Part shown: positions 1 to 64,000 of the stretch, piece after piece | How the letters are laid out: each line of letters begins with the position of its first letter | Position numbering within the stretch: the stretch's first letter is position 1 | Virus record (IMG/VR): IMGVR_UViG_3300025713_000650 | Location: 32,001 to 96,000 of that record | Strand: one strand, 5' to 3' | Length of the DNA stretch: 64,000 nt | From: a virus | Taxonomy: Duplodnaviria; Caudoviricetes | The notes under the pieces: generated by a model | What the model was told of the DNA's origin: nothing | The model's database searches: none | The model's input: only the letters and a program-made list of their open reading frames with translations | Program-made: the position numbers and the translations under genes

Positions 1-317
1 GGTTTATTATCTAACCAAGGTCTTTCTAATGTTACACAGAATACGGAATGATTGAGTTTTAATACCCCAAACATTCCGTATTCTAAATTATTTTCTAGTC
101 TTATTATTTCTAAAATATTATCATAAACCATTATGTTTTTCTCTTTTTGTTTTTCTTTAATATTTCCAGAATCATTAACTGTTTCTTCTTTGACTGTTAC
201 TTCAGAAGAAATAGTTATAGTTTCGTTATTTTCTTTTTTAGGTTTTTTGTTCTTAGTTGAGGTTCCAAAGTTTATTAAAATGTGTAAGAGTTTTTGAATT
301 ATATTTTGACCAATCAA
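1..317 (-). CDS. DUF5675-like protein, partial (runs off the window start)
   Basis: Not in the ORF track. Hand translation gives ...MVYDNILEIIRLENNLEYGMFGVLKLNHSVFCVTLERPWLDNK, matching the FG.L...FC.TLE.PW.DN pattern. Start is ATG 131 or TTG 317 (GGAG upstream). Confidence 0.55.
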   Translation of the reverse strand, partial: MIGQNIIQKLLHILINFGTSTKNKKPKKENNETITISSEVTVKEETVNDSGNIKEKQKEKNIMVYDNILEIIRLENNLEYGMFGVLKLNHSVFCVTLERPWLDNK

Positions 318-591
318 TATTTTCTTTTCTCCATTTATTAACAAGATAATTAAACAAAATTGGATTTGCTTTTTTTAGTAAAAATCCAATTCGATTTTCA
401 AAATTAATAATTGTTTTTCCTGTTTTTTCTTTATATCTTTTCAATTCTTCTCTAATATCAATCTCTTTTGGAATTTGTTCTAAAGGTAAATCATTAAGAT
501 ATCTTTCAAAATTTGCTTTACTGAATTTTGATTTAAGAAAAACAATTTCGTTGTTTTTTGTAATACATGTTCCTTCAAAAAATTTCTCCAA
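253..591 (-). CDS. hypothetical protein
   Basis: 112-aa ORF with AGGAGG RBS. Confidence 0.6.
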   Translation of the reverse strand: MEKFFEGTCITKNNEIVFLKSKFSKANFERYLNDLPLEQIPKEIDIREELKRYKEKTGKTIINFENRIGFLLKKANPILFNYLVNKWRKENIDWSKYNSKTLTHFNKLWNLN

Positions 592-618
592 TTTTTCCTC
601 CTTTCTCTTTTTTTTAAA

Positions 619-695
619 TGGTGGACCGGGCGGGGCTCGAACCCACGACCTACTGATTAAAAGTCAGTTGCTCTAGCCAACTGAGCTACCGGTCC
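619..695 (-). tRNA. tRNA-Lys(UUU)
   Basis: Cloverleaf, anticodon loop CU-UUU-AA, CCA encoded. Confidence 0.95.
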
Positions 696-698
696 ATG

Positions 699-774
699 TG
701 GCAGGGGAGGAGGGATTTGAACCCCCGTAAACAGCTTCAAAGGCTGCCATCTGTAACCACTCGATTACTCCCCA
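699..774 (-). tRNA. tRNA-Gln(UUG)
   Basis: U1-A72 acceptor pair, loop CU-UUG-AA, GCCA end. Confidence 0.9.
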
Positions 775-788
775 ATAATTATTTTTGA

Positions 789-861
789 TGGTCCAGTCAG
801 GATTTGAACCTGAAACCATTCGGTTATGAGCCGAGGGCTCTACCAATTGAGCTACTGGACC
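789..861 (-). tRNA. tRNA with CAU anticodon (Ile2-like or elongator Met)
   Basis: GGUCCAG acceptor, CGG-CUCAUAA-CCG anticodon arm, CCA not encoded. Confidence 0.9.
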
Positions 862-877
862 TAAATTTTAATTTTAT

Positions 878-1209
878 AAATATTTGGCAAGAAAACCGCT
901 ATCCCTTTAGGGTAGCGGATGAATTGCCTACCCTATTGGATAATTCGCCTTACGGCGTTATGCGTACTCCGCAACGCTGTTACCACGTTACTTTTCCGAC
1001 ATCATCTCGACAATGATATATAGGCTTTTTACATCCACAACACCGAAGTGTACCCTTAGCTTCTACTTAATTGTGGACAACAGAGCAACGGTCTGATGCG
1101 TCAACCGAGGGTGTTATGACCTAAATATCGTAGCTATGATTTCTCATAGCTTAGTCTGGTGAACTGGCTCAATAGAAGCCCCGACCCTTTAGGGTCGTGG
1201 GTAGTTCAC
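878..1209 (-). mobile_element. non-autonomous IS200/IS605 element consisting of an IscB-type omegaRNA (HEARO-like) with no ORF
   Basis: Minus strand starts GTGAACTACCCACGACCCTAAAGGGTCGGGGCTTC...GTTCACCAGACTAAG...CTACG...GCTCTG...CATTGTCGAG, the same scaffold as 21443-21687. Sub-terminal hairpins at both ends, TTTAT just outside the left end, TTCAC right end. Confidence 0.85.
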
Positions 1210-1371
1210 TCTGATTTTAAATTTTTTATCTTTGATATAGTAATGCTTTAAATTGACTTATTCAATTTGTTTATCAAGAAGTTTTAATTTAATCAATGCT
1301 CTTGCAACTTAAATTCTTTCTTTTTTTCACAATTTTCCCATTTTAGGTTTGAAGTTTAAATCTTATTTGTA

Positions 1372-1461
1372 AGGAGAGTAAGGGATTCGAACCCTTGGTG
1401 CCACGCTAATGACACAACGGTTTTCAAGACCGCCGCCTTAATCCATCTCGGCCAACTCTCC
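1372..1461 (-). tRNA. tRNA-Ser(UGA)
   Basis: Long variable arm, loop CU-UGA-AA. Confidence 0.93.
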
Positions 1462-1467
1462 ATTAAA

Positions 1468-1497
1468 ACCCCCAGTCTTAACGGCGACTGAGGGGGT
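1468..1497 (-). terminator. GC-rich hairpin followed by UUUU, upstream of tRNA-Ser (terminator or processing element)
   Basis: ACCCCC-CAGTC/GACTG-GGGGT stem. Confidence 0.35.
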
Positions 1498-1535
1498 GCC
1501 ACAACCCTAAACCTTAGGTAAAGGATTATCCTAAT

Positions 1536-1742
1536 CTAATATAAATTAGAATTAGTTCCGTGTAAGTAACCTAACCAAAATGGCCAGAAAAACATGTTAA
1601 TAAATAATAATACTAAAAAGAACATAATCTTATTTAAATTATAAAATTCTTTTGGTTTACCATATCTGAATTTAACTGTAAAACAATAAGAAAAAGTATA
1701 ACTAAATCCTAAAATCCATAGAAAGATTATCAGTTCCCACAT
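1536..1742 (-). CDS. small two-TM membrane protein
   Basis: Two hydrophobic segments, AAGGA RBS. Confidence 0.6.
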   Translation of the reverse strand: MWELIIFLWILGFSYTFSYCFTVKFRYGKPKEFYNLNKIMFFLVLLFINMFFWPFWLGYLHGTNSNLY

Positions 1743-1782
1743 ATTTTATTCCTTTCTTTTGATTTTTTGGATTTAATAAGAA

Positions 1783-1855
1783 TAGGGCCGGAGGGGTTCG
1801 AACCCTCGATTACAAGATTGAAAATCTTGTGACCTAACCACTAGTCCACGGCCCC
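1783..1855 (-). tRNA. tRNA-Glu(UUC)
   Basis: Cloverleaf, loop UU-UUC-AA. Confidence 0.9.
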
Positions 1856-1872
1856 ATATAATTTTTAATTTC

Positions 1873-1949
1873 TGGTCCGGATGGAAGGATTTGAACCTTC
1901 GACCCCCTGATCCCAGGTCAGGTGCGCTACCAGACTGCGCTACACCCGG
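1873..1949 (-). tRNA. tRNA-Pro(UGG)
   Basis: C1-G72, A73, CCA; loop CC-UGG-GA (C33). Confidence 0.9.
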
Positions 1950-2001
1950 AAATATTTTTTTAATCTATTTATTTATTCCAATTTTTTTTAAAAGAAATAT
2001 C

Positions 2002-2592
2002 TTAATTTTCTTTATATTGATGTTTACGATATTTTTTCCAATTTTTATGATGTTCTTTTACAATATCATCCCAAGAATTTGGAATATATTTGAAGCTTCT
2101 TTTGGTTCTTAATTTTATGGGGTAATCTTCATTTTCCCCAAGAAATGACCAACGTCTTTCTTGTGTTGTTCTCATGTATCTAAAATATGATTTATACCAA
2201 TGACGTTTTCCCGTATCCGGCACTGGTGTTTTTCTGTAAATAAATTTTTTAATATATTTCTTATTTCTATTTTTTCTTTTATTTAAGTTATATTTTCTAA
2301 AATCATTTTTAATATTTTCAGGATCTAAAGTAACTCCATCCTTTTCAACAACATAGAGTGTTGATTTTTCGTCAATTAAAATAGGTTTACGATTAAAAGG
2401 ATTTAAAAATTGACAATATCTATATTGATATAAAGCAACTGAATCAAAACTTTTACCAATTCTTAAAATAATATCCATATTCAAATATGATAAAAATTCT
2501 TCATAAGAATCATAAACAATTATTCTGTTTTCTCTTGTATATAAGAAAACATGTGATTCTTTTTTCTCAACAACATAAAACTTTTGTTTCAT
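2002..2592 (-). CDS. conserved basic hypothetical protein (PVP..G / RTTQERR / P.SWDD / WK..RK.QYK motifs)
   Basis: GGAGG RBS; Arg/Lys/Trp-rich C-terminal motifs. Confidence 0.75.
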   Translation of the reverse strand: MKQKFYVVEKKESHVFLYTRENRIIVYDSYEEFLSYLNMDIILRIGKSFDSVALYQYRYCQFLNPFNRKPILIDEKSTLYVVEKDGVTLDPENIKNDFRKYNLNKRKNRNKKYIKKFIYRKTPVPDTGKRHWYKSYFRYMRTTQERRWSFLGENEDYPIKLRTKRSFKYIPNSWDDIVKEHHKNWKKYRKHQYKEN

Positions 2593-2617
2593 TTTTTAAA
2601 CCTCCATTTTTACTTAC

Positions 2618-2647
2618 TTAATGGAAGCCTGAAAAATATATTCTCAT
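2618..2647 (-). CDS. putative 9-aa leader peptide MRIYFSGFH
   Basis: GGAG RBS 6 nt upstream; stop lies 25 nt before the next gene. Confidence 0.3.
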   Translation of the reverse strand: MRIYFSGFH

Positions 2648-2670
2648 ATTTATCTCCGTTGAAATATTTA

Positions 2671-2830
2671 AGTCCCCGTCTCTCCGGGTGTCAAGCCTTT
2701 GATAGTCGGCTTTCACTCCAGGTGCCATTTCACTGTGGCCTCAATGCACCTGGTTGAGTGTTCCATTTCCACAGTCTGGATCTGATCTTCCAGTTCGTAA
2801 ACACATTATCTATCGGGATTTAGATAAGGG
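2671..2830 (-). ncRNA. unassigned structured ncRNA within the tRNA cluster
   Basis: GC-rich island with five stems and a 7-bp pseudoknot (ACUGUGG/CCACAGU); no ORF. Confidence 0.7.
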
Positions 2831-2853
2831 TTTAGAAGAATATTTTTGATTAA

Positions 2854-2926
2854 AGCTGGAGGTGAGAATTGAACTCACGACCTATTGATTACAAATCAAT
2901 TGCTCTACCTGCTGAGCTACTCCAGC
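2854..2926 (-). tRNA. tRNA-Thr(UGU)
   Basis: Cloverleaf, loop UU-UGU-AA. Confidence 0.95.
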
Positions 2927-3001
2927 AATATTTTTAATTATGTTCTAGTACAGGTTTGTAATTATCTTCAATATATTTTCATCAATTCATCTAAAAAAAT
3001 T

Positions 3002-3076
3002 TGGCTCCCCGTCTTGGATTTGAACCAAGGACACTCTGATTAACAGTCAGATGCTCTACCACTGAGCTAACGGGGA
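3002..3076 (-). tRNA. tRNA-Asn(GUU)
   Basis: Cloverleaf, loop CU-GUU-AA, GCCA end. Confidence 0.95.
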
Positions 3077-3091
3077 ATAATTAACTTTGAG

Positions 3092-3165
3092 CACGCTCGG
3101 AAGGATTCGAACCTTCGACCTATGGATTAGAAGTCCATTGCTCTATCCAACTGAGCTACGAGCGC
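3092..3165 (-). tRNA. tRNA-Arg(UCU)
   Basis: Cloverleaf, loop CU-UCU-AA. Confidence 0.95.
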
Positions 3166-3200
3166 ATAAAAAAAGAATACTCTCTTAGAGTATTTTTTAT

Positions 3201-3221
3201 TTCACTAATTAATATATATAG
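3201..3221 (-). promoter_or_regulatory. phage promoter motif CTATATATATTAATTAGTGAA (copy 1, upstream of the tRNA cluster)
   Basis: One of 8 same-orientation intergenic copies. Confidence 0.7.
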
Positions 3222-3461
3222 TTATTGTTTGCTTAAATGATTGTTAATCTCGAGTATATTATCTCTTAAATTTTTAACTAGATTATTAAAAGTTCTTTCA
3301 ATGTTTTGTTTCCATAATTCTTTTTCTTCAACGGGAGTATCATTTCTTAAAATTTGTTCCGTATTTTTAAAAAAGAATCTAAATTGTAATTCAACTCTAT
3401 TTAATTTTTTTAAAATCGTGTTATTTTGTTTTATCTGATCTATCTGTTTTTGATTTGTCAT
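3222..3461 (-). CDS. hypothetical protein
   Basis: 79-aa ORF on the coding strand. Confidence 0.5.
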   Translation of the reverse strand: MTNQKQIDQIKQNNTILKKLNRVELQFRFFFKNTEQILRNDTPVEEKELWKQNIERTFNNLVKNLRDNILEINNHLSKQ

Positions 3462-3517
3462 TAAGCAAAAAATAGAAGGTATATTTAAATAATATACCTT
3501 CTTTCTCCTTTATTTTT

Positions 3518-3805
3518 TTAGAAAATTTTAATTATCTTTATCTTATTAAAGAATTTTATATACTTAACATAAAGAATATAATCTTTAGGAAATTTATTAA
3601 ATATTTCTTTACTTACTTTAATTTTTATAATCTTTTCTGGATAATTTCTTAAACTAATATTGAAAAAGAAATTATTTGATAATTTATTTGATAATTTTCT
3701 AACAATTTTTCCTCTCCCAATAAAAATACCAAATCTTTCGTAAATTTTCTTAATACTAAAAATTATTAATAAGATTATTAAAATTGTAATTATTATATTT
3801 CTCAT
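3518..3805 (-). CDS. hypothetical protein with N-terminal TM anchor
   Basis: Hydrophobic N-terminus; ATGA overlap with the upstream gene. Confidence 0.6.
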   Translation of the reverse strand: MRNIIITILIILLIIFSIKKIYERFGIFIGRGKIVRKLSNKLSNNFFFNISLRNYPEKIIKIKVSKEIFNKFPKDYILYVKYIKFFNKIKIIKIF

Positions 3806-4005
3806 CCAGCAATCCTTTTATTTTCCATTTGTTTAATCCATGTTGTTTTTGTTGGAACCTCTTTTTCTTTATGAATTAATGCACAATTAGGACACAATGG
3901 AACATCTTTTTTAGGATGCCAATATCTAGTCTCTTTTCCACAAAAACAACAATTTTCAGCAAATCCTGAATGTAAATTTTTTGGTTCTAATTCTATTCTT
4001 ATCAT
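3802..4005 (-). CDS. small zinc-finger protein
   Basis: CCFC...CPNC; GAGGAGG RBS. Confidence 0.65.
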   Translation of the reverse strand: MIRIELEPKNLHSGFAENCCFCGKETRYWHPKKDVPLCPNCALIHKEKEVPTKTTWIKQMENKRIAG

Positions 4006-4006
4006 T

Positions 4007-5875
4007 TTATTCCTCCTCTTGTTTTTTAGTTATCATTTTTATAAAATCCAATTCGGTTATAATGGGAATACCGTGTTTCTTTGCTTTTAAATATTTTGAA
4101 GAAGAAGATGATTCATTAGTAATTAAATATTTAGTATTTTTACTGATTGTCCCTAATGAAATCCCATTTTCATTTAATATTTTTTCAAACCTGTTTCTAG
4201 GCATTGACAATTTACCTGTAACTGCAACTGAATATTTTATTTTCCTCTCTTCTAATTGCTCATTTGAAATTGGAATAATTTTTGATAATAAATTCCAAAA
4301 ATCATATTTTCTATATAATTCATTTTTAATATTTATAGGAACATCTAATGTATTAATTTCACTTAATAAGAATGTTTCGGGAACTACTTTTCTTAAAGCA
4401 TATGATGCAGATTTACCCAAACCTGTTAAATTACAAATATACCAAAATTCAGATATTGTAAAATTATTATTAAATTTCTTTAATAAATTATATTCTAATT
4501 CTGTTATTAATTTTCCATAATGATTCCCAAATAAATTTTGATTATCTTCTAATCTTTTTTCTTTATTTACATTTTTTAAATATTCAACTAACTCACAAAC
4601 TAAAGATACTGTTTTATATTTATTTATCCATTCTTCTAATGTATTAGGACCCAAACCATCAGGAATACCAGATATTTCTAAAATCTTTAAAATATTACCT
4701 TTTATTCTTGCAGGACAATCTAAATTGTTGCAAACTAAATGAACGCTTTCCCAATCTAAATGAAATCCACAAACAGGACATCTTTCAGGAAGATCAACTT
4801 CTTGTTCTTGTAAAACATTTCTAATATAAGGTATAACATCACCAGATCTTATAACAGTAATTAATGAATTTCTATTTAAGCCATTATCTTTAATATACTG
4901 AGCGTTGTGAGCTGTAATATTTTGGATGTTTGCTTGACAAATAAAAATAGGTTTTTTAAGTTTAACAACGGGAATAACTCTTCCTGATATTCCTGTTTTC
5001 CATATTATATCCTCAACTAAACCTACACCAGTTTCACCTTCAAATTTATAAGCTATCATATTTTCAATAATATCTTTTCCACTTCTTATAACTGAATTTT
5101 TATTTATAACTAAACCATCAATAGGAAATAAAAATTTTATTTTTTCATATATTTCTTTAAGATTTTCTACATTTATTTCATCAATAAAAGAATAAATTGG
5201 AAAATCATCAAAAAACCCCCAACTAGATAAATAAGTAAATATATCTGTTTTATAATCAACTTTATATGATTTATCTTCTAAAATTCTAATACTATATGGA
5301 ATAAATTCTACCATATCTAAATCTTTTGTAATTTCATCACGATTTAAAATTCCTGAAACATAATTTCTTGGAGATGGAATATCTCTATTTTTTAATTCTT
5401 GTTCATATTTAATAGGAATAATACATTCACCTCTTATTGATAATAAACCTTTTGGTAAATTATGAATATTATATTTTTCTAAAATATATTTTATTTTATT
5501 TGTGCAAACTCTTCCATTTAACCCATCACCTCTTGATAATGCTTTTATTAAAATACCATTTTGATAATATAAAACAAAAGAACCTCCATCAAATTTTGGA
5601 GAGATAATAACATTTTTTGTAAAATCATAAGGAATATTTTCATTATATTTAAATTTTGAATTTATTGATCCAACTAAAGATCCAATGTGTCTTGATTTAC
5701 TTTTTTCTTCAGGTTTATATCCCCAACCGACAGATTGTAATATCTCAGAATTTGGATTTTGTATTTTTAAAATCTCAACTAAATTATCAAATTCTTCATC
5801 AGTAATAAACGCTTGACCTTCATAATATGATTTACTTGCAGAAATGATTTTTAATTCTAAATCTGAATATTCCAT
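4007..5875 (-). CDS. ligA: NAD-dependent DNA ligase
   Basis: YYEG..ITDEEFD Ia domain, KFDG adenylation motif, RSGDVIP OB fold, C4 zinc finger, C-terminal BRCT (VTGKL). Confidence 0.95.
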   Translation of the reverse strand: MEYSDLELKIISASKSYYEGQAFITDEEFDNLVEILKIQNPNSEILQSVGWGYKPEEKSKSRHIGSLVGSINSKFKYNENIPYDFTKNVIISPKFDGGSFVLYYQNGILIKALSRGDGLNGRVCTNKIKYILEKYNIHNLPKGLLSIRGECIIPIKYEQELKNRDIPSPRNYVSGILNRDEITKDLDMVEFIPYSIRILEDKSYKVDYKTDIFTYLSSWGFFDDFPIYSFIDEINVENLKEIYEKIKFLFPIDGLVINKNSVIRSGKDIIENMIAYKFEGETGVGLVEDIIWKTGISGRVIPVVKLKKPIFICQANIQNITAHNAQYIKDNGLNRNSLITVIRSGDVIPYIRNVLQEQEVDLPERCPVCGFHLDWESVHLVCNNLDCPARIKGNILKILEISGIPDGLGPNTLEEWINKYKTVSLVCELVEYLKNVNKEKRLEDNQNLFGNHYGKLITELEYNLLKKFNNNFTISEFWYICNLTGLGKSASYALRKVVPETFLLSEINTLDVPINIKNELYRKYDFWNLLSKIIPISNEQLEERKIKYSVAVTGKLSMPRNRFEKILNENGISLGTISKNTKYLITNESSSSSKYLKAKKHGIPIITELDFIKMITKKQEEE

Positions 5876-5916
5876 TTATTCTCCTTTCTTTTTTTAGATT
5901 TAAAAAAAGAGAGTGT

Positions 5917-6546
5917 TTAACTCTCTTTAATAACTATTGACATATACCCGTACATATCCAATACATTCTTCACATAGTTTAATGTCTCGGTATATGGTGG
6001 AATGTCATTATATTTATTAACAGCTCCAATTCCAGCATTATAAGCCGCAAGTATTAATTTTATATCCTCAAATTGTTGATGACAATAAGCTAATATCTGT
6101 GCTCCAACATCAATATTTACTTCAATATCATAAATACTTGATTCATCAATACATCTTATTTCTAATAATTTAAGATGTTGATCAATCATTATTTGAGTTA
6201 ATCCTTTTGCACCTTTTGGTGATTTTGCATTTGGATTCCACTGTGATTCAATATCTATTACTGATGTTAAAAGAATAGGATCAATATCGTATCTTGTTGC
6301 AGAATTAACAATACATTTTGCAATATTGATTCTTGTTTTTTCATCTAGATTACTTCTTAAAGAAATTAAATAAGAAATGTCATCTGAATAAATTTGTCTC
6401 CCAACCTCTACCGTAATAACTTCGATTTCGGGTTCACATGTACATTCATTTTCATATACTTTAGAAAACACAGATAAATTGACAAAGAACAATATCCCAA
6501 AGACACATAAAAACGTAATAAAAATACTTGTCTTAATTTTAATCAT
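5917..6546 (-). CDS. membrane-anchored lytic transglycosylase (SLT domain)
   Basis: IESQWNPNAKSPKGAKGLTQIM and AAYNAG motifs; N-terminal TM; GGAGG before ATG 6546. Confidence 0.92.
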   Translation of the reverse strand: MIKIKTSIFITFLCVFGILFFVNLSVFSKVYENECTCEPEIEVITVEVGRQIYSDDISYLISLRSNLDEKTRINIAKCIVNSATRYDIDPILLTSVIDIESQWNPNAKSPKGAKGLTQIMIDQHLKLLEIRCIDESSIYDIEVNIDVGAQILAYCHQQFEDIKLILAAYNAGIGAVNKYNDIPPYTETLNYVKNVLDMYGYMSIVIKES

Positions 6547-6568
6547 AATAAATCCTCCTCTTATTTTT

Positions 6569-6589
6569 TTCATTAATTAATATATATAC
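6569..6589 (-). promoter_or_regulatory. phage promoter motif copy 2
   Basis: GTATATATATTAATTAATGAA upstream of the SLT-ligase operon. Confidence 0.65.
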
Positions 6590-6665
6590 AAAATTACAAC
6601 TAAAAATAAAAAAGAAAATTGAAAATGATTAGAACAAAAATTAAAAATGAGAAGAGGTTGATTAA

Positions 6666-7355
6666 TTGAAAAATCCTGTTGATAATAAAGATAATGAAAA
6701 TAGGACAATTATTATTGAGGCCCAAGAAAGATATTCAGATTGCCTGAATGATTCTATGCATAATCCTATTAAAAGAGGATATCGAAGAGTACCTAGGAAT
6801 TATGTTGATATTTATGAGGTAAAAGATAATAAAAGAAAACTTTTAACAAGAAGTAACCTAGTTGTTTCAGCTGGTAGAGAATGGACTGCATCCAGGATTT
6901 TAAATATGCAAAATGTTAATATTTCTGCAACACCTAATGAATTTTTATGTTGGTTTGGTGTAGGTTCTGGTGGATGTTTATTAGAAGATCCATTAAATCC
7001 CATTTCTCCAACAAATGCAGATACTGACTTATCAAATAAAGTTATTTTAAGTGAAAATAATTTTTCATATGGTGATTATATTACAAGTGAAGGATATTAT
7101 AAAAAACAATTTGATAATATTGAGTTTGTCCAAGATCAAGATAATAATGATGCATATTTAATATGTTTAGTTACAAATTCTTTGACTCAAGATGATGCAA
7201 ATGAACAAACAATTAATGAAGCTGCTTTATATACAGGAATTTCAAGTTTATCTGGTTATGGTGGTCCTTTTACTTTATATGCTAAAATTACATTTCAAAC
7301 AATTATAAAAAAGCCTAATATGAATTTAGTTTTTGCTTGGTATTTATTTTTCTAA
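6666..7355 (+). CDS. putative virion/baseplate-tail fibre attachment protein
   Basis: NLVV..G, GVGSGG, NEAALY, LYAKITF..I.K...W pattern typical of tail-collar-like structural proteins; directly upstream of the sheath gene. Confidence 0.55.
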   Translation: MKNPVDNKDNENRTIIIEAQERYSDCLNDSMHNPIKRGYRRVPRNYVDIYEVKDNKRKLLTRSNLVVSAGREWTASRILNMQNVNISATPNEFLCWFGVGSGGCLLEDPLNPISPTNADTDLSNKVILSENNFSYGDYITSEGYYKKQFDNIEFVQDQDNNDAYLICLVTNSLTQDDANEQTINEAALYTGISSLSGYGGPFTLYAKITFQTIIKKPNMNLVFAWYLFF

Positions 7356-7425
7356 AAGGAAGTCTAAAAAATATTAAAAAAATAAAAAAAAGAAAAGTAG
7401 AGAATATCTCGGAGGATTTTTTTAA

Positions 7426-9396
7426 ATGTCAAATAATATTTCTGCTGGTGTTTATTCTAAAATTATAGATTTAAGTGAATATGTACAACAAGTACCGGGA
7501 ACAATAGGATATATTAATGCTCTAACTAAAAAGGGAAGAGATAATCAATTGATATTCATAAGTTCAAAAAGTGATTTAATTAAAGAATGGGGTGAACCAA
7601 ATATTACAGATTATGGAAAATATTATGGTCAGGGTTTATATTGTGCCTGTAATTTCTTAAGTGAATCTGGATCATTATTTTTTATGAGATGTCTTCCAGA
7701 TGATGCAACTTATGCAAATATAGTTTTATCTGCTACCAAAAGTGAAGAATTTGATAATCCTACAGTAACTGTATCTTATAATTCTTCTTTTAATTCAATA
7801 TCTGAAATAAAAACATCTCTTGAAAAAACTGATGATAATATTTACCCTTTATGTATTTTCTATCCGGTAGGTAGAGGTGAATATTACAATAATATTGGAA
7901 TAAAGATTACTGCTCATGCAAATCCAATGTTAAATGGAATTTATATTTTAGATATTTATGAAATCCAGTCAGATGGTTCAGAATTAATCGTAGAATCATT
8001 TGAAGTTTCTTTTGATCCAACCGCTATGGATCAATCTGGTGATTCTATCTGGATAGGTTATGTTTTAGAACAATATTCTTCTATTCTTAGAATGGAAATG
8101 TCTTTAACAAATGGTAATTATTCATCTGGATATGATTATCTTGTTAAAACATTTGATAAAAATATTGGAGATATTTCGGTTAATACTACCGATGGAACAG
8201 CTTCAATAATTGATACAAAACAAGATTTTTCTCCTTGGGCTGCCGTAGATTCAACTGCCGAATATATGATTATTGCAAAAGATGGATTCGGAAATAAGAT
8301 TTATGGTTGGCTTGGTGAACCTTCAGAAGAAAATGATTCAATTGGTGTTTATAATTCAAAAAATATATCTACTGGAGAAAATAATTGGTCAGGTGATGTT
8401 GAATTATTTAAAACAGAATCAAACATCACATATGAAGTAAAAAAATCAGATGTTCTTATTTCAACAGTATTTTCAGCATCACCATTACCTCTTAAAAGAG
8501 GTTCTGATGGAAATATAGTTAATGAAGATGGATCATTTAATTCTGAAAATGGAACAGATGTTTTACAAAAAGCTTTTTCTGGTCTTTTAGTCAATCCCAT
8601 AACTGGAAATAAAGAAGATGTAATGTATGATATAGATACTGTTTATTTTAATTTAGTATTTGATTGTGGGTATCCATCAGATGTTAAAACTCAAATTTCA
8701 AATCTTGTAAAAGCAAGAAAAGATTGTGTGGCTATAATTGATAATGGTGATAATTCATCTTTAACTAATTCTATTTCTGCCAGAAATGATCAATCATTTA
8801 ATAATTATCTTTGTGCAATTTATGATATTTATTCAAAAATTAATGACCAATTTACAGGACAGGATATTTGGGTTTCACCAGTTTATCATATGTCTTATAT
8901 TTTACCAAGAAATGATAGAGTTAGTGATTTATGGTATGCTCCTGCTGGATTTAATAGAGCATCAATTGATTCAATTAAAGAACTTAGATATGTACCGAAA
9001 CTTGGCGATAGAGACCAATTATATCTAAAACAAATAAATCCAATTGTAAAATTTGGAACAAATTATGTTGTTTGGAGCCAATTGACAAGTCAAACAAAAG
9101 CATCAGCTCTTCAAGATTTAAATATTACAAGACTTGTTCTTTATATAAAAAGAGCATTAGAAATTTATACTAATAATTATATATTTGAACAAAATGATCA
9201 AATTACATGGTCAGCTACTTCTGATGAAGTTTGTTCATTTTTAGAAGATATTAAACGTAAAAGAGGATTATATTCATATTCAGTTGAAGTTGGTGCAACT
9301 GAATATGAAAGAAAAACAAAGACTTATCATGTTAATGTTATTTTAGAACCAACAAGAACAACCGAAAAGATTCTCTTAAATTTCTATATTAAATAA
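7426..9396 (+). CDS. contractile tail sheath protein
   Basis: SAGVYSKIIDLS N-terminus, WYAPAGFNR, LYLKQINPI, LNITRL..YIKR, FEQND (T4 gp18-like). Confidence 0.95.
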   Translation: MSNNISAGVYSKIIDLSEYVQQVPGTIGYINALTKKGRDNQLIFISSKSDLIKEWGEPNITDYGKYYGQGLYCACNFLSESGSLFFMRCLPDDATYANIVLSATKSEEFDNPTVTVSYNSSFNSISEIKTSLEKTDDNIYPLCIFYPVGRGEYYNNIGIKITAHANPMLNGIYILDIYEIQSDGSELIVESFEVSFDPTAMDQSGDSIWIGYVLEQYSSILRMEMSLTNGNYSSGYDYLVKTFDKNIGDISVNTTDGTASIIDTKQDFSPWAAVDSTAEYMIIAKDGFGNKIYGWLGEPSEENDSIGVYNSKNISTGENNWSGDVELFKTESNITYEVKKSDVLISTVFSASPLPLKRGSDGNIVNEDGSFNSENGTDVLQKAFSGLLVNPITGNKEDVMYDIDTVYFNLVFDCGYPSDVKTQISNLVKARKDCVAIIDNGDNSSLTNSISARNDQSFNNYLCAIYDIYSKINDQFTGQDIWVSPVYHMSYILPRNDRVSDLWYAPAGFNRASIDSIKELRYVPKLGDRDQLYLKQINPIVKFGTNYVVWSQLTSQTKASALQDLNITRLVLYIKRALEIYTNNYIFEQNDQITWSATSDEVCSFLEDIKRKRGLYSYSVEVGATEYERKTKTYHVNVILEPTRTTEKILLNFYIK

Positions 9397-9403
9397 GTTG
9401 ACT

Positions 9404-9447
9404 AAAAAAATGGGAAGGATTAGAATTAATATTCCTTCCCATTTTTT
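9404..9447. terminator. bidirectional rho-independent terminator
   Basis: A7-TGGGAAGGA...TCCTTCCCA-T6 between convergent genes. Confidence 0.85.
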
Positions 9448-9456
9448 ATTTTTTTA

Positions 9457-9561
9457 TTACAAACTCGTTGTATCCAATAAGCTTATGTATATGAATAATC
9501 CCACAAGTATAAGAATACCCTCACCTATTGACTTAATCCGATCTTTAACACTTTTTTTCAT
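9457..9561 (-). CDS. 34-aa single-TM peptide MKKSVKDRIKSIGEGILILVGLFIYISLLDTTSL
   Basis: Below the ORF-track cutoff; AAGGAG RBS, own promoter motif and terminator. Confidence 0.65.
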   Translation of the reverse strand: MKKSVKDRIKSIGEGILILVGLFIYISLLDTTSL

Positions 9562-9633
9562 TTTGAATCTCCTTACGGTTTTTTCTATGCTCCTAAAAAC
9601 TCAAACCGTAATCACATATAATCAATATTATTT

Positions 9634-9654
9634 TGCACTAATTAATATATATAG
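9634..9654 (-). promoter_or_regulatory. phage promoter motif copy 3
   Basis: CTATATATATTAATTAGTGCA. Confidence 0.7.
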
Positions 9655-9751
9655 TAATATGGTTATTTAGATAGGATATTTTGGAAGGAAAAAAGAAAAA
9701 TTAAACAATAGATTTTAAAAAGATTAAATTATAGATTAGAATTATTATTTT

Positions 9752-10873
9752 TTAACAAAATCTATTTCTTATTATTAAACATAAATAAAATGCCATAAAT
9801 GAAGAAATTTGAAATTTTGTTTGATTTGTTAATTCATCATATTTTTCTTTTATAGAATTTGAGGATTGTAAAAGTTTACATACTAATTTAGTAACTTGTT
9901 GTTTAAAATAAATAGGTTTTGAAGTTTTCTTAATTGCCATTAATTTTTGAACAATTCTAAAAAAGTTTGTTGAACATAGATCTTCTTTTTTATTTATTTC
10001 ATTTAGAAATAGTTCTAATATTACTCTAATATCATCAATATATTTAATATCATTTATTGATTTAACTAAAAATTCACAAATAAGATAATTAACTTTAGTT
10101 AAACTTCTTGCTGAATTAAATGCTTTTTGATCTACTTTTTTGAAAATTGTAATTTCTTTAGAAACAGCAATTGCAATTTTTTGTTTTGAAGATCCTAATG
10201 TTTTAGATTCTAGATCAATGTCATATTCTTCAATATCTTTAAAACCTCCTCCAGCTTCAGAAATTTTGAAATATGTTTGTGCAAAACTTCTAACACTCTG
10301 AGCAATTTTATTTCTTATATCATATACACATTTTGATATTTTCTCAGGATTATCAAATTCCTTTAAAATTTTATTAAATTTATTAATTGCAAAATTAGAA
10401 AGATAATAAATAGCATTTGATATTGTTTTTTCTCTTACAAATAAATGATTTTTTGATAAACTATCTAATGCTAATCTGAATACATTAGGATCACAATAAA
10501 CTCTTAAATGAACTCTTAATCTACTTGAATAAAATTTAATATTTAGATATGTCATTGTTGCTAATGCAGAATGTTTATCATTTTTCTTTAAGAAATAATA
10601 TATGATAAATAATAAAATATTTGTTCCATTATCCCTTAGAATAAGTTCTTTAGATAATTTGGCCGGGTAAAATTCTTTTATAAATTTACTAATATCAGTA
10701 TTTTTTAAACCTGTTAGATATAATAATTCAGTGTATTCTTTTTTAAATGGAGGAAAATAACAAGGTTTAGATAATTCCATTAACTCATTTGCGGTTTTTG
10801 TACTAACCCATTTTTTTAATTCTTTATGTTTAACATTTGATTTATCATATAAAAAATCTATAGTTAATGACAT
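9752..10873 (-). CDS. hypothetical protein (end of baseplate operon)
   Basis: 373-aa ORF, no recognised motif. Confidence 0.75.
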   Translation of the reverse strand: MSLTIDFLYDKSNVKHKELKKWVSTKTANELMELSKPCYFPPFKKEYTELLYLTGLKNTDISKFIKEFYPAKLSKELILRDNGTNILLFIIYYFLKKNDKHSALATMTYLNIKFYSSRLRVHLRVYCDPNVFRLALDSLSKNHLFVREKTISNAIYYLSNFAINKFNKILKEFDNPEKISKCVYDIRNKIAQSVRSFAQTYFKISEAGGGFKDIEEYDIDLESKTLGSSKQKIAIAVSKEITIFKKVDQKAFNSARSLTKVNYLICEFLVKSINDIKYIDDIRVILELFLNEINKKEDLCSTNFFRIVQKLMAIKKTSKPIYFKQQVTKLVCKLLQSSNSIKEKYDELTNQTKFQISSFMAFYLCLIIRNRFC

Positions 10874-10885
10874 ATTTTAGATTCC

Positions 10886-13342
10886 TTAAAAAATATTAAT
10901 ATTTATACTATCTCTTGTAAAATGAACAAGCTGTGGTGAATATTCAAATAATTCTTCCTGTATAAAAGTATCTATATCATAATCAAAGAATATATTAGAT
11001 TTTGGATGAATTAAATTACAATGAGATACCCCATCAATACTCTGAACAGTTTTTATTATTCTAGATCTATATAAATTGGTATTATTTCCAAATGTTTCAT
11101 AAAAAGTTTCTATAAGTGTATCTTTTATGGTATTTATTAAATCTACTTTATTTCCAGTATAAGATTGATCTGTAAAAACATCCAATTGGAGTTTAACAGG
11201 AATATCATAGATTGGTTGAACCCATTCAGTACCTGTGAAAATATATTTATAATTTTTATTTTCAACAAAAATCATATCATCTGTAGATACATCCATATAA
11301 ATCCAATTTGATCCGGTATATTGACAAATTTTATTTCTATGTTCCGAAAATTCTCCTGTTGGATTTTTATCAATAATATATCTATCTCCAGAAACAGGTA
11401 AATCTGGTGGTGAAGAAATAATATCAATAACAGGTAACGAACTAACATTATTAAATCTCATATTATCTAATTTACCACAAGTTGTAGTAAATTTTATATT
11501 AGTAAAATCTGTCAACATTCTAAAATTTTCTAATTCTAAATTTATAATATTTTGAAAACACGATAATTCAAAAAATTTTTTATCTTCTATTTCATTATAA
11601 TATTCTTTTTTAATTAGAGGTACATCATAAATAATTGTTGATGTTGAATCACAAATAACATTAGACATCATAATTGATTTTAATGGTTTTCTAAATGTTA
11701 ATGATGTTGAGAATGTAGAAATATCTCCAATTTCTGGGTTTGAGATTGTAAAATAAATATTCACATTATCTTTTGGAAAAGTAGTATAAGGAGTAAATTC
11801 ATAATAAAAACATTTATTGATTGGATCATTTGTCATTTCTGCAACTTTACCATTTTGAAGGATTCTTAATGAACATTCAGCATATTCATCTTCACCATTA
11901 TATGTCAATTCAAATCTTCCAGAATTTTCAGTTTTCTTAACATTTAAGTCTACTATTGTAATTCCTTCATATTCTGAATTATATGTATAATTTAAAATAG
12001 GTACTAAAGAAACTTCATTAATAATATATGAATAATTTGCTGAAGAATTAATTCTATCTATTTCTAAATCAAAAAATGTATAAAATTCTTCATCATTAAT
12101 TGTTATTTCTGTTAATTTAGGAATGTAATCTGTACTATCATTTAATTCTATTTTTCCATTTCTCATAGGAATAAATTCATCATTAAAATTTATAGTTGTG
12201 AATAATTGAATTTCATTACATTTTAAATCAGATCTTTTTAATATTGGTAATGAATTCTTGCCAAAAATATTATTTTTAAGAATCGTATTCATATTAATAT
12301 AATCAGTTTCAGATACAAGTCTTGACATTGAAACTAAATTATTGATTGCATTATTTCTTATTTCATTTATATCTTCTTCATTTTCACCATTTAATGCTGG
12401 AGAAGGATTTATACAAGAATAATCAACAAGTTTTACCTCATTATTTTCATTTGTCAAATAAATTCTATTACCTTTATTTATAGATCCTGCTATTATATTC
12501 CCATCGGAACCTAATGTTGTATAAATTGTTACATTAATTTTTGAACCCGGTTCTGGTTGGAAACCCATTAATCCATTTCCAAAGTATAATTTTAAACCAT
12601 TAGATGTTCTTTTGGAAATATAACCATATTGTGTATTATTCATTAGATATAGACTATTAAATTTTTCATATGTTACTGAAAATCCATTTGGAGAAACAAC
12701 AGAAACCTCAACACTAGATGGTTGACCTTCAAATGCAACATCAAATTCTAAAAATTGAAATGCTTGTAGATCTGAATCAACTTGAAATTCCTGTTCAATT
12801 ATTTTATATTGTCTAACAGGAAGTAAAAATGAAAATTCAGAACCTTCGGAATTAATATAAACAGGTAAATCATAAATTTTATTTCCTGTTTGTAAACTAA
12901 CTTTAGAATTTATGTTATCTATAACTGAAATATTTACAGAATAATATGTATTAAATTCAATTTCTCCTGCATAAAATTTAAAATCATTAGGAATTGTAAA
13001 TGAAACATTATTTGATTCAAATTGTAAAGGAATTGTTATAAGAACATCACAAGTTGAATATTTTGCAGATCTTGATGAATAACCCAAAAACGCTGATAAA
13101 TTTAAAACAGATTCATTTAATTGAGCCTTTGTCATAAAAAATTCTTTATAAACAGAGGTTGCATAAAATAAAATATTTGAAGTAAAAGTTGACATATTAT
13201 CAATAAAGTATGATAAGAATGAACTTTTAGTCAAATCAACTTGTTGTAAATCACCATAATATTTCAACATTTCAATCATAAATAATCTAATTTTATCTCT
13301 AGATAAAAATATATCCGAACTTGTTGATGTAATATTATTCAT
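10886..13342 (-). CDS. baseplate wedge protein (T4 gp6-like) with DUF2793-like insert
   Basis: TKAQLNESVLNLSAFLGY, LYFGNG..G..P, TLGSDGNI, GENEEDINEIR..A, RLVSETDY; PP..PVSGDRYII. Confidence 0.85.
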   Translation of the reverse strand: MNNITSTSSDIFLSRDKIRLFMIEMLKYYGDLQQVDLTKSSFLSYFIDNMSTFTSNILFYATSVYKEFFMTKAQLNESVLNLSAFLGYSSRSAKYSTCDVLITIPLQFESNNVSFTIPNDFKFYAGEIEFNTYYSVNISVIDNINSKVSLQTGNKIYDLPVYINSEGSEFSFLLPVRQYKIIEQEFQVDSDLQAFQFLEFDVAFEGQPSSVEVSVVSPNGFSVTYEKFNSLYLMNNTQYGYISKRTSNGLKLYFGNGLMGFQPEPGSKINVTIYTTLGSDGNIIAGSINKGNRIYLTNENNEVKLVDYSCINPSPALNGENEEDINEIRNNAINNLVSMSRLVSETDYINMNTILKNNIFGKNSLPILKRSDLKCNEIQLFTTINFNDEFIPMRNGKIELNDSTDYIPKLTEITINDEEFYTFFDLEIDRINSSANYSYIINEVSLVPILNYTYNSEYEGITIVDLNVKKTENSGRFELTYNGEDEYAECSLRILQNGKVAEMTNDPINKCFYYEFTPYTTFPKDNVNIYFTISNPEIGDISTFSTSLTFRKPLKSIMMSNVICDSTSTIIYDVPLIKKEYYNEIEDKKFFELSCFQNIINLELENFRMLTDFTNIKFTTTCGKLDNMRFNNVSSLPVIDIISSPPDLPVSGDRYIIDKNPTGEFSEHRNKICQYTGSNWIYMDVSTDDMIFVENKNYKYIFTGTEWVQPIYDIPVKLQLDVFTDQSYTGNKVDLINTIKDTLIETFYETFGNNTNLYRSRIIKTVQSIDGVSHCNLIHPKSNIFFDYDIDTFIQEELFEYSPQLVHFTRDSININIF

Positions 13343-13356
13343 TCTGAACTCCTAAA

Positions 13357-14007
13357 CTATATAAAATAAAATCCACTATTGTTATCAAAAAGAGGATTTG
13401 ATTTATTTTTTAAAATTTCATTTTTTTTAAGCAATCTACTTAAAAAAAGAGAATTATCTAGGGTATGAATATTTTTATCATATTCAAAAAACATAAATGT
13501 TTCTTCTAGTTGATCTTGAATATGAGTTTCATTTCTACTCTGTTCTACAACACATGTTAAATGCCAAAATGTTTTATCATAAGGAGATTGCTTTTTTATT
13601 CCTGAAATTGAATACAAATTACCTTTATTTTTATTTTCATTATTTAATAGATATGTATCATCAAGTTTAACCAAATCATTTTGATATGGAATTATTCCAT
13701 ATGAACCAGGAATTACAAATTCAAATGTTTGATCTGCTATATATCCAGTTTCTTGAGCATCAAAAATTGTATCAATATCACCCAAAAAGAAAATAGGTAA
13801 CAATAAATATTTATTCCATTTTATTCCAGATAGATTTCCAATTTTTTCATAAGAACCACTGAAAATAGTGTCATTATCCCATACTGTTGTTTCTTTATTA
13901 ATATTATAATAAGTTGATAAAAATGCTACACCATCTTTACTATAAATATCATATAATAAAAACCAATATTCCTGTATATAATCATAAATTCTCTTATAAT
14001 TTTGCAT
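13357..14007 (-). CDS. hypothetical, probably structural
   Basis: 216-aa ORF in the baseplate operon. Confidence 0.65.
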   Translation of the reverse strand: MQNYKRIYDYIQEYWFLLYDIYSKDGVAFLSTYYNINKETTVWDNDTIFSGSYEKIGNLSGIKWNKYLLLPIFFLGDIDTIFDAQETGYIADQTFEFVIPGSYGIIPYQNDLVKLDDTYLLNNENKNKGNLYSISGIKKQSPYDKTFWHLTCVVEQSRNETHIQDQLEETFMFFEYDKNIHTLDNSLFLSRLLKKNEILKNKSNPLFDNNSGFYFI

Positions 14008-14010
14008 TAA

Positions 14011-14466
14011 TTAATCTAGTCCTACTTTTTTATTATATTTTTCAACAGCTTGTTGATAAACTAATCTCCATTTAATAACTTGTTTTTCTAATCTCTGTAG
14101 ACATTTTTCTGGATTTGCTGCATGTTCACACATTTTCATATTTTGAATTATTTTTTCAACTACTTTTTTTGCAGCCATGGCTCTACAATAATGAAACTCC
14201 ATTGCTCTTTTTCTACCAAATTTTTCTTTTTTTGATTTTTCTCTACATTCCTTATTTAAATATGAAAACAAAAGACTTGACATTGCAGAAGGTTTAAGAA
14301 TAAAATCATTTATTGCTTCATTGAGATAAATACTTATAATTTTGTCATCAGATTGTTTTTGTATATATTCAACAACTCTTTCAAAATTTTTAAAATCTAA
14401 TTTTTTTATAGATTCATTAATAATAGATTCTTTTATTCTTTTTGATATTTTATTTTTTGATTTCAT
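14011..14466 (-). CDS. hypothetical protein
   Basis: Translationally coupled ORF, Cys-containing helical C-terminus. Confidence 0.65.
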   Translation of the reverse strand: MKSKNKISKRIKESIINESIKKLDFKNFERVVEYIQKQSDDKIISIYLNEAINDFILKPSAMSSLLFSYLNKECREKSKKEKFGRKRAMEFHYCRAMAAKKVVEKIIQNMKMCEHAANPEKCLQRLEKQVIKWRLVYQQAVEKYNKKVGLD

Positions 14467-14999
14467 TATTTTATTGCCTCTTTTTGATACTTATATAATA
14501 ATTTTGTAAATTGATCTTTAGAAACATTCCTTTCAACATTTTTTTTACTTAAAGTAAATTCATCAGAAGAAAAATTTAAGAATCCAACCAATTTATAAAT
14601 TTTTTTAGTTAATGTACTATATTCAGGTAAATGAAAAATTTCTAAACTTGATTTAATAAAAGATCCTTTATTAAAAATTTTAATTTTTGAATTATAATAT
14701 ATACAATCTAATTCTTCAACAATTTTAAATCTACCTTTAAATAATTTTACTTGATGATAAATAATATCATTAACTATATCAGAGGGTACAATTGAAAGTA
14801 ATGTACAAGCATAATCTTTAATATACTTATGTTTATTTAATGGTTTATCATTATCATCTAACATTTCTCCAATAAGACCAAAATAACCATATGTATCATT
14901 TCCTAAAGGTATAAAAAATAAATGGGTATTTCCTAAAAATTTCTTTTTAAAAATCCCTTTACTATTTTTTAAGATACAATAATAAAATTTATCTTTCAT
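14466..14999 (-). CDS. hypothetical protein
   Basis: 177-aa ORF. Confidence 0.65.
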   Translation of the reverse strand: MKDKFYYCILKNSKGIFKKKFLGNTHLFFIPLGNDTYGYFGLIGEMLDDNDKPLNKHKYIKDYACTLLSIVPSDIVNDIIYHQVKLFKGRFKIVEELDCIYYNSKIKIFNKGSFIKSSLEIFHLPEYSTLTKKIYKLVGFLNFSSDEFTLSKKNVERNVSKDQFTKLLYKYQKEAIK

Positions 15000-15050
15000 T
15001 TAAAAAATTTCCTGTAAAATAAATAATTGTAAATTTTTAAGCTAATCTTT

Positions 15051-15455
15051 TTATTTAAATACATTTACTTTTAAACCTGCTTTTTCACCTTTATATGACG
15101 CAACAATATCAACAACAAACCCTTTTTCATTTTTTAAAAAATCTACATCTATACTTTCAATTTTAGCTCGATTATCAAATTGTGTTAAAATATCTCTTAT
15201 GGCTTCACCTATCTGTTGTCTAGTGTCTTCGTCAAAAGGTTCAAATAAAAAATCTTCAATATAACTTGATGTTTCTGGATCATGATCTTTGGTTCTTCTT
15301 CTAATTCTTAAAAGATTTTTCCATGAATTAATTATAACATCAATCCCTGTAATTTTTTTAAAGTCCCCCGAAGGTGAAATTTCATTTGTATAATCAACAA
15401 GTGTATCATTTGAACCTATAAGATCTTTATTAAATTTTTTTAAAATTCCTGACAT
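15051..15455 (-). CDS. baseplate wedge / sheath initiator (GPW/gp25-like)
   Basis: I.NS..NLL, DFLFEPFD, I...L..FD.R..I..IDV pattern. Confidence 0.85.
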   Translation of the reverse strand: MSGILKKFNKDLIGSNDTLVDYTNEISPSGDFKKITGIDVIINSWKNLLRIRRRTKDHDPETSSYIEDFLFEPFDEDTRQQIGEAIRDILTQFDNRAKIESIDVDFLKNEKGFVVDIVASYKGEKAGLKVNVFK

Positions 15456-15583
15456 TAAGAAGCCTCATTTTTTAAAATTTTAGCTTTTTCATTTTCTACA
15501 TCAGATTTCCATTTAATATAATCATGAAAAATTTTAACTGGCATTTCAATAATATTCTGATATTGTTGTTTACCTAATTCCAT
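15455..15583 (-). CDS. baseplate hub assembly protein (T4 gp51-like), probably expressed as a frameshift extension of the upstream gene
   Basis: Not in the track. ENIFCC-MELGKQQYQNIIEMPVKIFHDYIKWK; TAATG coupling to the gp25-like gene; frame open back to 15667. Confidence 0.7.
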   Translation of the reverse strand: MELGKQQYQNIIEMPVKIFHDYIKWKSDVENEKAKILKNEAS

Positions 15584-15632
15584 ACAACAAAAAATATTTT
15601 CATGTAATTCTTTTCTAAATTGATTTATTTGA

Positions 15633-16418
15633 TTATATTGAGTGCACCATACGAAAAAAGTTTTCCACTAAATCAATATTAATAATTTCTTCATTACTAC
15701 AATGTATGCAAGTTCCCTTCATTTTTAATTCAATACCATATTTACCAAAAGTTTTTTCATATTCTTCAAATATGATTCTCTTATCTTTTGAAGGTAATGA
15801 TCTATATGCATAAATAATATCATCTCTTGAATCATAAACAATTGAATCATTTGATTCATTACTTTCTTGAATAAATTTAGTAATAATTAATGTTTCAAAA
15901 ACAGTTTCTAATGTAAATTCAGGAGATGCTAAAGATTTTATTGCCTTCTGTTCATCTTCTAATGTCGGTTGTTTTAAAATTACAGAAACACCGGTTGCAA
16001 CCTTTAAAGGAATAGTTAGTGTTTTTGTAAGTATATTATCTTCTGGATAAGGATAATAATTAAATGTATCAGATGCATTGATTGTTACTTCATACTTTTT
16101 TTCACATCTTGAACATCTAATACTATAATCTCTTATCTCATCATATGTAATATGATAAAGACCATATAAAAGACAATCTCTATCTTTAACTGTTGTATTT
16201 TTTAGAAAACTATTAAAATCTGTAATATGATCAGGTTTTGAAACTATGCACTCATAAATACATTTATTTAGATGATCTGTAATCTTAGATGCAGTCATCA
16301 TACTGCCTTTTAATCTTTCTTCTTCTTGAACTGTTAATGTTCTTAATGTAAATGAATCATGAGTATGAGGAGTTATAACCTCATACTCGGGTAATTTATA
16401 ATTAAAACCTTTAAACAT
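15633..16418 (-). CDS. baseplate hub assembly chaperone (T4 gp26-like)
   Basis: LPEYEV..P, LRTLTVQEE, two CxxC pairs, ends ENFF. Confidence 0.8.
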   Translation of the reverse strand: MFKGFNYKLPEYEVITPHTHDSFTLRTLTVQEEERLKGSMMTASKITDHLNKCIYECIVSKPDHITDFNSFLKNTTVKDRDCLLYGLYHITYDEIRDYSIRCSRCEKKYEVTINASDTFNYYPYPEDNILTKTLTIPLKVATGVSVILKQPTLEDEQKAIKSLASPEFTLETVFETLIITKFIQESNESNDSIVYDSRDDIIYAYRSLPSKDKRIIFEEYEKTFGKYGIELKMKGTCIHCSNEEIINIDLVENFFRMVHSI

Positions 16419-16485
16419 GTTTATCTCCTTTCTATTTTAGATATTCGTTTTTAAAATGTATAAGAATTCTTGAAGTTTACAAAAA

Positions 16486-17202
16486 TTAAGAAACAGGTCT
16501 ATAATTTTCAACTGTTTCTTTACTTTTTCTAAGAGAACTAATTAGATTTTTACATCTTTCTTTAACCCAAGGTTCATGCCAAGTATAATCTACGTTAAAT
16601 TCAATTTCAATATCTAATCTACCAACAGATTCAACATCACTTCCCATCATATCTTGAGGATCTCTTGTTGGAAAAACACCATCATAACATGCATAATATT
16701 GAATTGTTTCAGCATCAGGTGCCGTTGTAAAATATAACATAGTCCCAGCATATGCTTTTTTAGAATATCCTTCGCCTGAATCACCAGCAACTAGACTTGA
16801 AACACCGGTTCTATAATCTCTTATCATCTTAACCCATCCATGCATAATATCAAAGATAGGTGTATTCATAAATTCTAAGAATTTTACAGAAACAGAGTTT
16901 CCATAATCAATATTTCCAGGAACTGACCATCTGATCCCACCTAAACCTGTGAACTCAATTTTATTTAATGTTCCTCCTGGGGGTGTTACACTTAAACAAG
17001 ATGCTGCTAAAATGTTTTTGACTTCTTCTTCAGTAGATATACCACTATTCATATTTACAGTATAATCTATTAATTTAGGTGGAACTTTAGTAAACCAGAT
17101 AAAATGCGTACCTGTAACATATGGTTCGGCAATACCAACAGAAGTTCCGCCAAACTTTCTTGTTAAAATGTTATTATTAAGTTCGGCAAAAGAAAATTTC
17201 AT
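16486..17202 (-). CDS. tail tube protein (T4 gp19-like)
   Basis: SVTPPG, PG.IDY, V.F.E, W, Y.GVFP, IEF.VD pattern; strong AGGAGG RBS. Confidence 0.75.
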   Translation of the reverse strand: MKFSFAELNNNILTRKFGGTSVGIAEPYVTGTHFIWFTKVPPKLIDYTVNMNSGISTEEEVKNILAASCLSVTPPGGTLNKIEFTGLGGIRWSVPGNIDYGNSVSVKFLEFMNTPIFDIMHGWVKMIRDYRTGVSSLVAGDSGEGYSKKAYAGTMLYFTTAPDAETIQYYACYDGVFPTRDPQDMMGSDVESVGRLDIEIEFNVDYTWHEPWVKERCKNLISSLRKSKETVENYRPVS

Positions 17203-17297
17203 AATTTTATTTCCTCCTAAAAATCACTCTCTATAATAAATAAAGTTTATAATTTTTTTAATTTGTTCTAATTAAAAATTAAGAATATCAAATTTTT

Positions 17298-17816
17298 TTA
17301 ATTTTCTATTTTTTTTAAAAATTTTTTCATTATAAATAATGTTTTTATCCAGTTATCAAATTGAATAGCCATATCATCAATATAAGCAACTGCGGGTATT
17401 TTTATGCATGTAATATCATCATAATAAATATTATGTTTCTTTAAATATTTTTCAATATCTATTTTAGATTGTCTTGTTTTTTCTTCATCACCATTATTTG
17501 CTTCTAAACTTAACCTTGCTGTAAAAATAACAATTCTAAAATATTTACTTAAAATATCAATTGCTTTTTTTACACCATTCGTAGGTACATCATAAATAGT
17601 CCCATCATTAAATCCTTTAGAATATTTATGAATGGGACCATCAAAATCAATTAAAATATTTAATTTTCTTTCGGGTTTTTCATTTGATTCTTCTAATTCT
17701 TCTTTTTCCTTTTTATCTGTAATTTCATTGCCTCCTGGAAAACTATCTATTGCAAAAACTGATTCTAATTCACCATTTAATTTTTTTTCTAAAAGTTTAA
17801 ATATTTCTTTTTTCAT
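17298..17816 (-). CDS. HAD-superfamily phosphatase / nucleotidase-like
   Basis: IDFDG motif I, IFTAR motif II, K.PA..YIDD motifs III/IV. Confidence 0.85.
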   Translation of the reverse strand: MKKEIFKLLEKKLNGELESVFAIDSFPGGNEITDKKEKEELEESNEKPERKLNILIDFDGPIHKYSKGFNDGTIYDVPTNGVKKAIDILSKYFRIVIFTARLSLEANNGDEEKTRQSKIDIEKYLKKHNIYYDDITCIKIPAVAYIDDMAIQFDNWIKTLFIMKKFLKKIEN

Positions 17817-17880
17817 TTTGGCTCCTTTGTTTTTTGTTCTAAAATAAGTATATTCTTGACAAAAAAAAATTATTAAATTA

Positions 17881-17995
17881 GAGTGAGAATAGCCATAAGA
17901 TATCCCGATGATATCTCATTTCGCTTCCCCTCACTCACGGGGCGAACATCTCTACGTTTATGAAAGAGGAGGAAATACTAAACGTAGATAGGGCT
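17881..17995 (-). ncRNA. pseudoknotted RNA motif, copy A
   Basis: Hairpin; UUCGC-CCC[GUGAGUGAG]GGG-AA-GCGAA; hairpin; AUUCUCACUC tail pairing with the loop. Confidence 0.7.
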
Positions 17996-18033
17996 GGGGC
18001 TTCTTTAAAAGAGATATTTATCTTATATATTTA

Positions 18034-18054
18034 TTCAAATATTAATATATATAG
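18034..18054 (-). promoter_or_regulatory. phage promoter motif copy 4
   Basis: CTATATATATTAATATTTGAA, directly upstream of RNA motif A. Confidence 0.6.
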
Positions 18055-18056
18055 AC

Positions 18057-18986
18057 TCAATTCTTTATAAATGACTGTAAATTATTATAAAAATTTGAAA
18101 TAATATTCCAATTTTTTAATTCAGGAACTTTATTATAATTAATTATATAATAATTAATTTTCTCAATTAGCTCCTTACTTGTATTATAAATATATTCTTT
18201 TGGTAATAATTCAGGATAAGAACATCGGTTAGGAGCTAAAACAATAGTATTATTTAAAATAGCTTCAAGTATACTATAATTAAATGTATCTTCTTTACCT
18301 GTTATCAATAATATTTTACCTTGTGATAGAAATTTATAATATTCTAACCACGAATTATTATTATTATTTCTTTTTATTTTTCCAAATATTTTTTCAACTT
18401 TTTTTTCAACTGATCTTGTTATTTTTTGTTTACAAGGTCTAGCTACAGATATAATATCAAATATTTTTTTTTCATTGAATGATGGATAAGGTGGAATAGG
18501 TAAACCAATAACCTCAATATTTTTCCATCCTAATTTGTTTGCATGATATTCAGATCCAACAAATATTTTATCAAATAATTTTGATTGTCCTGTTTCAACA
18601 AGCCATTTAGATTCTCTATCCATTTCAAAATAATCTAATTTATTTTTTGATGTTCCATGAACATATGCAAACATTTTTCTTGTTTTCTTATGATGTAATA
18701 TATTTGAAAATAATCCAGGGAATGATAAATCATTTAAATATAAATAATCTATGTCTTTTGTATCTAAATCCATAAATTGTTTTATTTGAGAAAGTTCAAA
18801 ATCTATAGCTGAATTTATTGGAGAAAACATCTCATCTGTTTTGTCACTTAAAATATCTTGTTTTAATTCACCTAATGTAATTACATTTTTAAATTTTCTT
18901 TCAAAAAAATTTTTGATACTAGAATAATGCCATTGTTGGTATCTCATTTTTGTTGGAAATTGCGGTACATAAATTATTTTAGACAT
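18057..18986 (-). CDS. glycosyltransferase (GT-B, family 4-like)
   Basis: EDTFNYSILEA..N..VLAPNRCSYPEL donor-binding motif; true start MSKIIY with GGAG RBS (the track start at 19061 lies inside RNA motif B). Confidence 0.85.
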   Translation of the reverse strand: MSKIIYVPQFPTKMRYQQWHYSSIKNFFERKFKNVITLGELKQDILSDKTDEMFSPINSAIDFELSQIKQFMDLDTKDIDYLYLNDLSFPGLFSNILHHKKTRKMFAYVHGTSKNKLDYFEMDRESKWLVETGQSKLFDKIFVGSEYHANKLGWKNIEVIGLPIPPYPSFNEKKIFDIISVARPCKQKITRSVEKKVEKIFGKIKRNNNNNSWLEYYKFLSQGKILLITGKEDTFNYSILEAILNNTIVLAPNRCSYPELLPKEYIYNTSKELIEKINYYIINYNKVPELKNWNIISNFYNNLQSFIKN

Positions 18987-19018
18987 TTTTTCTCCATTTA
19001 AAAAATTGTAAAGCAAAA

Positions 19019-19119
19019 AAGTGAGAATGTCTGTTTTACATAATTTACGTAAAACATCCACTTACCCTCACTTACGGTGTGGAATATTCTTAATTATAAG
19101 AAATTTACAATTAAGAATA
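19019..19119 (-). ncRNA. pseudoknotted RNA motif, copy B (5' leader of the glycosyltransferase)
   Basis: Hairpin; UCCAC-ACC[GUAAGUGAG]GGU-AA-GUGGA; hairpin; AUUCUCACUU tail; G-U wobbles favour the minus strand. Confidence 0.7.
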
Positions 19120-19174
19120 CGATCCTAAAGTTGTAACAACGCATGAGTACATCAATATTTTTAAATATGTCTAT

Positions 19175-19639
19175 TTAAATTAACCATTTACATCTACCTT
19201 CAAATAAGATAAATGTTTTATCATATTCCCATAGTTTATTCTGTAAAGGATATATTTGATTCAAAAGAAATTCTTTATTATCTGGATTTTTAACCTTATG
19301 AATATATGGGGCTTTCATATTAATTGAATAAAATATTACATTATATCCACTTCTTAAAAATGATTCTCCTATTGCACCAATTTGTCTATGATCTGGATGA
19401 GTTTCATAAACAGGATCAGGAAAATAATAAGTATATTTTTTTTCAAAAGTTGAGAATGAATAATCAAATAATTGATCTTTAATATTAGGCAATAAACTTT
19501 TTAAATTTTTCGCTTCATCTATCCTATTCATATTTTCAGGATGAGTATAATATATTATAAATTCTTCATCTGGGTTACAAATTAATTCAAAACATCCAAT
19601 TATTTCATCATCACAATGGGGAGCATAAATAATATTCAT
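19175..19639 (-). CDS. PIG-L/LmbE family N-acetyl-sugar deacetylase
   Basis: APHCDDE..G and HPDH metal-binding motifs. Confidence 0.85.
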   Translation of the reverse strand: MNIIYAPHCDDEIIGCFELICNPDEEFIIYYTHPENMNRIDEAKNLKSLLPNIKDQLFDYSFSTFEKKYTYYFPDPVYETHPDHRQIGAIGESFLRSGYNVIFYSINMKAPYIHKVKNPDNKEFLLNQIYPLQNKLWEYDKTFILFEGRCKWLI

Positions 19640-19662
19640 TATTCCTCCTCTCTTATTTTTTT

Positions 19663-20076
19663 CTAAAGTAATTTTAAATAACCTGTTAATCTATCAATTT
19701 TTTCCGAGTAGTCCGGACCCAACGCAATACATGTATTTGTCGGAATACCATAGAATTCTGTTAATCCCGAATCTGTAATTAAACTACATATTATATTATT
19801 TTGTTTTGCTAATTCGTAAATCTCTAATAATTCTTTTTCACTATTAACGTAAACACAAATTTTTGTAAAAATTCCATTTAACCATTTTTCTAAAGGTGTA
19901 TTCTCTTCAGCTGATATTATCCATTGATATTCATAAGAATCTGAATTTTTTTCTTGTTTTTTAATACAATTTTCAAGTAACGATTTTAAACATGCATGAC
20001 AACCTTGAGCTATCATTTTTCCTTTACGCATGTTAAGATCTTTACGAATGACAATAACCTGTTTAATATTATTCAT
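19663..20076 (-). CDS. pth2: peptidyl-tRNA hydrolase, Pth2 type
   Basis: KQVIVIRKDLNMRKGKMIAQGCHA, W...FTKI, ITDSGLTEF, T.TCIALGP, ID.LTG.LKLL. Confidence 0.95.
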   Translation of the reverse strand: MNNIKQVIVIRKDLNMRKGKMIAQGCHACLKSLLENCIKKQEKNSDSYEYQWIISAEENTPLEKWLNGIFTKICVYVNSEKELLEIYELAKQNNIICSLITDSGLTEFYGIPTNTCIALGPDYSEKIDRLTGYLKLL

Positions 20077-20128
20077 GTGTATTACCTGTAAATTTCTTTT
20101 AACTAAATTACCGAGAAGTCCTCCACTT

Positions 20129-21442
20129 CTAAGCGTAAGCGAAAGTGGAGGATGAATCGGTTATCCAATTGTTGTTTCTACACGCCAATCGAATTTTTTC
20201 TGTGCTAATTTGCTTATATTTAGATGTTGTTTGTAAATAATTACCTTGTATATCTTGCACATATACCCAATTACCAGTGAATCCCGATATAAAACCAATC
20301 TTATTTATTTCTGGTATATACACTTTATCCCACAAGCACCACTTCTTTTCTTTTACAATTATTTCTTTTGTATTTTTGCTATTTCTTTTTGCTTTCCTAT
20401 TAGGTTCTTTTCTACCTTTACGCGGTATTTCTTCATGTAAACTACGTTTCTTTTTACGTACCTGCTTTATATAATATATATTATCGCTATACTTCATTGG
20501 TTTTATATTTGCAATTACTACTGCATCGTTTATATGCGACTTTTCTATATTCCACTCTTTACGTTTTCTGCGTGTGTATAGTCCAAAAGTATATTGCGTT
20601 GGTGTTATTTCTTGTAGTTTAGGTACAAGATAATCTTTTAGTACATTCATAAATGCCGTTTCCTGAAATTGCTTTATCTTAGGTAGATTTTTACCTGTAA
20701 ATTCTTTGTATTCCATGTTGTCTTTTGCTTTATTATGCGCTTCACAACTACATACTAAATTGCTTGGATTATTGCTACCACCCTTGCTTCTTGGTATAAT
20801 ATGGTCTACTTCAAGAATATCATTGCAAGGTATGTCTGGTCTTAATTTTGCATAATGACAAGTAAAATTATCTCTTATTTTTACATATTCTTTTACGCTA
20901 TCATATCCATACATTTCTCCCTGTTGATATTCTATACCATTAATATCTGGATTAACTAATGCCTGTGTATCAAATTGCCCTATTTCTACTCTTATTCTGC
21001 TTATTGGTAGAATTTTTACAATATCATTTACAAGTCTTATATGAGCATTAATCCTTGATTGTATACTTGGCGGTAACCATCCTTTTTTTCTTTTTCTATT
21101 TAAGAACCTTGCTTTTCTATACCTTGTTTTTCTATTACGTCTTGCATGTCGAAGTCGTCTCCTTGTATGAATATTCTCTTTTATGTCTTGTCTTAATTCT
21201 GCTTCGGCACGATAAAGCACATTACCTTGTTCCGTTGTAACTGCCACACCTATATGTTTGCTTCCTGCGTCAATACCTAATACACATTCTTGTATTTGAT
21301 TTTCACACTCAAATAATAATTGAATTGTAAATGGTTCATATTTTACTATTTTAGCCTTCTTGTTTTTCAGCAATTTTCTTGCCTTAGCAGGCTTGCAAGG
21401 CATTAAAGGCTTACCTTCTATTGAAACTACATATACTAACAT
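20129..21442 (-). CDS. iscB: RNA-guided endonuclease IscB
   Basis: PLMP domain, RuvC-I GIDAG, RRxRR bridge helix, RuvC-II E, HNH (DHIIP..GG.N..NL...C..HN), RuvC-III SHINDA. Confidence 0.95.
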   Translation of the reverse strand: MLVYVVSIEGKPLMPCKPAKARKLLKNKKAKIVKYEPFTIQLLFECENQIQECVLGIDAGSKHIGVAVTTEQGNVLYRAEAELRQDIKENIHTRRRLRHARRNRKTRYRKARFLNRKRKKGWLPPSIQSRINAHIRLVNDIVKILPISRIRVEIGQFDTQALVNPDINGIEYQQGEMYGYDSVKEYVKIRDNFTCHYAKLRPDIPCNDILEVDHIIPRSKGGSNNPSNLVCSCEAHNKAKDNMEYKEFTGKNLPKIKQFQETAFMNVLKDYLVPKLQEITPTQYTFGLYTRRKRKEWNIEKSHINDAVVIANIKPMKYSDNIYYIKQVRKKKRSLHEEIPRKGRKEPNRKAKRNSKNTKEIIVKEKKWCLWDKVYIPEINKIGFISGFTGNWVYVQDIQGNYLQTTSKYKQISTEKIRLACRNNNWITDSSSTFAYA

Positions 21443-21687
21443 TTTGGCTTTACGCCCTCCTTTTTGGAGTTATTTGCCCATCCCCAATGTTGGAATAACT
21501 TTGCAGTATAACTGCCAATTGTGGTTGACCGTTCCTACCCATCAGAACTTTTACAGAGCCACCTTAGAGCCTGAAACTTGGGCATCATTTCAGGGTAAGA
21601 TAATTATTCCAACGTAGTCAGTTAAGACTTAGGGTAGTCAACTAAGGCTTTTACAAGCCTCCGTTTCTATAAACGGGGGTAGTTGAC
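21443..21687 (-). ncRNA. omegaRNA (HEARO) scaffold of IscB; guide derives from 21688 onward
   Basis: GTCAACTACCCCC...GGCTTGTAAAAGCC..GTTGACTA.CCTAAG...CTACGTT...GCTCT...AACATTGG directly 5' of iscB. Confidence 0.9.
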
Positions 21688-21757
21688 ATATTCAGGTTTA
21701 ACCATTTCTTTAACTGTTTGTTCAACTTGACCTTTATAATATAAATATACCTCCTTC

Positions 21758-22450
21758 TTAATATTCGATATCTTCAAATATTACAGGAATTTTTTCTTTT
21801 AATTCATCTAAAAAAGGTCTCATTATTTCTCTCATTTGAGGGTGAGCAGCAAAATCAGTTCTTAATTTTAAAATATGTCTCCATTCTCTAAGATTTGCAG
21901 AAACAACAATTTCTGTTTTTGTAGCGGTTGGTAATATATCTCTTGCTTTTTCAGCTGACCATCCACCTTTTATTAAATCAAGATAAGTAATTTCAATATT
22001 TAATAATTCTTTTAAATATTTAATCGTACATTCATCAACTTCAACATTTTTATTATTATAACATACATTATTTCGTATATCATAATAATATTCTCCATCT
22101 TCTAATTCGGGAAGCCATTCAGGAATAATAAATGTTAATTGATTTCCAAATTTATCTTTAGAATAATTTACGTAACGAGTACTTTCCTGTGAGTAACTTG
22201 CTAAACGATGTCTTACAATTTCATGACTAACACCACGATCAATAATAAAATTGACTGTAAATGAAAAATGTTCAATTACTGATTCATGTTTTCTAACATG
22301 AATTATTTTTCTTAAAAATTCTTTAGTTTGTTCAAAATTATTACTTAAATTAGATTTATAACAAGTTCTTGCACACATTTCAATTTTTTCTAAAATATAT
22401 ATAGGATCTAAATTATCAATAATTTTATAACTTGGTTTTATTAATTTCAC
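21758..22450 (-). CDS. thyX: FAD-dependent thymidylase synthase ThyX
   Basis: HESVIEH, RGVSHEIVRHRLASYSQESTRY, AR.ILP, NLREWRH..LR. Confidence 0.97.
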   Translation of the reverse strand: MKLIKPSYKIIDNLDPIYILEKIEMCARTCYKSNLSNNFEQTKEFLRKIIHVRKHESVIEHFSFTVNFIIDRGVSHEIVRHRLASYSQESTRYVNYSKDKFGNQLTFIIPEWLPELEDGEYYYDIRNNVCYNNKNVEVDECTIKYLKELLNIEITYLDLIKGGWSAEKARDILPTATKTEIVVSANLREWRHILKLRTDFAAHPQMREIMRPFLDELKEKIPVIFEDIEY

Positions 22451-22481
22451 GCTTACTCCTATTTAAACATTATTTTCTAAA

Positions 22482-22973
22482 TTAAATATGAGGTAACATA
22501 CCAATTATACCTGACCATTCTATACGACATGAAGTATGGTTCATAAAATCACCAAAAAAGTTTTCAATTGCACATTTATCTATATATAATAGAATTGCGA
22601 TTCCTTCTACACAATTCTTTTTCTTATCATTATAATATATTTGAATAGTTTCTGATAAAATACCTGTTATATTTCTCATCTGTTGAATATTATTGGATTC
22701 AATCATATAAGAACATGCATCAATTACACCATTAACTATGTGATCTAAATCAGATAAATCTTCATCACATATTAAACCTAAATATAAAGGCCATCCCTTT
22801 ATAATATTATATTTTCTTACTATCATTGGTGAATAATGTTTAGAAATTAAATTTGTATTAACATTATTATCATTTATTCCCATTCGATTATTATCTAATT
22901 TTCTATCTTCAATAAGTCCCTTAGCTATATTATAAGACTTTATAAATTCTTTATTATTTTCCATTATTTTCAT
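22482..22973 (-). CDS. hypothetical protein
   Basis: 163-aa ORF with RBS. Confidence 0.65.
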   Translation of the reverse strand: MKIMENNKEFIKSYNIAKGLIEDRKLDNNRMGINDNNVNTNLISKHYSPMIVRKYNIIKGWPLYLGLICDEDLSDLDHIVNGVIDACSYMIESNNIQQMRNITGILSETIQIYYNDKKKNCVEGIAILLYIDKCAIENFFGDFMNHTSCRIEWSGIIGMLPHI

Positions 22974-22993
22974 TTTCCTTTCTTTTTTAATAT

Positions 22994-23563
22994 TTATTCT
23001 TCATATCCAGAGAACATTCTATCCTCTGTAATATTATATTCTTTTTTTAATAAATCCAAAATTGTTTCTTTTGTCAACCCCAATAATGGAGCTTCAATTT
23101 TAATTTGAGATGTACAAACTAAAGAAAACAATTCATTTATTTTAACAACATACTCTTGATAACAATCTGGAAATAAATTAATTCTATCTGAATAATCAGC
23201 ACCAAACCAAATCAATGGAATTTTATTTGTTTCAGCATATGCAGATGCAATCGTTAGAAAAAAAGTATTTCTCATTGGAACATAAAATTCATTTACTTTT
23301 TCATATAAATTATTTTCAAAATGTCCGGTTAATGCACTATTTGTTAATGCTGAATAAGTTTGAAAATTTGTATAAAGAATATGTGCATTTTCTTCATTTG
23401 CATATTTTTTAGCAAATTCTAATTCTTTAATATGTTTTTGACCGTAATCAATAAATAAAAGAATTGATTTATAACCTAAACTTTTACTTAATTGATGTAA
23501 AAGAATACTATCAGCACCACCACTAAATAATATTATAATATTATATTTTGATTCTTCTTCCAT
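22994..23563 (-). CDS. queC: QueC-like PP-loop ATPase (7-cyano-7-deazaguanine synthase family), lacking the C-terminal zinc site
   Basis: SGGADS, DYGQKH..EL, SALT, YVPMRN, FPDC, APL..LTK. Confidence 0.85.
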   Translation of the reverse strand: MEEESKYNIIILFSGGADSILLHQLSKSLGYKSILLFIDYGQKHIKELEFAKKYANEENAHILYTNFQTYSALTNSALTGHFENNLYEKVNEFYVPMRNTFFLTIASAYAETNKIPLIWFGADYSDRINLFPDCYQEYVVKINELFSLVCTSQIKIEAPLLGLTKETILDLLKKEYNITEDRMFSGYEE

Positions 23564-23604
23564 ACTATTCTCCTTCGTTTCTTTTTTTAAAAAAAATAAA
23601 GTTT

Positions 23605-23640
23605 AAAAATGGAGGAGGTATTATTTCTAATACCTCCTCC
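23605..23640 (-). terminator. terminator closing the ubiquitin-like operon
   Basis: 13-bp stem GGAGGAGGTATTA/TAATACCTCCTCC followed by U-tract. Confidence 0.75.
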
Positions 23641-23679
23641 TAAAAATGAAAGGGGAATTATTGGAAATTTAAATTAATT

Positions 23680-24132
23680 TTATCCTTTGCTACCAGAAGG
23701 CATTATGAACTCAAGATTGTCATACTGTCCGAGAATATAATCCTCAGAAACCTCACGACCATTCACAATTGCCTTTGAAGAAGGAGCAATGTTGAGAACT
23801 TCTGTAAAGAATGCTGCAACTTCACATACCTTCTTACCCACAACGGGATAGTTACCAGAACTAGCACCACTCGAAACTGTAATCATTGCTTCATTGTAAC
23901 CAGCATCATTCTTAGAATGGAAGGTTGTATTCAGATTGGTGATCTTTGAATCATTCGCGGGTTTTACCTCTTCTTTGAGATTTGATTGTGCTTGATCCTT
24001 CTGTGCTTTGATAATTGCAGAAATCATGTTATCCTTAACTTCCTTGACCTTGAATGAGATTCCAAAAGATTGTGCAATTACTCTGAGTTCAGCCTTCGTC
24101 ATTTCTTCCAATTCACGAACTGTGTAATTCAT
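23680..24132 (-). CDS. ubiquitin-like (beta-grasp) protein with N-terminal Rho_N/HeH domain, C-terminus SGSKG
   Basis: LEEMTKAELRVIAQSFGI...K..MISAII; C-terminal AIVNG.EV..DYIL...D.LEF..PSGSKG; AGGAGG before ATG 24132. Confidence 0.8.
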   Translation of the reverse strand: MNYTVRELEEMTKAELRVIAQSFGISFKVKEVKDNMISAIIKAQKDQAQSNLKEEVKPANDSKITNLNTTFHSKNDAGYNEAMITVSSGASSGNYPVVGKKVCEVAAFFTEVLNIAPSSKAIVNGREVSEDYILGQYDNLEFIMPSGSKG

Positions 24133-24154
24133 ACTTCCTCCTTGCTTCATTTTT

Positions 24155-24862
24155 TTAGTTTTCTTTAGGATGACGTACTTTTGAATCTGCTTTCATTTTT
24201 AAAATATCAAAATATATCTCACTAATTTCTATTGTATCGTTTTTATCATGATAATAAAATGGCCACATCATTAAATTTGCAACCGTTGAATTTGTAAATA
24301 ATAACTGTGGTTCATGTACAGATAATTCTTCACAAGACATTTCATGAGGACTTTTATCTTCTGGATTTTCGATTTCTGGATGATAATCTGTAAGAGAAGG
24401 TGTAATATCTATTCCATTTTTTCTGAAATAAATTTGAACGTTTCCGTCAATATATTCATTACCACCAGAAATTAATAATATATTATCTAATGTCTTACAA
24501 TAATCAGACACTATTTTACGAGTTTTATGATTATCTACACACATAAAAATCACATTAATATTTTTAAGAACAGAATTAATATTTGATTTATTAATATATG
24601 CTTGGCAAAAGTTAAAATCTATAATATTAAATTTTCTAGATAATTCTTTAAATTTTTCTTCTGCTTTACCACCAAATGATTGAAATTCTTGACGATCTAG
24701 ATTGTGAGATTCATATTCATCACCATCTATTAATAAAATAGAACTTTTACATGTCTTTGTAAAATTTAAAAATCTACATAAAATATTAATTAAATTTGTT
24801 CCTATACCACCTAAACCAATTACTGCAATTTTATAGTTTTTCAATAATATCCCCCTTTCCAT
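24155..24862 (-). CDS. E1-like ThiF-family activating enzyme
   Basis: IAVIGLGGIG, LIDGD..E..NLDRQ.F, KA, CVDN..TR, SGGN, SC catalytic-Cys region. Confidence 0.92.
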   Translation of the reverse strand: MERGILLKNYKIAVIGLGGIGTNLINILCRFLNFTKTCKSSILLIDGDEYESHNLDRQEFQSFGGKAEEKFKELSRKFNIIDFNFCQAYINKSNINSVLKNINVIFMCVDNHKTRKIVSDYCKTLDNILLISGGNEYIDGNVQIYFRKNGIDITPSLTDYHPEIENPEDKSPHEMSCEELSVHEPQLLFTNSTVANLMMWPFYYHDKNDTIEISEIYFDILKMKADSKVRHPKEN

Positions 24863-25898
24863 ATTTTTTTTGAATATAGTTTCTCAACGCCAATGATTTA
24901 AAATACGAACATTTTGTAATACAAATACCTTTATATTTACAATCTTTGCATATATGATCTTCTAAATAAGTTTTTTCAGAATCTTCAATTGAATTATAAA
25001 CTTGCATAAATGATTTACCGTTTAATTCTTCACTTTCAATTTTTGAAAGATATTTTTCACGAATTGAATTAATCATTAAATTATTTTTATTTTTTGATTC
25101 TATAATATTTTCATTCTTTGTTATCACTTTTTTATTTTCTGAATAATTTTCTGAAATATCACCCATATATCCATATCCATAAAATGGAAAAACATCATCA
25201 TAAAACCCATAACCATAGAATTGTTCACAATCTTTACTATTTATCATTTCATTGTAATTTATCATATCTAACCAATAAATAGGAAACTTTTTTGGAGCAA
25301 TAAAGAATTTTTTATTTGCTTTTGCTTTTATATTAATATATTCTGATGGGTTCTTTTTAATTCTATGACCATTACAAACAACAGAACAAACAACTTCATG
25401 ATAATAGTCATCATTTAACTTACCTACTGTTATATGAAGTCCATCCATTGTTTTTTCATCACTAATATCTACACCTGAATGAAATGCTCCAAAATCAGAA
25501 TGACTATGAATTGTTCCAACTAATAATTTATCTGTAAATGAGATATTTCTTTCATATTTTATACTTGCTCTTGTAACTTCTTGTTCAGGTACATGAATAT
25601 AATATTCTCTTGTTTGACGATCCAAATATAACATAACAACTGATTCTGTTTTATATTTTTCAAATACTGTTTTAAGAAATGATACAATTTTTGAAAATAA
25701 TGAATAACTTATTTTTGGTAAATCCAAATTGATATACGGTTTCTTATTTTCTAAAAATGAAATTTTATCAACTGGAACTAATGCATCAATTAAACCTACT
25801 TTTTTTCTTAATAATATTCCTTTTTTTGTTATGATATAATAAATATCATCATTGGGTAAAGGTTGTTTTTTATCATATAGAGCTATGACTTTAAACAT
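24831..25898 (-). CDS. JAB/MPN+ metalloprotease (deubiquitinase-like) with C-terminal Cys cluster
   Basis: E...Q.V...S, GTIHSH..F.AFHS..D..DE. Confidence 0.9.
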   Translation of the reverse strand: MFKVIALYDKKQPLPNDDIYYIITKKGILLRKKVGLIDALVPVDKISFLENKKPYINLDLPKISYSLFSKIVSFLKTVFEKYKTESVVMLYLDRQTREYYIHVPEQEVTRASIKYERNISFTDKLLVGTIHSHSDFGAFHSGVDISDEKTMDGLHITVGKLNDDYYHEVVCSVVCNGHRIKKNPSEYINIKAKANKKFFIAPKKFPIYWLDMINYNEMINSKDCEQFYGYGFYDDVFPFYGYGYMGDISENYSENKKVITKNENIIESKNKNNLMINSIREKYLSKIESEELNGKSFMQVYNSIEDSEKTYLEDHICKDCKYKGICITKCSYFKSLALRNYIQKKYGKGDIIEKL

Positions 25899-28363
25899 TC
25901 CATTATTCTCCTTTCTTGATAGAATAATAATTTATTAGGGTTATTAACAAATATATTTCTAAAATCTGGTAAAACATTTGTAACCTTTACTAAATCATTA
26001 GTCATAAATCTAGGATTTGGTAAAGTTGCATATCTAAAGTATTTTTTTAGATTATCATAATATGGTCCATATAGATATTTACCATCTAAACTCGAACTAT
26101 AATAACAATTGTAACCAGTTACGAAACAAACAACTTTCATAGATTGAAGGTTAGATGTATTTACATAATCACCAAATTGAAAATTTAAATTTGGTTTCTT
26201 TATAACTTTTTTATTATATTTTTTATCATCTGGATATAAAACATCAAAATATTCGGGAATATCCATTAGATAAACTGTCTGACCATTTGTTAAAAGAGCC
26301 ATCTGTAAAATACAATCTGTTATGACGCAATGAATTTCATAACAATTATATTTTGAGAACGGTAATTCTAATGATCTTTTATCTGATTTTAATGTTATCC
26401 TTGTTCCTTTAGGATATTTTTCATGGTTATATGTAATCTTTCTTAATCTTATATCAAAAGGTACTTTAGTATTTTCTAAGTTAAATAAAGAAATAGGAAA
26501 CGATCTTTTATCTTCATCTTCCATTTCTTGTTCAATATTAACATATATAATCATTTGATCTAAATTAATATCAAAATTCTTAATAGTTTGTTTTCCTGGA
26601 ATTTCATTGTTTATCATATATAAAATATCATCATTAACTGACAATTCATAATTTCCATTATTGGAAGGTATTGTTAATTTAGTAAAATCTTCATTAAAAA
26701 GACAATCTTTTATTTTATCCATTATTTCTAAATTATAATTTTCATCATCTGGTGTTAAATAAATTTTATCTTTTGAATAATCGTAATACATCTTATTATA
26801 TAAATTACCACAAATATGATTTCCAATTAGCATAAATTTATTTTTAAACATTTCTCCATTAATATTTAGTTTTTCAGTAAAACAAAAAGACTTATTTTCT
26901 TTATTCATATATAAACATTTTTCTTCATTGTTTACTATATTTTTTAAAAACAAATAAATGTCATTGTCTTCAAAATTTATATTTGTAATTTCATAAGCAT
27001 CTTTATGATATAAATATATATTATTATCAATTATATCTATTAAATAAATTTGTTTTCCGATTTTTAATTCTATATCATTACTTGTTTTTATATAATTTGT
27101 TATTTCCCATTCTTCTAAAAAACTATCAACTATGATATATGAATTTTTATCATTAGTTTCTATCGTTATTAAATTATCTGTTTTATTAATTTTTATTTTA
27201 TGAATTTTCTTAATTATATTTTTTAATTCTTTATGAATAATAAAACTATTTACTTTTATTTCAATATTTTCATCACCATTTTTTATTGTTATTTTATCAA
27301 CTTCTTCAATATTCATAATAAAATTATAATCTGCTTCTTTATCATTTCCATCTTCATCGGTAATAAGTAATTTACAATTATTAATTGCTTTTTTGATAAT
27401 ATATTTTTTATTATCAACTTCAATTATATCATTTTCTCTCTTAACTATTATATTGTTTGGATTTTCTATATCTCTTATTAAAATTTCACATGGTAATTTA
27501 TTGTTTAAAAATGAATTTATATTATATGAGTCTTGATGACTTAAATTACGTGTTAAATTAAACATAGAATTTTGTATTAAACTACTTAAACTTGCATAGG
27601 GAATAAAATTTTCCTTTAATATAAACACTGGATCATTTTTAGAATAATAATCCCAAGAAAAAATATCTGTTTTTGAATCTTTTTTCTTTGCCATCTGTAA
27701 ATATGAATCTTCCAAATCATTATTAAATGTTGATGTCCAGAAATTAGCAATAAGCTTTTCGATAACATTAATATCAATATCTTCAACTTCAAAATCTTTT
27801 TTATAACCTGTACATACCATTAAATTAGTTCCGATATTGGGTAATGTAGAATGATATATAATATCATTTAAAGTATTTAATGGAGATTTTCTGAATCCAT
27901 AATAAGTTCTTATATGTTGTATATATTTATCATAATGTTTATTATAACTAATTATAAAATAAAAAATTGAATATGGAAAGAATAGTCTCAAACTACCGTT
28001 AAATCTCATATTTTCAATTTTATCTGTCCAGTCAAAATTTTCAAATAATGGATTTTTATTTAATTTTCGATATTCTGTATTAATTTCTTTTTTAAAATTT
28101 ATTGTTCTATATTGAGGTTCCTCTTCAATAACAAATAAAAGTGTATTTAGATATGGATGTTTGTATACAAATCTACAATTTTTTGGAAGAACAAACATAT
28201 GAGGTATATCATTATCATCGTCTATAATATTTTCTATTTGAAAATATGGAAGTTTATTCATTATTAATTCATTATTTTTATCTAAAGATTTTCTATTAAA
28301 ATCAGGATAATGAAAATTTACAAAAAATTTTTTTTTATTACCGAACATTATATAATTAGCCAT
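25883..28363 (-). CDS. prokaryotic E2-like (family D-type) conjugating enzyme with ~550-aa C-terminal extension
   Basis: FPY.IF, P...L.D..Y...LPNI....VCTG, FW.S.FN.D. Confidence 0.75.
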   Translation of the reverse strand: MANYIMFGNKKKFFVNFHYPDFNRKSLDKNNELIMNKLPYFQIENIIDDDNDIPHMFVLPKNCRFVYKHPYLNTLLFVIEEEPQYRTINFKKEINTEYRKLNKNPLFENFDWTDKIENMRFNGSLRLFFPYSIFYFIISYNKHYDKYIQHIRTYYGFRKSPLNTLNDIIYHSTLPNIGTNLMVCTGYKKDFEVEDIDINVIEKLIANFWTSTFNNDLEDSYLQMAKKKDSKTDIFSWDYYSKNDPVFILKENFIPYASLSSLIQNSMFNLTRNLSHQDSYNINSFLNNKLPCEILIRDIENPNNIIVKRENDIIEVDNKKYIIKKAINNCKLLITDEDGNDKEADYNFIMNIEEVDKITIKNGDENIEIKVNSFIIHKELKNIIKKIHKIKINKTDNLITIETNDKNSYIIVDSFLEEWEITNYIKTSNDIELKIGKQIYLIDIIDNNIYLYHKDAYEITNINFEDNDIYLFLKNIVNNEEKCLYMNKENKSFCFTEKLNINGEMFKNKFMLIGNHICGNLYNKMYYDYSKDKIYLTPDDENYNLEIMDKIKDCLFNEDFTKLTIPSNNGNYELSVNDDILYMINNEIPGKQTIKNFDINLDQMIIYVNIEQEMEDEDKRSFPISLFNLENTKVPFDIRLRKITYNHEKYPKGTRITLKSDKRSLELPFSKYNCYEIHCVITDCILQMALLTNGQTVYLMDIPEYFDVLYPDDKKYNKKVIKKPNLNFQFGDYVNTSNLQSMKVVCFVTGYNCYYSSSLDGKYLYGPYYDNLKKYFRYATLPNPRFMTNDLVKVTNVLPDFRNIFVNNPNKLLFYQERRIMECLKS

Positions 28364-28400
28364 TAAATCCCCCTTTTGTTTTTTTTAAATTTGAAAAAAA

Positions 28401-28487
28401 TGGTAGGAGTAGAGGGAATTGAACCCTCACGAGGTAATCCTCACGAGATTTTAAGTCTCGCGTGTCTACCAATTCCACCATACTCCC
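28401..28487 (-). tRNA. tRNA-Leu(UAA)
   Basis: Long variable arm, loop CU-UAA-AA, ACCA end. Confidence 0.95.
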
Positions 28488-28499
28488 ATATCTTTCTAA

Positions 28500-28649
28500 T
28501 TAGATTACTTCTAATTTACCTTCGATGTAAAAAAGTTTAAATATTTTACCTTTAATTTGCATCAATTTTTTATAATCTTCAATATCTAATTTAACTTCTG
28601 AAGGTTTTATTCTACTTTTAGGTTTCATTATGGAAATTATATTTTTCAC
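28500..28649 (-). CDS. small hypothetical protein
   Basis: AAGGAG RBS before GTG 28649; the track start lies inside a hairpin. Confidence 0.5.
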   Translation of the reverse strand: MKNIISIMKPKSRIKPSEVKLDIEDYKKLMQIKGKIFKLFYIEGKLEVI

Positions 28650-28672
28650 GAGTATTCTCCTTGATGTTTTAT

Positions 28673-28710
28673 AAGAAGCCATTATATTATAAATAATATA
28701 ATGGCTTCTT
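28673..28710. terminator. long hairpin / terminator
   Basis: AAGAAGCCATTATATTAT/ATAATATAATGGCTTCTT 18-bp inverted repeat. Confidence 0.7.
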
Positions 28711-28721
28711 TTCTTTACAAA

Positions 28722-29453
28722 TTAAATTTCTTCGATAACAGTTTCTTGTTTCGGCCAAAATGATGCTATAAAAATTCCATCACATTCAACTTCATTTTTA
28801 ACTGAATTTTGTGTGATGGACAAAATTCCAGTATGCTCTAATAACAATAAACGTCGACCATTTTCATTAAAATCACAATGAACCTTAATGGAATTTTTTG
28901 ATTTGACCTTTACATTATTATCAAAAGAAATAGATGAAACCAATAATGGTTTGAAACATTTCTTGGTTTTATTGTTGCTAATGATGATAAAATGAACTAG
29001 TCTAAGTTCATTTGTCAGAACAAGGGAATCCAGTTTATAAAACATATGTTTTCCCTTTGAATAAACGCTTGAACCGCTTGTTACTCTTACCTTGGGTATT
29101 TGGTATGACAAACTCAAGATATTCTTCAGATCCAATGAAGGAATCTGAAGATCCTCGATATCAGGATACGACATTTCCTTTGCCGTTTTTCCCATTTGTG
29201 ACTCAAAATGAGTCATAATTGGGACTAATTTTTCCTGAACGTCATTGATGATTTTTTCATCTAAAGGTCCTTCATACCGAGGAATGAAAAAAGGTTCATT
29301 TCTCCGAACATAGATTGTTACGTTCGGAAGGGTGGATGGTACAATCCGATAGGTTTTCTCTAACTTGTCAGTGAAAAATTTCTTGGGTATCTTGAAAGTC
29401 TGATCATGGTACACAAACACAAAACAATTTGTATCATTAACAATTTTTAACAT
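28722..29453 (-). CDS. hypothetical protein (early-type cassette, higher GC)
   Basis: 243-aa ORF behind the 52-bp promoter-RBS cassette. Confidence 0.75.
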   Translation of the reverse strand: MLKIVNDTNCFVFVYHDQTFKIPKKFFTDKLEKTYRIVPSTLPNVTIYVRRNEPFFIPRYEGPLDEKIINDVQEKLVPIMTHFESQMGKTAKEMSYPDIEDLQIPSLDLKNILSLSYQIPKVRVTSGSSVYSKGKHMFYKLDSLVLTNELRLVHFIIISNNKTKKCFKPLLVSSISFDNNVKVKSKNSIKVHCDFNENGRRLLLLEHTGILSITQNSVKNEVECDGIFIASFWPKQETVIEEI

Positions 29454-29502
29454 AAAAGCTCCCCTTTCATTTTATTTTTATTCACTAATTAATATATATA
29501 GA
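29451..29502 (-). repeat. 52-bp promoter (copy 5) + RBS + ATG cassette, identical to 59197-59248
   Basis: Base-by-base identity. Confidence 0.9.
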
Positions 29503-29531
29503 CTTTTTTGTTTTAGAATGAAAGGGAAAAA

Positions 29532-30737
29532 TTATGATTCTTCAATAGATGGTTTAGTTTTTTGAAGAGCTAGATGAGCTTCTCTGATAGATGTGGGTAC
29601 TCTTGGTTTAGAATCTGTATGTAAATCCATTTCTGGTACACTTTTAATTGAAGAGGGATTATATTCATAATTAGATAATTTTTCAGGTATTCTTTTTTCA
29701 CTTGATGATGAATATATTGGTTCAATTTCACTGCTAGCTTTTAACGTATTAAGATATTCACCCAAAACAGGTCTATCTGTACCGCTTTTACCTATAACCA
29801 TTGTTGAAAATAATTGTTGAAGTTCAATTCTAACATCAACCAATCCTACTCTTTTATTCCAAGCAACGAGTCCTTGATCACCACCCTTCGTAACTGTTAT
29901 TGATGATATTGCACCAGATTCTAAACTAAATAGTCCATTTGTTCTGACTTTAACAAAAAATGGATAAGAATATGTTTCACCATCTCCTTGAATAATAGGA
30001 CAAACTAATGTTAATAACGCAGCTAATGGACCAATAATGAATTTTTCAGTCATTTGTTTATTTCCTGGAGATGGATTATATAATCTTACCTGTAATGAAT
30101 AATTTATTCCATATGAGCTATTTTTCCAAACTGAAGGGAAATCTATTTTTTGACCGGCTAATAATTTATCTGACATTTCCACAAAACCTTTACCCCAACT
30201 CAAATTTGGATTTTTAGATATTCCCTCACCAAATTTTCCAAGTTCCTCCATTGCATTCATTCCGGTTTTACCAATTCCTGCTGAAATATTACCCATATCT
30301 GACATTGCTTCAAAAATATGTTTTAATGCATCAGAAGAAGTTCTCTGACCAGTCATTTGTGTAATGTCTCTAGCTGTATCAGAAACAACATCTGTAATTC
30401 TAGATAAAAATGTTTGTCCATATTCATTATTGAATGTTTCTGTTGGAAATGAATCTGCAACAAAAACAACCTTTAATGGTTTTGATGAAATCGAATAACC
30501 TAATGATTCTAAAATTGTATTATAGGTTTTCCAATGTGGTATTAATCTAAATGAATTAATTCCTTCAGAAAATCTAGGTAAACAAGGCGTAATATATGCA
30601 ATAGGTAATGAGTTAATATAAACACCATTACTTTTTTTGTGTGGGGGAATTGGAGGAGCACCTATTAAATCAGGAACATTACTTTTTTTAATATTTGGTT
30701 CTTTAACATATTTCATTATTGAAGTTGTTGTTGGCAT
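29532..30737 (-). CDS. putative baseplate / tail-tube initiator structural protein
   Basis: Follows the tape-measure-like gene; FP.VW..S.Y...Y....L..P and YP..V......F.....I....V pattern of tube-fold baseplate proteins. Confidence 0.5.
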   Translation of the reverse strand: MPTTTSIMKYVKEPNIKKSNVPDLIGAPPIPPHKKSNGVYINSLPIAYITPCLPRFSEGINSFRLIPHWKTYNTILESLGYSISSKPLKVVFVADSFPTETFNNEYGQTFLSRITDVVSDTARDITQMTGQRTSSDALKHIFEAMSDMGNISAGIGKTGMNAMEELGKFGEGISKNPNLSWGKGFVEMSDKLLAGQKIDFPSVWKNSSYGINYSLQVRLYNPSPGNKQMTEKFIIGPLAALLTLVCPIIQGDGETYSYPFFVKVRTNGLFSLESGAISSITVTKGGDQGLVAWNKRVGLVDVRIELQQLFSTMVIGKSGTDRPVLGEYLNTLKASSEIEPIYSSSSEKRIPEKLSNYEYNPSSIKSVPEMDLHTDSKPRVPTSIREAHLALQKTKPSIEES

Positions 30738-30754
30738 TTTATATTTTAATCTCC

Positions 30755-33685
30755 TTAATCAATATCACCTAAAATTATATTATCTAAATGTCTATCTAAT
30801 AAAGTTCCTTTATTTGAAAGATTATTTAACCCTCTATCAATATTTTTCATTGAACTAATCATACTACTTGAAACATTCATTATCATATTTGTATTATTTT
30901 GTTGTGAATTTTTAAATAATTCTTCATTTGCCTTTTGTGAATTTTTATTATTTGCTGAAATAGAATTTTTTATTAATAATTCTTTTGTTATATCATTTTC
31001 TATTAACATATTTTTATCAACTAATTTCCCTTTTGTTGAATCAGAAATATTTTGTTTATTAAATTTAGCCATTTCTATAAATAAACCACTTCTTATATTC
31101 TCTGGAGATATTCCCGATCTTTTCGCTTTTTCAACAATATAATCTGGAACAATAACTTCACCTTTTAATAATCTAGCATATCTTTCACGTTCATTATATC
31201 CACCTGTATGATATGATTTTGTTTTATTTAACATTGATTCATATTTTCCTACATCATATTTTCCTTTTTTGTTATATTCTTCAATTCTAGATTTTTGTCT
31301 TTCTCTGGCTCCTTCTAATGATTCTGTTATAGCTGAAGGATCAAATTTCTTTATTAAATTTATTACAAATCTTATCGGTGCAAGAATTACATTTTTTATA
31401 ACATTAAATACTTTTCCAATATCTATACCTATAAAATCAGAAATACTCTTTACTTTTTCTACAATATAATCTTTAACTTTACCCATTAACATTAACGTCA
31501 TTCTTATAGGAAATGTAACTAAATCCCATAATTTTTTAACCTGAAATTTGACTTCATTCCATGCTAAACTTAATCCTAAAGTAATATTTTTACCACCAAT
31601 AGCTCCTAGTAAACCACCTGTTATGGCTCCAATTATACCACCTATAAACGTTCCAACAATAGGTACCGTCGAACCTATTGCCATACCAGCACCTAATCCT
31701 TTCAATGCTCCAGATTTAGCTCCTGCCAAACCTTGTTTTGTACCACCAAGAGCACCACCAACTAAAGAAAAAACTCTTTCCGACATTGTTGCTTTTTCGC
31801 CCTTTTTTATTTTAAACCATTCTTTAGTTTTTAATAATCCTTTAAAAGAATCAAAAAGCATTTGAAAAAGACCAATAATTGAAGCAATTCCTGGTAAAAA
31901 TTTTGTAAATCCTATAGCAACTCTACTTATGGATAAAAGAGTTTTCAGTCCAAATTTTGAAAAAAATAAGCTAAATTTACTTAATCCTTTAGCAATTTTT
32001 CCAACATTTAATTTACCAATTCCTTTTATTAATCCGAATAATGGTTTTCTTAACATCATAGCTAACAAAAATGGAGATAATAAAATTTTAGCTGGTAATA
32101 AATATAATTTACCTAATAAATATAATAATAAAAATTGAATTTTTCCAATACCTTTACCGAAAAATTTCTTTTTATTTTCTTTTTCTAAGTCTTTACCCAT
32201 TCCTTTTTTAAAGAATTTATTAAGATGACCCATTACAGATGCGTGTGTTTTTTCTGTTTTTTCTTTAAATTTATTTTTTACAGTTGAATATTTTTCCTTA
32301 ATATCATTTTTTAAATCTTTTTTATGATATTCTCTAAATTGTTTATCATTTTTTAAGAGTGAAAGAAATTCTATTGATTTTTTAACATTCTCTTTTACAC
32401 TTTCTTTTGTTTTTTTAACATTCTCTTTTACACTTTCTTTTGTTTTTTTATATTTTTCAGAAATTACATTTTTTATTGAATTTTCTGAAGTTTCTGAGAT
32501 ATTTTCATTTTCTGCCTCTTTTTTACCGATAAAAGCAACTGCAAGATTTCTTAAATATTTTGTTTGATCTCTTATTGAAGCATATATAAAATTTAATGAA
32601 GTGACAACAAATTGAATAGGATTTTTCTTAGCTTTTTGTAAATCAGACATTGCAGTAGATTTGGTTATCTTTGATATTAAATTTCTTATTGGGAAATTAA
32701 AAATTTTTGATGCTGTAAAAATATATAATATTTTTCTAAATAAAGGACTTTTTAATAATCTTGCTCTAAATGATACAGCCAATTCATTTGATAAAGATGT
32801 TATACCTGTTCTCATTTTCATTACTTCGGTAATTAATTTATCAAAATAAACCGAAATAACGGAAGCTGGTGAAATAACTTCTCCAGCATGAACATTTACT
32901 AAACCACTTTTTTTAACAAAACCACCTTTTTTAAGTGATGGAATATCATCTAGTTCATTTTTAATATTTTTATTACCAAAAATTGCATGTTTAATACCAC
33001 TTAAAAATTTGAATGGGGATTTTATTAAAAAAGCTAAAAATTTAAATGGTAGTGCTATTGCTTTAAAAGGTAATTTTAATAATAATTTTATTGTATCTGT
33101 AATAAATCCAAAAATACCTCTCTTTTTAAATTCATCATGTGCATAATCAGCTGCATCTCTAAAATTCTCTTTCATTCTGTCGGCAAAAGATGAAAAAACT
33201 CTTGTATCCATAAATTTTGATACAAAATAACCAAAAATTGGTGTTGATTGTGCTAACATTGTAGCCATGTAATTAGATTTATTAAATTGTATATCTTCAT
33301 TTATTGTTGATGATATTTTAGTAACCGCATGTTTTGATGATTTAGCAGTTCCTACTAAAATATTTTTTGCTGTTTTAGATACATCATCAACAACAAAACC
33401 TAATTTTCTAAGAATAACCACAATTGAATTATTTACTTCTTTAATTCCTTCAGCATATCCTATTTCTTTTGTTCTTAACATTTTTGCAGATTCTAACTGA
33501 GTTTTAGAAACAGAAGAAATTCTTTTTGTAATTTCATTCAATTGTTTAGTATTTTTTTCTTGATATTTTCTTATTAAATCAACAGTAGAATCGATTTTAT
33601 ATAAATTATTATTTTCATCTTCTAAATCTGATTCATTAGCTAAATCTTCAATATCATCAAAATCATCATAATCATCATAATCCAT
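30755..33685 (-). CDS. tape-measure-like tail protein
   Basis: Helical and Lys-rich, Gly-rich hydrophobic segment, two GG...H/L.GEVI.P motifs. Confidence 0.65.
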   Translation of the reverse strand: MDYDDYDDFDDIEDLANESDLEDENNNLYKIDSTVDLIRKYQEKNTKQLNEITKRISSVSKTQLESAKMLRTKEIGYAEGIKEVNNSIVVILRKLGFVVDDVSKTAKNILVGTAKSSKHAVTKISSTINEDIQFNKSNYMATMLAQSTPIFGYFVSKFMDTRVFSSFADRMKENFRDAADYAHDEFKKRGIFGFITDTIKLLLKLPFKAIALPFKFLAFLIKSPFKFLSGIKHAIFGNKNIKNELDDIPSLKKGGFVKKSGLVNVHAGEVISPASVISVYFDKLITEVMKMRTGITSLSNELAVSFRARLLKSPLFRKILYIFTASKIFNFPIRNLISKITKSTAMSDLQKAKKNPIQFVVTSLNFIYASIRDQTKYLRNLAVAFIGKKEAENENISETSENSIKNVISEKYKKTKESVKENVKKTKESVKENVKKSIEFLSLLKNDKQFREYHKKDLKNDIKEKYSTVKNKFKEKTEKTHASVMGHLNKFFKKGMGKDLEKENKKKFFGKGIGKIQFLLLYLLGKLYLLPAKILLSPFLLAMMLRKPLFGLIKGIGKLNVGKIAKGLSKFSLFFSKFGLKTLLSISRVAIGFTKFLPGIASIIGLFQMLFDSFKGLLKTKEWFKIKKGEKATMSERVFSLVGGALGGTKQGLAGAKSGALKGLGAGMAIGSTVPIVGTFIGGIIGAITGGLLGAIGGKNITLGLSLAWNEVKFQVKKLWDLVTFPIRMTLMLMGKVKDYIVEKVKSISDFIGIDIGKVFNVIKNVILAPIRFVINLIKKFDPSAITESLEGARERQKSRIEEYNKKGKYDVGKYESMLNKTKSYHTGGYNERERYARLLKGEVIVPDYIVEKAKRSGISPENIRSGLFIEMAKFNKQNISDSTKGKLVDKNMLIENDITKELLIKNSISANNKNSQKANEELFKNSQQNNTNMIMNVSSSMISSMKNIDRGLNNLSNKGTLLDRHLDNIILGDID
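32378..32450. repeat. 33-bp tandem duplication (KKTKESVKENV x2)
   Basis: Two exact copies, in frame. Confidence 0.85.
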
Positions 33686-33691
33686 TTATTT

Positions 33692-35314
33692 TTAACTCCT
33701 TATAAATGTTATCATATCAACATATGAAGAATTTAAATTTTTATCTTTTATTTGTTTTAACAAATCTGAATTAATATTATTCATATTCTTAAATTCATTT
33801 TCTATTGATTCATCATTATTTAATACTATAATATCATTGAAGTTTTTCATAACTATACTATCTTTTTTCTCCAAAATTAAAGGTGGATCATATTCTCTAA
33901 CATAATAACACAATGAAATAGATAAAGCCAAGTCATCTTTACAACCTGTATCTGCTTCAACTTTTCCGTTTTTCTTTTCAACTAATCCTATCAATTGCAT
34001 TGCAGTTCTTGATGATTTAATACTATTGGTATATTGGGTAATATATTTATATAATGCATTAATCATTAAAGGTCTTGTTTTTAAATTTGTTGTTAAACCG
34101 GAAGATACTTTACCTTCACTCTTTTTCTCTTTATAAATTGGAATATTATTTTCCGTTTTATTATCGAAATATTCAACTACTTGATTTCCATAAGAATTTT
34201 TTTCAATAATTAATAGACCGTGGAACCTATGAGCTACATATTCAATTATCTTACAAAAATTTGTAACTGATATTTTTCCTTTATATTCTGCAACTTGTTC
34301 TGCTGTCTCATAATCAATTACATTAATTGCAGATTCATCTGATCCAAATTCAGGTGCAGTATCAACACCTATCAAATAGTAAGAATCATTGTTTGGCTCT
34401 TCAAATTCCCAAAATTCAGAATTAAAAAGTTTAACTTTCTTTCTGGGTTCTCCCTTATCTTCTTGTAATATAATACAAACTTTATCATCAAAGAATGATC
34501 CACCAGAAGGTAAGAATTTTAATTCCAATTCCTGTTCAATTTTCTTTGGATCATTATCAAATAATCTACATTGAGTATTATACCATTCAGGATCATTAGC
34601 TAATTCTGGAATCATTTTCCAATGAATTATAAATGGTTTGAAAATACTATCATAATCATCAGATATAGCTTGAGTATATTTTTTATAATACCAAGCTCCT
34701 GTACCCATTGTTTTATTAGGGGTACTTAATATAATAGTTCCATAAGGGATCCCAGAATTTCTTGCATGTTTTTGAGATGTCGATAAAGCCGGAACCATTG
34801 AAGTCCAAGCTTCATCAATATTTTTAATAAATGCAGCTTCATCAATTACTAAAAATGTAATTGGTTTACCTCTTAATGTTTTTTCAGGAGCTTGAGGATT
34901 AACAGTTGCCGCAAATACTTTAGAACCATTTTTTAAAATAAAACTCTGTTCTGTGTATTTATCAAATCCTGGATTCATCCATGATGGTAACTTCTCGACC
35001 ATTCCTCTAACAGCTCTAGCAAAATCTGTAGCTTCTTTTCCATCCTTTGATATAATTCCAACTACAACATTATCAAAAAATACAACTAACCATGAACATA
35101 ATGCCTGAATAATAGTTGAAATTCCAACCTGTCTACTTTTTAAAACTAAAAGATATCTTTCAATTAATAATTTTTCTATTAATTCTTTTTGTTTATCATA
35201 AGGTTTTAAAAGAATATCTCCACCTGGAATCTCAATTAAAACATGATTTTCACAATAATGTTCAAAAGACTCTTTACATTTTATAAATTCCTTTACTTGT
35301 TGAAGTTTTGTCAT
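33692..35314 (-). CDS. terL: terminase large subunit (T4 gp17-like)
   Basis: KSRQVGIS Walker A, LVIDEAAF Walker B, LSTPN, GVDTA and DDL nuclease acidic residues. Confidence 0.95.
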   Translation of the reverse strand: MTKLQQVKEFIKCKESFEHYCENHVLIEIPGGDILLKPYDKQKELIEKLLIERYLLVLKSRQVGISTIIQALCSWLVVFFDNVVVGIISKDGKEATDFARAVRGMVEKLPSWMNPGFDKYTEQSFILKNGSKVFAATVNPQAPEKTLRGKPITFLVIDEAAFIKNIDEAWTSMVPALSTSQKHARNSGIPYGTIILSTPNKTMGTGAWYYKKYTQAISDDYDSIFKPFIIHWKMIPELANDPEWYNTQCRLFDNDPKKIEQELELKFLPSGGSFFDDKVCIILQEDKGEPRKKVKLFNSEFWEFEEPNNDSYYLIGVDTAPEFGSDESAINVIDYETAEQVAEYKGKISVTNFCKIIEYVAHRFHGLLIIEKNSYGNQVVEYFDNKTENNIPIYKEKKSEGKVSSGLTTNLKTRPLMINALYKYITQYTNSIKSSRTAMQLIGLVEKKNGKVEADTGCKDDLALSISLCYYVREYDPPLILEKKDSIVMKNFNDIIVLNNDESIENEFKNMNNINSDLLKQIKDKNLNSSYVDMITFIRS

Positions 35315-35335
35315 TTAAATTATCCAATTAAAATT

Positions 35336-36586
35336 TTATAGTGTTTTATTTGTTCTTATTAATATTAATTTAGCAAAACTCATCCAATTTCTTACAGATT
35401 CTCTTGAAAATGATAAATCTGATGACTTTAAAATATATTTACCACTTAAATCAATATATTCTAATGTCCCTGTTTTAAGCATTACAGGTTCACCAATTTT
35501 CATTAAATTTAAAATAGGTAAATTTTTCTCTAAATTTACAATCACATTTGATAATCCTATAATTGATCTGGCTATTCTGGAATTTGCAAAAACATCAGAA
35601 AGTTCATTACCCGTTTGTGTTGTTTTATATGTTTCTCTTTCATTTAAAATTGGATCAATAAATAATTCTTTATTTTTAACATTTGCTCCAAAATCAGAAC
35701 AAATTTTTTCTAAATCCTGTGAAATAATATGATATAATCTATCACTAGGTTTAACAATATGATTAATTTTTTTAGATAATGAAGCTAATTTTGTATTTCC
35801 AGAATATGTGTTAACTAATGAATCATAAGAATAAAAATTTTCACCGTCTATACATTTATTAATAATCTTTTTATTATCTTCACCATCTGTTGATAATTGA
35901 TAAATATTAAAAATTTGACTTTTTGTTATTCTTTTTGATAAATTAAAAACATTAAAAACATTATCATATTGACAAAAACCTGAATTTGAAGCGCCATTAT
36001 AAATACCAAAATTATTATCTAAATATCTAATAACTTTATTTAATGGCATAGGTGGTATAACTATTTGTTCAATTTTTTCATTATTAATATTATCATTGTC
36101 AATATTTAATTTAGCTTTTGTATTTTTTGAAACAAAATCGCTAATTATTTCTTTACAAGTTTTGTTAATATAAATCTCATTTATTAATGTACTTGTTGTT
36201 TTAAATGCATTTCTAGGTACAGTTACAAATGTTACTCTTTCTAAAAATTTATTATCTTCTTTAGATTGAGTATTTCTTATAGTCATTTTTGAATCTGAAC
36301 TTAAATGAATTAATTCCATTCTTATTTCTTCTGTAAATTGATTTTCAGTTCCTCTTCCCAAATATCTAATTATAAGATTAATGGGATCTTTACCATAAAT
36401 TCTTTCAAAAATAATATCAGTTTGATCTAAAATCATTTCTAGAATAACAATTTGATATGAACTAACTAAACTTGAAATTATCCTTAATGAAATAAGATCA
36501 TTTGAATAATCAAGATTATTAATTTTAACCTGAATATCATATCCAGTATCTGGTATATTTCTTCTTTTTATTTCTGGCATTGACAA
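35336..36586 (-). CDS. putative baseplate hub-like structural protein
   Basis: Context, plus C-terminal G...L.......LSGKYIL pattern of hub proteins. Confidence 0.45.
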   Translation of the reverse strand: MSMPEIKRRNIPDTGYDIQVKINNLDYSNDLISLRIISSLVSSYQIVILEMILDQTDIIFERIYGKDPINLIIRYLGRGTENQFTEEIRMELIHLSSDSKMTIRNTQSKEDNKFLERVTFVTVPRNAFKTTSTLINEIYINKTCKEIISDFVSKNTKAKLNIDNDNINNEKIEQIVIPPMPLNKVIRYLDNNFGIYNGASNSGFCQYDNVFNVFNLSKRITKSQIFNIYQLSTDGEDNKKIINKCIDGENFYSYDSLVNTYSGNTKLASLSKKINHIVKPSDRLYHIISQDLEKICSDFGANVKNKELFIDPILNERETYKTTQTGNELSDVFANSRIARSIIGLSNVIVNLEKNLPILNLMKIGEPVMLKTGTLEYIDLSGKYILKSSDLSFSRESVRNWMSFAKLILIRTNKTL

Positions 36587-36630
36587 CCTTTTTTAATTCT
36601 TATTTATGTATTTGTTCTGGGTTCTAAAAC

Positions 36631-36673
36631 AAAAAAAAAGGATTTATCTATTATTAAAGATAAATCCTTTTTT
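36631..36673. terminator. bidirectional terminator
   Basis: AAAAAAGGATTTATCT...AGATAAATCCTTTTTT. Confidence 0.8.
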
Positions 36674-36692
36674 AAATATTTTTTAAGAATTT

Positions 36693-37574
36693 TTAGGCGG
36701 CAATTCTTTGAGATTCGATAAATTCTAACATTCTATTTGGAATAACCATAAATCTTTCAACAATATTTTCAAGAAGAACTTTTGCATTAAGATTACCTTC
36801 ATTTGTTGTAAATTTTGATAATGCCATAAACAAATCCCAACTTGAAATTGAATTGTTATTTTGACGGATTTCATTTATTGAATTGGAAACTAATTCTCTT
36901 CTTTTCTTACCCAATGAATCAATAACATCAAGAATCTGTAATAATGTTTCTTCATTTATTTGTTTTTCCATATTAACTTCGATTAATGACGAAAGATTAC
37001 CTGACATAACTTGAATATAATTGTTAATATTATCGTAAAATGTATTTGAACTTCCTTTAATATGGATTTTATCTATTGTTCCAAAAGATTTTCTCATTGT
37101 TAAGGTATTTGAAATTACATTTTCTCTTAATATTGAAAATCCAAATGAAATTTTTACAAGATGAGTCCCATTATATGAATTGACAATCGTAACCATTGGG
37201 TGAATATCACCATCTCTTGATGGAAAACTGTTGTTTCTTATTATCATTTCATTTAACATCACTGTTAATTTTGGATTAAGATTACATTTTTCAATTATTT
37301 CTGCATTTCCATCATTTAATGATTCAATTACTTCATTAACTATGTTTTCATTACCTTCAAAATGATATAAATGAGATACTATTCCTTGATATTCATATGA
37401 TGGTTCTTCTTCGGGTTTTGCTGTATATAAAGCCAAAATTGGAATTTCTTCTTTAGAATTCTTTGTCTCAACTAATTCATAAAATAATTTTGAATATTTA
37501 TCTCCATATTTAAATGTATCGTTTTCAAAAATAAGACCACTATTTACAAGTCTTTCAATATTTTCAGGAACCAT
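36693..37574 (-). CDS. DUF932-like protein
   Basis: P.VTIVNSYNGT...ISFG and S.WDLF.A motifs. Confidence 0.55.
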   Translation of the reverse strand: MVPENIERLVNSGLIFENDTFKYGDKYSKLFYELVETKNSKEEIPILALYTAKPEEEPSYEYQGIVSHLYHFEGNENIVNEVIESLNDGNAEIIEKCNLNPKLTVMLNEMIIRNNSFPSRDGDIHPMVTIVNSYNGTHLVKISFGFSILRENVISNTLTMRKSFGTIDKIHIKGSSNTFYDNINNYIQVMSGNLSSLIEVNMEKQINEETLLQILDVIDSLGKKRRELVSNSINEIRQNNNSISSWDLFMALSKFTTNEGNLNAKVLLENIVERFMVIPNRMLEFIESQRIAA

Positions 37575-37587
37575 AAATTCTCCTTTT

Positions 37588-38187
37588 TTATCTTATTCTT
37601 CGAGCTTTTGCTCTTAAATAAATATCTCTTCCATCAAAGTTAAAATCTTTTTCAATTGAAATTATTTTAAAGTAATTTTCAGCTTCAATAAAATATTTTA
37701 ATCTATCTTCTGACCATAAACTAAGATGAGGAGATGGTTGATCTGCTAATAATTCATAAGTTAATAAAAGATCCAATGAATGCCAACTTGGATCATTAAT
37801 ATCTTCATCTATTAACATTTTTGCTAATTTATGTGAATCTGGAACAATAATATCTATTTCTCCATTTAATTTCAATGATGTTGCCAACAAATATAAGAAA
37901 TATTGAATATTAGATTTTGAAACATGTTCTAAAAATCTATAAACAGTAATTATATTAAATTTTAAAATAGTTTTTTCTAAAAATTCAAAAATATCAGAAT
38001 TTATAAATATATTATTGTTTTTATTTGATTTATCATTCACGATAAAATCTTCAACTTCATCAATTTTATATTTGCTATAATATCCTAAATCAACATTTAA
38101 TAAATTATATGTTAGATTATATTTATCAACATCAATTGATTTTATTTTTCCTCCGGCTGCATTTAAAACAAGAAATTTACTTTCCAT
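37588..38187 (-). CDS. SAM-dependent methyltransferase-like protein
   Basis: VLN.AGG, NVD, FLEHV, LK..GEIDIIVPD, H...W. Confidence 0.7.
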   Translation of the reverse strand: MESKFLVLNAAGGKIKSIDVDKYNLTYNLLNVDLGYYSKYKIDEVEDFIVNDKSNKNNNIFINSDIFEFLEKTILKFNIITVYRFLEHVSKSNIQYFLYLLATSLKLNGEIDIIVPDSHKLAKMLIDEDINDPSWHSLDLLLTYELLADQPSPHLSLWSEDRLKYFIEAENYFKIISIEKDFNFDGRDIYLRAKARRIR

Positions 38188-38197
38188 ATTTTTCCTC

Positions 38198-38920
38198 TCA
38201 TATGAAATCCATTACTAATCCTTTGACAAAATCGTATAAATAAATTTCTAAATATTTACTTTTTTGAATATCATTTGAATCTATTAAATTAATTGAATTT
38301 TTATTTATTTTTATTTCACCATATTCATAGAAAAATAATCTATAATGTAAATCATCATAAGGAATACAAAATAATTCAATATCATCACTTTGATAAATAT
38401 ATTCTTTAATATTTTCTATTCCTTTAAAAATTTCGATTTTACTAACATAATTAATTTCTAATAACTTTCTATAAATTTCATTTAATTTCTTATATAAATC
38501 TGCAATACCCTTAATTATTAATTCATTTTTATTTGTTAACGCAATAAACTTGGTTTTATCAACTGATATTATCATTTTAGTAAAAATATTTCTTAATTCT
38601 AATGGTAAATAAAGATCTCTATTCTTTAATAATTTATTACTTAAAAAACCATCATATTGTCTTAATATAATGTTATTATCTTTAAGTTCATTTCTTTTGA
38701 TATATTCAGAAATTATATTATTTGTTGTTTCTTTTAAGATATTAGATATTACTTTATTTTGACCCATTAACTTTCCAATTTGGATATTTCTTTTCGTTTT
38801 ATCATTTTTATCTATATTCGATAAATCATATCCTAATGATTTCAAAATATTAAAATGACATGCTGATATATCATATGAATAAATGTCGGTTAAGAAAAAT
38901 TTTTCTGAGTTAATTTTCAT
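38198..38920 (-). CDS. small DNA polymerase-like (palm domain) protein
   Basis: YDISACHFNIL (motif A-like), K.KRNIQIG, ILRQYDGF (motif C-like). Confidence 0.5.
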   Translation of the reverse strand: MKINSEKFFLTDIYSYDISACHFNILKSLGYDLSNIDKNDKTKRNIQIGKLMGQNKVISNILKETTNNIISEYIKRNELKDNNIILRQYDGFLSNKLLKNRDLYLPLELRNIFTKMIISVDKTKFIALTNKNELIIKGIADLYKKLNEIYRKLLEINYVSKIEIFKGIENIKEYIYQSDDIELFCIPYDDLHYRLFFYEYGEIKINKNSINLIDSNDIQKSKYLEIYLYDFVKGLVMDFI

Positions 38921-38930
38921 ATTATTTTTG

Positions 38931-38970
38931 AAAAAGGGATATATCCCTTTTTTCGAGGATATATCCCTTT
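38931..38970. promoter_or_regulatory. tandem palindrome GGATATATCC x2 (terminator or operator)
   Basis: Perfect 20-bp palindrome AAAAGGGATATATCCCTTTT plus a second copy 20 bp away. Confidence 0.45.
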
Positions 38971-38981
38971 ATTTTTTGAAT

Positions 38982-39824
38982 TTAGTTTGAGAAAATCTTT
39001 AAAAGAATATTATCAATTAATAGATGATGGTTAATATCAATTGCATCACTATATTTTTCATTAAAATACTTAATTAAATCTAAATTTGAAGTAATATTTT
39101 CTTGTGTCTTTGAAAATGGCTTATAAAGAAGCATAACATTTTCTTTATTTACATCATTTTCGATAATCGAATCTATGTGATTTGAAATATCTTCAATATT
39201 TTGGGAAAAACCCTCAATATCTACATTTGATATATTTCTATTCTTAATTTTTGTATAAAAATAGGGAATAAAATATTCCCTTGTTTCTTCATTTTCAATA
39301 ATTGTCTTTTTATACATTGCAAAACAATGAATCCCCGAACTAACAATATAACATCTTGTATATATATTATCAGATAAACGAATATTTACTCTAATTGTAC
39401 CATTTCGATAACACATCATATCATCGCTTGCTAAATCTGGAATGATAAACTTTTTTGTATTCTTTAAAAGAAATAATTCTTTGAGATCTGGATTTGTAAG
39501 ATTTATTGACTTTAGAATAATTGTATCTGATTCAATATCAGGCATTTCAAGTCTAATACGCCTGATATTTATAGATTCCCTAGTGATAAACTTTTCAATC
39601 CATTCATATAAATTAATAATGGGGATTGAAATTGTAGATACCTGATCATCTAAAATTTCATTTGTTTCTTGAGTATTTAATTCTTGAGTACTTTCTTCAT
39701 TTTCAATTTCTTCTGATCTTACTTCAATTTCTTCATTAATTTCAGTTTCATCAGAATCTAAATTTTCAACATTGACGTTCTCAATTTCTTCTCTGTATTC
39801 ATTAATTTCCCTGACTAGATTCAT
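38982..39824 (-). CDS. hypothetical protein with acidic N-terminus
   Basis: 280-aa ORF, GGAGG RBS. Confidence 0.7.
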   Translation of the reverse strand: MNLVREINEYREEIENVNVENLDSDETEINEEIEVRSEEIENEESTQELNTQETNEILDDQVSTISIPIINLYEWIEKFITRESINIRRIRLEMPDIESDTIILKSINLTNPDLKELFLLKNTKKFIIPDLASDDMMCYRNGTIRVNIRLSDNIYTRCYIVSSGIHCFAMYKKTIIENEETREYFIPYFYTKIKNRNISNVDIEGFSQNIEDISNHIDSIIENDVNKENVMLLYKPFSKTQENITSNLDLIKYFNEKYSDAIDINHHLLIDNILLKIFSN

Positions 39825-40044
39825 TATTCTCCTCCAATTTTTTTATTGTTATTCTTTTCTTACCTTCATTAATATAAAGTATTTTATAAATCTCATTATT
39901 AATTTTAATATTTTGTTTTAATTTTAAATTTATTTTTTCATTATCATTTAATAATCTAATAGAAAATGTTTTATTTTTTTCATTATAATAACAAACTTCA
40001 TATTCTAAAAGATTAATAATATAAATTTCTTCAATTTTCAACAT
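39802..40044 (-). CDS. hypothetical protein
   Basis: 80-aa ORF, AAGGAG RBS. Confidence 0.55.
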   Translation of the reverse strand: MLKIEEIYIINLLEYEVCYYNEKNKTFSIRLLNDNEKINLKLKQNIKINNEIYKILYINEGKKRITIKKLEENNESSQGN

Positions 40045-40057
40045 AAAAAATACTCCT

Positions 40058-40921
40058 TTAGATGATATTTAATTCATTAAAACCATTTTCGATACCTTTC
40101 CAATTGATTGCAATTGCTTCATGAGTATGAATACTTTCAAAATGAGTGCATTTTACAATCCAATCTAAAATCCGTTTATCATTATCTAAATTATTTGAAA
40201 TATAACGAACTGCATCTTCAACAAACATTGTATTTTCATATGATACTCTTGCAAATTCCTGTTCATCAACTCTTCTAAGAATAGGAACAGGAGATGTTTT
40301 TACCGCATCTTCAACTAATTTTATAATATCTTCTAACCATAAAGTATCATCTAAAATATTTGGTAGAACTAAAACATTAGCATAACTTCTTTGTGCGTGG
40401 GGGTAACCATGTTTATCTGAAAATTCAAGATGATTACATAAAGAAGCACTACATGGACAATAACTTGCATAAGGAACTTTAACTCTTTGTAAAAATCTAA
40501 AAGAATTTTTAATAAGTCTTCCTTCAAAAGAACATTTATAAAACTGAGGGAATTTTAATTTAGTAATTGGAGCTTCCTTTATTATAGGAAAATCAAAATC
40601 AAACCGTATATAACTATCATCTGAATTGGTTTCTACTGCATTTTTAAATTCACTAAGAATATCAATTAATAATCTATGTTTTAATGGTAATTCTAGATAT
40701 TTAATTAAGGTTCTCATTAACATACTCATTGAGATACCTTTTTTATCTGAATCTAAATTTGTAGACATAGAAATATTTGATAGAATTTTTTGATAACCAC
40801 CATTTTTAATTTCTAAAACAATATTTGTCCTTACATTTTCAACACCCACTTGTCTTATTGGAATCTTAAATTCAGGTTCTGTTGTATGTTGAATATCAGG
40901 AAGGTCAGGAACATTTTTCAT
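40058..40921 (-). CDS. folE2: GTP cyclohydrolase I type B
   Basis: LPDIQ, I..VGV, KGISMS, SYCPCS, HAQRS, FVEDAVR, ESIHTHEA. Confidence 0.93.
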   Translation of the reverse strand: MKNVPDLPDIQHTTEPEFKIPIRQVGVENVRTNIVLEIKNGGYQKILSNISMSTNLDSDKKGISMSMLMRTLIKYLELPLKHRLLIDILSEFKNAVETNSDDSYIRFDFDFPIIKEAPITKLKFPQFYKCSFEGRLIKNSFRFLQRVKVPYASYCPCSASLCNHLEFSDKHGYPHAQRSYANVLVLPNILDDTLWLEDIIKLVEDAVKTSPVPILRRVDEQEFARVSYENTMFVEDAVRYISNNLDNDKRILDWIVKCTHFESIHTHEAIAINWKGIENGFNELNII

Positions 40922-40944
40922 TTGCAGTTTTTCTCCTTATATTT

Positions 40945-43900
40945 TTAATCAATACTAATACCAATTGTTTTAAGATAGGCCTCTAATAATTTAACACTTT
41001 CTGGAGTTTGACATTCATCCTTTATTTCTCTTATAAATTCAGATCCAATCGAATCTCGAATATATTTATTTTTTAAATCAATTGAATCTGATTTCGTTGT
41101 TGTCATTTCTGTTAAATTAGTTAGACCCGCATGAGATATAAAACAAAATGTTTCCATTTCACCAGATCTTTGACCACCTTTATTTTTTCTACCACTGGGT
41201 GGTTGCATTGTTTTTCTCATATAAGGACCTATGCCTCTAGCTGCCAAACGTTCTTCAGCTATATGTACCATTCTAAAGAAATACATGTAACCTAATGCAA
41301 CTTTACTTATAATTTTTTGTTTTGATATCTCATCAAAAATATCATATCTAAATTCTGTATTTGTAAATTCACATGCCTTTTTAATTTGATCACAAGTAGA
41401 AGATTCAAAAGGTGGAGCTATAATATAGAAATTTTCTATAAATTTTTCATCTATAATAGAATTATTTAATTCTTCTTTAACTTGTAATGTGTACCAATTA
41501 TCTTTTGTATTATCTAAAATCTTAATATAATCTAAAATATACCCTTTTAACTCATCTTGACTTAATTCTTTATTATTTAACATTTCATTTAATTTAATTT
41601 TAAAATCATTTACAGACATACCCATATGTAATTCAAAAATCTGACCTACGTTCATTCTTGAATATGTTGATAATGGATTTATAATAATATCTACATGTTT
41701 TCCATCTTCTGTTTTGGGCATTAAATCATGGGGTAAAATTTTTGAAATAACACCTTTGTTTCCATGTCTATTTCCAATTTTATCACCTATTTGTATTTTT
41801 CTACTAAAAAATCCACCTATTTTTATATAAATACCATTAATTCTTTCACCTTTAAATTTAAATCTTCCTCGATTATTAAATCTATCTAATCCTTTTTCTC
41901 TAATAACTTCAATTGCTTTTTTCTTTGAAAATAATTTAAAAATTAATTCTTGAATTTTTTTATTATATGATATTTGACTCTCAAACTTTTTATCAACCCA
42001 ATGTCTAAATTGAGGTATTATATTATTATATTCATTTGGATAAATTTCAACATTTGTAATCAAAACATCTTTGTTATAAATTAAAGGAATATTTTCTTCA
42101 AAAATAGATAAATAATTCATTGGATCATTAGGAATATCTTTCATAATAGCATAAGGATTACCTTTTAAAATTAATTCTCTTTTATGTTTTCTATAATATG
42201 CTTTATCTTTTCCTGGCTCTGAAAATTCTATATCGGGATTTGGTTCAGGTAATGGTTTATACCTATTTTCATCTAAACTCAATAATAATTTATCTGGAGG
42301 TAAAACAAATGAAAGATTTGCATAATGAATTGATGTAAACGAATCATCATTTAATAATCTATCTGAAATTACAATTGCGTCTTCATAATTATATCCATAA
42401 AAAGGCATTATCGCAGTAAGAAGATTTTTTCCGATGTTAATGCTTCCATTTTTACAAAAATTACTCTCTGCGATTATATCTCCCTCTGAAACTTTATCAC
42501 CTAATTTAACATATACATGCATAATATCCATATTTTTTACATAAATATGTCTATTATCTATATCAAATATATCATAATCATTATCTTTATATGCAATAAT
42601 TACAAATTTTGAATCTAGATAAATTACTTCTCCATCTTTTTTTGCCCTTTTAATAAATTGGGTCTTATCAGTATATAAATTTTCACAACCAGATTGAATT
42701 AAAGGAACATCAAATTCAGAAAGATTAATAGCCTGTCTCATTTGTGACGCTGACATTTGTAATCTTGTTTGATCATCGTGTTCTAAAAATGGAATCATAG
42801 AAATAGCTACGGATGTTGGATTTTTTTCACATATTTCTTCATTAAAACGCATATTCTCATCATATTTTGTTGAAGGTAATAAACATTGCAATACACCACA
42901 ATTATCTCTATCAGATGTATCTACTGGACATATTCTTCCAAACATACTATCCGATAAATCTCTAAGATAATGTGGTACATTTGCTTTATTAAAACCACCA
43001 GGACCAACTAATGTAATTCTCGATAATTTTGTAAGCTCATCAATAGGATTAATTGAAAAATCAAACTGAACAATATCTGATAAATTACAATTAGCAAGAA
43101 TTTTCTTTGAATTAATATTAAATTTTATTTTTGATTTTCTACTTGATATACATAAATCATAAACATTCTTCATTATTGTTGACAGCACAACATATTCAAA
43201 ACATCTAATTCTTTTATTTGTATAATCTAAATCATCAATACTTTTATTATTTTTTAAAATATCTGTTAATTCATCTAAAACATTATCAAATCTCATAAAT
43301 TTGGAAGTGATAATATCAATTTTAGGGATCAATGATAAAGCATATGCAATAATTTCTCCTGTTTTCTTTTTATCATATTTAGTAAAATATTCACCCAGAT
43401 ATTCTTGATAATCAATATTATCTACATAATATGCATATAAATCAAATAATAATTTTTCATAATCTGTTTGAGGGTTATCATTAATAATATATTCATTTAA
43501 ATTAAATTTATTAACAATATAATCTGAATCAAAAGAAGCAAAATATACTAATGCAAATGGAATTTCTTTACCCATGAATGATAATTTAATATAAGGGTGT
43601 TTTTTTCCAGAAATAATTAAAATTGTTGATAAATTTGATCTAAATTTAATGTTTTTACCTCTTGTTACAATTGGAATATCATATAATTGAAATAATGGAA
43701 TTTTTCTTTTACCTGCAATTGAAAAATAATTACCATCAATTAATTTTGGAATATAAACACTCAAATCAATTTCTTGAGTATTTCTTTTGAATTTTATAAT
43801 GATATTTTTCTTTAAAGTTTTTTCAACTTCAGAAGAAGGTGATTCTTTAATATCAAATTCTGAAAGTATAAGACCAGCATCTTCTGCCGGTCTTAGTATT

Positions 43901-44001
43901 TCTCTAATATTCACCATTAAATTATTATATTCTTTTTCTCGTATATTAAATATATTTTCTTTGTTTTGAATTGAATAATTTGGATTCTTAATTCTCATCA
44001 A
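40945..44001 (-). CDS. phage multisubunit RNA polymerase, beta-like subunit
   Basis: GRICPVDT, IPFLEHDD..RLQM...QMRQA, GYNYEDAIVIS, GDKIGNRHGNKGVIS, NPL...SRMN.GQ, GGQR.GEME. Confidence 0.95.
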   Translation of the reverse strand: MMRIKNPNYSIQNKENIFNIREKEYNNLMVNIREILRPAEDAGLILSEFDIKESPSSEVEKTLKKNIIIKFKRNTQEIDLSVYIPKLIDGNYFSIAGKRKIPLFQLYDIPIVTRGKNIKFRSNLSTILIISGKKHPYIKLSFMGKEIPFALVYFASFDSDYIVNKFNLNEYIINDNPQTDYEKLLFDLYAYYVDNIDYQEYLGEYFTKYDKKKTGEIIAYALSLIPKIDIITSKFMRFDNVLDELTDILKNNKSIDDLDYTNKRIRCFEYVVLSTIMKNVYDLCISSRKSKIKFNINSKKILANCNLSDIVQFDFSINPIDELTKLSRITLVGPGGFNKANVPHYLRDLSDSMFGRICPVDTSDRDNCGVLQCLLPSTKYDENMRFNEEICEKNPTSVAISMIPFLEHDDQTRLQMSASQMRQAINLSEFDVPLIQSGCENLYTDKTQFIKRAKKDGEVIYLDSKFVIIAYKDNDYDIFDIDNRHIYVKNMDIMHVYVKLGDKVSEGDIIAESNFCKNGSINIGKNLLTAIMPFYGYNYEDAIVISDRLLNDDSFTSIHYANLSFVLPPDKLLLSLDENRYKPLPEPNPDIEFSEPGKDKAYYRKHKRELILKGNPYAIMKDIPNDPMNYLSIFEENIPLIYNKDVLITNVEIYPNEYNNIIPQFRHWVDKKFESQISYNKKIQELIFKLFSKKKAIEVIREKGLDRFNNRGRFKFKGERINGIYIKIGGFFSRKIQIGDKIGNRHGNKGVISKILPHDLMPKTEDGKHVDIIINPLSTYSRMNVGQIFELHMGMSVNDFKIKLNEMLNNKELSQDELKGYILDYIKILDNTKDNWYTLQVKEELNNSIIDEKFIENFYIIAPPFESSTCDQIKKACEFTNTEFRYDIFDEISKQKIISKVALGYMYFFRMVHIAEERLAARGIGPYMRKTMQPPSGRKNKGGQRSGEMETFCFISHAGLTNLTEMTTTKSDSIDLKNKYIRDSIGSEFIREIKDECQTPESVKLLEAYLKTIGISID

Positions 44002-44030
44002 ATATCCTCTTTTTTTATTTTTTTATAATT

Positions 44031-47000
44031 TTAAATATTTGTTTTCCTACCTAATAACATATTATCTAAGATACCAGAATATAAACCTTCATTAGATATA
44101 CCCCGTAAAAGATTCTTTTTCTGATTTGAAAATCCAAATCCCAATAACCATGATTCTTTACTTGGAATTGTTAAAATGCTAATAAATTCTGGAGAATAAT
44201 TGTTTCTATCTTTTAATAATCTCCATTTTTTATTACCATACCACATTAATTGAGAAACTACTGATTCAAAATGAACATAATGTATTTCTTTTGAATAATT
44301 ATAAATTTTAAATAATTTTTCAATCAATTCTTCACAATTTAAATCTTTATTTGAATGTAATAATTTAGATACAGATGATAAATCGCTAATAATATCTTCT
44401 TGTAACATATCCTCGCTACCCTTTTTAGTAATAGCTGCTCCCGAGTTATGTATAAATATTCCTGCCTTCAATGCAAAATTAGGATACTCTGAATCAACAG
44501 TTAAATCATAAAATTCTTCATATTCTGGTAAATCTATAAATTGTATATTTTTAACAAATCTATTATTTTTAATAAAATATCTGAATGACATTCGTTCAAT
44601 AAATTTTCCATTTTTGTTTTCTAATTTTGATTTATTTTTTCTATAGATTGGCATTAATTGATCATTAACTTGTAAATCTTTTGCTTCTTTGGAAGTTCCA
44701 TCTTGCATAATAAATTTATGATCTAATGTGCATTCAACTATTTCATCATTATCTAAAGTAACCTTAACCATTCTCTTTTCAAATCTATCTTTATAAGCAT
44801 TCACAATCTTGCTAATATATATGTCTCCTTCTGGAGAACAATTAAATGTATAAAAATCTTCACCATTTTTAACTTTGTCATAAACTTCTTGAATTTCAAA
44901 TGATTTATTATTAATATCTAAAATTCTTGTATTTTTTCTTAAACTCAAATGAAATGTGCGCAAAACTAACTGTGTAGATGCTTCACCTAAACTTTGAGCT
45001 GCAATCATTCCTATAAATGGTGAATGTAATATTTTATGTAAATCACCATAACACCTTTTACAAACCTTTTCACTTTTACAAAAAATAGGACTTCTAATTT
45101 TAATATTTTTACCAATTATATTCTTTAAATTATCATTTGTAATTAATTCTTCATTATCTCCATTTAAATAAAATTTATATAAAAGACATTTTGCCTTTTT
45201 CTCATCTTCAACGAATACATTTAGATAATCTTCAGTCCCACAATCATCAAGATTTGAATCTAATATTAAATTACAACATGCAAATGCAAGCTGTCTTGAT
45301 AAATAACCTGAATCTCCTGTATTTATTGCAACGTCTAAAAGACCTTTTCTGCAGCCATAACTTGAATTGAAAAATTCATATTGAGTTAAACCTTCAACTA
45401 AATTATTTTTAACTGGTGTTTCAATAATTTTTCCTGAAAAATTTGAGATAAATCCTCTTGATAATAATATCTGTCTTACCTGTTCCCATGTTCCTCTAGA
45501 ACCAGAATCTATGACATATGAATACATAAATTTATTTCTTAATTCATTTTCAATTTCTTTACTCGCTAATTCATTTAACTGTTCTCTAGAAGTATTTTTT
45601 GAATAGATTGTTTCTTTCAATTCATCAACATTATCAAGAATTAAACCATCTAAAGATAAAGTTGTTCCATATAATGTTGAATATTTATAACCTATCATTT
45701 TAATATCATCTAAAATCTTAGATGTAATTGTATAATCATATTTATCATTAATATCATTTAATAAATTAATAAGCTTCTTTTTATTAACAGGATCTTTTAT
45801 AATAGGATAATCTTCAGGTAAACATTCATTAAATATTTTTAAACTTTCTGTTATTTGTTCATTTTTATATTCAATCTGTTTATTTAATTCAGGAATCATA
45901 TTATTTGTTAAAATATAAACTCCTAAAATAATATCTTGAGAAGGAGTTGCTGATAGTGATATATTTGCAGGATTATATAAATTCTTAGTAAATAAGAATT
46001 TATCTAAAACTTCTTCTTTTGATTCTTTACTTATTGGTAAATATATTGCCATTTGATCTCCATCAAAATCTGCATTAAATCCCGCACATGCTAATGGATG
46101 AATTTTTATTACTTTATCAGTATTCATTTTAATCTTAAAACCTAATAAACTTAATCTGTGCAAAGAAGGTTGTCTATTTAATAAACAAACTTCATCCTTG
46201 ATTACTTCTTCACAAATAGAAATCAAATTTAATTTATCCATTTCAATACACTCATCTATATAATCAACAGCTTCATTTTGAAGTTTAAAGTGATTATAAT
46301 CTATTAATTTTTTTGAAATTTGTAATTTATATAATTCTAAAATCATTACATAAGGTAATGAACATTCGTCGATATCTATTACAGGATCAGGTGTAATTAT
46401 AGCTCTTCCTGAAAAATCTATCCTTTTACCTAATATATTTCCACGAATCAAACCCTCTTTTTTAGATAATTTATCCAAAATAAATTCATATAATGTATTA
46501 ACTAATTTTTGTAATTGTTTAAAATACATATAATATATTTCTTTTTTATTAAGAATATCTATATTTGTTTCTTCGATTGTTGCTTTATGATTTAAAAGGT
46601 GTGTATAATAACTATTTATTTCATCAGATTTCATTTGATCGTTTTTAGAACGAATTTTTGATGTTGGTCTTAAATCAGGAGGTAAAACTAAAACTTCATT
46701 GATCATTAAACTATCTATATGATCATTAATATATTTCCAATCAGGAATATCTATTAATTCTTCTGATAACCATGTTACTAATTTTATAATAGCCTCTGAT
46801 TTTTCATATTTTTTAAATTTTTCTGGAGGCCATTTTTCGTCATTTTCTTCAACTACAAAATGATTATTTTCTTCGTCAACATATAATGATGATTTTTCAT
46901 TTTTAATTAACAAATCTAATGGCTTTTTTATTTCACTTTTTCCTAATGAAACTAATAAATCATAAAAAATAGGATTTACAACAGGAATAGGTAAAATAAT

Positions 47001-47240
47001 TTTTGCAAATCTTTTTCTTCTTTCACGATTAGATGTAATATCAACATGACAAACAGGACATTTTTTATTTGAATTAGAAGGACCCCAATAAATTTCACAT
47101 TGACAAATATAATTTTTTAATGGACCAAAAATCTGTTCTGAAAAAAGACCATCTTTATGAAAATTTTTTTTATCTAAAATTTTTGATGTTTTAACTTCTT
47201 TAATTATCTTTATAAATTCCCTATTTATCAGTTTCGGCAT
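44031..47240 (-). CDS. phage multisubunit RNA polymerase, beta-prime-like subunit, intein-containing
   Basis: GLFSEQIFGP, PPDLRP, GKRIDFSGR, NRQPSLHR, NADFDGD catalytic loop, T..SGYL.R, AAQSLGE..TQL.LRTFH. Confidence 0.95.
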   Translation of the reverse strand: MPKLINREFIKIIKEVKTSKILDKKNFHKDGLFSEQIFGPLKNYICQCEIYWGPSNSNKKCPVCHVDITSNRERRKRFAKIILPIPVVNPIFYDLLVSLGKSEIKKPLDLLIKNEKSSLYVDEENNHFVVEENDEKWPPEKFKKYEKSEAIIKLVTWLSEELIDIPDWKYINDHIDSLMINEVLVLPPDLRPTSKIRSKNDQMKSDEINSYYTHLLNHKATIEETNIDILNKKEIYYMYFKQLQKLVNTLYEFILDKLSKKEGLIRGNILGKRIDFSGRAIITPDPVIDIDECSLPYVMILELYKLQISKKLIDYNHFKLQNEAVDYIDECIEMDKLNLISICEEVIKDEVCLLNRQPSLHRLSLLGFKIKMNTDKVIKIHPLACAGFNADFDGDQMAIYLPISKESKEEVLDKFLFTKNLYNPANISLSATPSQDIILGVYILTNNMIPELNKQIEYKNEQITESLKIFNECLPEDYPIIKDPVNKKKLINLLNDINDKYDYTITSKILDDIKMIGYKYSTLYGTTLSLDGLILDNVDELKETIYSKNTSREQLNELASKEIENELRNKFMYSYVIDSGSRGTWEQVRQILLSRGFISNFSGKIIETPVKNNLVEGLTQYEFFNSSYGCRKGLLDVAINTGDSGYLSRQLAFACCNLILDSNLDDCGTEDYLNVFVEDEKKAKCLLYKFYLNGDNEELITNDNLKNIIGKNIKIRSPIFCKSEKVCKRCYGDLHKILHSPFIGMIAAQSLGEASTQLVLRTFHLSLRKNTRILDINNKSFEIQEVYDKVKNGEDFYTFNCSPEGDIYISKIVNAYKDRFEKRMVKVTLDNDEIVECTLDHKFIMQDGTSKEAKDLQVNDQLMPIYRKNKSKLENKNGKFIERMSFRYFIKNNRFVKNIQFIDLPEYEEFYDLTVDSEYPNFALKAGIFIHNSGAAITKKGSEDMLQEDIISDLSSVSKLLHSNKDLNCEELIEKLFKIYNYSKEIHYVHFESVVSQLMWYGNKKWRLLKDRNNYSPEFISILTIPSKESWLLGFGFSNQKKNLLRGISNEGLYSGILDNMLLGRKTNI
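44445..44945 (-). mobile_element. mini-intein (167 aa, no homing endonuclease) in the RNAP trigger loop
   Basis: Starts SLRKNTRI, block B CTLDHKF, block F/G FYDLTV..YPNFAL..GIFIHN followed by Ser. Confidence 0.9.
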
Positions 47241-47304
47241 TCATATCTCCTATGTAAGATTTTTCTTATTATATCCTTAATAAAAAATAAAAACAATATT
47301 TTAT

Positions 47305-47336
47305 AAGGAGGAGGTATTATATAATACCTCCCCCTT
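47305..47336. terminator. hairpin related to 23611-23640
   Basis: GGAGGAGGTATTATATAATACCTCCCC. Confidence 0.5.
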
Positions 47337-47345
47337 TTCTTGACT

Positions 47346-47549
47346 TTAATATCTTAATGATTTTAATCTTTCAATTTCTTGATTCTTACCTTTTATTATA
47401 TTTTCTAGTCTTTTGATTTGTATATTTTTCAATCTTATTTTTTCTAATAAGACATTATCAATAATATAATTTTCATGTCTTAAACTTAGATCTTTTTTAT
47501 CTGAATTATCAATTAAACTTTCAATAATGATTTGCCTACATTTTATCAT
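47346..47549 (-). CDS. small coiled-coil hypothetical protein
   Basis: 67-aa ORF. Confidence 0.5.
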   Translation of the reverse strand: MIKCRQIIIESLIDNSDKKDLSLRHENYIIDNVLLEKIRLKNIQIKRLENIIKGKNQEIERLKSLRY

Positions 47550-47741
47550 TTAATCTTTAGGATTTATTTTTTCATGTTTCTCAATAATTTTAATTAATTC
47601 AGAATCTGTTAATTCACAAATATCTTTATTCAATCCTTTTACTAATTTAAGAAGATTAATAATAAAAACGGATAATATTCTTTGTGATAATGTGGTCCTA
47701 TACTTTTCTTCAAAAATGTTTTTGGATAAGAAATCACTCAA
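47550..47741 (-). CDS. hypothetical protein
   Basis: 63-aa ORF, GAGG RBS. Confidence 0.5.
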   Translation of the reverse strand: MSDFLSKNIFEEKYRTTLSQRILSVFIINLLKLVKGLNKDICELTDSELIKIIEKHEKINPKD

Positions 47742-47835
47742 AATAAATTCCTCGTGTTTTTATCTTATTTTAATAATATCAGGATGTTAATTAATAGTTT
47801 TTGTAAAGAACTTTTTTTAAAAAAATTATTAAAAT

Positions 47836-48141
47836 CTATTTTATTTCAATTTTATATTCAATGTTATCAATAATTGCTTTATATGCATTATTTGTTAAAA
47901 TTAATCTCCAACCATTATTTTCAATATCATAAACTCTTATTCGATCATTCTTAATATCTTTTATAATTCCTCTAATATTTAATTTTTTAGGATGCATTTC
48001 TTTTGGAATTCTTTTAAAATCTAAAATACAGTCCATTACTCTTTTACTTCCATCTTTCTTAATAAAAAATATAATACATTTTTTAGATCTTCTAATCATT
48101 CTAAATAATTTAAATGTAGTTTTAATCTTTTTATCTAGCAA
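47836..48141 (-). CDS. WYL_2/DUF2693-like SH3-fold protein
   Basis: F.KKDGSKR.M.C.LD...IP...VYDIE..GWR. Confidence 0.7.
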   Translation of the reverse strand: MLDKKIKTTFKLFRMIRRSKKCIIFFIKKDGSKRVMDCILDFKRIPKEMHPKKLNIRGIIKDIKNDRIRVYDIENNGWRLILTNNAYKAIIDNIEYKIEIK

Positions 48142-48168
48142 TACAAATCACCTCCCTTCTTTTTATTT

Positions 48169-48189
48169 TTCAATAATTAATATATATAG
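48169..48189 (-). promoter_or_regulatory. phage promoter motif copy 6 (upstream of the RNAP gene block)
   Basis: CTATATATATTAATTATTGAA. Confidence 0.65.
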
Positions 48190-48195
48190 AAAATA

Positions 48196-49212
48196 TCAAG
48201 AACGTTTTTCAGAATGTAATAAATCATCTAATTTTGAATCATCCCTAGATAAGAGATCCGAAAACAACATACAAGTCCAATTACATCCTTTACAATAATA
48301 TTTATAATCATTTTCAAAATTCATTTTATATAATTCAGATACATTATAATTTTCATCGAAAACATTTTCTATTGTATTATATGTCGGACAATATGAACCT
48401 TGTATTCTTAAACAACATCTAATCGAACCATCTGCATCAACTGTTAAATTATGAATATTTTTATTATCTTCATAACATTTTAAATTAGATGGTAATATAT
48501 CATAAATTTTATTATAAATCAAATCTTTCATATGAACATTTAAATTTTCATCTAAAATTCTTTTTAGAATTTCTTTTAATTCTTCTGTTGGATAAACTAA
48601 ATTTTCACTAGATTTAACATTTGAAAAATCATAATATTCTGATTTTGCAATATCAAGAAATGTAATACTACTTGATATATCATTATCTGTTAAAATTTTT
48701 ACTAAATTATATAAATTATTAATTGTATTTTTATCAACAGTTATTTCAGCAACTAAATCTTTTACATATTTTTTAAATTTTATTAAACCAAGTAAACCTT
48801 TATTACTTTTAATAGTAATATCATCTTTTTTATTAAGTAAAATATAAGGATCTACAGATGATGTTAAACCCTGAAGGTAACCAACATCATAAATAAGTTT
48901 TTCAATTCTTTTTTGAATTATATCTGTATTATTTGTAATTATAGTATAATTAATATCATTAAAATTACAATATCTAATAATTTCAGCTAAATCATTTCTT
49001 AACAAAGGTTCACCACCATACCATATTACAAAAGAATTTGGATTATGTTTTTTTAATTTTTCAAGAAATTTTATTACTCTTTCAGTATTTACTTCATTTT
49101 CATAAAAATGCTTCAAACGATTATTTGTATTTCTTGCAATTCCACAATAAGAACACCGAAGGTTACACCTTCTAGTTAAAAGAAAATTAACAATTTGAAT
49201 TGTATCTTTCAA
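48196..49212 (-). CDS. radical SAM protein with C-terminal SPASM/twitch-like cysteines
   Basis: CNLRCSYC, GGEPLL, C...VDADG..RCC, CKGCNWTC. Confidence 0.9.
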   Translation of the reverse strand: MKDTIQIVNFLLTRRCNLRCSYCGIARNTNNRLKHFYENEVNTERVIKFLEKLKKHNPNSFVIWYGGEPLLRNDLAEIIRYCNFNDINYTIITNNTDIIQKRIEKLIYDVGYLQGLTSSVDPYILLNKKDDITIKSNKGLLGLIKFKKYVKDLVAEITVDKNTINNLYNLVKILTDNDISSSITFLDIAKSEYYDFSNVKSSENLVYPTEELKEILKRILDENLNVHMKDLIYNKIYDILPSNLKCYEDNKNIHNLTVDADGSIRCCLRIQGSYCPTYNTIENVFDENYNVSELYKMNFENDYKYYCKGCNWTCMLFSDLLSRDDSKLDDLLHSEKRS

Positions 49213-49228
49213 ATTATTTCTCCTTTAT

Positions 49229-49507
49229 TTACATTAATTGAATTGAACTTGTCATTTTAACATATTCTTTATAAAGATCATCTGGTGGTATAAAAGGAAA
49301 AATTAATATTTTATTTTTATTTATTTTTATAATATCATCTTTTGGAGTCATAATAGGTGTTGGTGCTAATTGAAAATTTCCACCTTGAGTCATAACAGGA
49401 GTCATCAAAATAGGTTTGGAAAATTCTATAAATTCTTCACATTCTTTGGTTACTTCTCCAATAATGTAAGAAAATGGTGCTATGACAATAACTTTAATTT
49501 CTCTCAT
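49229..49507 (-). CDS. small Sm-like fold hypothetical protein
   Basis: IIGEV...P......P.....I....I.....P..L...Y....S.I pattern. Confidence 0.5.
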   Translation of the reverse strand: MREIKVIVIAPFSYIIGEVTKECEEFIEFSKPILMTPVMTQGGNFQLAPTPIMTPKDDIIKINKNKILIFPFIPPDDLYKEYVKMTSSIQLM

Positions 49508-49520
49508 TATATTCTCCTTT

Positions 49521-51731
49521 TTAATTTGGATTAACTGTTGTTAAAGATCCATCAGTTAGATCTAAAATTCTATCCGGATTAATTTGATTAATATGGGTAT
49601 GACTTATTAAATTAATACTTTTACTTTCTGCTAATTTATTTAATAATCTAGCAACATTTTCTGTATTTTCTTCATCTAATGAATCAAATATTTCATCAAA
49701 TATAAAAAGATTAAACTCAACATTATGCATTAAAACTTGAAGATCAGTTAATGTTAAAATAGTGCTAATATCAACAATTCTTCTTTGACCCTTTGACATT
49801 GTAGAATTGTGATTATTTTTAGTAACTGTATCTAAAAATCTAATAGAAATTTTATCTCTTATTTCTCCAGATTTTGTCTCACTTAATGTATCAAAACTTA
49901 CAATATATCTTCCATTAGAAATTAAATCTAAATAATCTAAAATTCGACTATTCATAAATGGAATTGCTTCATCAATTAACATACTTGGTATTCCTGAAGT
50001 TGAAAAACCCTGTTTCCAGAATCTTATAGCGTTTAATCTTTTCATACAAAATTTCTTATCTTCAGAAATTGTTTCTAATTCTTCTAATATTTCTAATATT
50101 TCATTTTTAATTTTATCAAATAAAGAATTATCAAATGTTTGTTCATTTATCAATTTTATCTGAAATTCATATTCTTTAATTTTATCATCAAAAGTCTTTA
50201 TTTCGTCAAATAATTTTAATAATTCTTCTGCTAGATTCTTTTCTTTACTTAATTCTATTTTTTTATTTTGTAAATCTGATTTAATTTGGTTAAATTTTTC
50301 TAAAACTTTTGAAAATTCAATTTTAGATTTATCATTAACTTCAGATATTTCTTCATTACATTTTTCAACTAAAGATTGTGATATTATTTTATGTTCTCTT
50401 CTAATTTTGTCTATTTTTCCTTCATAATTAGTTATATAATTATTATTTGTTAATTGTAACTGTGTTTTTTCTTTTTCAATTTCATTTAATTGATTATCTA
50501 AATTGATTAATTTTCTTTTAATTTCACCAATTATATTTTTATAATTATTAATTTCTAATTTTAATTCATTTTTGACAGTATCATTTAATTCTCTATGACA
50601 AACTGGGCATAATGAAACATCTAAATTTAATGAATTATTAATTTTATTTATTTCTTTTTCATTAGATTCAATATCTTTAAATAAATATGTTTTTTCAGTA
50701 TTAATTTGCATAATTTTTATATCTAAAACATTTATTTTCTCATTAAATTCATTAAGTTCTTTATTTACCTTTTCTTTTTCATTAGATATTAATTCTTCTA
50801 ATTCACTATCACCTTTTGAAGTTAAATCTTTATAATTATTTTTAATCTTTTCAACTTTTAATTCTCTTTCTGATAATATTCTACTTTTTTCAGAATTTAT
50901 TTTTTCATCTATATTATTTAACTCATTTTGGCAAACATTAATATCTGAATTAATAATATCCAATTTTCTATTTTCTAAAAATGTAGATCTTGAAATTTTA
51001 TATTGTGTTTCATGTTTTTTAATTTCTAATTCTTTGATTTGAGATTTAATATTATTAATTCTATCATTCTTATTATTATTAAAATTTATTTTATCATTTT
51101 CTAATTTTTTCAGGTATTCTTCTTTATCTTTAATTAATGATTGTTTTAATATAATAAGATTATCAATCTTATTTATATTTTCTAATTCTATTTTCTCTTT
51201 TTCATTACAATTTTTTAAATAATCCGTAAATTCATCCAAAGATAAAACTTTTCTAAATATTTCTTTCTTCTGAGTGTCAGGTAATTTTGTAAAGAAATCA
51301 TTTATATCCTGAGCGAAGAAAATACTATTTGTAAATAATTTATAAGGTAACACAATTGATTCTATTTTATTTTTAACTTCTGTTAACCCGGTAGCTTTAA
51401 TGGGACCTTCTAAAATAGCAGTTGTACCTTTATTTTTATAATTTCTATATCTACTTATATTATATTCATCAATATTTTCATCTTCAATAATATCAAAATA
51501 TAACTGTGTGAAACAATTTTTACCTATTTCAGTATTAATTATATCATCACCACCAACACCTTTTGAATTAACTCCATATAAACAATAACATATACATTCA
51601 AAAATTGAAGTTTTTCCTTTCCCATTTGGACCCGTTATTAAAGTAAGACCATCCACAATATCATATTCAAATAAATCAGTATAACCCATAAAATTTTGCA
51701 TTATAACTTTTTTGAATTTAATTTTTTTCAA
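49521..51731 (-). CDS. SbcC/Rad50-like ATPase (gp46-like)
   Basis: GPNGKGKTS, coiled coil with CPVC hook, S.GQ signature, FDEIFDSLD. Confidence 0.93.
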   Translation of the reverse strand: MKKIKFKKVIMQNFMGYTDLFEYDIVDGLTLITGPNGKGKTSIFECICYCLYGVNSKGVGGDDIINTEIGKNCFTQLYFDIIEDENIDEYNISRYRNYKNKGTTAILEGPIKATGLTEVKNKIESIVLPYKLFTNSIFFAQDINDFFTKLPDTQKKEIFRKVLSLDEFTDYLKNCNEKEKIELENINKIDNLIILKQSLIKDKEEYLKKLENDKINFNNNKNDRINNIKSQIKELEIKKHETQYKISRSTFLENRKLDIINSDINVCQNELNNIDEKINSEKSRILSERELKVEKIKNNYKDLTSKGDSELEELISNEKEKVNKELNEFNEKINVLDIKIMQINTEKTYLFKDIESNEKEINKINNSLNLDVSLCPVCHRELNDTVKNELKLEINNYKNIIGEIKRKLINLDNQLNEIEKEKTQLQLTNNNYITNYEGKIDKIRREHKIISQSLVEKCNEEISEVNDKSKIEFSKVLEKFNQIKSDLQNKKIELSKEKNLAEELLKLFDEIKTFDDKIKEYEFQIKLINEQTFDNSLFDKIKNEILEILEELETISEDKKFCMKRLNAIRFWKQGFSTSGIPSMLIDEAIPFMNSRILDYLDLISNGRYIVSFDTLSETKSGEIRDKISIRFLDTVTKNNHNSTMSKGQRRIVDISTILTLTDLQVLMHNVEFNLFIFDEIFDSLDEENTENVARLLNKLAESKSINLISHTHINQINPDRILDLTDGSLTTVNPN

Positions 51732-51733
51732 AT

Positions 51734-52747
51734 CTATTCTCCTCTTACTAACTCCATTCCTATAGTTTTAATATATTCAAAATCTTCTTTTTGAACATTT
51801 TTAATTTCCAAATATTTAGTTAATTTGCTTTCAATATCCATTGAAGAATTAATTCCACGATTTGTTATATCTTTTTCAGATCTATCAACTATAGGTACAT
51901 CTAAATCTTCTGTTAAATTAATATCATCTTTTTTAATAACTTTAATATAATCACCAGATTCTTTTATTTTCTGAATTTCTTTGCTAATATCTTTATAATT
52001 ATCTTTATTTAACTCTAATTTAATATATTTTTTATAACCTTCAAATAAAATACTTTCAACATCTAAAGTTTCTGTATCTAAAATTAAAAATCTTTTTTCT
52101 TCTCCAGATTCACCCCAATTTAATTGAATAGGTGAACCTGTATAATAAAATTTTATATTATCATTTATTATTTCTTGTGGTTTATGATAATGACCTAAAA
52201 TAACAACTTTATATTTATTGGTTAAATCTCTTAGAGAAATATCAGCTATAATTGATGTTCCGTTATTTAATATACCTTCATTTAAGCCAAAATGTGAAAT
52301 TAAAATATTTGCAGAATTTTCTTTAATTGAATTTATCATATTTGAATTATATGGGGCATAAAAAATACTATTTTTCTCATCATAATAAGGTGATGAAAAA
52401 TATGTTAGATTTGGATGATATGATAATGCTAATAATGAGGATTCTCCATCTTCAGTTTTTGAGGAAAGATCATGATTTCCCGTTACTAATTTAACACAGA
52501 CTTTATCTTTATAATCATTTAAAATCTTAATAAACATATTTTGAGAAACTGTATAAATTAAACCTTTATTATGAAATAAATCACCTGCAATAATTATCTT
52601 ATTTATTTCATGAGAAATACAATAATCAAACATATATCTCAATGAATTATTTAGACTTGATAGTCTTTCTCTTAAACCACTTTCTTTATCAATTGGATCT
52701 TGATTAAAATTTGATAAATGTATATCCGCGGTTATCGCTATTTTCAA
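51734..52747 (-). CDS. SbcD/Mre11-like nuclease (gp47-like)
   Basis: ADIH, AGDLFH, GNHD, GHYH, YTGSP. Confidence 0.93.
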   Translation of the reverse strand: MKIAITADIHLSNFNQDPIDKESGLRERLSSLNNSLRYMFDYCISHEINKIIIAGDLFHNKGLIYTVSQNMFIKILNDYKDKVCVKLVTGNHDLSSKTEDGESSLLALSYHPNLTYFSSPYYDEKNSIFYAPYNSNMINSIKENSANILISHFGLNEGILNNGTSIIADISLRDLTNKYKVVILGHYHKPQEIINDNIKFYYTGSPIQLNWGESGEEKRFLILDTETLDVESILFEGYKKYIKLELNKDNYKDISKEIQKIKESGDYIKVIKKDDINLTEDLDVPIVDRSEKDITNRGINSSMDIESKLTKYLEIKNVQKEDFEYIKTIGMELVRGE

Positions 52748-52757
52748 ATTATTCTCC

Positions 52758-54152
52758 TTAAATAATTTTTCTCATCGCTTCTTCATATGTTAAAATATGT
52801 TTTTCTAAATTATCATCAATATATAAAAAATTAATATTCCATTTTTTATTTTTATAATAATCTAAACGAGAAAACAATGTTCTTGATATATGCCTAACAT
52901 CAATATCTACCATATCAACAACAATAGGGATCGCTTTACCTTCCTTGATCCTTAAAATTCTTCCAGTCATTTGCTCTATATTTGAAATAGGACTTGTTAA
53001 TATCAAACAATCTTTAGATGCCGCATCTACACCATCTCTTATTTTTCCAGGTGTGGCAAATGTTACTTGTTTTTCCAAGGCTTCGTTTCCTGTATTTGAA
53101 ATAAACTTAGACTTATCATCTGATAGAATAGAATCATATAACTGGTTTATAAAATTTATTCTTTCAGAAACAAAAATTATCTTGCGGTCATCTTTAATAA
53201 ATTTTTCAAGAAGGTTTTTAGATAATATTTCTAAAGGTTTAGATTTTCTTAACATATTAAGATATCTTGCTCTCTGAAAACTACCACCCCAAAATAAATA
53301 TCTTTTTCGATCTTTAAGAATTTTAAAACTAAACATTATAACTGTAACATTTGCTTTCATCACAGATGCTTCTTCATTTGGAACAAAAATATCTCCTAAA
53401 TGATAATTTATAATATCAGATGTTCCATCATTTCTATATGGTGTTGCACTCAACCCATATGTTTCTTTACAAGGAATATGTATTGAACATAAAGAAAATG
53501 TTGGAGCACCAACTGTTGTATGAATTTCATCTGCAATCAAAACTCCAAAATCAGATTCATTAATTAATTTTAATAGTCTTATTCTATCCTTATTCAAAAG
53601 GGATACAAAAGTTTGATTGGTTGTTACCACTATATCACTTTTAAAATTATCTTCAACTGTAGACGATTTCAGGCGACTTATTGATGATTTTTGAATATCT
53701 GTAAATTGTAAAAATCTTTCAATCCATTGTTCGACTAAAGAATCTCTATGAACAAGAATAAGAGTTTTCTTTTTCTTATCACATATTGCTTTAATTGACA
53801 TTACAGTTTTACCACTACCTGGAGGGGCTTGAATAATTCCTTTATTATTTGAATTAATAAAATCAACAACTGATTTTTGTAAATTATCTCTTAATTCAAT
53901 CTTCGTTGAAATATTTATATCTTTACCCGGTGGTAGTTTATCAGTTATTTTTAAATCACAATAATCTTCTAAGGGAAAATATCTAGGAATTAATAAATAA
54001 TTATCATCTTCAATATAAAATTTAAGTTCGACAACTGGAGAATTTTGATATGATTTTGTAAGTCTAGTAAGATTATTTTTTATGTTATCATAAAATTTTT
54101 CATTCTCATATTTTCTAGGAATAAAGATACCAGTATTTCTATAAATCATCAA
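52758..54152 (-). CDS. superfamily 2 helicase (UvsW-like)
   Basis: APPGSGKT, DEIH, GLSATP.R.DG, Q..GRILR. Confidence 0.92.
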   Translation of the reverse strand: MMIYRNTGIFIPRKYENEKFYDNIKNNLTRLTKSYQNSPVVELKFYIEDDNYLLIPRYFPLEDYCDLKITDKLPPGKDINISTKIELRDNLQKSVVDFINSNNKGIIQAPPGSGKTVMSIKAICDKKKKTLILVHRDSLVEQWIERFLQFTDIQKSSISRLKSSTVEDNFKSDIVVTTNQTFVSLLNKDRIRLLKLINESDFGVLIADEIHTTVGAPTFSLCSIHIPCKETYGLSATPYRNDGTSDIINYHLGDIFVPNEEASVMKANVTVIMFSFKILKDRKRYLFWGGSFQRARYLNMLRKSKPLEILSKNLLEKFIKDDRKIIFVSERINFINQLYDSILSDDKSKFISNTGNEALEKQVTFATPGKIRDGVDAASKDCLILTSPISNIEQMTGRILRIKEGKAIPIVVDMVDIDVRHISRTLFSRLDYYKNKKWNINFLYIDDNLEKHILTYEEAMRKII

Positions 54153-54511
54153 TAAATACTTACCCTTTCAAAATATGAATCTGATGTTTCCCATAATCTC
54201 AATCTATATATATTCAAACCTTTTTCTTCTAATTTATCCCAAATCCAATTACCTATATTTTCAGCTGTAGGTAAATCAAACATATCATTTAAAAAATTAT
54301 GATCTAATTTTTCAATTATTTCTTCATTCACAATTTTCTTTAAATCACTAAAATCCATTATCATTCCCGTATATCCATTAATAACACCTCTAACAGTAAT
54401 TTCTAATTTACCTGTATGACCATGAAGGTTAATACATTTTCCTGGATGATTTGGAATATAATGACCATATTCAAATTCAAATCTTTTGGTTATCGTATCA
54501 ATATAGTTCAT
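54149..54511 (-). CDS. queD: 6-carboxytetrahydropterin synthase
   Basis: H....GKC.NLHGH, DFSDLK, LDH.FLN, PTAEN, WET. Confidence 0.95.
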   Translation of the reverse strand: MNYIDTITKRFEFEYGHYIPNHPGKCINLHGHTGKLEITVRGVINGYTGMIMDFSDLKKIVNEEIIEKLDHNFLNDMFDLPTAENIGNWIWDKLEEKGLNIYRLRLWETSDSYFERVSIY

Positions 54512-54579
54512 GTTTTCTCCTTTCTTTACTTAATTTAATTTTCTAATAATTGACTCGATATCATTTTTATCCCTTTCTA

Positions 54580-55881
54580 TTAATTTTGATATTGTAAATT
54601 AACATATTCATCAATATTTTTCAGGTTATTTTTAAATTCATTTATTTTATCTTTTAATTTTTGATTATCTAATTTTACAGATAATAATTTATTGATTTTA
54701 TGTTTATTAAATAGCGAGTTTATAATATCTTTCTCAATCTTTAAATTTTTACTTATTTTTTCAATAATTTCAGATGGATCTTTATAATTTGTTTTTAAAT
54801 AATTTATTAATAATGGTTTTATTTTTTCAATGAGTATATTTTCATCAATATGTTTATTTAAAATATTGATTTCATGATTTAATCTAATTTCATTAACATT
54901 CTTAAACATTTTATATGTATTTAAAAGTAATTCATCCACTGAAATTGTTCTAATATTTCTCATTCTATCTGTAACAATAATATCAAAAGAAATAGAACCA
55001 GTTAATGCTTCTTCTAATTTTTTAACAACTCTATTTAAAATATCAGCTTTATTCCTTTGTTTAATAACCTCAATAACAATATTAGTTTCTGTTGTTGATA
55101 AATCTGTAAAACCAACATCTTGATTTTCTAATTCTTTTGTAATCTTCTTTAAAATGGATTCAAATTTCTTTATACCTGGCCATGATTTTATAATTACTCT
55201 TGAATGAATATTATCAACTTTCATTATTCCTTTAAATTCAATATTCGCCTTACCTGTTGTTAATAATTTCTTTAAATCTGAATCTTTAGAAATAATTTTA
55301 CAATCAGATATTGGTTTAATTATAGGTTCTTTTTTAATTTTTCCCAATAAAAACATTAATCTTTTAGTTAAATCTTCTAAAGTATAACACGGAATAATTG
55401 TTCTATATCCAAAACCTATTCCCTGTATATAATTATTCCCTAATAAACATAAAGGAAACATTGTTGGAAGATGAATAGGTTCTTTTTCTTGTAATTCATT
55501 TATTTCCCATAAAACAAAATCAAGATATTTAAATGCCATATCTTTTATATATTTAGATAATTTAACCTCTGTATATCTAGCTGCCGCGGCACCAACATCT
55601 TCAATACCAACATTAACTCCAAAATTTCCTTGTCCTTCTAAAAATCCTTGGTGAACTAATTGAACAATTGTACCGTATGCTGAAGAGTGAGGATGAAAAT
55701 TACCAAGACAAATGCCATCAACTTTAACACTTTTTACAAATTTATCTCTTGCAATTATATATGCAGATAATAAAATTTTTCTTTCAACTGGCTTTAAACC
55801 ATCAATATCTAATGGAAAAGCTCTTGAAGAATTTACATATTTTCCATATTCTTTATAAAGACTTGGAATATGTTCGTCCAT
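54580..55881 (-). CDS. type IIA topoisomerase subunit A (GyrA/ParC-like, no CTD)
   Basis: DGLKPV.R, FHPH, GQGNFG, AAARYT catalytic Tyr, GIG.G. Confidence 0.93.
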   Translation of the reverse strand: MDEHIPSLYKEYGKYVNSSRAFPLDIDGLKPVERKILLSAYIIARDKFVKSVKVDGICLGNFHPHSSAYGTIVQLVHQGFLEGQGNFGVNVGIEDVGAAAARYTEVKLSKYIKDMAFKYLDFVLWEINELQEKEPIHLPTMFPLCLLGNNYIQGIGFGYRTIIPCYTLEDLTKRLMFLLGKIKKEPIIKPISDCKIISKDSDLKKLLTTGKANIEFKGIMKVDNIHSRVIIKSWPGIKKFESILKKITKELENQDVGFTDLSTTETNIVIEVIKQRNKADILNRVVKKLEEALTGSISFDIIVTDRMRNIRTISVDELLLNTYKMFKNVNEIRLNHEINILNKHIDENILIEKIKPLLINYLKTNYKDPSEIIEKISKNLKIEKDIINSLFNKHKINKLLSVKLDNQKLKDKINEFKNNLKNIDEYVNLQYQN

Positions 55882-55883
55882 TT

Positions 55884-57668
55884 TTATCCTTTCCCTTTTA
55901 ATAAATCTCTTTTAGCTTCAACATCTGTAAATATCTTTATTAATTCATTTTGATTATTTGTATATTCCAATTTTATTAATCTTCTTGTTTTTTCATCCAT
56001 AAGACAAATTTTTAATTGTTGTGGTGACATTTCACCCAAACCTTTAAAATATGTAATATGCCTATTTTTATCCCTAGATTCTTTTAATTCTTCTTCTGTC
56101 CATAATGGTATAAATGTTTTTCCTTCATTTACTGCATATAGAGGTCCACTTGCTAGATAAAATTTTCCACTTTTAATAATTTCAGGAAATAAAATTAAAT
56201 AAACCATTGCTATTAAAGAAGAAATATGGTAGCCATCATAATCATTATCAGAACTTGCAATTACTTTACTATATTTTAATTTTGATAAATCAAAATTTGG
56301 TCCGATTCCACAACCCATTGCCTGAGTCAATTCTGCAATTTCTTTATTTTTTAAAATATCTTTTGCATTCAAAACATTGGGGATTTTACCTCTTAACGGA
56401 AAAATAGCATGTATCCTAGGATCTCTACATTGAATTAATGTTCCTGCCGCACTGTCACCCTCAACAATATATAATTCTCCATTCACACCAGTACAATCTC
56501 TAAGTTTTGTAAATTTTGTTGAAACTCTTTTATTGTGTGATGAACTTTTTAATTTTTTAGAATCAAGTTTCTTTCTGTATATATCAAATCCTTCTAATAA
56601 AACTTGTAAATCTTCTTTATTATCATTAAAATAAGATGAAATTTGTTTTGATATATCATCAAATAATTTCTTTAATGCATCTTTTCTATTGATCAATTTA
56701 TCTTTTGTCTGACCTGAAAGTTCAGGTCTTTCTAATTCTAAACTTATATATGCTCTTAACCCAACAAGAACATCATTTTGTTGAAATTTATATTCATTTT
56801 TATTAGATTTATTTAGAATATCTTTTAAAACATCAAAAAATAGATTAATATGTGTCCCACCACTTTCAACTGGTAATAAATTAACTGAAGATAATATTCT
56901 TGGTGTCATTATAGATTCAAATGAATAACAAAAAATAACTCTTAAAGATTCAATTTTATGTTTTATACCGAAACTTAATATCTTTGTAACATTTTCATCA
57001 TTAATACATTCTTTTTCAAAAAACTTTATTTTATCTGAATTATTAATAATTTCTTTTTTATCATCAATTTGTAAAATAAAATAAGAATTAGATAATTCAA
57101 CTGACGCAACGGCTAATCTTTTTCTTATTCTATCCATATTTACTATTGTTTTTTCAAAATATTTTTTTGAAGGTACAAAAGAAATTGCTGTTGAGAAAGG
57201 TTTTTCTTCTTTATTATAATCTTCTATTAATTCATTTTTAATTTTTGCATTTTCAAATGTAAATTTACCATGTTTTTTATTTTTAAAAATTTCAATTTCA
57301 TAAAAATTACTTAATGCATTTACTGCTGTTAATCCCACACCATGAATACCAACTGATATATTATATGCAGTTTTCATATTCTTAAATTTCCCACCACTAA
57401 ACATCTTTGTTGAAACGGTAATGGGGACACCGTCTTCAATAGGCATTCCTCTACCATTATCACATACCGTATATTTACTATTTTTTGTATCAATATAAAT
57501 TCCAACAATATTTGCATATCCAGCTAAACATTCATCAAGAGCATTATCTAATAATTCTTCTAATAAATGTGTCGGTGTTTCTGTTGATCCAATATACATT
57601 CCTGGCGCATTTCTAATATGTGATATTTCATCTAATACTTTTATATCTTTTGATGTGTAATCGCTCAT
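55884..57668 (-). CDS. type IIA topoisomerase subunit B (GyrB/ParE-like)
   Basis: PGMYIG, E..DNA.DE, DNGRG.P, EGDSA, PLRGK, D.D.DG.HI, KGLGEM. Confidence 0.95.
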   Translation of the reverse strand: MSDYTSKDIKVLDEISHIRNAPGMYIGSTETPTHLLEELLDNALDECLAGYANIVGIYIDTKNSKYTVCDNGRGMPIEDGVPITVSTKMFSGGKFKNMKTAYNISVGIHGVGLTAVNALSNFYEIEIFKNKKHGKFTFENAKIKNELIEDYNKEEKPFSTAISFVPSKKYFEKTIVNMDRIRKRLAVASVELSNSYFILQIDDKKEIINNSDKIKFFEKECINDENVTKILSFGIKHKIESLRVIFCYSFESIMTPRILSSVNLLPVESGGTHINLFFDVLKDILNKSNKNEYKFQQNDVLVGLRAYISLELERPELSGQTKDKLINRKDALKKLFDDISKQISSYFNDNKEDLQVLLEGFDIYRKKLDSKKLKSSSHNKRVSTKFTKLRDCTGVNGELYIVEGDSAAGTLIQCRDPRIHAIFPLRGKIPNVLNAKDILKNKEIAELTQAMGCGIGPNFDLSKLKYSKVIASSDNDYDGYHISSLIAMVYLILFPEIIKSGKFYLASGPLYAVNEGKTFIPLWTEEELKESRDKNRHITYFKGLGEMSPQQLKICLMDEKTRRLIKLEYTNNQNELIKIFTDVEAKRDLLKGKG

Positions 57669-57693
57669 TTATTCTCCTTAATTTTTTTAAATT

Positions 57694-58767
57694 TTAATCA
57701 GTATTTCTTAGTAAATATTTATTGTTTATTACCTTAAAAGAAATTCTTTCTTTACTTTCATTCACTGATTTACAAACAATTCCTTCTCTTCTATTGTTAG
57801 GATTTAAAGAAGGTCCATCCGCATATTCTAATAACTTATCTATTGTATCATATTTTTTAAAAATTCTTTCATTTTTAGATAAAATTGGAACATGTTTAAT
57901 TTTAACATTATACTTGGATGCTAAACAATTTAACATTTCTAAATAATCATATCTTTTACTTGGTTCCATATACATTCCTCTGTCAATATCATAAATATTA
58001 AAAATATATAATTCATTCTCTGCTAATCTTTCTCTATTTTTTTGAATTTTACGACCAATGATTTCACCTTGTAATGCAATATTATTTTTAAATTCTGATA
58101 ATATCTCTTTTAAATATAATTCTTTAGAAATTTTAATGTAAATATTGTATTCATTATCTTCACTTAAATCATCTAAATATAATTCACTACTACAACATCC
58201 AAATTCACCATCTCTATAAAAATATGTTGAACTCGTACCATCTAATTTTATTGTCACTTCAAAAAATTCATTTTTATATTTTTCAAAATAATGGGGTAAA
58301 TTTTGAATTCTTTCTTGATCTGTTTTACTTATAAACCCTGGAAAATAACCTTTTATTTTTCCACTCATAAAGATAGGAATGGGTTTTACATATTTTTCAA
58401 CACTTAATAAATCAGTTAAATCATCACCAACATTAAAATCATTTTCATTCAAATTTAATTTTGAAAATGATAAAGCTAAACCTTGAGAAATTCTATCTTT
58501 AAATTTCATTGTTCTTAATCTGAAACCTTCTTTATCTAATTCTTCAATTCTTTTAAACGATGATTTTCTTAGAAATTCAAATTCTGGTCGTATTGGTAGA
58601 AATGAATCAATTTCAAAATAAATTACTTTATCCCCTTTTTTTAACTCACCTTTTCTGACAACACATTGCCAACCATCAACTATAGCTAATTCAATAAAAT
58701 CAGCATCTTCAATAGGTAAAATATCTTTAATAATTCTCACCGAAGCTAATTTTCTTTTTATCTCCAT
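57694..58767 (-). CDS. RNA ligase, DRB0094-family (OB fold plus Rnl2-like domain)
   Basis: RKLAS, YFEIDS, SQGL, KTDQER.QN, KLDGTS, QGE..G, REG.V.K, SFKVIN..YLL. Confidence 0.93.
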   Translation of the reverse strand: MEIKRKLASVRIIKDILPIEDADFIELAIVDGWQCVVRKGELKKGDKVIYFEIDSFLPIRPEFEFLRKSSFKRIEELDKEGFRLRTMKFKDRISQGLALSFSKLNLNENDFNVGDDLTDLLSVEKYVKPIPIFMSGKIKGYFPGFISKTDQERIQNLPHYFEKYKNEFFEVTIKLDGTSSTYFYRDGEFGCCSSELYLDDLSEDNEYNIYIKISKELYLKEILSEFKNNIALQGEIIGRKIQKNRERLAENELYIFNIYDIDRGMYMEPSKRYDYLEMLNCLASKYNVKIKHVPILSKNERIFKKYDTIDKLLEYADGPSLNPNNRREGIVCKSVNESKERISFKVINNKYLLRNTD

Positions 58768-58792
58768 TTTTTACCTCTTTTATTTTTTAAGG

Positions 58793-58828
58793 AAAAAAGA
58801 AGACCAAATTAATAGGTCTTCTTTTTTT
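58793..58828. terminator. bidirectional terminator
   Basis: AAAAAAGAAGACC...GGTCTTCTTTTTTT. Confidence 0.8.
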
Positions 58829-58833
58829 CTCAC

Positions 58834-59199
58834 CTAACAATTTTCACTAAATAAACCGTTAATAAAACGAATCGTTATGTCATTTAATTTAGGAATCAAC
58901 TCAATTGTTGACTCCCTAAATTTAGTTCCAATGGGGGATTTCATGAATAGAAGAATTTCTTCCAGATCATCCTGTGAATAATACTGCTGAAATGTTTGAG
59001 AAAATAATGCAACATAATCCATTTCGTCTATGCTGCCTATTTTTTCTTTTATTAATTCAGTTTCCTCTTTACTAATCTCCCCACTTGTAACTTGCCATTT
59101 AATTATAGAATCCAAACTTGAGTGTGTTGACTCCATTAATCCAATAACATCTAAAAACTCCAAAAGTGTTTCGTTAAATGTTCTTGATGTTTTTTCCAT
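58834..59199 (-). CDS. DUF2059-like protein (early-type cassette)
   Basis: Y...DL..I..F..SP.G.KF motif. Confidence 0.7.
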   Translation of the reverse strand: MEKTSRTFNETLLEFLDVIGLMESTHSSLDSIIKWQVTSGEISKEETELIKEKIGSIDEMDYVALFSQTFQQYYSQDDLEEILLFMKSPIGTKFRESTIELIPKLNDITIRFINGLFSENC

Positions 59200-59248
59200 A
59201 AAAGCTCCCCTTTCATTTTATTTTTATTCACTAATTAATATATATAGA
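59197..59248 (-). repeat. 52-bp promoter (copy 7) + RBS + ATG cassette, identical to 29451-29502
   Basis: Base-by-base identity. Confidence 0.9.
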
Positions 59249-59270
59249 AAAAAATTAATTCAAAAAAATT

Positions 59271-59309
59271 AAAAAAAATGTAAGAAAATTTAAAATTCTT
59301 ACATTTTTT
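59271..59309. terminator. bidirectional terminator
   Basis: A8-TGTAAGAA...TTCTTACA-T6. Confidence 0.7.
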
Positions 59310-59319
59310 AAAAAAATTT

Positions 59320-60726
59320 TTAATAATCAGCTCTTACAATATAACCAGTTTTATTTATCAAATGATCTGAATTATTTTTAGGAATGACGTAAACTGTTTT
59401 TTTAGGTAATAAATTTCTATCAAATTCATTTAAATTTTCACATTCTGCATCCGTAAAAACTAAGGTTATATCTGATCTTAATTCTAGACTTCTTTTTAAT
59501 CCGGGTGATAAAAATGTTCCACCTCTTCCTTTAATATTGAATTGAATATCGCTTAATCTTTTTATTGTATATTCTTTCTGGATTTTAACATCTTCTTCAA
59601 TAACTGTAATCTTACAATATTTATCATTTTCAATAAAATTCTTAATACCAGATAATCCTTCTAAAACTCTATCCCTGTTCATACTAGCCGATGTATCAAG
59701 AATTATTACAATTGAAAATGATTTACTTGGTTGTCTTCCAGGAAAAGGAAGAAATAACATAGGTTTATAATAAAAGGCATAACTTCTTTTCTTATTAATT
59801 TTTGAATAAGCAAATGTTTCTTTTGCTTTAATGTTACCTTTTACTATTTTTCTAATAATATAATAATAAGGTATCTTGGGTGGTTTAAGAATATCATCTA
59901 TTAATTCTTTAACATCTGCAGATAAATTTCCTTTATCTCTAACCTGTTTATATGCGTTATAAACTATATTATTTATTTTTGTCTCAATAAATCTTGGACT
60001 AACTTTCATTTTATTATTAATCCATATATCACCAGCTTTAGTAATATCTGTTTCTTTTAAATCTATATATTGATGTTCATTATTTTCATTATCTGAATTA
60101 TTATCTTTTATGTTTTCATTATCTTTATTCTCATTATTATCGGATTTTACATTCTCTTCATTCTCAGAATTAATATCGCTATTACAAGAAACATTATCAG
60201 AAATTCCATTTTTTCCTCCCTTACCATTTAAATTATCTTTATCTGAATTATTTTTATTATATAATTCATAAAAATATTCTTCAGAAGATAATTTATCTGG
60301 AAGTTTATATAAATCTGCAAATAAAGGATAAAAATGTTTATTATTTATTTTTACAACTCTAGGCATTTTACATAAATAATTAGCACAAAAGTCAGAAGCT
60401 TTTTGCCAACAATCAATTACTTTTTCTCTTTCATTTTCAGAATATTCTTCTATTAAGGTTTTCAATCTTAATAGATGTTTATTTAAAATATGATAACCTT
60501 CATGTTGAAGAACTTTTTCAATTACTTTAATATCTGTATTTTCTAAATCATCTTCATCATAAAGAAGAAAAATTTCTCCATCTTCATCTAAATACACTGC
60601 AAATAATCCAGCGGGTATATTTTTTAAAGAAATTTTTCTTCTATCAATATTTGAAAATAAATATCCCCAATAACTATCTTTTAAAATAAGAGATGCTATT
60701 GCCTCATTTATTTTATTATCATGCAT
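59320..60726 (-). CDS. DUF2201-type metallopeptidase-vWA protein
   Basis: HEGYH..H..R, A.D...N, DTSAS MIDAS, GRGGT, FTD. Confidence 0.88.
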   Translation of the reverse strand: MHDNKINEAIASLILKDSYWGYLFSNIDRRKISLKNIPAGLFAVYLDEDGEIFLLYDEDDLENTDIKVIEKVLQHEGYHILNKHLLRLKTLIEEYSENEREKVIDCWQKASDFCANYLCKMPRVVKINNKHFYPLFADLYKLPDKLSSEEYFYELYNKNNSDKDNLNGKGGKNGISDNVSCNSDINSENEENVKSDNNENKDNENIKDNNSDNENNEHQYIDLKETDITKAGDIWINNKMKVSPRFIETKINNIVYNAYKQVRDKGNLSADVKELIDDILKPPKIPYYYIIRKIVKGNIKAKETFAYSKINKKRSYAFYYKPMLFLPFPGRQPSKSFSIVIILDTSASMNRDRVLEGLSGIKNFIENDKYCKITVIEEDVKIQKEYTIKRLSDIQFNIKGRGGTFLSPGLKRSLELRSDITLVFTDAECENLNEFDRNLLPKKTVYVIPKNNSDHLINKTGYIVRADY

Positions 60727-60732
60727 TTTTAA

Positions 60733-61935
60733 TCACTCATTAAATGTTTTTTTACTTAAATTATGCATTTTTTCAAAGAATTTATTTTTATATTCACTAA
60801 CATCGTTAATAAATACACTTTGTAAACGAATCAAATATAAATATATATCTCTATCCTTTGTTGCCATTTGTGCTATAAATGTAAAAAACATTACACCTAT
60901 ATCTGAAGGAATATCACATAAAAATAAGGCAATATTTCTTTTTTGTTGATCATTTAATTCTGGTTTTTCTTCTAAATGATTCATTATAGATTCAAAAAGT
61001 CTATTTAAACTAAGATTATCTAATTTATTTATTATTGATTTATTGGATTCAAAATTATTTATGATTTCTTCATAATTTATTTTATTACTAGAATCCTTTA
61101 CAAAATCAATAAAAATTCTAGACAATGACATATTTAATAATCCTGGAAAAATTATATTAAGATTTTTTAAATTACTTTCAATACCACCATTCATTTCATA
61201 TCCCCATAAAATATCTGAACATTTCTCCCAAGATGCTGGATTTGAATATACTCTTCCTTTTCTTTGGGATTCAAAATCATATAAAAATTTGGGGTTATGT
61301 TTAATAAAATCAATTACAAACTTATGAAACTTTTGATTTTCAGCATATTTTAAAAATGTATCAACTGATAAATCACAATAAATATGAACACTTCTTCTTA
61401 AACCAGCGGCATCTTCCAATGTATTCATTGAATATTCTTGATCATCTGGATTATCTAATGTGATAATAAACCAACCTTTTGGAAAATCATGTGTATGTAA
61501 TCTATGTTCATTTTGAATTTGCCACATTAATTGCTGTAAATCATGATCACCTCTACCCATTTCATCAATAACAAATAAACCAAAGGAATTTTCATCTTTT
61601 GGAATAAAATCACTAAATAACATACTAAATTGTTTATTTTCTGGATCTGGAAAAGGACATAACATATCATCTCTTCTTAGGACAGAACTATTTAATTTAA
61701 CAATATCAAATTTAATATTTAATTCTTTTGATAATTCTTCAGCTATTTGAAAACATGATTGTGTTTTACCTATTCCGGCGGGACCGATAATGTGAAAATT
61801 ATTTTTACCTATATATTTTCCATTATTCCAACATTTTATTACATTTTTAATATTATTTTTTATAATTGTTTTAAGATGTTCAATATTTGAACTAGCTATA
61901 TTTAGTTTATCAACATATGCAATTTCTTTACTCAT
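60733..61935 (-). CDS. MoxR-like AAA+ ATPase
   Basis: GPAGIGKT, LFVIDE..R, NP, D.A..RR, P.SWE; adjacent to the vWA partner. Confidence 0.88.
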   Translation of the reverse strand: MSKEIAYVDKLNIASSNIEHLKTIIKNNIKNVIKCWNNGKYIGKNNFHIIGPAGIGKTQSCFQIAEELSKELNIKFDIVKLNSSVLRRDDMLCPFPDPENKQFSMLFSDFIPKDENSFGLFVIDEMGRGDHDLQQLMWQIQNEHRLHTHDFPKGWFIITLDNPDDQEYSMNTLEDAAGLRRSVHIYCDLSVDTFLKYAENQKFHKFVIDFIKHNPKFLYDFESQRKGRVYSNPASWEKCSDILWGYEMNGGIESNLKNLNIIFPGLLNMSLSRIFIDFVKDSSNKINYEEIINNFESNKSIINKLDNLSLNRLFESIMNHLEEKPELNDQQKRNIALFLCDIPSDIGVMFFTFIAQMATKDRDIYLYLIRLQSVFINDVSEYKNKFFEKMHNLSKKTFNE

Positions 61936-61966
61936 TCACTATTCTCCTATTCACACATTTTTCTCG

Positions 61967-62014
61967 AAAAAAATCCGGGTTGGATAAAAATATAATTCAT
62001 CCAACCCGGATTTT
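61967..62014. terminator. strong bidirectional terminator
   Basis: AAAATCCGGGTTGGAT...ATCCAACCCGGATTTT. Confidence 0.85.
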
Positions 62015-62030
62015 AACTTATTTCTTCTTG

Positions 62031-62148
62031 GTGAACTGTCTCCCGCTTTGAGAAGCGGGAGCTTCCTAGTCAATATCTCTACTGAGACAAGTTTACCTAG
62101 GCTTACAAGGCCGTTCCGGCCTCTTTTAATCTTTTTACAGAGCTAAAC
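62031..62148 (-). mobile_element. IS605-family right-end / TnpB reRNA remnant with no tnpB
   Basis: Minus strand GGCCGGAACGGCC...GAAGCTCCCGCTTCTCAAAGCGGGAG..AGTTCAC end; residual ...KEAGTAL* resembles a TnpB C-terminus. Confidence 0.7.
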
Positions 62149-63024
62149 TTAAAAAACAATATCATCTAAAGAAAATGATTCACCTGTCACTTCTTCCATT
62201 GTTTTTTCTTCTTCTTTTGGTTTATTATCTTCGAATTTAATTTGATCTGTTGCTTCTTGTTCTTTTCCTAAAGTTTGAGACCAATCAAATTTTTCATTAA
62301 ATTGTGGTAAAATTTCTTTTGCCTTTTTGACAATTTGTTTCACATAATCATCTGGTATTTGTATTCCCATTGCAAGATCAAAGACTGATTTATCACCATA
62401 TCTTGAAGGTTTCCAACCGATTGTAATCTTTGTTACAAATCTCTTATGATTAATAATACTCTTTTCTAACTTCATTGTTTCTTCTGTTGATGGTAAAATA
62501 AGAGGTTCGAGATCCAATCTAAATAATGATGTTAAATATTCGGAAATATTAGAATACTTAATTCCCTTTCCTCTAATAAATCCAAATACAGCTTTATTAT
62601 TTTCATCTATTAATGGTTTACCATTTGGAGAACAAATCATACCCGAAACTATAAGATTGCTTTTACAATCTTTACAAAATGGAGATGCTGCTCTTTCTGC
62701 TGAATTTCTACCACAAATATTACCACTTGTACCTTTCCAAACCTTACCTGTTTTATAACTAAAACACCCTACTCTATCTTGACCATTTTCTTTAACTGTT
62801 TTAACTAGAACTTCTTTAATGTGAGTAATAATCATATTAACTTCATCAAGATTATATTTAAATCCTCTTATTTGAAGTTTATTTGCTTCTTCGGAAACTC
62901 CAATATGATTTGTTCTTGTCTTGCCTGCAATGTAAATTGAATGGAAAAACTCATCTTCAGGCTTTTTTGTTTCTTTTACGGAGAACCCAGTATTACTTAA
63001 ATCAGAAAAATCTTCATACTTCAT
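62149..63024 (-). CDS. putative single-stranded DNA-binding protein
   Basis: Zn-type Cys cluster and acidic tail ending DDIVF. Confidence 0.5.
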   Translation of the reverse strand: MKYEDFSDLSNTGFSVKETKKPEDEFFHSIYIAGKTRTNHIGVSEEANKLQIRGFKYNLDEVNMIITHIKEVLVKTVKENGQDRVGCFSYKTGKVWKGTSGNICGRNSAERAASPFCKDCKSNLIVSGMICSPNGKPLIDENNKAVFGFIRGKGIKYSNISEYLTSLFRLDLEPLILPSTEETMKLEKSIINHKRFVTKITIGWKPSRYGDKSVFDLAMGIQIPDDYVKQIVKKAKEILPQFNEKFDWSQTLGKEQEATDQIKFEDNKPKEEEKTMEEVTGESFSLDDIVF

Positions 63025-63664
63025 TAATTGTCTCCTTCTTTGTCTTTTTTACAATATTGGGAATTAGGTACCACTCGGCCTTATATTTTTTATTATTTTC
63101 TGAATTTATAACATTATAAGGATTAATTACAATAGAAAATTCTTCATTAAACCAACAACAAAATCTTTTATTTATAAATGTATTTGAATCTATTTCTGTT
63201 TTCTTTAAAATTCTTGGAAAAATAACGGATGAATCGGGATTATAAACGGTTATTGGTAATAATCTCTTTACTTTTTCCTCGGTTATCTCATCTTTTATTA
63301 ATTTCGTATGAGAACAATAAATTATAATAAGCTTATCATTTAATGTTTTGAAAATTTCATTTTTATAAAGATAACAATCCATATCTGAAATATATAATAC
63401 TGAATTTGCATTCATTACACGTTTTATAGATCTATGTTGTCTACAAACATTATTTGTCTTTTTACATACATCACAATCATAATTATCAATTTTAAATTTT
63501 AATTTATTTTCTTTTGTGAAACAATTTTTAATCCATTCTTTACAAATTAATAATTTAACTAATGTAATAGGATAGACATCGACATTTAACTCGGTAATTA
63601 AATTTTCCAATGAAATAGAATTATTAATAATAGTTCTAAAATTCGATTCTACTATTCTTACCAT
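63014..63664 (-). CDS. hypothetical protein (Cys-containing)
   Basis: GGAGG before ATG 63664. Confidence 0.65.
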   Translation of the reverse strand: MVRIVESNFRTIINNSISLENLITELNVDVYPITLVKLLICKEWIKNCFTKENKLKFKIDNYDCDVCKKTNNVCRQHRSIKRVMNANSVLYISDMDCYLYKNEIFKTLNDKLIIIYCSHTKLIKDEITEEKVKRLLPITVYNPDSSVIFPRILKKTEIDSNTFINKRFCCWFNEEFSIVINPYNVINSENNKKYKAEWYLIPNIVKKTKKETINEV

Positions 63665-63770
63665 GTTTCCTCCATTTTGTCTTAATAATTTAGACATTTA
63701 AAAAAATAAAAATTTTTCCTATAGACAAAACTTCTTAATTTTCACAAAAACACCTCCCTTGTATTTATTT

Positions 63771-63791
63771 TTCATTAATTAATATATATAG
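63771..63791 (-). promoter_or_regulatory. phage promoter motif copy 8
   Basis: CTATATATATTAATTAATGAA. Confidence 0.7.
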
Positions 63792-63792
63792 A

Positions 63793-63999
63793 CTATTCCA
63801 TGTTAATTCTAATGGGTGTTGTCCTACTTGAAAAATCGATATCTATATTTGCTTTTATTGGCTTTTTTAAAGTAGATGAAATTAATTCTTTAATTTCTAT
63901 AGGTAAATAATTATCTTGATAATTTAGAAAAAAACCTTCCTTAAAATTAAAAACAATACCATCGTGGGTAGGTAAAGCTTCAATTAATAATTCTCTGGG
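63793..63999 (-). CDS. hypothetical protein, 3' part (starts beyond the window)
   Basis: Open frame PRELLIEALPTHDG...TPIRINME*. Confidence 0.55.
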   Translation of the reverse strand, partial: PRELLIEALPTHDGIVFNFKEGFFLNYQDNYLPIEIKELISSTLKKPIKANIDIDFSSRTTPIRINME

Positions 64000-64000
64000 A

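Follow-up and report, generated by a model that had tools for sequence, protein, structure and literature searches.

A covarying pseudoknotted RNA element ahead of a glycosyltransferase-like and a HAD-like gene in two sister phages

The preQ1-II riboswitch folds as a three-stem pseudoknot of the HLout type, with four pairing regions and a hairpin embedded ahead of its 3' strand. This 3' strand (P3) occludes the Shine-Dalgarno (SD) sequence, a long U-rich J2-3 strand makes base triples beneath the ligand, and a conserved C reads the ligand (PMC11625349). A pseudoknotted leader also serves as the translational operator of T4 gene 32 (PMC10690425). In the pistol ribozyme, which belongs to a class common in phage-rich metagenomes, the loop of a hairpin base-pairs with a strand farther downstream (PMC4604425).

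The element described here occurs in two copies, A and B, in the window, that is, the whole 64,000-nt stretch of phage DNA that was analyzed. The copies lie on either side of a glycosyltransferase-like gene and share one layout on the minus (gene-sense) strand: a hairpin (H1), a bulged stem-loop (P1), a second hairpin (P2), and a 3' tail that pairs with the loop of P1 (S2). The initial annotation had reported two copies of identical geometry on this strand, with glycosyltransferase-like and HAD-like genes downstream and a phage promoter ahead of copy A. Both copies were found to read as described, the gene context was the same, and the promoter corresponded to a repeated promoter-like motif at 18034-18051. 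The ends given for the copies also took in H1; the compact core of ∼66 nt covers 17946-17881 in copy A and 19083-19019 in copy B. The features of the locus, in the order of the minus strand, are as follows.

19175..19639, minus strand: 154-aa gene upstream of copy B, with a faint PIG-L-like match
19084..19120, minus strand: H1 of copy B, a 16-bp AU-rich stem with two G.U pairs and no U run behind it
19057..19083, minus strand: P1 of copy B, TCCAC-ACC / GGT-AA-GTGGA, with the loop GTAAGTGAG at 19067-19075
19032..19056, minus strand: P2 of copy B, a variable hairpin of 11 bp with a 0-nt linker to P1
19019..19025, minus strand: pseudoknot 3' strand of copy B, CTCACTT, pairing with loop bases 19067-19073 (S2)
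18057..18986, minus strand: glycosyltransferase-like gene between copies B and A, encoding 309 aa when read from the ATG at 18986, with a weak match to Pfam Glyco_trans_1_2
18034..18051, minus strand: phage promoter-like motif TATATATTAATATTTGAA, lying immediately behind the stop codon of the glycosyltransferase gene and ahead of copy A
17951..17988, minus strand: H1 of copy A, a 10-bp stem capped by a CU-rich, anti-SD-like loop of 18 nt
17920..17946, minus strand: P1 of copy A, TTCGC-CCC / GGG-AA-GCGAA, with the loop GTGAGTGAG at 17930-17938
17895..17919, minus strand: P2 of copy A, a variable hairpin of 10 bp including one G.U pair, abutting P1
17881..17887, minus strand: pseudoknot 3' strand of copy A, CTCACTC, pairing with loop bases 17930-17936
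17861..17869, minus strand: run of nine T starting 11 nt past the tail of copy A, with a T7-G counterpart in orthologue D (see below)
17298..17816, minus strand: HAD-like gene of 172 aa downstream of copy A, with DFDGP (peptide DFDGPIHK) and a match to PHROG 1238 (2e-12)

In both copies P1 forms 8 bp, interrupted by an AA bulge and closed by a loop of 9 nt. The last seven loop bases (3 to 9) pair with the tail to give the 7 bp of S2, so that loop 1 is 2 nt long (GU) and 0 nt separate S2 from the 3' strand of P1. In all four copies, including copies C and D from a sister phage introduced below, P1 sets in 1 to 4 nt past H1 and P2 begins 0 to 1 nt after P1. Such an arrangement of P1, P2, and S2 fits a classical pseudoknot of the H type, in which the three helices could stack continuously in the order P2-P1-S2. 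On the minus strand the tail of copy A reads ...ATTCTCACTC. That of copy B reads ...ATTCTCACTT; it is joined to P2 by the linker GACATT, and its last two T open a run of six T that ends at 19015 and is followed by G at 19014. Conserved unpaired bases are few, namely the GU of loop 1, the AA bulge, and ∼3 nt ahead of the tail.

The initial annotation had pointed to a resemblance to preQ1-II riboswitches (RF01054), and with regard to topology this held, as the order of 5' hairpin, loop-tail stem, and embedded hairpin corresponds to H1, P1, P2, and S2. The resemblance went no further: an SD in the 3' strand, a U-rich J2-3, and a match to RF01054 were all absent. Whereas the 3' strand of preQ1-II contains the SD, the tail here holds none and is followed by a U run, with GGAG-type SDs located 25 to 100 nt farther downstream. 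Loop 1 is the 2-nt GU rather than a long U-rich strand, and therefore the U-rich triplex of preQ1-II cannot form. No score for RF01054 was obtained at an E value of ≤10 when three stretches of the locus were searched with cmscan, and the element occurs in a phage rather than in the queT leaders of Bacillota. Since these defining features are missing, the element, judged by its sequence, is not a preQ1-II riboswitch.

In phages T4 and T2, the gene 32 leader carries a compact pseudoknot of the H type, whose second stem has 7 bp and whose loop 1 has 1 to 2 nt. It resembles the present element in being a pseudoknot in an mRNA leader of a large phage, followed by an unstructured A/U-rich stretch that extends to the ribosome-binding site. 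[quoted passage not shown] The pistol ribozyme (RF02679) is similar in that its loop makes a 6- to 7-bp pseudoknot with a downstream strand. In the pistol consensus, P2 and P3 lie on either side of the pseudoknot strand, and another hairpin and the closing strand of P2 come after it, whereas here the tail is the last element and no Rfam score was obtained. None of the pistol, twister, hammerhead, hatchet, or HDV-like ribozyme families appeared in cmscan at an E value of ≤10. In the small exonuclease-resistant RNAs (xrRNAs) of plant viruses, the apical loop of a bulged stem-loop pairs with a 3' tail; the present element differs by the extra hairpin between stem and tail, by the lack of any ring-forming geometry that can be inferred, and by the lack of a family match. 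Intrinsic terminators and attenuators, of which the phage has ordinary examples, share with it a G+C-containing helix that ends at a U run, but the helix here is long-range and pseudoknotted, has a conserved hairpin upstream, and in copy A is displaced by 11 nt from the U run.

The initial annotation had described the motif as unrecognized, and this was borne out by Rfam. Nothing was found there when the whole window was searched at gathering thresholds, nor when stretches of 141, 1,421, and 1,601 nt were searched with permissive cmscan filters at an E value of ≤10, where the lists contained only miRNA, snoRNA, and lncRNA noise. Matches to HEARO (RF02033) in the window were confined to 21469-21687 and 998-1209, and the motif showed no sequence similarity to these HEARO copies or to the TnpB omegaRNAs of the genome. 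The RNA motif thus matches no Rfam family, and it is found in no sequence searched outside its own phage and the sister phage.

The sister phage was found by a scan of the JGI metagenomes, which gave copy C, together with a route through protein homologues. Its contig (L146, also seen as L144 and L147) carries a glycosyltransferase that is 83% identical at the protein level and 89% identical at the nucleotide level of the gene, and both copies of the element have an orthologue there.

L146:1328-1387: copy C, orthologue of copy B
L146:2500-2569: copy D, orthologue of copy A

Strain-level contigs of the window's own phage carried identical copies. The covariation claimed in the initial annotation from two sequences could, with copies C and D, be followed in four, and it persisted. 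In the four-sequence alignment (A6), the 15 pairs of P1 and S2 were standard in all 60 of 60 cells. Five of the 15 pairs were changed on both sides, four of them in P1, and none was changed on one side only. The 5' strand of P1a, for example, reads TTCGC in copy A, TCCAC in B, TTCAC in C, and TTTAC in D, each accompanied by a matching 3' strand. When the partner strand was slid as a control, pairing fell to 25 to 53%, and no shuffle attained the observed pairing or covariation score; these figures derive from four related sequences of two close phages and are not formal probabilities. Ten substitutions that fall as five compensating pairs would be hard to obtain without selection. Three further compensatory pairs were seen in H1 between copies A and D, with the CU-rich loop conserved; between C and B, only the base of the H1 stem is kept and the top has been replaced.

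The degree of conservation differed between parts of the element. The 18-nt segment composed of P1b, the loop, P1b, AA, and G was identical at 18 of 18 positions between orthologues; in the same pair of phages, spacers were 54 to 58% identical with many indels, and codon third positions were 63 to 86% identical. Apart from a single compensated change in copy B, the tail CTCACTY, in the form (A)TTCTCACTY, was kept across the copies. Between orthologues, no sequence relationship was seen in the P2 hairpins or, for copies B and C, in the upper part of H1, although these parts retained the hairpin form. From this pattern it follows that P2 and H1 are needed only as helices and that the core is constrained in sequence. 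Some of the conservation may reflect a short divergence time, the four distinct sequences coming from two closely related phages. Because the sister phage keeps the fold at both sites by way of compensating mutations, the fold is taken to be a selected RNA element, as had been proposed earlier from two copies for a structure with a loop-tail pseudoknot and no Rfam match. With high confidence, it is a sense-transcribed, lineage-specific, cis-acting structured RNA maintained by selection and made up of three hairpins and an H-type pseudoknot, with P2 located in loop 3 and stacking under P1.

The window has a G+C content of 20 to 34% with a mean of ∼24%, so that the G+C-rich cores stand out. A chance origin is unlikely. 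The 13-mer core occurs in the window at these two sites only, compared with 0.22 expected matches and with at least two matches in 2 of 100 shuffles, and the exact 9-mer of the tail is likewise confined in the window to copies A and B. A structural descriptor (P1 with its bulge and a loop-complementary tail) retrieved only the two sites in 64 kb, with 0 to 2 loose hits in shuffles. A covariance model run with filters off scored the two copies at 79 and 70 bits, with the next best match at 17 bits (E value of about 1).

Folding was more favorable in the sense than in the antisense direction, with −37.6 versus −30.9 kcal/mol for copy A and −39.3 versus −24.6 kcal/mol for copy B, and the z-scores were −3.1 and −8.4, respectively. 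The argument that G-U wobbles favor the minus strand applied to the flanking hairpins, in which the G.U pairs would become C.A mismatches if read on the plus strand; P1 and S2 contain no G.U pairs. The strand call therefore rests on H1, P2, the folding energies, and the orientation of the neighboring genes, all of which share the minus strand. In the pseudoknot-free minimum free energy fold, additional G.U pairs extended S2 into the GGG of P1. The idea that the RNA switches between P1 and this longer S2 was rejected because copy D has an A where the extension needs a U. The extended helix is therefore not conserved, and the pseudoknot is to be preferred as a model. The same observation speaks against a classic switch between alternative folds.

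Several other readings of the repeated core were also rejected. Pairing between copies, with the loop of one bound to the tail of the other, is at odds with the G-C to A-U change of copy B, which is compensated within copy B itself. Pairing of the tail with the ribosome-binding site was not consistent across the four copies. A coding explanation failed because the glycosyltransferase homologues are mostly 307 to 320 aa long, the sister gene starts at ATG, and the indels in the spacers do not come in multiples of three. Mimicry of a CRISPR repeat or an omegaRNA was dismissed for lack of similarity.

With respect to distribution, the further homologues that had been called for were found as orthologues in the one sister phage and nowhere outside this narrow lineage. 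Beyond the window's own phage and the sister, the loop-plus-tail pattern gave only chance matches in IMG/VR and the JGI metagenomes, a type of pattern that would miss tails of the D type, and the P1 core alone gave only chance matches in IMG/VR and the GTDB genomes. The INPHARED phages contained no DNA or protein match. The motif was not found upstream of homologues of the 172-aa gene in a synteny search, nor around glycosyltransferase homologues of 54 to 57% identity; in these relatives the gene is packed tightly against its neighbors. The covariance model found no member in whole IMG/VR records of relatives, where its matches were antisense to coding sequence, and no further member in about 20 kb of genome past either end of the window. 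Hence, the element looks confined to one narrow lineage and two fixed sites.

The genes that follow the copies were considered together. For the glycosyltransferase there are 401 homologues, and PF13524 or PF00534 is present in some of them. In the JGI call, this gene starts at a GTG inside P1 and is 333 aa long. The sister phage has a kinase/methyltransferase-like insert among the genes downstream of the copies. From these sequence similarities, the downstream genes (glycosyltransferase, HAD-like phosphatase, and the kinase/methyltransferase-like genes of the sister) would share one functional theme, probably DNA or sugar modification. The phage encodes its own beta and beta' RNA polymerase subunits, a QueC-family gene is located nearby, and IscB, HEARO, and TnpB-type elements are active in the genome, with the end of an IscB indel ∼1 kb from the motif. 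The promoter-like motif ahead of copy A conforms to the consensus TATATATTAAT-W-W-N-TGAA, of which there are about seven near-identical copies, all on the minus strand, and two looser matches. It lies within a 22-nt block that is identical in the sister phage, compared with about 58% identity over the remainder of this spacer. The motif is absent from copy C, and a dedicated promoter is therefore not required for the element.

As to function, the element is tentatively read as a cis-acting conditional intrinsic terminator, or attenuator, situated in the leader of the glycosyltransferase gene and in that of the HAD-like gene, a reading that is possible rather than probable. P1 and P2 would keep the upstream strand of S2 within a loop that is already folded, S2 would form as RNA polymerase leaves the tail, and the transcript would then be released. 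How much transcription reads through could then depend on whatever stabilizes or blocks the pseudoknot, for example a protein of the phage or its host, or a metabolite from sugar or DNA modification. Of the G+C-containing helices, S2 alone ends at or close to a U run. The initial annotation had both copies followed by U-tracts, and U runs do follow all four, with the qualification that the run of copy A starts 11 nt past the tail. Copies B and C have six to eight U in a row that overlap the tail or come directly after it; in D, six U begin 3 nt past the tail. With an intrinsic terminator defined as a stable helix ending 0 to 3 nt before at least five U, the S2 duplex (−7 to −9 kcal/mol, formed by a long-range helix) is followed by U6 to U8 in B, C, and D and by a gap of 11 nt in A. 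A terminator scan detected ordinary hairpin-plus-U terminators elsewhere in the phage and flagged the copy B site as terminator-like.

The 33 nt between copy B and the glycosyltransferase start codon contain no promoter-like motif, and expression of the gene must therefore pass through copy B, which speaks for a stop that is partial or regulated and against a complete terminator. Copies A and D lie between a conserved promoter motif and a gene, the usual place of a leader attenuator. The conditional terminator is thus favored on three grounds: the ending of S2 at a U run, or at most 3 nt away from one, in three of four copies, the lack of room for a glycosyltransferase promoter after copy B, and the placement of copies A and D between promoter and gene. 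Several observations run against a terminator. The U run of copy A, 11 nt beyond S2, is poorly placed. U runs are common, there being 80 runs of at least six T on this strand of the window at 24% G+C. It is also unusual that the upstream strand of the stem should lie in the loop of a folded hairpin ∼45 nt away. In addition, the alternative fold required for a classic switch, with S2 extended by G.U pairs, is not preserved in copy D. A wider claim, considerably less likely, is that the element represents a new regulatory RNA class specific to one lineage of large phages with their own multisubunit RNA polymerases, as either a pseudoknot-gated terminator tuned to these enzymes or a new riboswitch or ribozyme controlling DNA sugar-modification genes.

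A role in the stability or processing of the mRNA, comparable to that of 5' stabilizer hairpins and viral exonuclease-resistant pseudoknots, is rather unlikely. H1 would be a processing site or a 3' stabilizer of the message upstream, and the pseudoknot would give the message downstream a structured 5' end that blocks RNase E entry or RNase J-type decay. The onset of P1 only 1 to 4 nt past H1 in four of four copies agrees with this, as do the turnover of H1 and P2 sequences between orthologues, since these would need only to be hairpins, the position in front of a gene in four of four cases, and the mechanical robustness of a coaxial P2-P1-S2 stack. However, the U run would be left without a role, no nuclease cleavage motif was recognized, and no xrRNA family of Rfam matched.

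Somewhat less likely is an operator for an RNA-binding protein, in which the pseudoknot would nucleate a translational repressor on the AU-rich stretch up to the ribosome-binding site, as in T4 gene 32. The layout is that of gene 32, with a pseudoknot followed by 33 to 105 nt of A/U-rich sequence before the SD, and the near invariance of S2 and the AA bulge alongside the drift of P1a is as expected of a protein contact surface. The genes downstream are nevertheless enzymes rather than autoregulating nucleic acid-binding proteins, and the distance to the SD varies threefold.

Two further explanations are improbable to a similar degree. One is a new small-molecule riboswitch for an intermediate of sugar or 7-deazaguanine DNA modification, where the aptamer would be the pseudoknot and the U run would serve as the expression platform. 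Although the motif precedes two different genes of one metabolic theme, shares the preQ1-II topology, and has a QueC-family gene nearby, it offers very few conserved unpaired bases for a binding pocket, it is absent from many relatives with the same glycosyltransferase gene, and no riboswitch family scored at an E value of ≤10. The other explanation takes copies A and D as a stand-alone early small RNA of ∼170 nt, reaching from promoter to U run, whose CU-rich H1 loop would bind SDs in trans, with B and C as a 3'-untranslated region version. It draws on the perfectly conserved promoter motif directly upstream and on the H1 loop core TTTC(C)TCCTCTTTC, which is conserved while the stem covaries. 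The H1 loops of B and C, however, are not CU-rich, copy C has no promoter, and the loop and ribosome-binding site (AGGAGGAAAC) of the sister phage are complementary over only ∼5 to 6 nt.

It is very unlikely that the element is a new class of self-cleaving ribozyme that cuts a polycistronic transcript between genes. Phage intergenic regions are a typical place for small ribozymes with a pseudoknot and variable hairpins at the periphery. The loop-to-downstream-strand pairing is shared with pistol (PMC4604425), but the order of elements is unlike that of pistol, no known ribozyme family matched, few bases are both conserved and unpaired, and the distribution is very narrow. Least probable of all, and hardly credible, is a feature acting at the DNA level (a recombination or cassette boundary, a protein-binding inverted repeat, a miniature IS200/605-type end, or an omegaRNA-like scaffold), for although the two copies are direct repeats around one gene in a genome with active IscB, HEARO, and TnpB-type elements, and TnpB omegaRNAs likewise pair a hairpin loop with a 3' strand, the compensatory changes keep pairing rather than sequence, no similarity to HEARO or orphan omegaRNA sequences was found, the IscB indel ends ∼1 kb away, and distant relatives have the same glycosyltransferase neighborhood without the motif.

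To our knowledge, the function of the long noncoding spacers of large uncultivated phages is almost entirely unknown. The element is an example from such a spacer that combines clean compensatory evolution and a defined pseudoknot geometry with a consistent place before probable DNA- or sugar-modification genes. Its general importance is limited by its restriction to two sister phages, and if it were a stabilizing structure only, it would be a tidy, minor addition to phage RNA biology. If it proved to be a regulated terminator, a riboswitch, or a ribozyme, it would provide a compact part of ∼66 nt and a handle on the timing of modification-enzyme expression.

In the public annotation the glycosyltransferase (P0001) is 333 aa long and starts at a GTG within stem P1 of copy B (region 18987 to 19061). 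Glycosyltransferase homologues are mostly 307 to 320 aa, and the gene of the sister phage (contig L146) begins at an ATG with GGAG in front of it. The real start in the window is most likely at 18986, giving a protein of 309 aa.

The arms of hairpin P2 in copy B read TGTTTTA and TAAAACA (19032 to 19056), and those of copy D, the sister-phage orthologue of copy A, are swapped, reading TAAAACA and TGTTTTA (L146:2528-2553). This is probably a coincidence in AT-rich sequence, with a likelihood of roughly a few per cent. The loop of hairpin H1 in copies A and D is CU-rich and anti-Shine-Dalgarno-like, TTTC(C)TCCTCTTTC, and is conserved (window 17961 to 17978, minus strand; L146:2469-2486), and the stem that carries it covaries. 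The initial annotation had matched 11 nt of this loop to the ribosome-binding site at 17208 to 17218; that match is not retained in the sister phage, in which complementarity between the H1 loop and the ribosome-binding site (AGGAGGAAAC) extends over only ∼5 to 6 nt.

A promoter-like motif, TATATATTAAT-W-W-N-TGAA, is repeated in the window on the coding strand only, and the sister phage has the 18034 copy unchanged. In both phages, TTAGAACAAA lies shortly 5' of two genes, the HAD-like gene and the one for a 238-aa virion protein. It is possibly a second class of promoter; a crude count across the whole window gave no enrichment.

3201, 6569, 18034, 29481, 48169, 59227, 63771, minus strand: TATATATTAAT-W-W-N-TGAA motif
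17830-17842 and 17259-17271, minus strand: TTAGAACAAA
L146, about 2640-2655 and 4415-4430: TTAGAACAAA

In L309 (1952-5829), a contig of a more distant relative with a 57% identical glycosyltransferase, a Ro60/TROVE protein is encoded, preceded by a 2.2-kb stretch without a called gene. This stretch might contain Y-RNA-like or tRNA genes.

An IscB gene with its HEARO omegaRNA is present in the window (20103 to 21741) and missing from otherwise identical strain contigs.

20129-21442, minus strand: IscB gene (RRXRR and HNH)
21469-21687, minus strand: HEARO omegaRNA of IscB

At this site the strain contigs carry instead 158 bp belonging to a 59-aa ORF (L304:8802-8959), and the flanks of the indel are identical between the window and these contigs (259/259 and 503/503). 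The IscB element looks to have been recently gained or lost inside one phage population.

In the sister phage, copy D is separated from the HAD-like gene by the insertion of an additional gene of 394 aa, with weak kinase and methyltransferase matches (L146:2674-3858). The pseudoknotted RNA element is thus located where gene content changes.

Follow-up and report, generated by a model that had tools for sequence, protein, structure and literature searches.

Does a phage own a complete ubiquitin-like conjugation pathway? The question is raised by four linked minus-strand genes in the stretch of 64,000 nucleotides analysed here (the window), which comes from a giant, very AT-rich phage; terminase, baseplate and phage RNA polymerase subunit genes and 10 tRNAs attest to its phage nature. 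In the ORF list, the cassette consists of genes for an E2-like protein of 826 amino acids (25883-28363, minus strand), a JAB/JAMM metalloprotease of 355 amino acids (24831-25898, minus), a ThiF/MoeB-type E1 of 235 amino acids (24155-24862, minus) and the ubiquitin-like (Ubl) modifier (23680-24150, minus). The E2 and JAB genes overlap by 16 nt, the JAB and E1 genes by 32 nt. The upstream boundary is a tRNA-Leu(taa) gene found with ARAGORN (28401-28487, minus), which lies outside the system and likewise precedes the cassette in a close relative, L019. On the other side, directly after the Ubl stop codon, the cassette is closed by a strong intrinsic-terminator-like hairpin (23611-23640, minus) with a 13-bp stem containing six G-C pairs, followed by a T-run; there were two terminator-like sites in 5.9 kb, against 0.7 expected. 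The initial annotation had described these genes, overlaps and boundaries, and all were confirmed, as were, on translation, the motifs it quoted for the four proteins. Its assignment of the proteins as E2, JAB, E1 and Ubl was supported by profiles, predicted folds, invariant catalytic residues and synteny. Judging from homology, we consider it likely that the four genes form a self-contained, phage-owned ubiquitin-like conjugation pathway.

The four-gene set is not a chance grouping, because its order recurs. The order E2-JAB-E1-Ubl was kept in 14 IMG/VR viral contigs, with E1 identities of 50-57%, and most of about 80 loci on MAG contigs had either this order or Ubl-E2-JAB-E1. Full-length E2 homologues of 819-877 amino acids head the cassette in 13 of the viral contigs, the 14th (L008) ending before E2, and a Ubl homologue follows E1 in all 14. 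The kit is present throughout a clade of giant phages. It usually lies there beside the gene for the phage RNA polymerase, and in 12 of these phages its position among core genes is fixed. In the window, the usual neighbours (SbcC-like, radical-SAM, a small ORF and RNA polymerase beta, at 44.0-50.0 kb) adjoin one another without the cassette, which sits 20 kb away; the four genes have therefore relocated as one unit. The cassette was also found on cellular-looking contigs, of the candidate phylum NC10 (Methylomirabilota) and of Paceibacterota, amid housekeeping genes and not in defence islands. It is therefore not exclusive to phages. No E3, target or further conserved partner gene was found. 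The nine flanking ORFs that were scanned gave no match to ParB, and the earlier statement that no ParB lies nearby stands for those nine ORFs.

The E2/UBC-like domain occupies residues ~52-290 of the first protein (27494-28210, minus strand), as judged from its profile and predicted fold. Translation and conservation point to a candidate active site, LPNIGTNLMVCTG (27806-27844, minus), with Asn176 and Cys184 (codon at 27812-27814); a second motif, FWTSTFN, was also read by translation. In a set of 56 diverse sequences, Cys184 never varies, and Leu174 and Asn176 are kept in at least 90%. The cysteine lies in an (L)PN-x7-C motif, and the Asn-to-Cys spacing of x7, which is that of the HPN...Cys site in canonical E2s, was seen in 12 of 14 phage sequences. 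The histidine of canonical E2s and the downstream histidine of the 6d/CEHH bacterial E2s were absent, and the family alignment contained no invariant histidine. Against Pfam Prok-E2_D the protein scored 15.9 bits, below the cut-off of 25, which its homologues P0060, P0043 and P0134 exceeded. An AlphaFold2 model of the domain had pLDDT 80 and pTM 0.77. Most of the chains listed by a wide structure search with this model were UBC/RWD/UEV, with bacterial CdnG-E2, BubCD and Cap2 among them, and in a second-look structural alignment all of the top 50 matches were E2 enzymes (Z 4.7-5.5, 92-133 residues aligned). Z values of 4.7-6.7 overall are middling, and the tool warns that common arrangements can give such scores. 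The N-terminus was thus predicted to have the UBC-like fold on which the assignment had been made to depend.

The remaining ~540 amino acids of this protein (residues 291-826, 25886-27493, minus) form a C-terminal tail conserved within the phage clade only. The tail belonged to no Pfam or PHROG family and had no Atlas match, and a search with hhalign found no internal repeats in it. We propose that it is a built-in part for binding substrate or partner.

The JAB protein consists of an N-terminal domain, the protease and a Cys-rich C-terminal part. Its JAMM zinc site, HSHSDFGAFHSGVD (25467-25508, minus), has the form HxH-x7-S-xx-D, and translation places the Glu85 of this site at 25644-25646 (minus). 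All 14 JAB sequences compared keep E85, H131, H133, S141 and D144, and the pair C317-x2-C320 is nearly invariant. Matches were to PRTRC_A (E 8.4e-7, positions 28-175 of 192), to Pfam Prok-JAB (E 2.7e-4, under its cut-off) and, with the JAB profile, to RPN11/PSMD14 (E 0.006).

The E1 is a single adenylation domain, without a rhodanese or UFD domain. It passed the Pfam ThiF cut-off (6.1e-18, 65.3 bits, cut-off 28.1) and matched PRTRC_ThiF over nearly its full length, under that model's cut-off (6.5e-13). GLGGIG, NLDRQ, DNHKTR and EMSCEEL were read by translation, and each of 14 sequences retains GLGGxG, R57-Q58, D110-N111...R115 and C177, the last of these within EMSCEEL. The closest solved structures by sequence were ThiF-type proteins, Uba4, UBA5, MoeB and ThiF.

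Translation of the modifier more likely begins with the ATG at 24132, giving 150 amino acids, because an AAGGAGG ribosome-binding site precedes it. From this start, profile and model indicate a Rho_N/HeH-like helical domain at residues 1-53 (23974-24132, minus). Its Pfam Rho_N score fell just short of the cut-off (1.1e-4, 22.6 bits, cut-off 24.9), and the homologue P0002 is annotated as PF07498 in a precomputed table. The model gave three helices (pLDDT 86-91), followed by a disordered linker (residues 53-79, pLDDT <50). Residues 84-150 (23683-23883, minus), ending in PSGSKG and then the stop codon, were modelled as a beta-grasp domain of beta-beta-alpha-beta-beta order (pLDDT 85-93). Foldseek matched it to ubiquitin, NEDD8, SUMO, Urm1 and MoaD, with target TM-scores of 0.6-0.69 and rmsd of 2.1-2.5 A over 70-75 residues, in agreement with the ubiquitin-like fold that the assignment demanded. 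G147, K149 and G150 are invariant, and the hallmark of the family is the tail LEF..[AS]G.KG. The initial annotation had also noted an enrichment of C/G-ending codons in this gene; its GC3 of 0.34 indeed exceeds that of every other ORF in the window (53 ORFs, median 0.107). Two studies had RNA libraries with contigs that matched Ubl and the junction of E1 and Ubl at 0-1 mismatches, although DNA carry-over could account for them. The codon bias and, weakly, the RNA-library matches hint at expression of Ubl.

The C-terminus varies among relatives: 25 stop at the conserved Gly, and at least 16 carry from one to more than 10 unconserved extra residues. Three cultured Bacillus jumbo phages have E2, JAB and E1 genes together with a polyubiquitin-like gene of 4-5 tandem 57-amino-acid units, each with a terminal AG[TV]KG. 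This gene was present in 3 of 50,697 phage records, exactly those with E1 in a jumbo-phage genome. Polyubiquitin is cleaved after the terminal Gly of each unit. Because relatives have residues after the Gly, and the Bacillus phages have poly-Ubl precursors, the JAB of this family probably handles precursor processing besides tag removal. It had been argued that a Ubl without a propeptide makes the JAB a deconjugase; the Ubl of the window does end in a free SGSKG, but the extended relatives and poly-Ubl genes suggest that deconjugation is not the sole role of the JAB.

From homology, the following pathway can be proposed. The E1, probably homodimeric, would adenylate the C-terminal Gly150 of the modifier, which would then pass, possibly via Cys177 of E1, to a thioester on Cys184 of the E2-like domain. 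The 540-residue tail would substitute for an E3 and select the target, the modifier would be joined to a target amine, and the JAB/JAMM protease would strip the tag. In relatives with a C-terminal extension or head-to-tail poly-Ubl, the JAB would also generate the free Gly. HeH/Rho_N-type modules usually bind nucleic acids. Because the modifier has a head of this type, tagging would covalently add a helical module to the target.

The cassette also has rival explanations. It might be a phage-carried defence, or a means of superinfection exclusion, that tags structural proteins of competing phages in the same cell and spoils their assembly, as in Bil. Bil has the same four parts and is reported to conjugate Ubl to a phage tail protein (10.1101/2023.09.04.556158). 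Cassettes of this family are spread patchily across many phyla, and some loci contain 2-4 tandem E2 paralogues. The E2, with its tail, is also the fastest-evolving part of the cassette (49% identical to its L019 counterpart, where E1 is 84% identical), a pattern that an arms race would be expected to produce in a recognition module. However, a deep jumbo-phage clade keeps the cassette, in 12 phages at its fixed core-gene site, which fits a core function better; no PADLOC family matched beyond weak E1 matches, and the surroundings of the NC10 and Paceibacterota copies argue against defence as well. We therefore regard this explanation as unlikely.

Counter-defence, a purpose put forward in the initial annotation, seems to us quite improbable. 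Here the JAB would strip host Ubl marks (Bil, CBASS Cap2), or E1, E2 and Ubl would modify and disable host defence or other host proteins. Ubl-based host immunity is known from Bil and CBASS, and the JAMM site of the phage JAB is complete; but the JAB alone would suffice for stripping, whereas the four genes are always kept together, cellular genomes have the cassette too, and no similarity to Cap3 or BilC was detected.

We give slightly less credence still to a sulfur-carrier or other adenylation pathway, in which Ubl would be thiocarboxylated as are ThiS, MoaD and TtuB, the JAB would only trim precursors, and the end product would be thiolated tRNA, DNA or a cofactor with no protein tagging: the ThiS/MoaD-like pattern ...NG..V......GD.LEF and the MoaD and Urm1 structure matches of the modifier, the ThiF and MoeB models among the best NCBIfam matches of E1, the layout of such systems (a ThiS/MoaD-like modifier with a ThiF-type E1), the 10 phage tRNAs and a QueC-like PP-loop gene after the cassette are in its favour, but the E1 lacks a rhodanese domain, no sulfurtransferase or desulfurase accompanies the cassette, every member of the phage clade has an E2-like protein whose Cys is invariant, the modifier ends in G.KG and not GG, and the QueC-like neighbour is shared with L019 only, the 13 other complete viral loci having no such gene in their flanks.

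As targets, we favour proteins of the phage or its host that are handled in the course of infection, rather than a defence role. The cultured Bacillus phages with this kit make the role of a viral 'ubiquitin' in bacteria testable.

Among known systems, we read the cassette as a sister family of PRTRC, and not as Bil, Bub or CBASS. PRTRC (TIGR03735 PRTRC_A, TIGR03736 PRTRC_ThiF) probably corresponds, in our own reading, to the type 6d operon that Iyer, Burroughs and Aravind described in 2006 (PMC1779556). In both, separate genes encode Ubl, E2-like protein, JAB and E1, the JAB has an additional N-terminal domain, the E1 is short and consists of one domain, and the modifier has a conserved C-terminal Gly; PRTRC_A and PRTRC_ThiF align over nearly their full length. 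In NCBIfam, PRTRC_A ranked first for the JAB, and PRTRC_ThiF fifth for E1, after ThiF-type models covering less. The likeness to PRTRC-type cassettes noted at the outset is thus real for JAB and E1, which are most similar to PRTRC proteins, but does not extend to membership: the cut-offs were missed by a wide margin (scores of 28.7 against 101.8 for JAB and 48.6 against 144.75 for E1), E2 and Ubl matched no PRTRC model, and the cellular relatives failed likewise. In addition, neither ParB nor an alpha-helical partner was observed among the genes at the phage cassette, the phage-family E2 lacks the conserved downstream His, and the phage clade adds the 540-amino-acid E2 tail and the HeH head on Ubl.

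Bil (BilABCD, types I and II; Chambers et al., PMC10557695; Hor et al., 10.1101/2023.09.04.556158) shares the four functions, the gene order Ubl-E2-JAB-E1 with one subgroup of the cassette's relatives, variable N-terminal domains on some modifiers, and a conserved Gly with a variable extension, implying JAB trimming; type II Bil E1 and E2 have been solved in complex with a modifier bearing this extension pattern (PMC10557695). However, the E1 of Bil combines two adenylation domains with a Cys domain (PMC10557695) where the 235-amino-acid cassette E1 has one domain, the Cys-Glu-His-His signature of type II Bil E2 is absent, and Bil defends hosts whereas phage genomes carry the cassette. Bil proteins gave no match by sequence, and identity with Bil was rejected. 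Bub and type II CBASS (Cap2/Cap3) apply the same E1, E2 and JAB chemistry to a beta-grasp or protein C-terminus; structural alignments of the E2 model with BubCD, Cap2 and CdnG-E2 gave Z 4.7-4.9, and the E1 profile reaches BubCD (E 1.5e-4). In contrast to the separate genes here, theirs are fusions (E2-E1, JAB-E1, Ubl-E2), and their partners (BubE protease, CD-NTase, effector) are absent from the cassette.

With the eukaryotic ubiquitin system the cassette shares the PN-x7-Cys active-site stretch of E2 and, in the Bacillus phages, head-to-tail poly-Ubl genes needing cleavage after the Gly of each unit. It differs in its minimal E1, its JAMM protease, the lack of an E3 and a modifier that ends in G.KG instead of GG and is alike in fold only, without sequence similarity. 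The tail proteins I and K of lambda and T1 (Iyer et al. 2006) likewise place a phage beta-grasp domain with a C-terminal Gly beside a JAB peptidase, but E1 and E2 are missing there, and with them an activation step, and their NlpC/P60 domain is absent from the cassette, which has the full cascade. Viral ThiF/E1-like genes have also been proposed to serve ubiquitin-type pathways in the 'Nidhogg' viruses of Asgard archaea (10.1101/2021.07.29.454249); only E1-like genes were reported there, with E2 and Ubl presumed to come from the host, whereas the phage studied here encodes all four components.

The window is a piece of a large phage, with a G+C content of 24% and 10 tRNA genes. Its gene products include a large terminase, a baseplate wedge protein and two RNA polymerase beta-like subunits, together with an SbcC-like nuclease, a helicase and topoisomerase II subunits. 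The four-gene cassette of the initial annotation was borne out as four minus-strand ORFs between a tRNA-Leu gene (28401-28487) and, on the Ubl side, a terminator-like hairpin with a 13-bp stem (23640-23611). These ORFs encode the E2-like protein (25883-28363; 826 aa), JAB (24831-25898; 355 aa), E1 (24155-24862; 235 aa) and the Ubl modifier (23680-24150). For the last, an ATG at 24132, giving 150 aa, is the likelier start because it is preceded by AAGGAGG. The E2 and JAB ORFs overlap by 16 nt, and the JAB and E1 ORFs by 32 nt. Every motif quoted in the initial annotation is present in the window proteins, and its assignment of E2, JAB, E1 and Ubl was supported as a whole, with three corrections: the cassette is only PRTRC-like, JAB probably has a processing role as well, and the family is also cellular. 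No ParB match was found among the nine flanking ORFs scanned, and no fifth gene accompanies the cassette in related loci.

E1 was clearly assignable by its sequence to the ThiF family. It passes the cut-off of Pfam ThiF (PF00899; 65.3 bits, cut-off 28.1, E 6.1e-18) and has the motifs GLGGIG, NLDRQ and DNHKTR, of which GLGGxG, N..RQ and DN...R are invariant in 14 homologues. The same is true of Cys177 (in EMSCEEL), a candidate thioester cysteine. The protein is a single adenylation domain with no other domain.

The C-terminal domain of the Ubl modifier is a predicted beta-grasp, in agreement with the initial annotation. The model has a pLDDT of 85-93 over residues 84-147 and was matched to ubiquitin, NEDD8, SUMO, Urm1 and MoaD with target TM-scores of 0.6-0.69 and rmsd of 2.1-2.5 Å. 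The N-terminal part is a three-helix head (HeH/Rho_N head, residues 1-53; 22.6 bits against Rho_N, cut-off 24.9) followed by a disordered linker. The hallmark of the family is the modifier tail LEF..[AS]G.KG, in which the phage clade shows no variation at G147, K149 or G150. G150 is free in the window Ubl; in relatives, anything from 1 to more than 10 residues, or the next repeat unit, comes after it. For example, one additional Cys stands beyond the Gly in six of the 14 viral modifiers. Among modifiers from MAG contigs, 25 stop at the Gly and at least 16 run past it by 1 to more than 10 residues that are not conserved. This pattern is as in type II Bil modifiers, where a conserved Gly is followed by a variable extension (PMC10557695).

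The remark that the Ubl gene is rich in C/G-ending codons was correct: its GC3 of 0.34 is by far the highest in the window (median 0.107). The Ubl gene and the E1/Ubl junction were also matched, with 0-1 mismatches, by RNA-library contigs from two studies. The codon usage and these matches give only hints of high expression; RNA-library coverage in two runs, which left most of the cassette uncovered, is uninformative on this point. A joint complex prediction of E1, the Ubl beta-grasp and the E2 domain gave scores of 0.02, 0.32 and 0.02, which are neutral on binding.

The E2-like protein scored 15.9 bits against Pfam Prok-E2_D (PF14460), below the cut-off of 25. Three of its homologues, P0060 (27.3 bits), P0043 (26.7) and P0134 (29.2), pass this cut-off, so its link to Prok-E2_D is transitive. 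An exhaustive search with residues 1-300 recovered 558 cluster representatives (E up to 0.001), and several of these pass the cut-off. In an alignment of 56 of the 558, Cys184 is invariant, Leu174 and Asn176 are nearly so (Asn176 in at least 90%), and no His is found among the invariant or nearly invariant columns. The (L)PN-x7-C motif is spaced like the HPN...Cys site in canonical E2s. Residues 1-290 were modelled with AlphaFold2 (pLDDT 80, pTM 0.77), and the model places the Cys motif between a beta-sheet and a long helix (198-210). The best Foldseek matches of this model were E2s (best E 0.07), with nothing at E up to 0.001. A wide structure search independent of Foldseek returned mostly UBC/RWD/UEV chains (Z 4-6.7), including bacterial CdnG-E2, BubCD and Cap2, and in a second-look structure alignment the best 50 matches were all E2 enzymes (Z 4.7-5.5); these Z-scores are middling, under the level that the aligner calls clear, so the fold assignment rests on all lines jointly. 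Together they are consistent with a UBC-like fold in the N-terminal domain. The E2 profile found nothing meaningful among the sequences of solved structures.

The tail of this protein (residues 291-826) matched no Pfam or PHROG family, had no internal repeats (hhalign with seven slices, best probability 11%), and had neither a match nor a model in the ESM Atlas. A word-based search for tail homologues found two close relatives and no others, and the 826-aa protein had no match by tblastn.

The JAB zinc site, Glu...HxH-x7-S-xx-D, is complete, and E85, H131, H133, S141 and D144 are invariant in 14 sequences. The protein scored 21.2 bits against Prok-JAB (PF14464), just under the cut-off of 25, and had a sub-threshold match to PRTRC_A across most of that model (E 8.4e-7). 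When the JAB family profile was compared with solved structures, RPN11 was matched at E 0.006.

The linkage of the four genes is conserved. With E1 as the query, 14 IMG/VR viral contigs of up to 269 kb were recovered, all with E2-JAB-E1-Ubl in this order (one contig is cut), with E2s of 819-877 aa and with HeH-bearing modifiers. In 12 of the 14, SbcC-like and radical-SAM genes and small ORFs lie on one side of the cassette and a second ThiF-like gene and RNA polymerase beta on the other, so that the cassette sits between the small ORFs and the polymerase. The window has an "empty site" at 44031-50021, where the SbcC-like gene, a radical-SAM gene (48196-49212), a small ORF (47836-48141) and the RNA polymerase beta gene are adjacent, and its cassette is 20 kb away. 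This arrangement indicates that the four genes, and no others, moved together.

The second ThiF-like gene lies about 1-2 kb downstream of Ubl in the viral loci L005-L018 and encodes about 290 aa (for example, L013:10065-10952); its C-terminus, ...ETGAA or ...ETGSA, is conserved. After it comes a conserved ORF of 110-125 aa, and both are missing from the window. The RNA polymerase beta-like ORF of the window (44031-47240, minus) encodes 1069 aa, compared with about 900 aa in relatives. Its alignment is broken between 44450 and 44943, suggesting an insertion of about 165 residues, perhaps an intein or an inserted domain.

L019, a 136-kb MAG contig, has the same layout as the window. Amino acid identity between the two is 84% for E1, 69% for JAB, 67% for Ubl and 49% for E2, and mostly 69-82% for the neighboring genes (44% for orf163). 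A gene for a QueC-like PP-loop protein (22994-23563, minus; 189 aa; Pfam QueC 6e-34) lies directly beyond the cassette terminator in the window, an adjacency common to L019 and to no other relative. A functional tie between this gene and the cassette was rejected, because the terminator separates them and L019 alone shares the adjacency. On the other side, flanked by the cassette and a virion structural gene, is a 243-aa ORF (28722-29453, minus) with no family match. Its GC3 (0.305) ranks second in the window, and it is 82% identical to its counterpart in L019. An IscB-like ORF (20129-21442, minus), with RRXRR (9e-67) and HNH domains, adjoins thyX.

The cassette DNA had no match in 50,697 phage records, and the nearest virus record, G001, is a 17.9-kb fragment from which the cassette is absent. 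In species-representative genomes, a scan turned up 138 relatives of E1 on MAG contigs. Most of the 80 loci kept from these have the order E2-JAB-E1-Ubl or Ubl-E2-JAB-E1. Many of the contigs were binned to Methylomirabilota, Patescibacteria, Planctomycetota or Verrucomicrobiota, and some relatives lie amid housekeeping genes such as MreC, PBP2 and H+-pyrophosphatase (a 957-kb contig) or DnaK (an NC10 genome). The cassette family is also cellular, beyond phages. In these MAG contigs both the E2s (about 220-370 aa) and the modifiers are mostly short.

In the E1 tree, a quick one with SH-aLRT support only and a midpoint root, the entries with a long E2 and an HeH-Ubl formed one clade (support 98%), with L023 as the sole exception. 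Within this clade were all the viral contigs, along with four contigs from bacterial or archaeal bins. The phage-type cassette, with its long E2 and HeH-Ubl, was seen in L020, L022 and other contigs from Thermoplasmatales, Heimdallarchaeota or Hyphomicrobiales MAG bins. These are probably misbinned phage contigs.

Some MAG loci depart from the usual gene content. In L055 (32-6130), L024 and L076, two to four tandem E2-domain paralogues lie upstream of one JAB-E1-Ubl set, a hint that a single E1 may serve several specificities. In the NC10 locus L041 (4088-6061), an AAA+ ATPase gene directly precedes JAB-E1-Ubl, and no E2 gene was found there. In the deltaproteobacterial locus L081 (3311-5077), an ORF that matches both the E2 and the Ubl profiles follows closely on an AAA+ ATPase gene. 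Such neighbors may indicate a tie to the unfolding or degradation of proteins.

Three cultured Bacillus jumbo phages, vB_BceM_WH1, Edson and vB_BauM_KLEB27-3, carry an E2 (241-270 aa), JAB and E1 of the same family. Three genes upstream of the E2 is a polyubiquitin-like gene, with five tandem 57-aa units in WH1 (L099:4789-5688) and Edson (L101:1671-2570) and four in vB_BauM_KLEB27-3 (L100:5431-6138, minus). The units are arranged head-to-tail, each with a C-terminal AG[TV]KG, in a striking parallel to eukaryotic polyubiquitin. Among 50,697 phage records, the gene was found in these three phages only. When the unit was compared with the Ubl alignment by profile, only the last 19 columns aligned (probability 15%), so homology over the whole unit rests on context. 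The poly-Ubl protein had PHROG matches but no individually significant stretch, and none of the 510-560-aa proteins ahead of E2 in the Bacillus phages was picked up by the E2L profile. The depositors annotated the WH1 gene as "virion structural protein"; we did not find the basis of this annotation.

A poly-Ubl protein would need cutting after each Gly, as polyubiquitin does, so in this family JAB probably matures precursors in addition to removing the tag. The initial annotation had proposed deconjugation for JAB. This probably holds, but not as its sole role, given the residues beyond the Gly and the poly-Ubl genes in relatives.

We consider it likely that the window carries a working Ubl-conjugation cassette, with four domains, catalytic residues, a free Gly and conserved linkage supplied by sequences and models. 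E1 would adenylate Gly150 of the Ubl, which would then form a thioester on Cys184 of E2, perhaps through Cys177 of E1. The E2 tail might select the target, replacing an E3, and an isopeptide bond would be formed between Ubl and target. JAB would reverse the tagging. The HeH head suggests that the mark delivers a nucleic-acid-binding module to its target.

For the jumbo-phage clade, a broader scheme can be offered tentatively, as possible rather than probable. Here the phages' own Ubl system would be a core infection function, in which an E3-independent E2 with a built-in receptor and an HeH-headed tag tether chosen phage or host proteins covalently to DNA or to the virion interior. JAB would mature precursors and reverse the mark, and the tag of the Bacillus relatives, made from polyubiquitin-like genes, might enter virions.

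Other roles appear less plausible for the cassette. We consider a phage-borne defence unlikely. PADLOC gave weak "E1-E2" matches (best 2e-5), confined to the Rossmann part of E1; E2, JAB and Ubl had none. Counter-defence, with the cassette directed against host systems, seems less probable still. Least probable is a sulfur carrier, with E1 and Ubl as a ThiS/MoaD-type pair, since this E1 has no rhodanese domain and the E2-like gene is always there in the phage clade.

The cassette is part of a large family, as yet unstudied, that counts 558 cluster representatives of the E2 and, on MAG contigs, 138 relatives of the E1. Its extension to Patescibacteria and NC10 genomes implies that its function matters beyond the window phage, and its presence in three cultured Bacillus jumbo phages opens the role of a phage "ubiquitin" to phage genetics and mass spectrometry.

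Of the families described so far, PRTRC (TIGR03735-03742) comes closest, and the initial annotation had noted a resemblance to PRTRC-type cassettes. PRTRC_A is the top NCBIfam match of JAB, and PRTRC_ThiF matches E1 over nearly its full length. Membership in PRTRC itself was not supported. The scores are far below the cut-offs (28.7 versus 101.8 for JAB with PRTRC_A; 48.6 versus 144.75 for E1 with PRTRC_ThiF), as are those of the cellular relatives (34-39 and 32-39 bits, respectively). No PRTRC model, PRTRC_B and PRTRC_C included, matched the E2 or Ubl of the window (E up to 1) or those of the relatives (E up to 0.001). As judged from these profiles, the cassette is a sister family of PRTRC, outside PRTRC itself.

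Bacterial E1/E2/JAB/Ubl operons and lambdoid tail-assembly Ubl-JAB pairs were predicted earlier, with no complete phage cascade (Iyer et al. 2006, PMC1779556), and a preprint on Asgard viruses reports viral E1-like genes only (10.1101/2021.07.29.454249). No paper describing a full E1/E2/JAB/Ubl cassette encoded by a phage came up in our literature search, whose coverage was incomplete. In Bil, E1 combines a Cys domain with two adenylation domains, one inactive and one active (PMC10557695), whereas the cassette E1 is a single ThiF domain of 235 aa. The Bil E2 has a conserved His near its Cys, CEHH in type II (PMC10557695), whereas the cassette E2 has no conserved His and so lacks the type II CEHH signature. 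In type II CBASS, E2 and E1 are fused and accompanied by a CD-NTase and an effector; in the cassette, E1 and E2 are separate genes. The cassette is free of the fusions and of the partners of both Bub and CBASS. To our knowledge, the bacterial Ubl-conjugation systems studied so far (CBASS Cap2/Cap3, Bil and Bub) are all owned by the host, and the ones whose role is known work against phages. Here the complete Ubl cascade is on the side of the virus and conserved across a deep clade of giant phages, with two elaborations of that clade: a large tail fused to E2 and an HeH domain fused to the modifier.

Follow-up and report, generated by a model that had tools for sequence, protein, structure and literature searches.

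This locus raises the question of what a ubiquitin-like protein (Ubl) does in a phage when it carries, at its N-terminus, a domain of a nucleic-acid-binding type, and whether this domain travels with the modifier onto its targets. The gene lies in a 64,000-nucleotide stretch of caudovirus DNA (IMG/VR record IMGVR_UViG_3300025713_000650, positions 32,001 to 96,000), which we refer to as the window and whose numbering is used throughout. An earlier note, made from the letters alone, had described the product as a Ubl modifier fused to a Rho_N/HeH domain and had proposed that its conjugation would tether or relocalise targets, and not mark them for degradation.

The HeH-Ubl gene occupies positions 23683..24132 of the minus strand and encodes 150 amino acids, with the stop codon at 23680-23682; its start and its terminal Lys-Gly (KG) are common to the homologs, and the C-terminus reads LEFIMPSGSKG before the stop. 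The ATG at 24132, from which the earlier note had opened the reading frame, is the true start: a predicted Shine-Dalgarno AGGAGG (24137..24142, minus strand) is located 4 nt upstream of it, and the N-terminal MLQYTVRELE of the closest homologs aligns with MNYTVRELE of the window protein. A longer ORF of 156 amino acids, opening with the ATG at 24150, begins 4 nt past the stop of the E1 gene and has no ribosome binding site, and it was rejected. Downstream, an intrinsic terminator made of a 13-bp stem followed by a T-run (23611..23640, minus strand) closes the operon 3′ of the Ubl gene.

The Rho_N/HeH three-helix domain covers residues 1-53 (23974..24132, minus strand), as indicated by Pfam Rho_N, by profile matches to Rho and by the structural model. 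On the window protein itself, Pfam Rho_N (PF07498) matches residues 7-48 with E=1e-4 and 22.6 bits, just below the gathering score of 24.9; among 70 aligned full-length relatives, Rho_N is found in 45 (best E 9.8e-11) and SAP in eight. A profile derived from 55 N-terminal domains matched, in the PDB, the extreme N-terminus of Rho (3l0o residues 11-53, E 2.9e-8), as well as Rho 8hsj at 4e-6 and Rho 7oqh at 2e-4, and it also matched the SAP domain of Ku70. In the AlphaFold2 model of HeH-Ubl, built from the 70-sequence alignment (mean pLDDT 88), helices are predicted at residues 5-10, 13-22 and 33-53, that is in a helix-helix-long helix arrangement, with a pLDDT of 95-97 over residues 1-50. VIA-align superposed residues 3-50 of the model on residues 1-48 of Rho 1a62_A (Z 7.1, rmsd 2.1 Å, 48 aligned residues), so that the structure prediction suggested in the earlier note as a check gave a Rho_N-like N-terminus.

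With the N-terminal bundle of Rho and the SAP-LEM-HeH class, the phage HeH has in common both the fold and the signature L..T..ELR.....GI.G.SK..K..LI..I; unlike in Rho, it stands alone on a flexible leash before the Ubl, without OB fold or ATPase. The RNA-binding site of Rho is provided mainly by the neighbouring OB fold, not by the helical bundle. In the window protein the basic loop is degenerate (FKVKEVK, as compared with GxSKxRK in the family), and across the family the HeH is only mildly basic: its net charge has a median of +1 and is positive in 56% of the domains. The mean column identity is 37% for the HeH and 35% for the Ubl, the former being thus conserved as well as the latter. No other ORF of the window or of 84 loci was matched by the HeH profile, and a structure search of BFVD returned beta-grasp matches only, with no two-domain look-alike.

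The two domains are connected by a flexible linker (residues 54-81; 23890..23973, minus strand), modelled with a pLDDT of 55-70 and variable in both length and sequence. In the 70 relatives, S, A, T and P abound in the linker, whose length has an interquartile range of 27-38 amino acids; column counts also reveal a weakly conserved alternating hydrophobic stretch just before the Ubl. The earlier note had considered that the HeH might be removed before conjugation: across the alignment of the relatives no conserved cleavage site was seen in the linker, and we found no sign of such a removal.

Residues 82-150 (23683..23889, minus strand), which end in K149-G150, were assigned to a ThiS/MoaD-like beta-grasp Ubl on the basis of Foldseek, VIA-align and conservation. 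This part of the model has a pLDDT of 91-98; VIA-align retrieved for it MoaD (1fm0_D, Z 8.4), ISG15 (Z 8.1) and BilA (8tyz_B, Z 7.1), along with TtuB and ThiS, and Foldseek aligned it to ubiquitin with a TMt of 0.68 and an rmsd of 2.1-2.4. Pfam ThiS was matched by 15 of the 70 relatives. G89, N114 and K149 are invariant in the Ubl, and G150 is conserved in at least 90% of the sequences. The C-terminus of the family is Lys-Gly throughout, and not the di-glycine of classical modifiers; 85 of the best 152 cluster representatives end exactly in KG, and the others have tails of 1-9 amino acids, e.g., KGC. As judged from sequence profiles and the AlphaFold model, the predicted HeH and Ubl assignments are far beyond chance, and the architecture of Rho_N/HeH, linker and Ubl put forward in the earlier note is borne out in all three parts.

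The HeH-Ubl gene is the last of a four-gene operon on the minus strand, in the order E2-like, JAB, E1 and Ubl, with genes that overlap or abut. The E1 gene (24158..24862, minus strand) encodes a minimal ThiF-type protein of 235 amino acids (Pfam ThiF E 6e-18) with GxGGxG, D110 and C177, and is preceded by the gene for a JAB/JAMM peptidase of 355 amino acids (24834..25898, minus strand; Prok-JAB E 2.7e-4, PRTRC_A E 8e-7). The operon opens with an E2-like protein of 826 amino acids (25886..28363, minus strand), in which a UBC/RWD-like core (approximately residues 55-270) containing N176...C184 is followed by a large and conserved tail of approximately 550 amino acids. Prok-E2_D matched the N-terminal third of the E2-like protein in 41 of 54 relatives (best E 5e-7) and the window protein weakly, with 17.9 against a cut-off of 25. 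The model of the E2-like protein (pTM 0.71) was aligned by VIA-align mostly to E2/UEV/RWD folds, including CdnG-E2, Cap2 and BubB, with modest Z of 4-6; a Foldseek search of its core against the PDB gave no match at E<=1e-3.

In sets of 64-70 non-identical relatives, GxGGxG, D110 and C177 of the E1, E85, H131, H133, S141 and D144 of the JAB, and N176 and C184 of the E2-like protein, with the spacing of an HPN...C motif, were all invariant or nearly so; no conserved downstream His was seen in the E2-like protein by conservation across the relatives. As the catalytic residues of E1, E2-like protein and JAB are invariant, the predicted enzymes are intact for all three steps, namely activation, transfer and deconjugation. 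The interpretation of the Ubl as a modifier, already given in the earlier note, holds in view of its free KG end and of the intact C177 of the E1, N176...C184 of the E2-like protein and E/HxH/S/D site of the JAB.

When 1.84 billion cluster representatives were searched exhaustively with HMMER, 279 relatives were identified at E<=1e-3. By searching IMG/VR with patterns of Ubl motifs we obtained 80 viral contigs of 17-277 kb, whose loci are thus selected through the Ubl, and in these the order E2-like (~850 aa), JAB, E1 (~230 aa) and HeH-Ubl was observed wherever the contig reaches far enough. The genes for RNA polymerase (RNAP) beta′/beta lie 1-3 kb downstream of the operon in 79 of these 80 loci. 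Clustering of the flanking ORFs returned a neighbourhood made of SbcC, radical SAM, WYL_2, the cassette, a second ThiF-like protein (~290 aa), two small proteins, beta′ (~900 aa) and beta (~1000 aa). The 79 loci with beta′/beta are "mReC" phages, a group that was defined as caudovirus contigs with full-length RNAP beta and beta′ (>800 aa) and the NADxDGD motif, in a paper with no mention of ubiquitin, ThiF or JAB (Weinheimer and Aylward, 2020, PMC7481178).

The window phage falls within the mReC definition as well. It encodes RNAP beta at 40945-44001 (1018 aa) and an intein-interrupted beta′ at 44031-47240 (1069 aa, NADFDGD at residue 389), a terminase at 33692-35314, sheath and other structural proteins, together with SbcC, a radical-SAM protein and WYL_2. 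Its four-gene block is displaced, 13 kb from the RNAP genes, and is found between packaging/structural genes and QueC, without the second ThiF; the relocation of this block alone argues that the four genes are a functional unit. The same arrangement is present on a 136-kb NCBI contig from a metagenome-assembled genome (MAG), the two Ubls being 67% identical. A functional tie to the neighbouring QueC was rejected, since only 3 of 85 sources have QueC next to the operon, from which the terminator separates it. The linkage to RNAP may reflect only the shared ancestry, or inherited synteny, of one phage lineage. By tblastn, the Ubl matched nothing in 50,697 deposited phage genomes, and RNAP beta gave only distant jumbo-phage or contaminant matches among deposited phages; thus, no cultured close relative was found.

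The earlier note had asked whether homologous Ubls exchange their N-terminal domains, and two sets of relatives gave a positive answer. Among the best 152 cluster representatives, ranked by similarity to the HeH-bearing query and therefore favouring HeH forms, a single HeH is found in 98 and a pair of HeH domains in 15, a different and mostly disordered extension precedes the Ubl in 23, eight are bare Ubls of 68-78 amino acids and eight are tandem Ubls with 2-4 repeats. The contigs of those stand-alone and tandem representatives that were looked up are mostly too short for their genomic context to be read. The second set came from an E1-alignment search in one genome per prokaryotic species, which returned 80 loci: four belong to mReC-type phages whose contigs were binned into MAGs, and carry HeH-Ubl, and approximately 43 others have, after the E1, a Ubl of the same family with a leader of 0-30 residues and without HeH. 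The HeH was present in every phage-type locus sampled, where it is sometimes duplicated and never lost.

The cassettes with bare Ubl belong to MAGs labelled Methylomirabilota, Patescibacteria (CPR) and Woesearchaeota (DPANN), with contigs as large as 957 and 220 kb. Desulfobaccales and delta proteobacteria are the usual labels of the MAGs that contain related JAB-E1 pairs in which no Ubl was detected, and the contigs reach 3.4 Mb. The E1 of the cellular bare-Ubl cassettes is 222-240 amino acids long, and some of them, in six loci, have an E2-like protein of 689-893 amino acids. Because such long-E2 cassettes have a bare Ubl, we rejected a dependence of the HeH on the long E2 tail. One cellular cassette, whose Ubl has an acidic leader, is located beside an infA-rpsM-rpsK-rpsD-rpoA operon.

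In a FastTree of 148 E1 sequences, which is unrooted and quick, the label for the presence of HeH changes twice, the mean for shuffled labels being 49.7, and the well-supported branches force one change; the tree is compatible with a single fusion of the HeH in the phage lineage. Considered together with the poly-Ubl of a Bacillus phage (see below), the bare Ubls of the cellular cassettes show that the N-terminal module is swappable and that the HeH is specific to the mReC-type phage lineage.

The architecture and the distribution of the protein are solid, and its function is what we infer. We propose that the window protein is the modifier of a phage E1-E2-JAB conjugation cassette, in which the HeH would be a tethering or relocalising module delivered on the conjugates, and we assign to this reading a probability of roughly 45%. 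The minimal ThiF E1 would adenylate Gly150 and take the Ubl onto Cys177, from which the Ubl would be handed to Cys184 of the 826-aa E2-like protein, whose long tail probably selects the targets, and finally joined to target lysines. The JAB would both trim the C-terminally extended precursors, represented by approximately 44% of the relatives, and reverse the conjugation. As all this chemistry would take place at the C-terminal Gly, the HeH would stay attached to the conjugate through a leash of approximately 30 residues and the tag would be a small helical binding module, by which modified proteins would be tethered or relocalised, and not marked for degradation. By analogy with SAP/LEM/HeH domains, the most likely partner of the HeH would be dsDNA; a component of the phage transcription machinery could be the partner instead, and ranks second as a candidate in view of the fold's ancestry in Rho and of the RNAP genes as constant neighbours. 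Nucleic-acid binding by the HeH, and with it the tethering or relocalisation tag of the earlier note, is an inference.

The HeH is under selection, since it is conserved as much as the Ubl, sometimes duplicated and never lost in phage-type loci. Furthermore, cellular cassettes with a small E1, and in some cases a long E2, use a bare Ubl, which makes a need for the HeH in the enzymology itself unlikely and favours a role as cargo or address. Against the reading as a delivered module stand the Rho_N score of the window protein, which is below threshold, the HeH not being strongly basic, the KG end and the matches of the Ubl to sulfur-carrier folds.

Two of the alternatives concern the HeH itself. 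It could be an internal handle that docks the Ubl on its own E1, E2-like protein or JAB, serving for instance an E1 without an E2-recruiting ubiquitin-fold domain, and would then have no role on the conjugate. The E1 of 235 amino acids is indeed a bare ThiF core, and in phage loci HeH-Ubl always occurs with the same set of enzymes; in cellular cassettes, however, E1 proteins that are equally minimal, and some long E2-like proteins, are accompanied by a bare Ubl, so that neither of the two requires the HeH, and we consider a docking handle improbable. A complex predicted between the HeH alone and the E2-like protein in its full length of 826 amino acids scored 0.00 with two alignments, which weighs neither way. 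A still smaller chance is given to the HeH as a generic three-helix motif, that is a solubility or spacer appendage without a specific partner on a Ubl that would behave as any bare bacterial Ubl. The sub-threshold Pfam score and the modest net charge would fit such an appendage, but not its retention, at times in duplicate, in 113 of the 152 cluster representatives and in all phage-type loci, nor a conservation equal to that of the Ubl and a profile match to Rho with E 3e-8.

Other explanations concern the fate of the Ubl. The protein could act mainly in its unconjugated form, as a small DNA- or RNAP-associated factor that the cassette would control through Ubl chains or self-conjugates on DNA and their removal by the JAB. 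Such a factor would be in line with the invariant Lys149 beside the terminal Gly, with the existence of tandem or poly-Ubl relatives and with the RNAP beta′/beta genes adjoining in 79 of 80 IMG/VR loci. There is, on the other side, no evidence of self-association, and the invariant Cys of the E2 and its large conserved tail point to other substrates, which makes this explanation about as doubtful as the docking handle. The Ubl could also be a sulfur carrier, with a C-terminal thiocarboxylate as in ThiS, MoaD or TtuB, for the modification of nucleic acids or nucleotides to which the HeH would bring it. MoaD, TtuB and ThiS are among the best fold matches, the E1 is ThiF/MoeB-like, and a QueC-type PP-loop enzyme comes next in the window, a radical-SAM gene being near in most relatives. 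Nevertheless, the cassette always includes a JAB and an E2-like protein whose Cys is invariant, the end is KG and not GG, the operon contains neither rhodanese nor cysteine desulfurase, and the QueC gene is an uncommon neighbour beyond the terminator. We regard a sulfur carrier as very unlikely, on a par with the generic appendage.

Coming back to the HeH as a module delivered on conjugates, a more specific proposal for the whole deep-branching clade of RNAP-encoding phages is that their self-encoded cascade uses as its tag a DNA- or polymerase-binding module, by which host or phage proteins would be covalently recruited to, or sequestered at, the phage genome or the transcription apparatus. 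Such a "tethering ubiquitin" would be unlike anything described so far in bacteria, archaea or eukaryotes. In this full form we hold the proposal to be rather unlikely, albeit less so than any of the alternatives above.

So far, conjugation of Ubls in bacteria has been studied for its part in defending the host against phages (CBASS Cap2, Bil, Bub); in the present case, a complete cascade is encoded by phages, it is conserved across a large uncultured clade and its tag bears an extra binding domain. If the HeH rides on the conjugates, the Ubl tag would deliver a binding module instead of a recognition surface. The four-gene system is experimentally tractable for asking which proteins phages modify in infection, and in proteomic searches it would matter that, owing to the Lys-Gly end, trypsin would leave a single-Gly remnant on the targets. 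The HeH-less cassette is widespread in MAGs (Methylomirabilota, Desulfobaccales, Patescibacteria (CPR) and Woesearchaeota (DPANN)) and has never been characterised, so that the phage variant points to a large unexplored family. What is new here is the HeH on the Ubl in a phage-borne cassette, the E1-E2-JAB-Ubl kind of cassette being known already.

Among the known systems, the ThiS/MoaD/TtuB/SAMP carriers resemble the window Ubl in being beta-grasp proteins of 65-70 amino acids with a C-terminal Gly and ThiF-type activation. The window Ubl differs from them in its KG, not GG, end, in its E2-like and JAB partners and in its N-terminal HeH.

The same set of separate genes for E2, JAB, ThiF E1 and Ubl as in the window cassette is found in operon type 6d, which we take to be the cassette described by the TIGRFAM PRTRC models (TIGR03735-03741) and by Pfam Prok-E2_D. 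In the prediction of type 6d, the E2 has a conserved Cys, the JAB is extended at its N-terminus, and both the ThiF-type E1 and the Ubl, which ends in Gly, are small (Iyer, Burroughs and Aravind, 2006, PMC1779556). In NCBIfam, the best model for the window E1 was PRTRC_ThiF, which matched at full length with 48.6 bits against a cut-off of 144.75, and the best for the JAB was PRTRC_A, with 28.7 against 101.8. As PRTRC_ThiF, PRTRC_A and Prok-E2_D are the best-matching models and yet remain below their curated cut-offs, the window cassette is a distant relative and not a member of this group. None of 70 Ubls was matched by the PRTRC models in NCBIfam, and no ParB match was obtained among the six operon and flanking proteins scanned, the upstream 243-aa protein having been compared with PHROGs only. 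In contrast to type 6d/PRTRC, in the window cassette a gene for an alpha-helical partner was not seen, the E2 ends in a tail of approximately 550 amino acids, the Ubl bears the HeH and the whole is phage-borne.

No published HeH-Ubl fusion was found by full-text searches combining Rho_N/HeH with ubiquitin-like, phage, ThiF and JAB. The nearest viral report concerns ThiF-like genes in the Asgard "Nidhogg" viruses, which were interpreted as hijacking host ubiquitin. The Bil (BilABCD) and Bub antiphage systems have the logic of Ubl, E2, JAB and E1 in common with the window cassette, which is encoded by a phage and not, as they are, by the host; N/G-rich tails, coiled coils and DUF1508, but no HeH, are the modules described at the N-terminus of their Ubls (Gong et al., 2024, PMC11601603). 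PADLOC, whose 2023 version may predate the Bil/Bub models, returned nothing for the Ubl, the JAB and the E2-like protein, and for the Rossmann core of the E1 only weak matches to Cap2-type "E1-E2" models (E 2e-5 or worse).

A cultured phage with a comparable, unannotated cassette is the Bacillus jumbo phage vB_BauM_KLEB27-3 (gp194-gp199). Its ThiF protein gp194 is 34% identical to the window E1, gp195, which the record names a PRTRC_A domain-containing protein, is the JAB, and gp196, a stand-alone protein of 255 amino acids, aligns to the core of the window E2-like protein including the Cys motif (hhalign E 2.9e-5). In gp199, four Ubl units of 57 amino acids are arranged head to tail, with repeats ending in KAGVKG, a short tail after the last one and no HeH. 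This layout is that of a polyubiquitin precursor, and the similarity to the window protein at the level of the Ubl is weak (hhalign probability 10%).

A SAP domain, which is a DNA-binding module of the helix-extended-helix kind, serves in SUMO E3 ligases of the PIAS/Siz class to direct a Ubl pathway to chromatin. There, the SAP domain is carried by the ligase, whereas in the phage cassette a related module is placed on the modifier itself.

Downstream of the operon that encodes the E2-like, JAB, ThiF-type E1 and Ubl proteins, the window carries a QueC homolog (22994-23563, minus strand), which lies directly after the operon and is separated from the Ubl gene by a terminator. QueC adjoins the Ubl gene in 3 of the 85 sources, only among the close relatives of the window. 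An IscB-like RuvC/HNH protein of 437 aa is encoded on the minus strand at 20129-21442, and the corresponding position of the compared locus L001 is occupied by TnpB (Cas12f1-like_TNB) together with a Y1 transposase; different mobile nucleases are inserted near the same module in the two loci. The RNA polymerase β′ gene of the window phage (44031-47240, minus strand) contains an intein at aa 779-932 (Pfam Intein_splicing, E 8e-14), and its catalytic motif NADFDGD, at aa 389, is intact.

In nearly all loci of mReC, the phage clade encoding its own RNA polymerase β/β′, the gene for the HeH-Ubl, whose N-terminus is a Rho_N/HeH domain, is followed by a gene for a second ThiF-like protein of about 290 aa (in L005 at 11527-12399, with an equivalent in 80 loci), which is absent from the window. 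This protein carries the motifs GxGxxG and DCRD and a conserved C-terminal end, ...TGAA. It could form a heterodimer with E1 or be a protein that is activated separately. In some mReC phages (L017, L018, L022, L034 and L067, at about 5300-5900), the E2-like gene is immediately preceded by another Ubl-family gene (108-146 aa), besides the Ubl after E1, and the HeH profile also matches most, if not all, of these additional copies.

A survey of genome contig loci L092-L170 documented that an E2-JAB-E1-Ubl cassette of the same family, with a bare Ubl devoid of HeH, is widespread in Methylomirabilota, Patescibacteria (CPR) and Woesearchaeota MAGs, including a 957-kb Paceibacterota contig (L129). 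Among these loci, no Ubl was detected beside the related JAB-E1 pairs of Desulfobaccales/deltaproteobacterial MAGs, one of which lies on a 3.4-Mb chromosome (L132). As far as we found, the bare-Ubl cassette of MAGs is uncharacterised. In a MAG labelled uncultured gammaproteobacterium (L090:3954-8369), the cassette is flanked by an alanyl-tRNA-synthetase-like gene on one side and the infA-rpsM-rpsK-rpsD-rpoA-rplQ operon on the other; on its Ubl, a disordered, acidic leader takes the place of HeH.

Parts of the cassette are also duplicated: L139 has two complete E2-JAB-E1 sets in tandem (137-5871), L008 two consecutive E2-like genes (3307-8108) and L140 several consecutive E2-like ORFs (1032-7130). 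In the cultured Bacillus phage vB_BauM_KLEB27-3 (OM634661.1), gp199 (L088:6931-7638, minus strand), annotated in the record as 'hypothetical protein' and neighboured by an E2-like protein (gp196), JAB (gp195) and ThiF (gp194), consists of four head-to-tail Ubl repeats of 57 aa, each ending in KAGVKG, and a 7-residue tail. It is a polyubiquitin-like precursor from a cultured phage.
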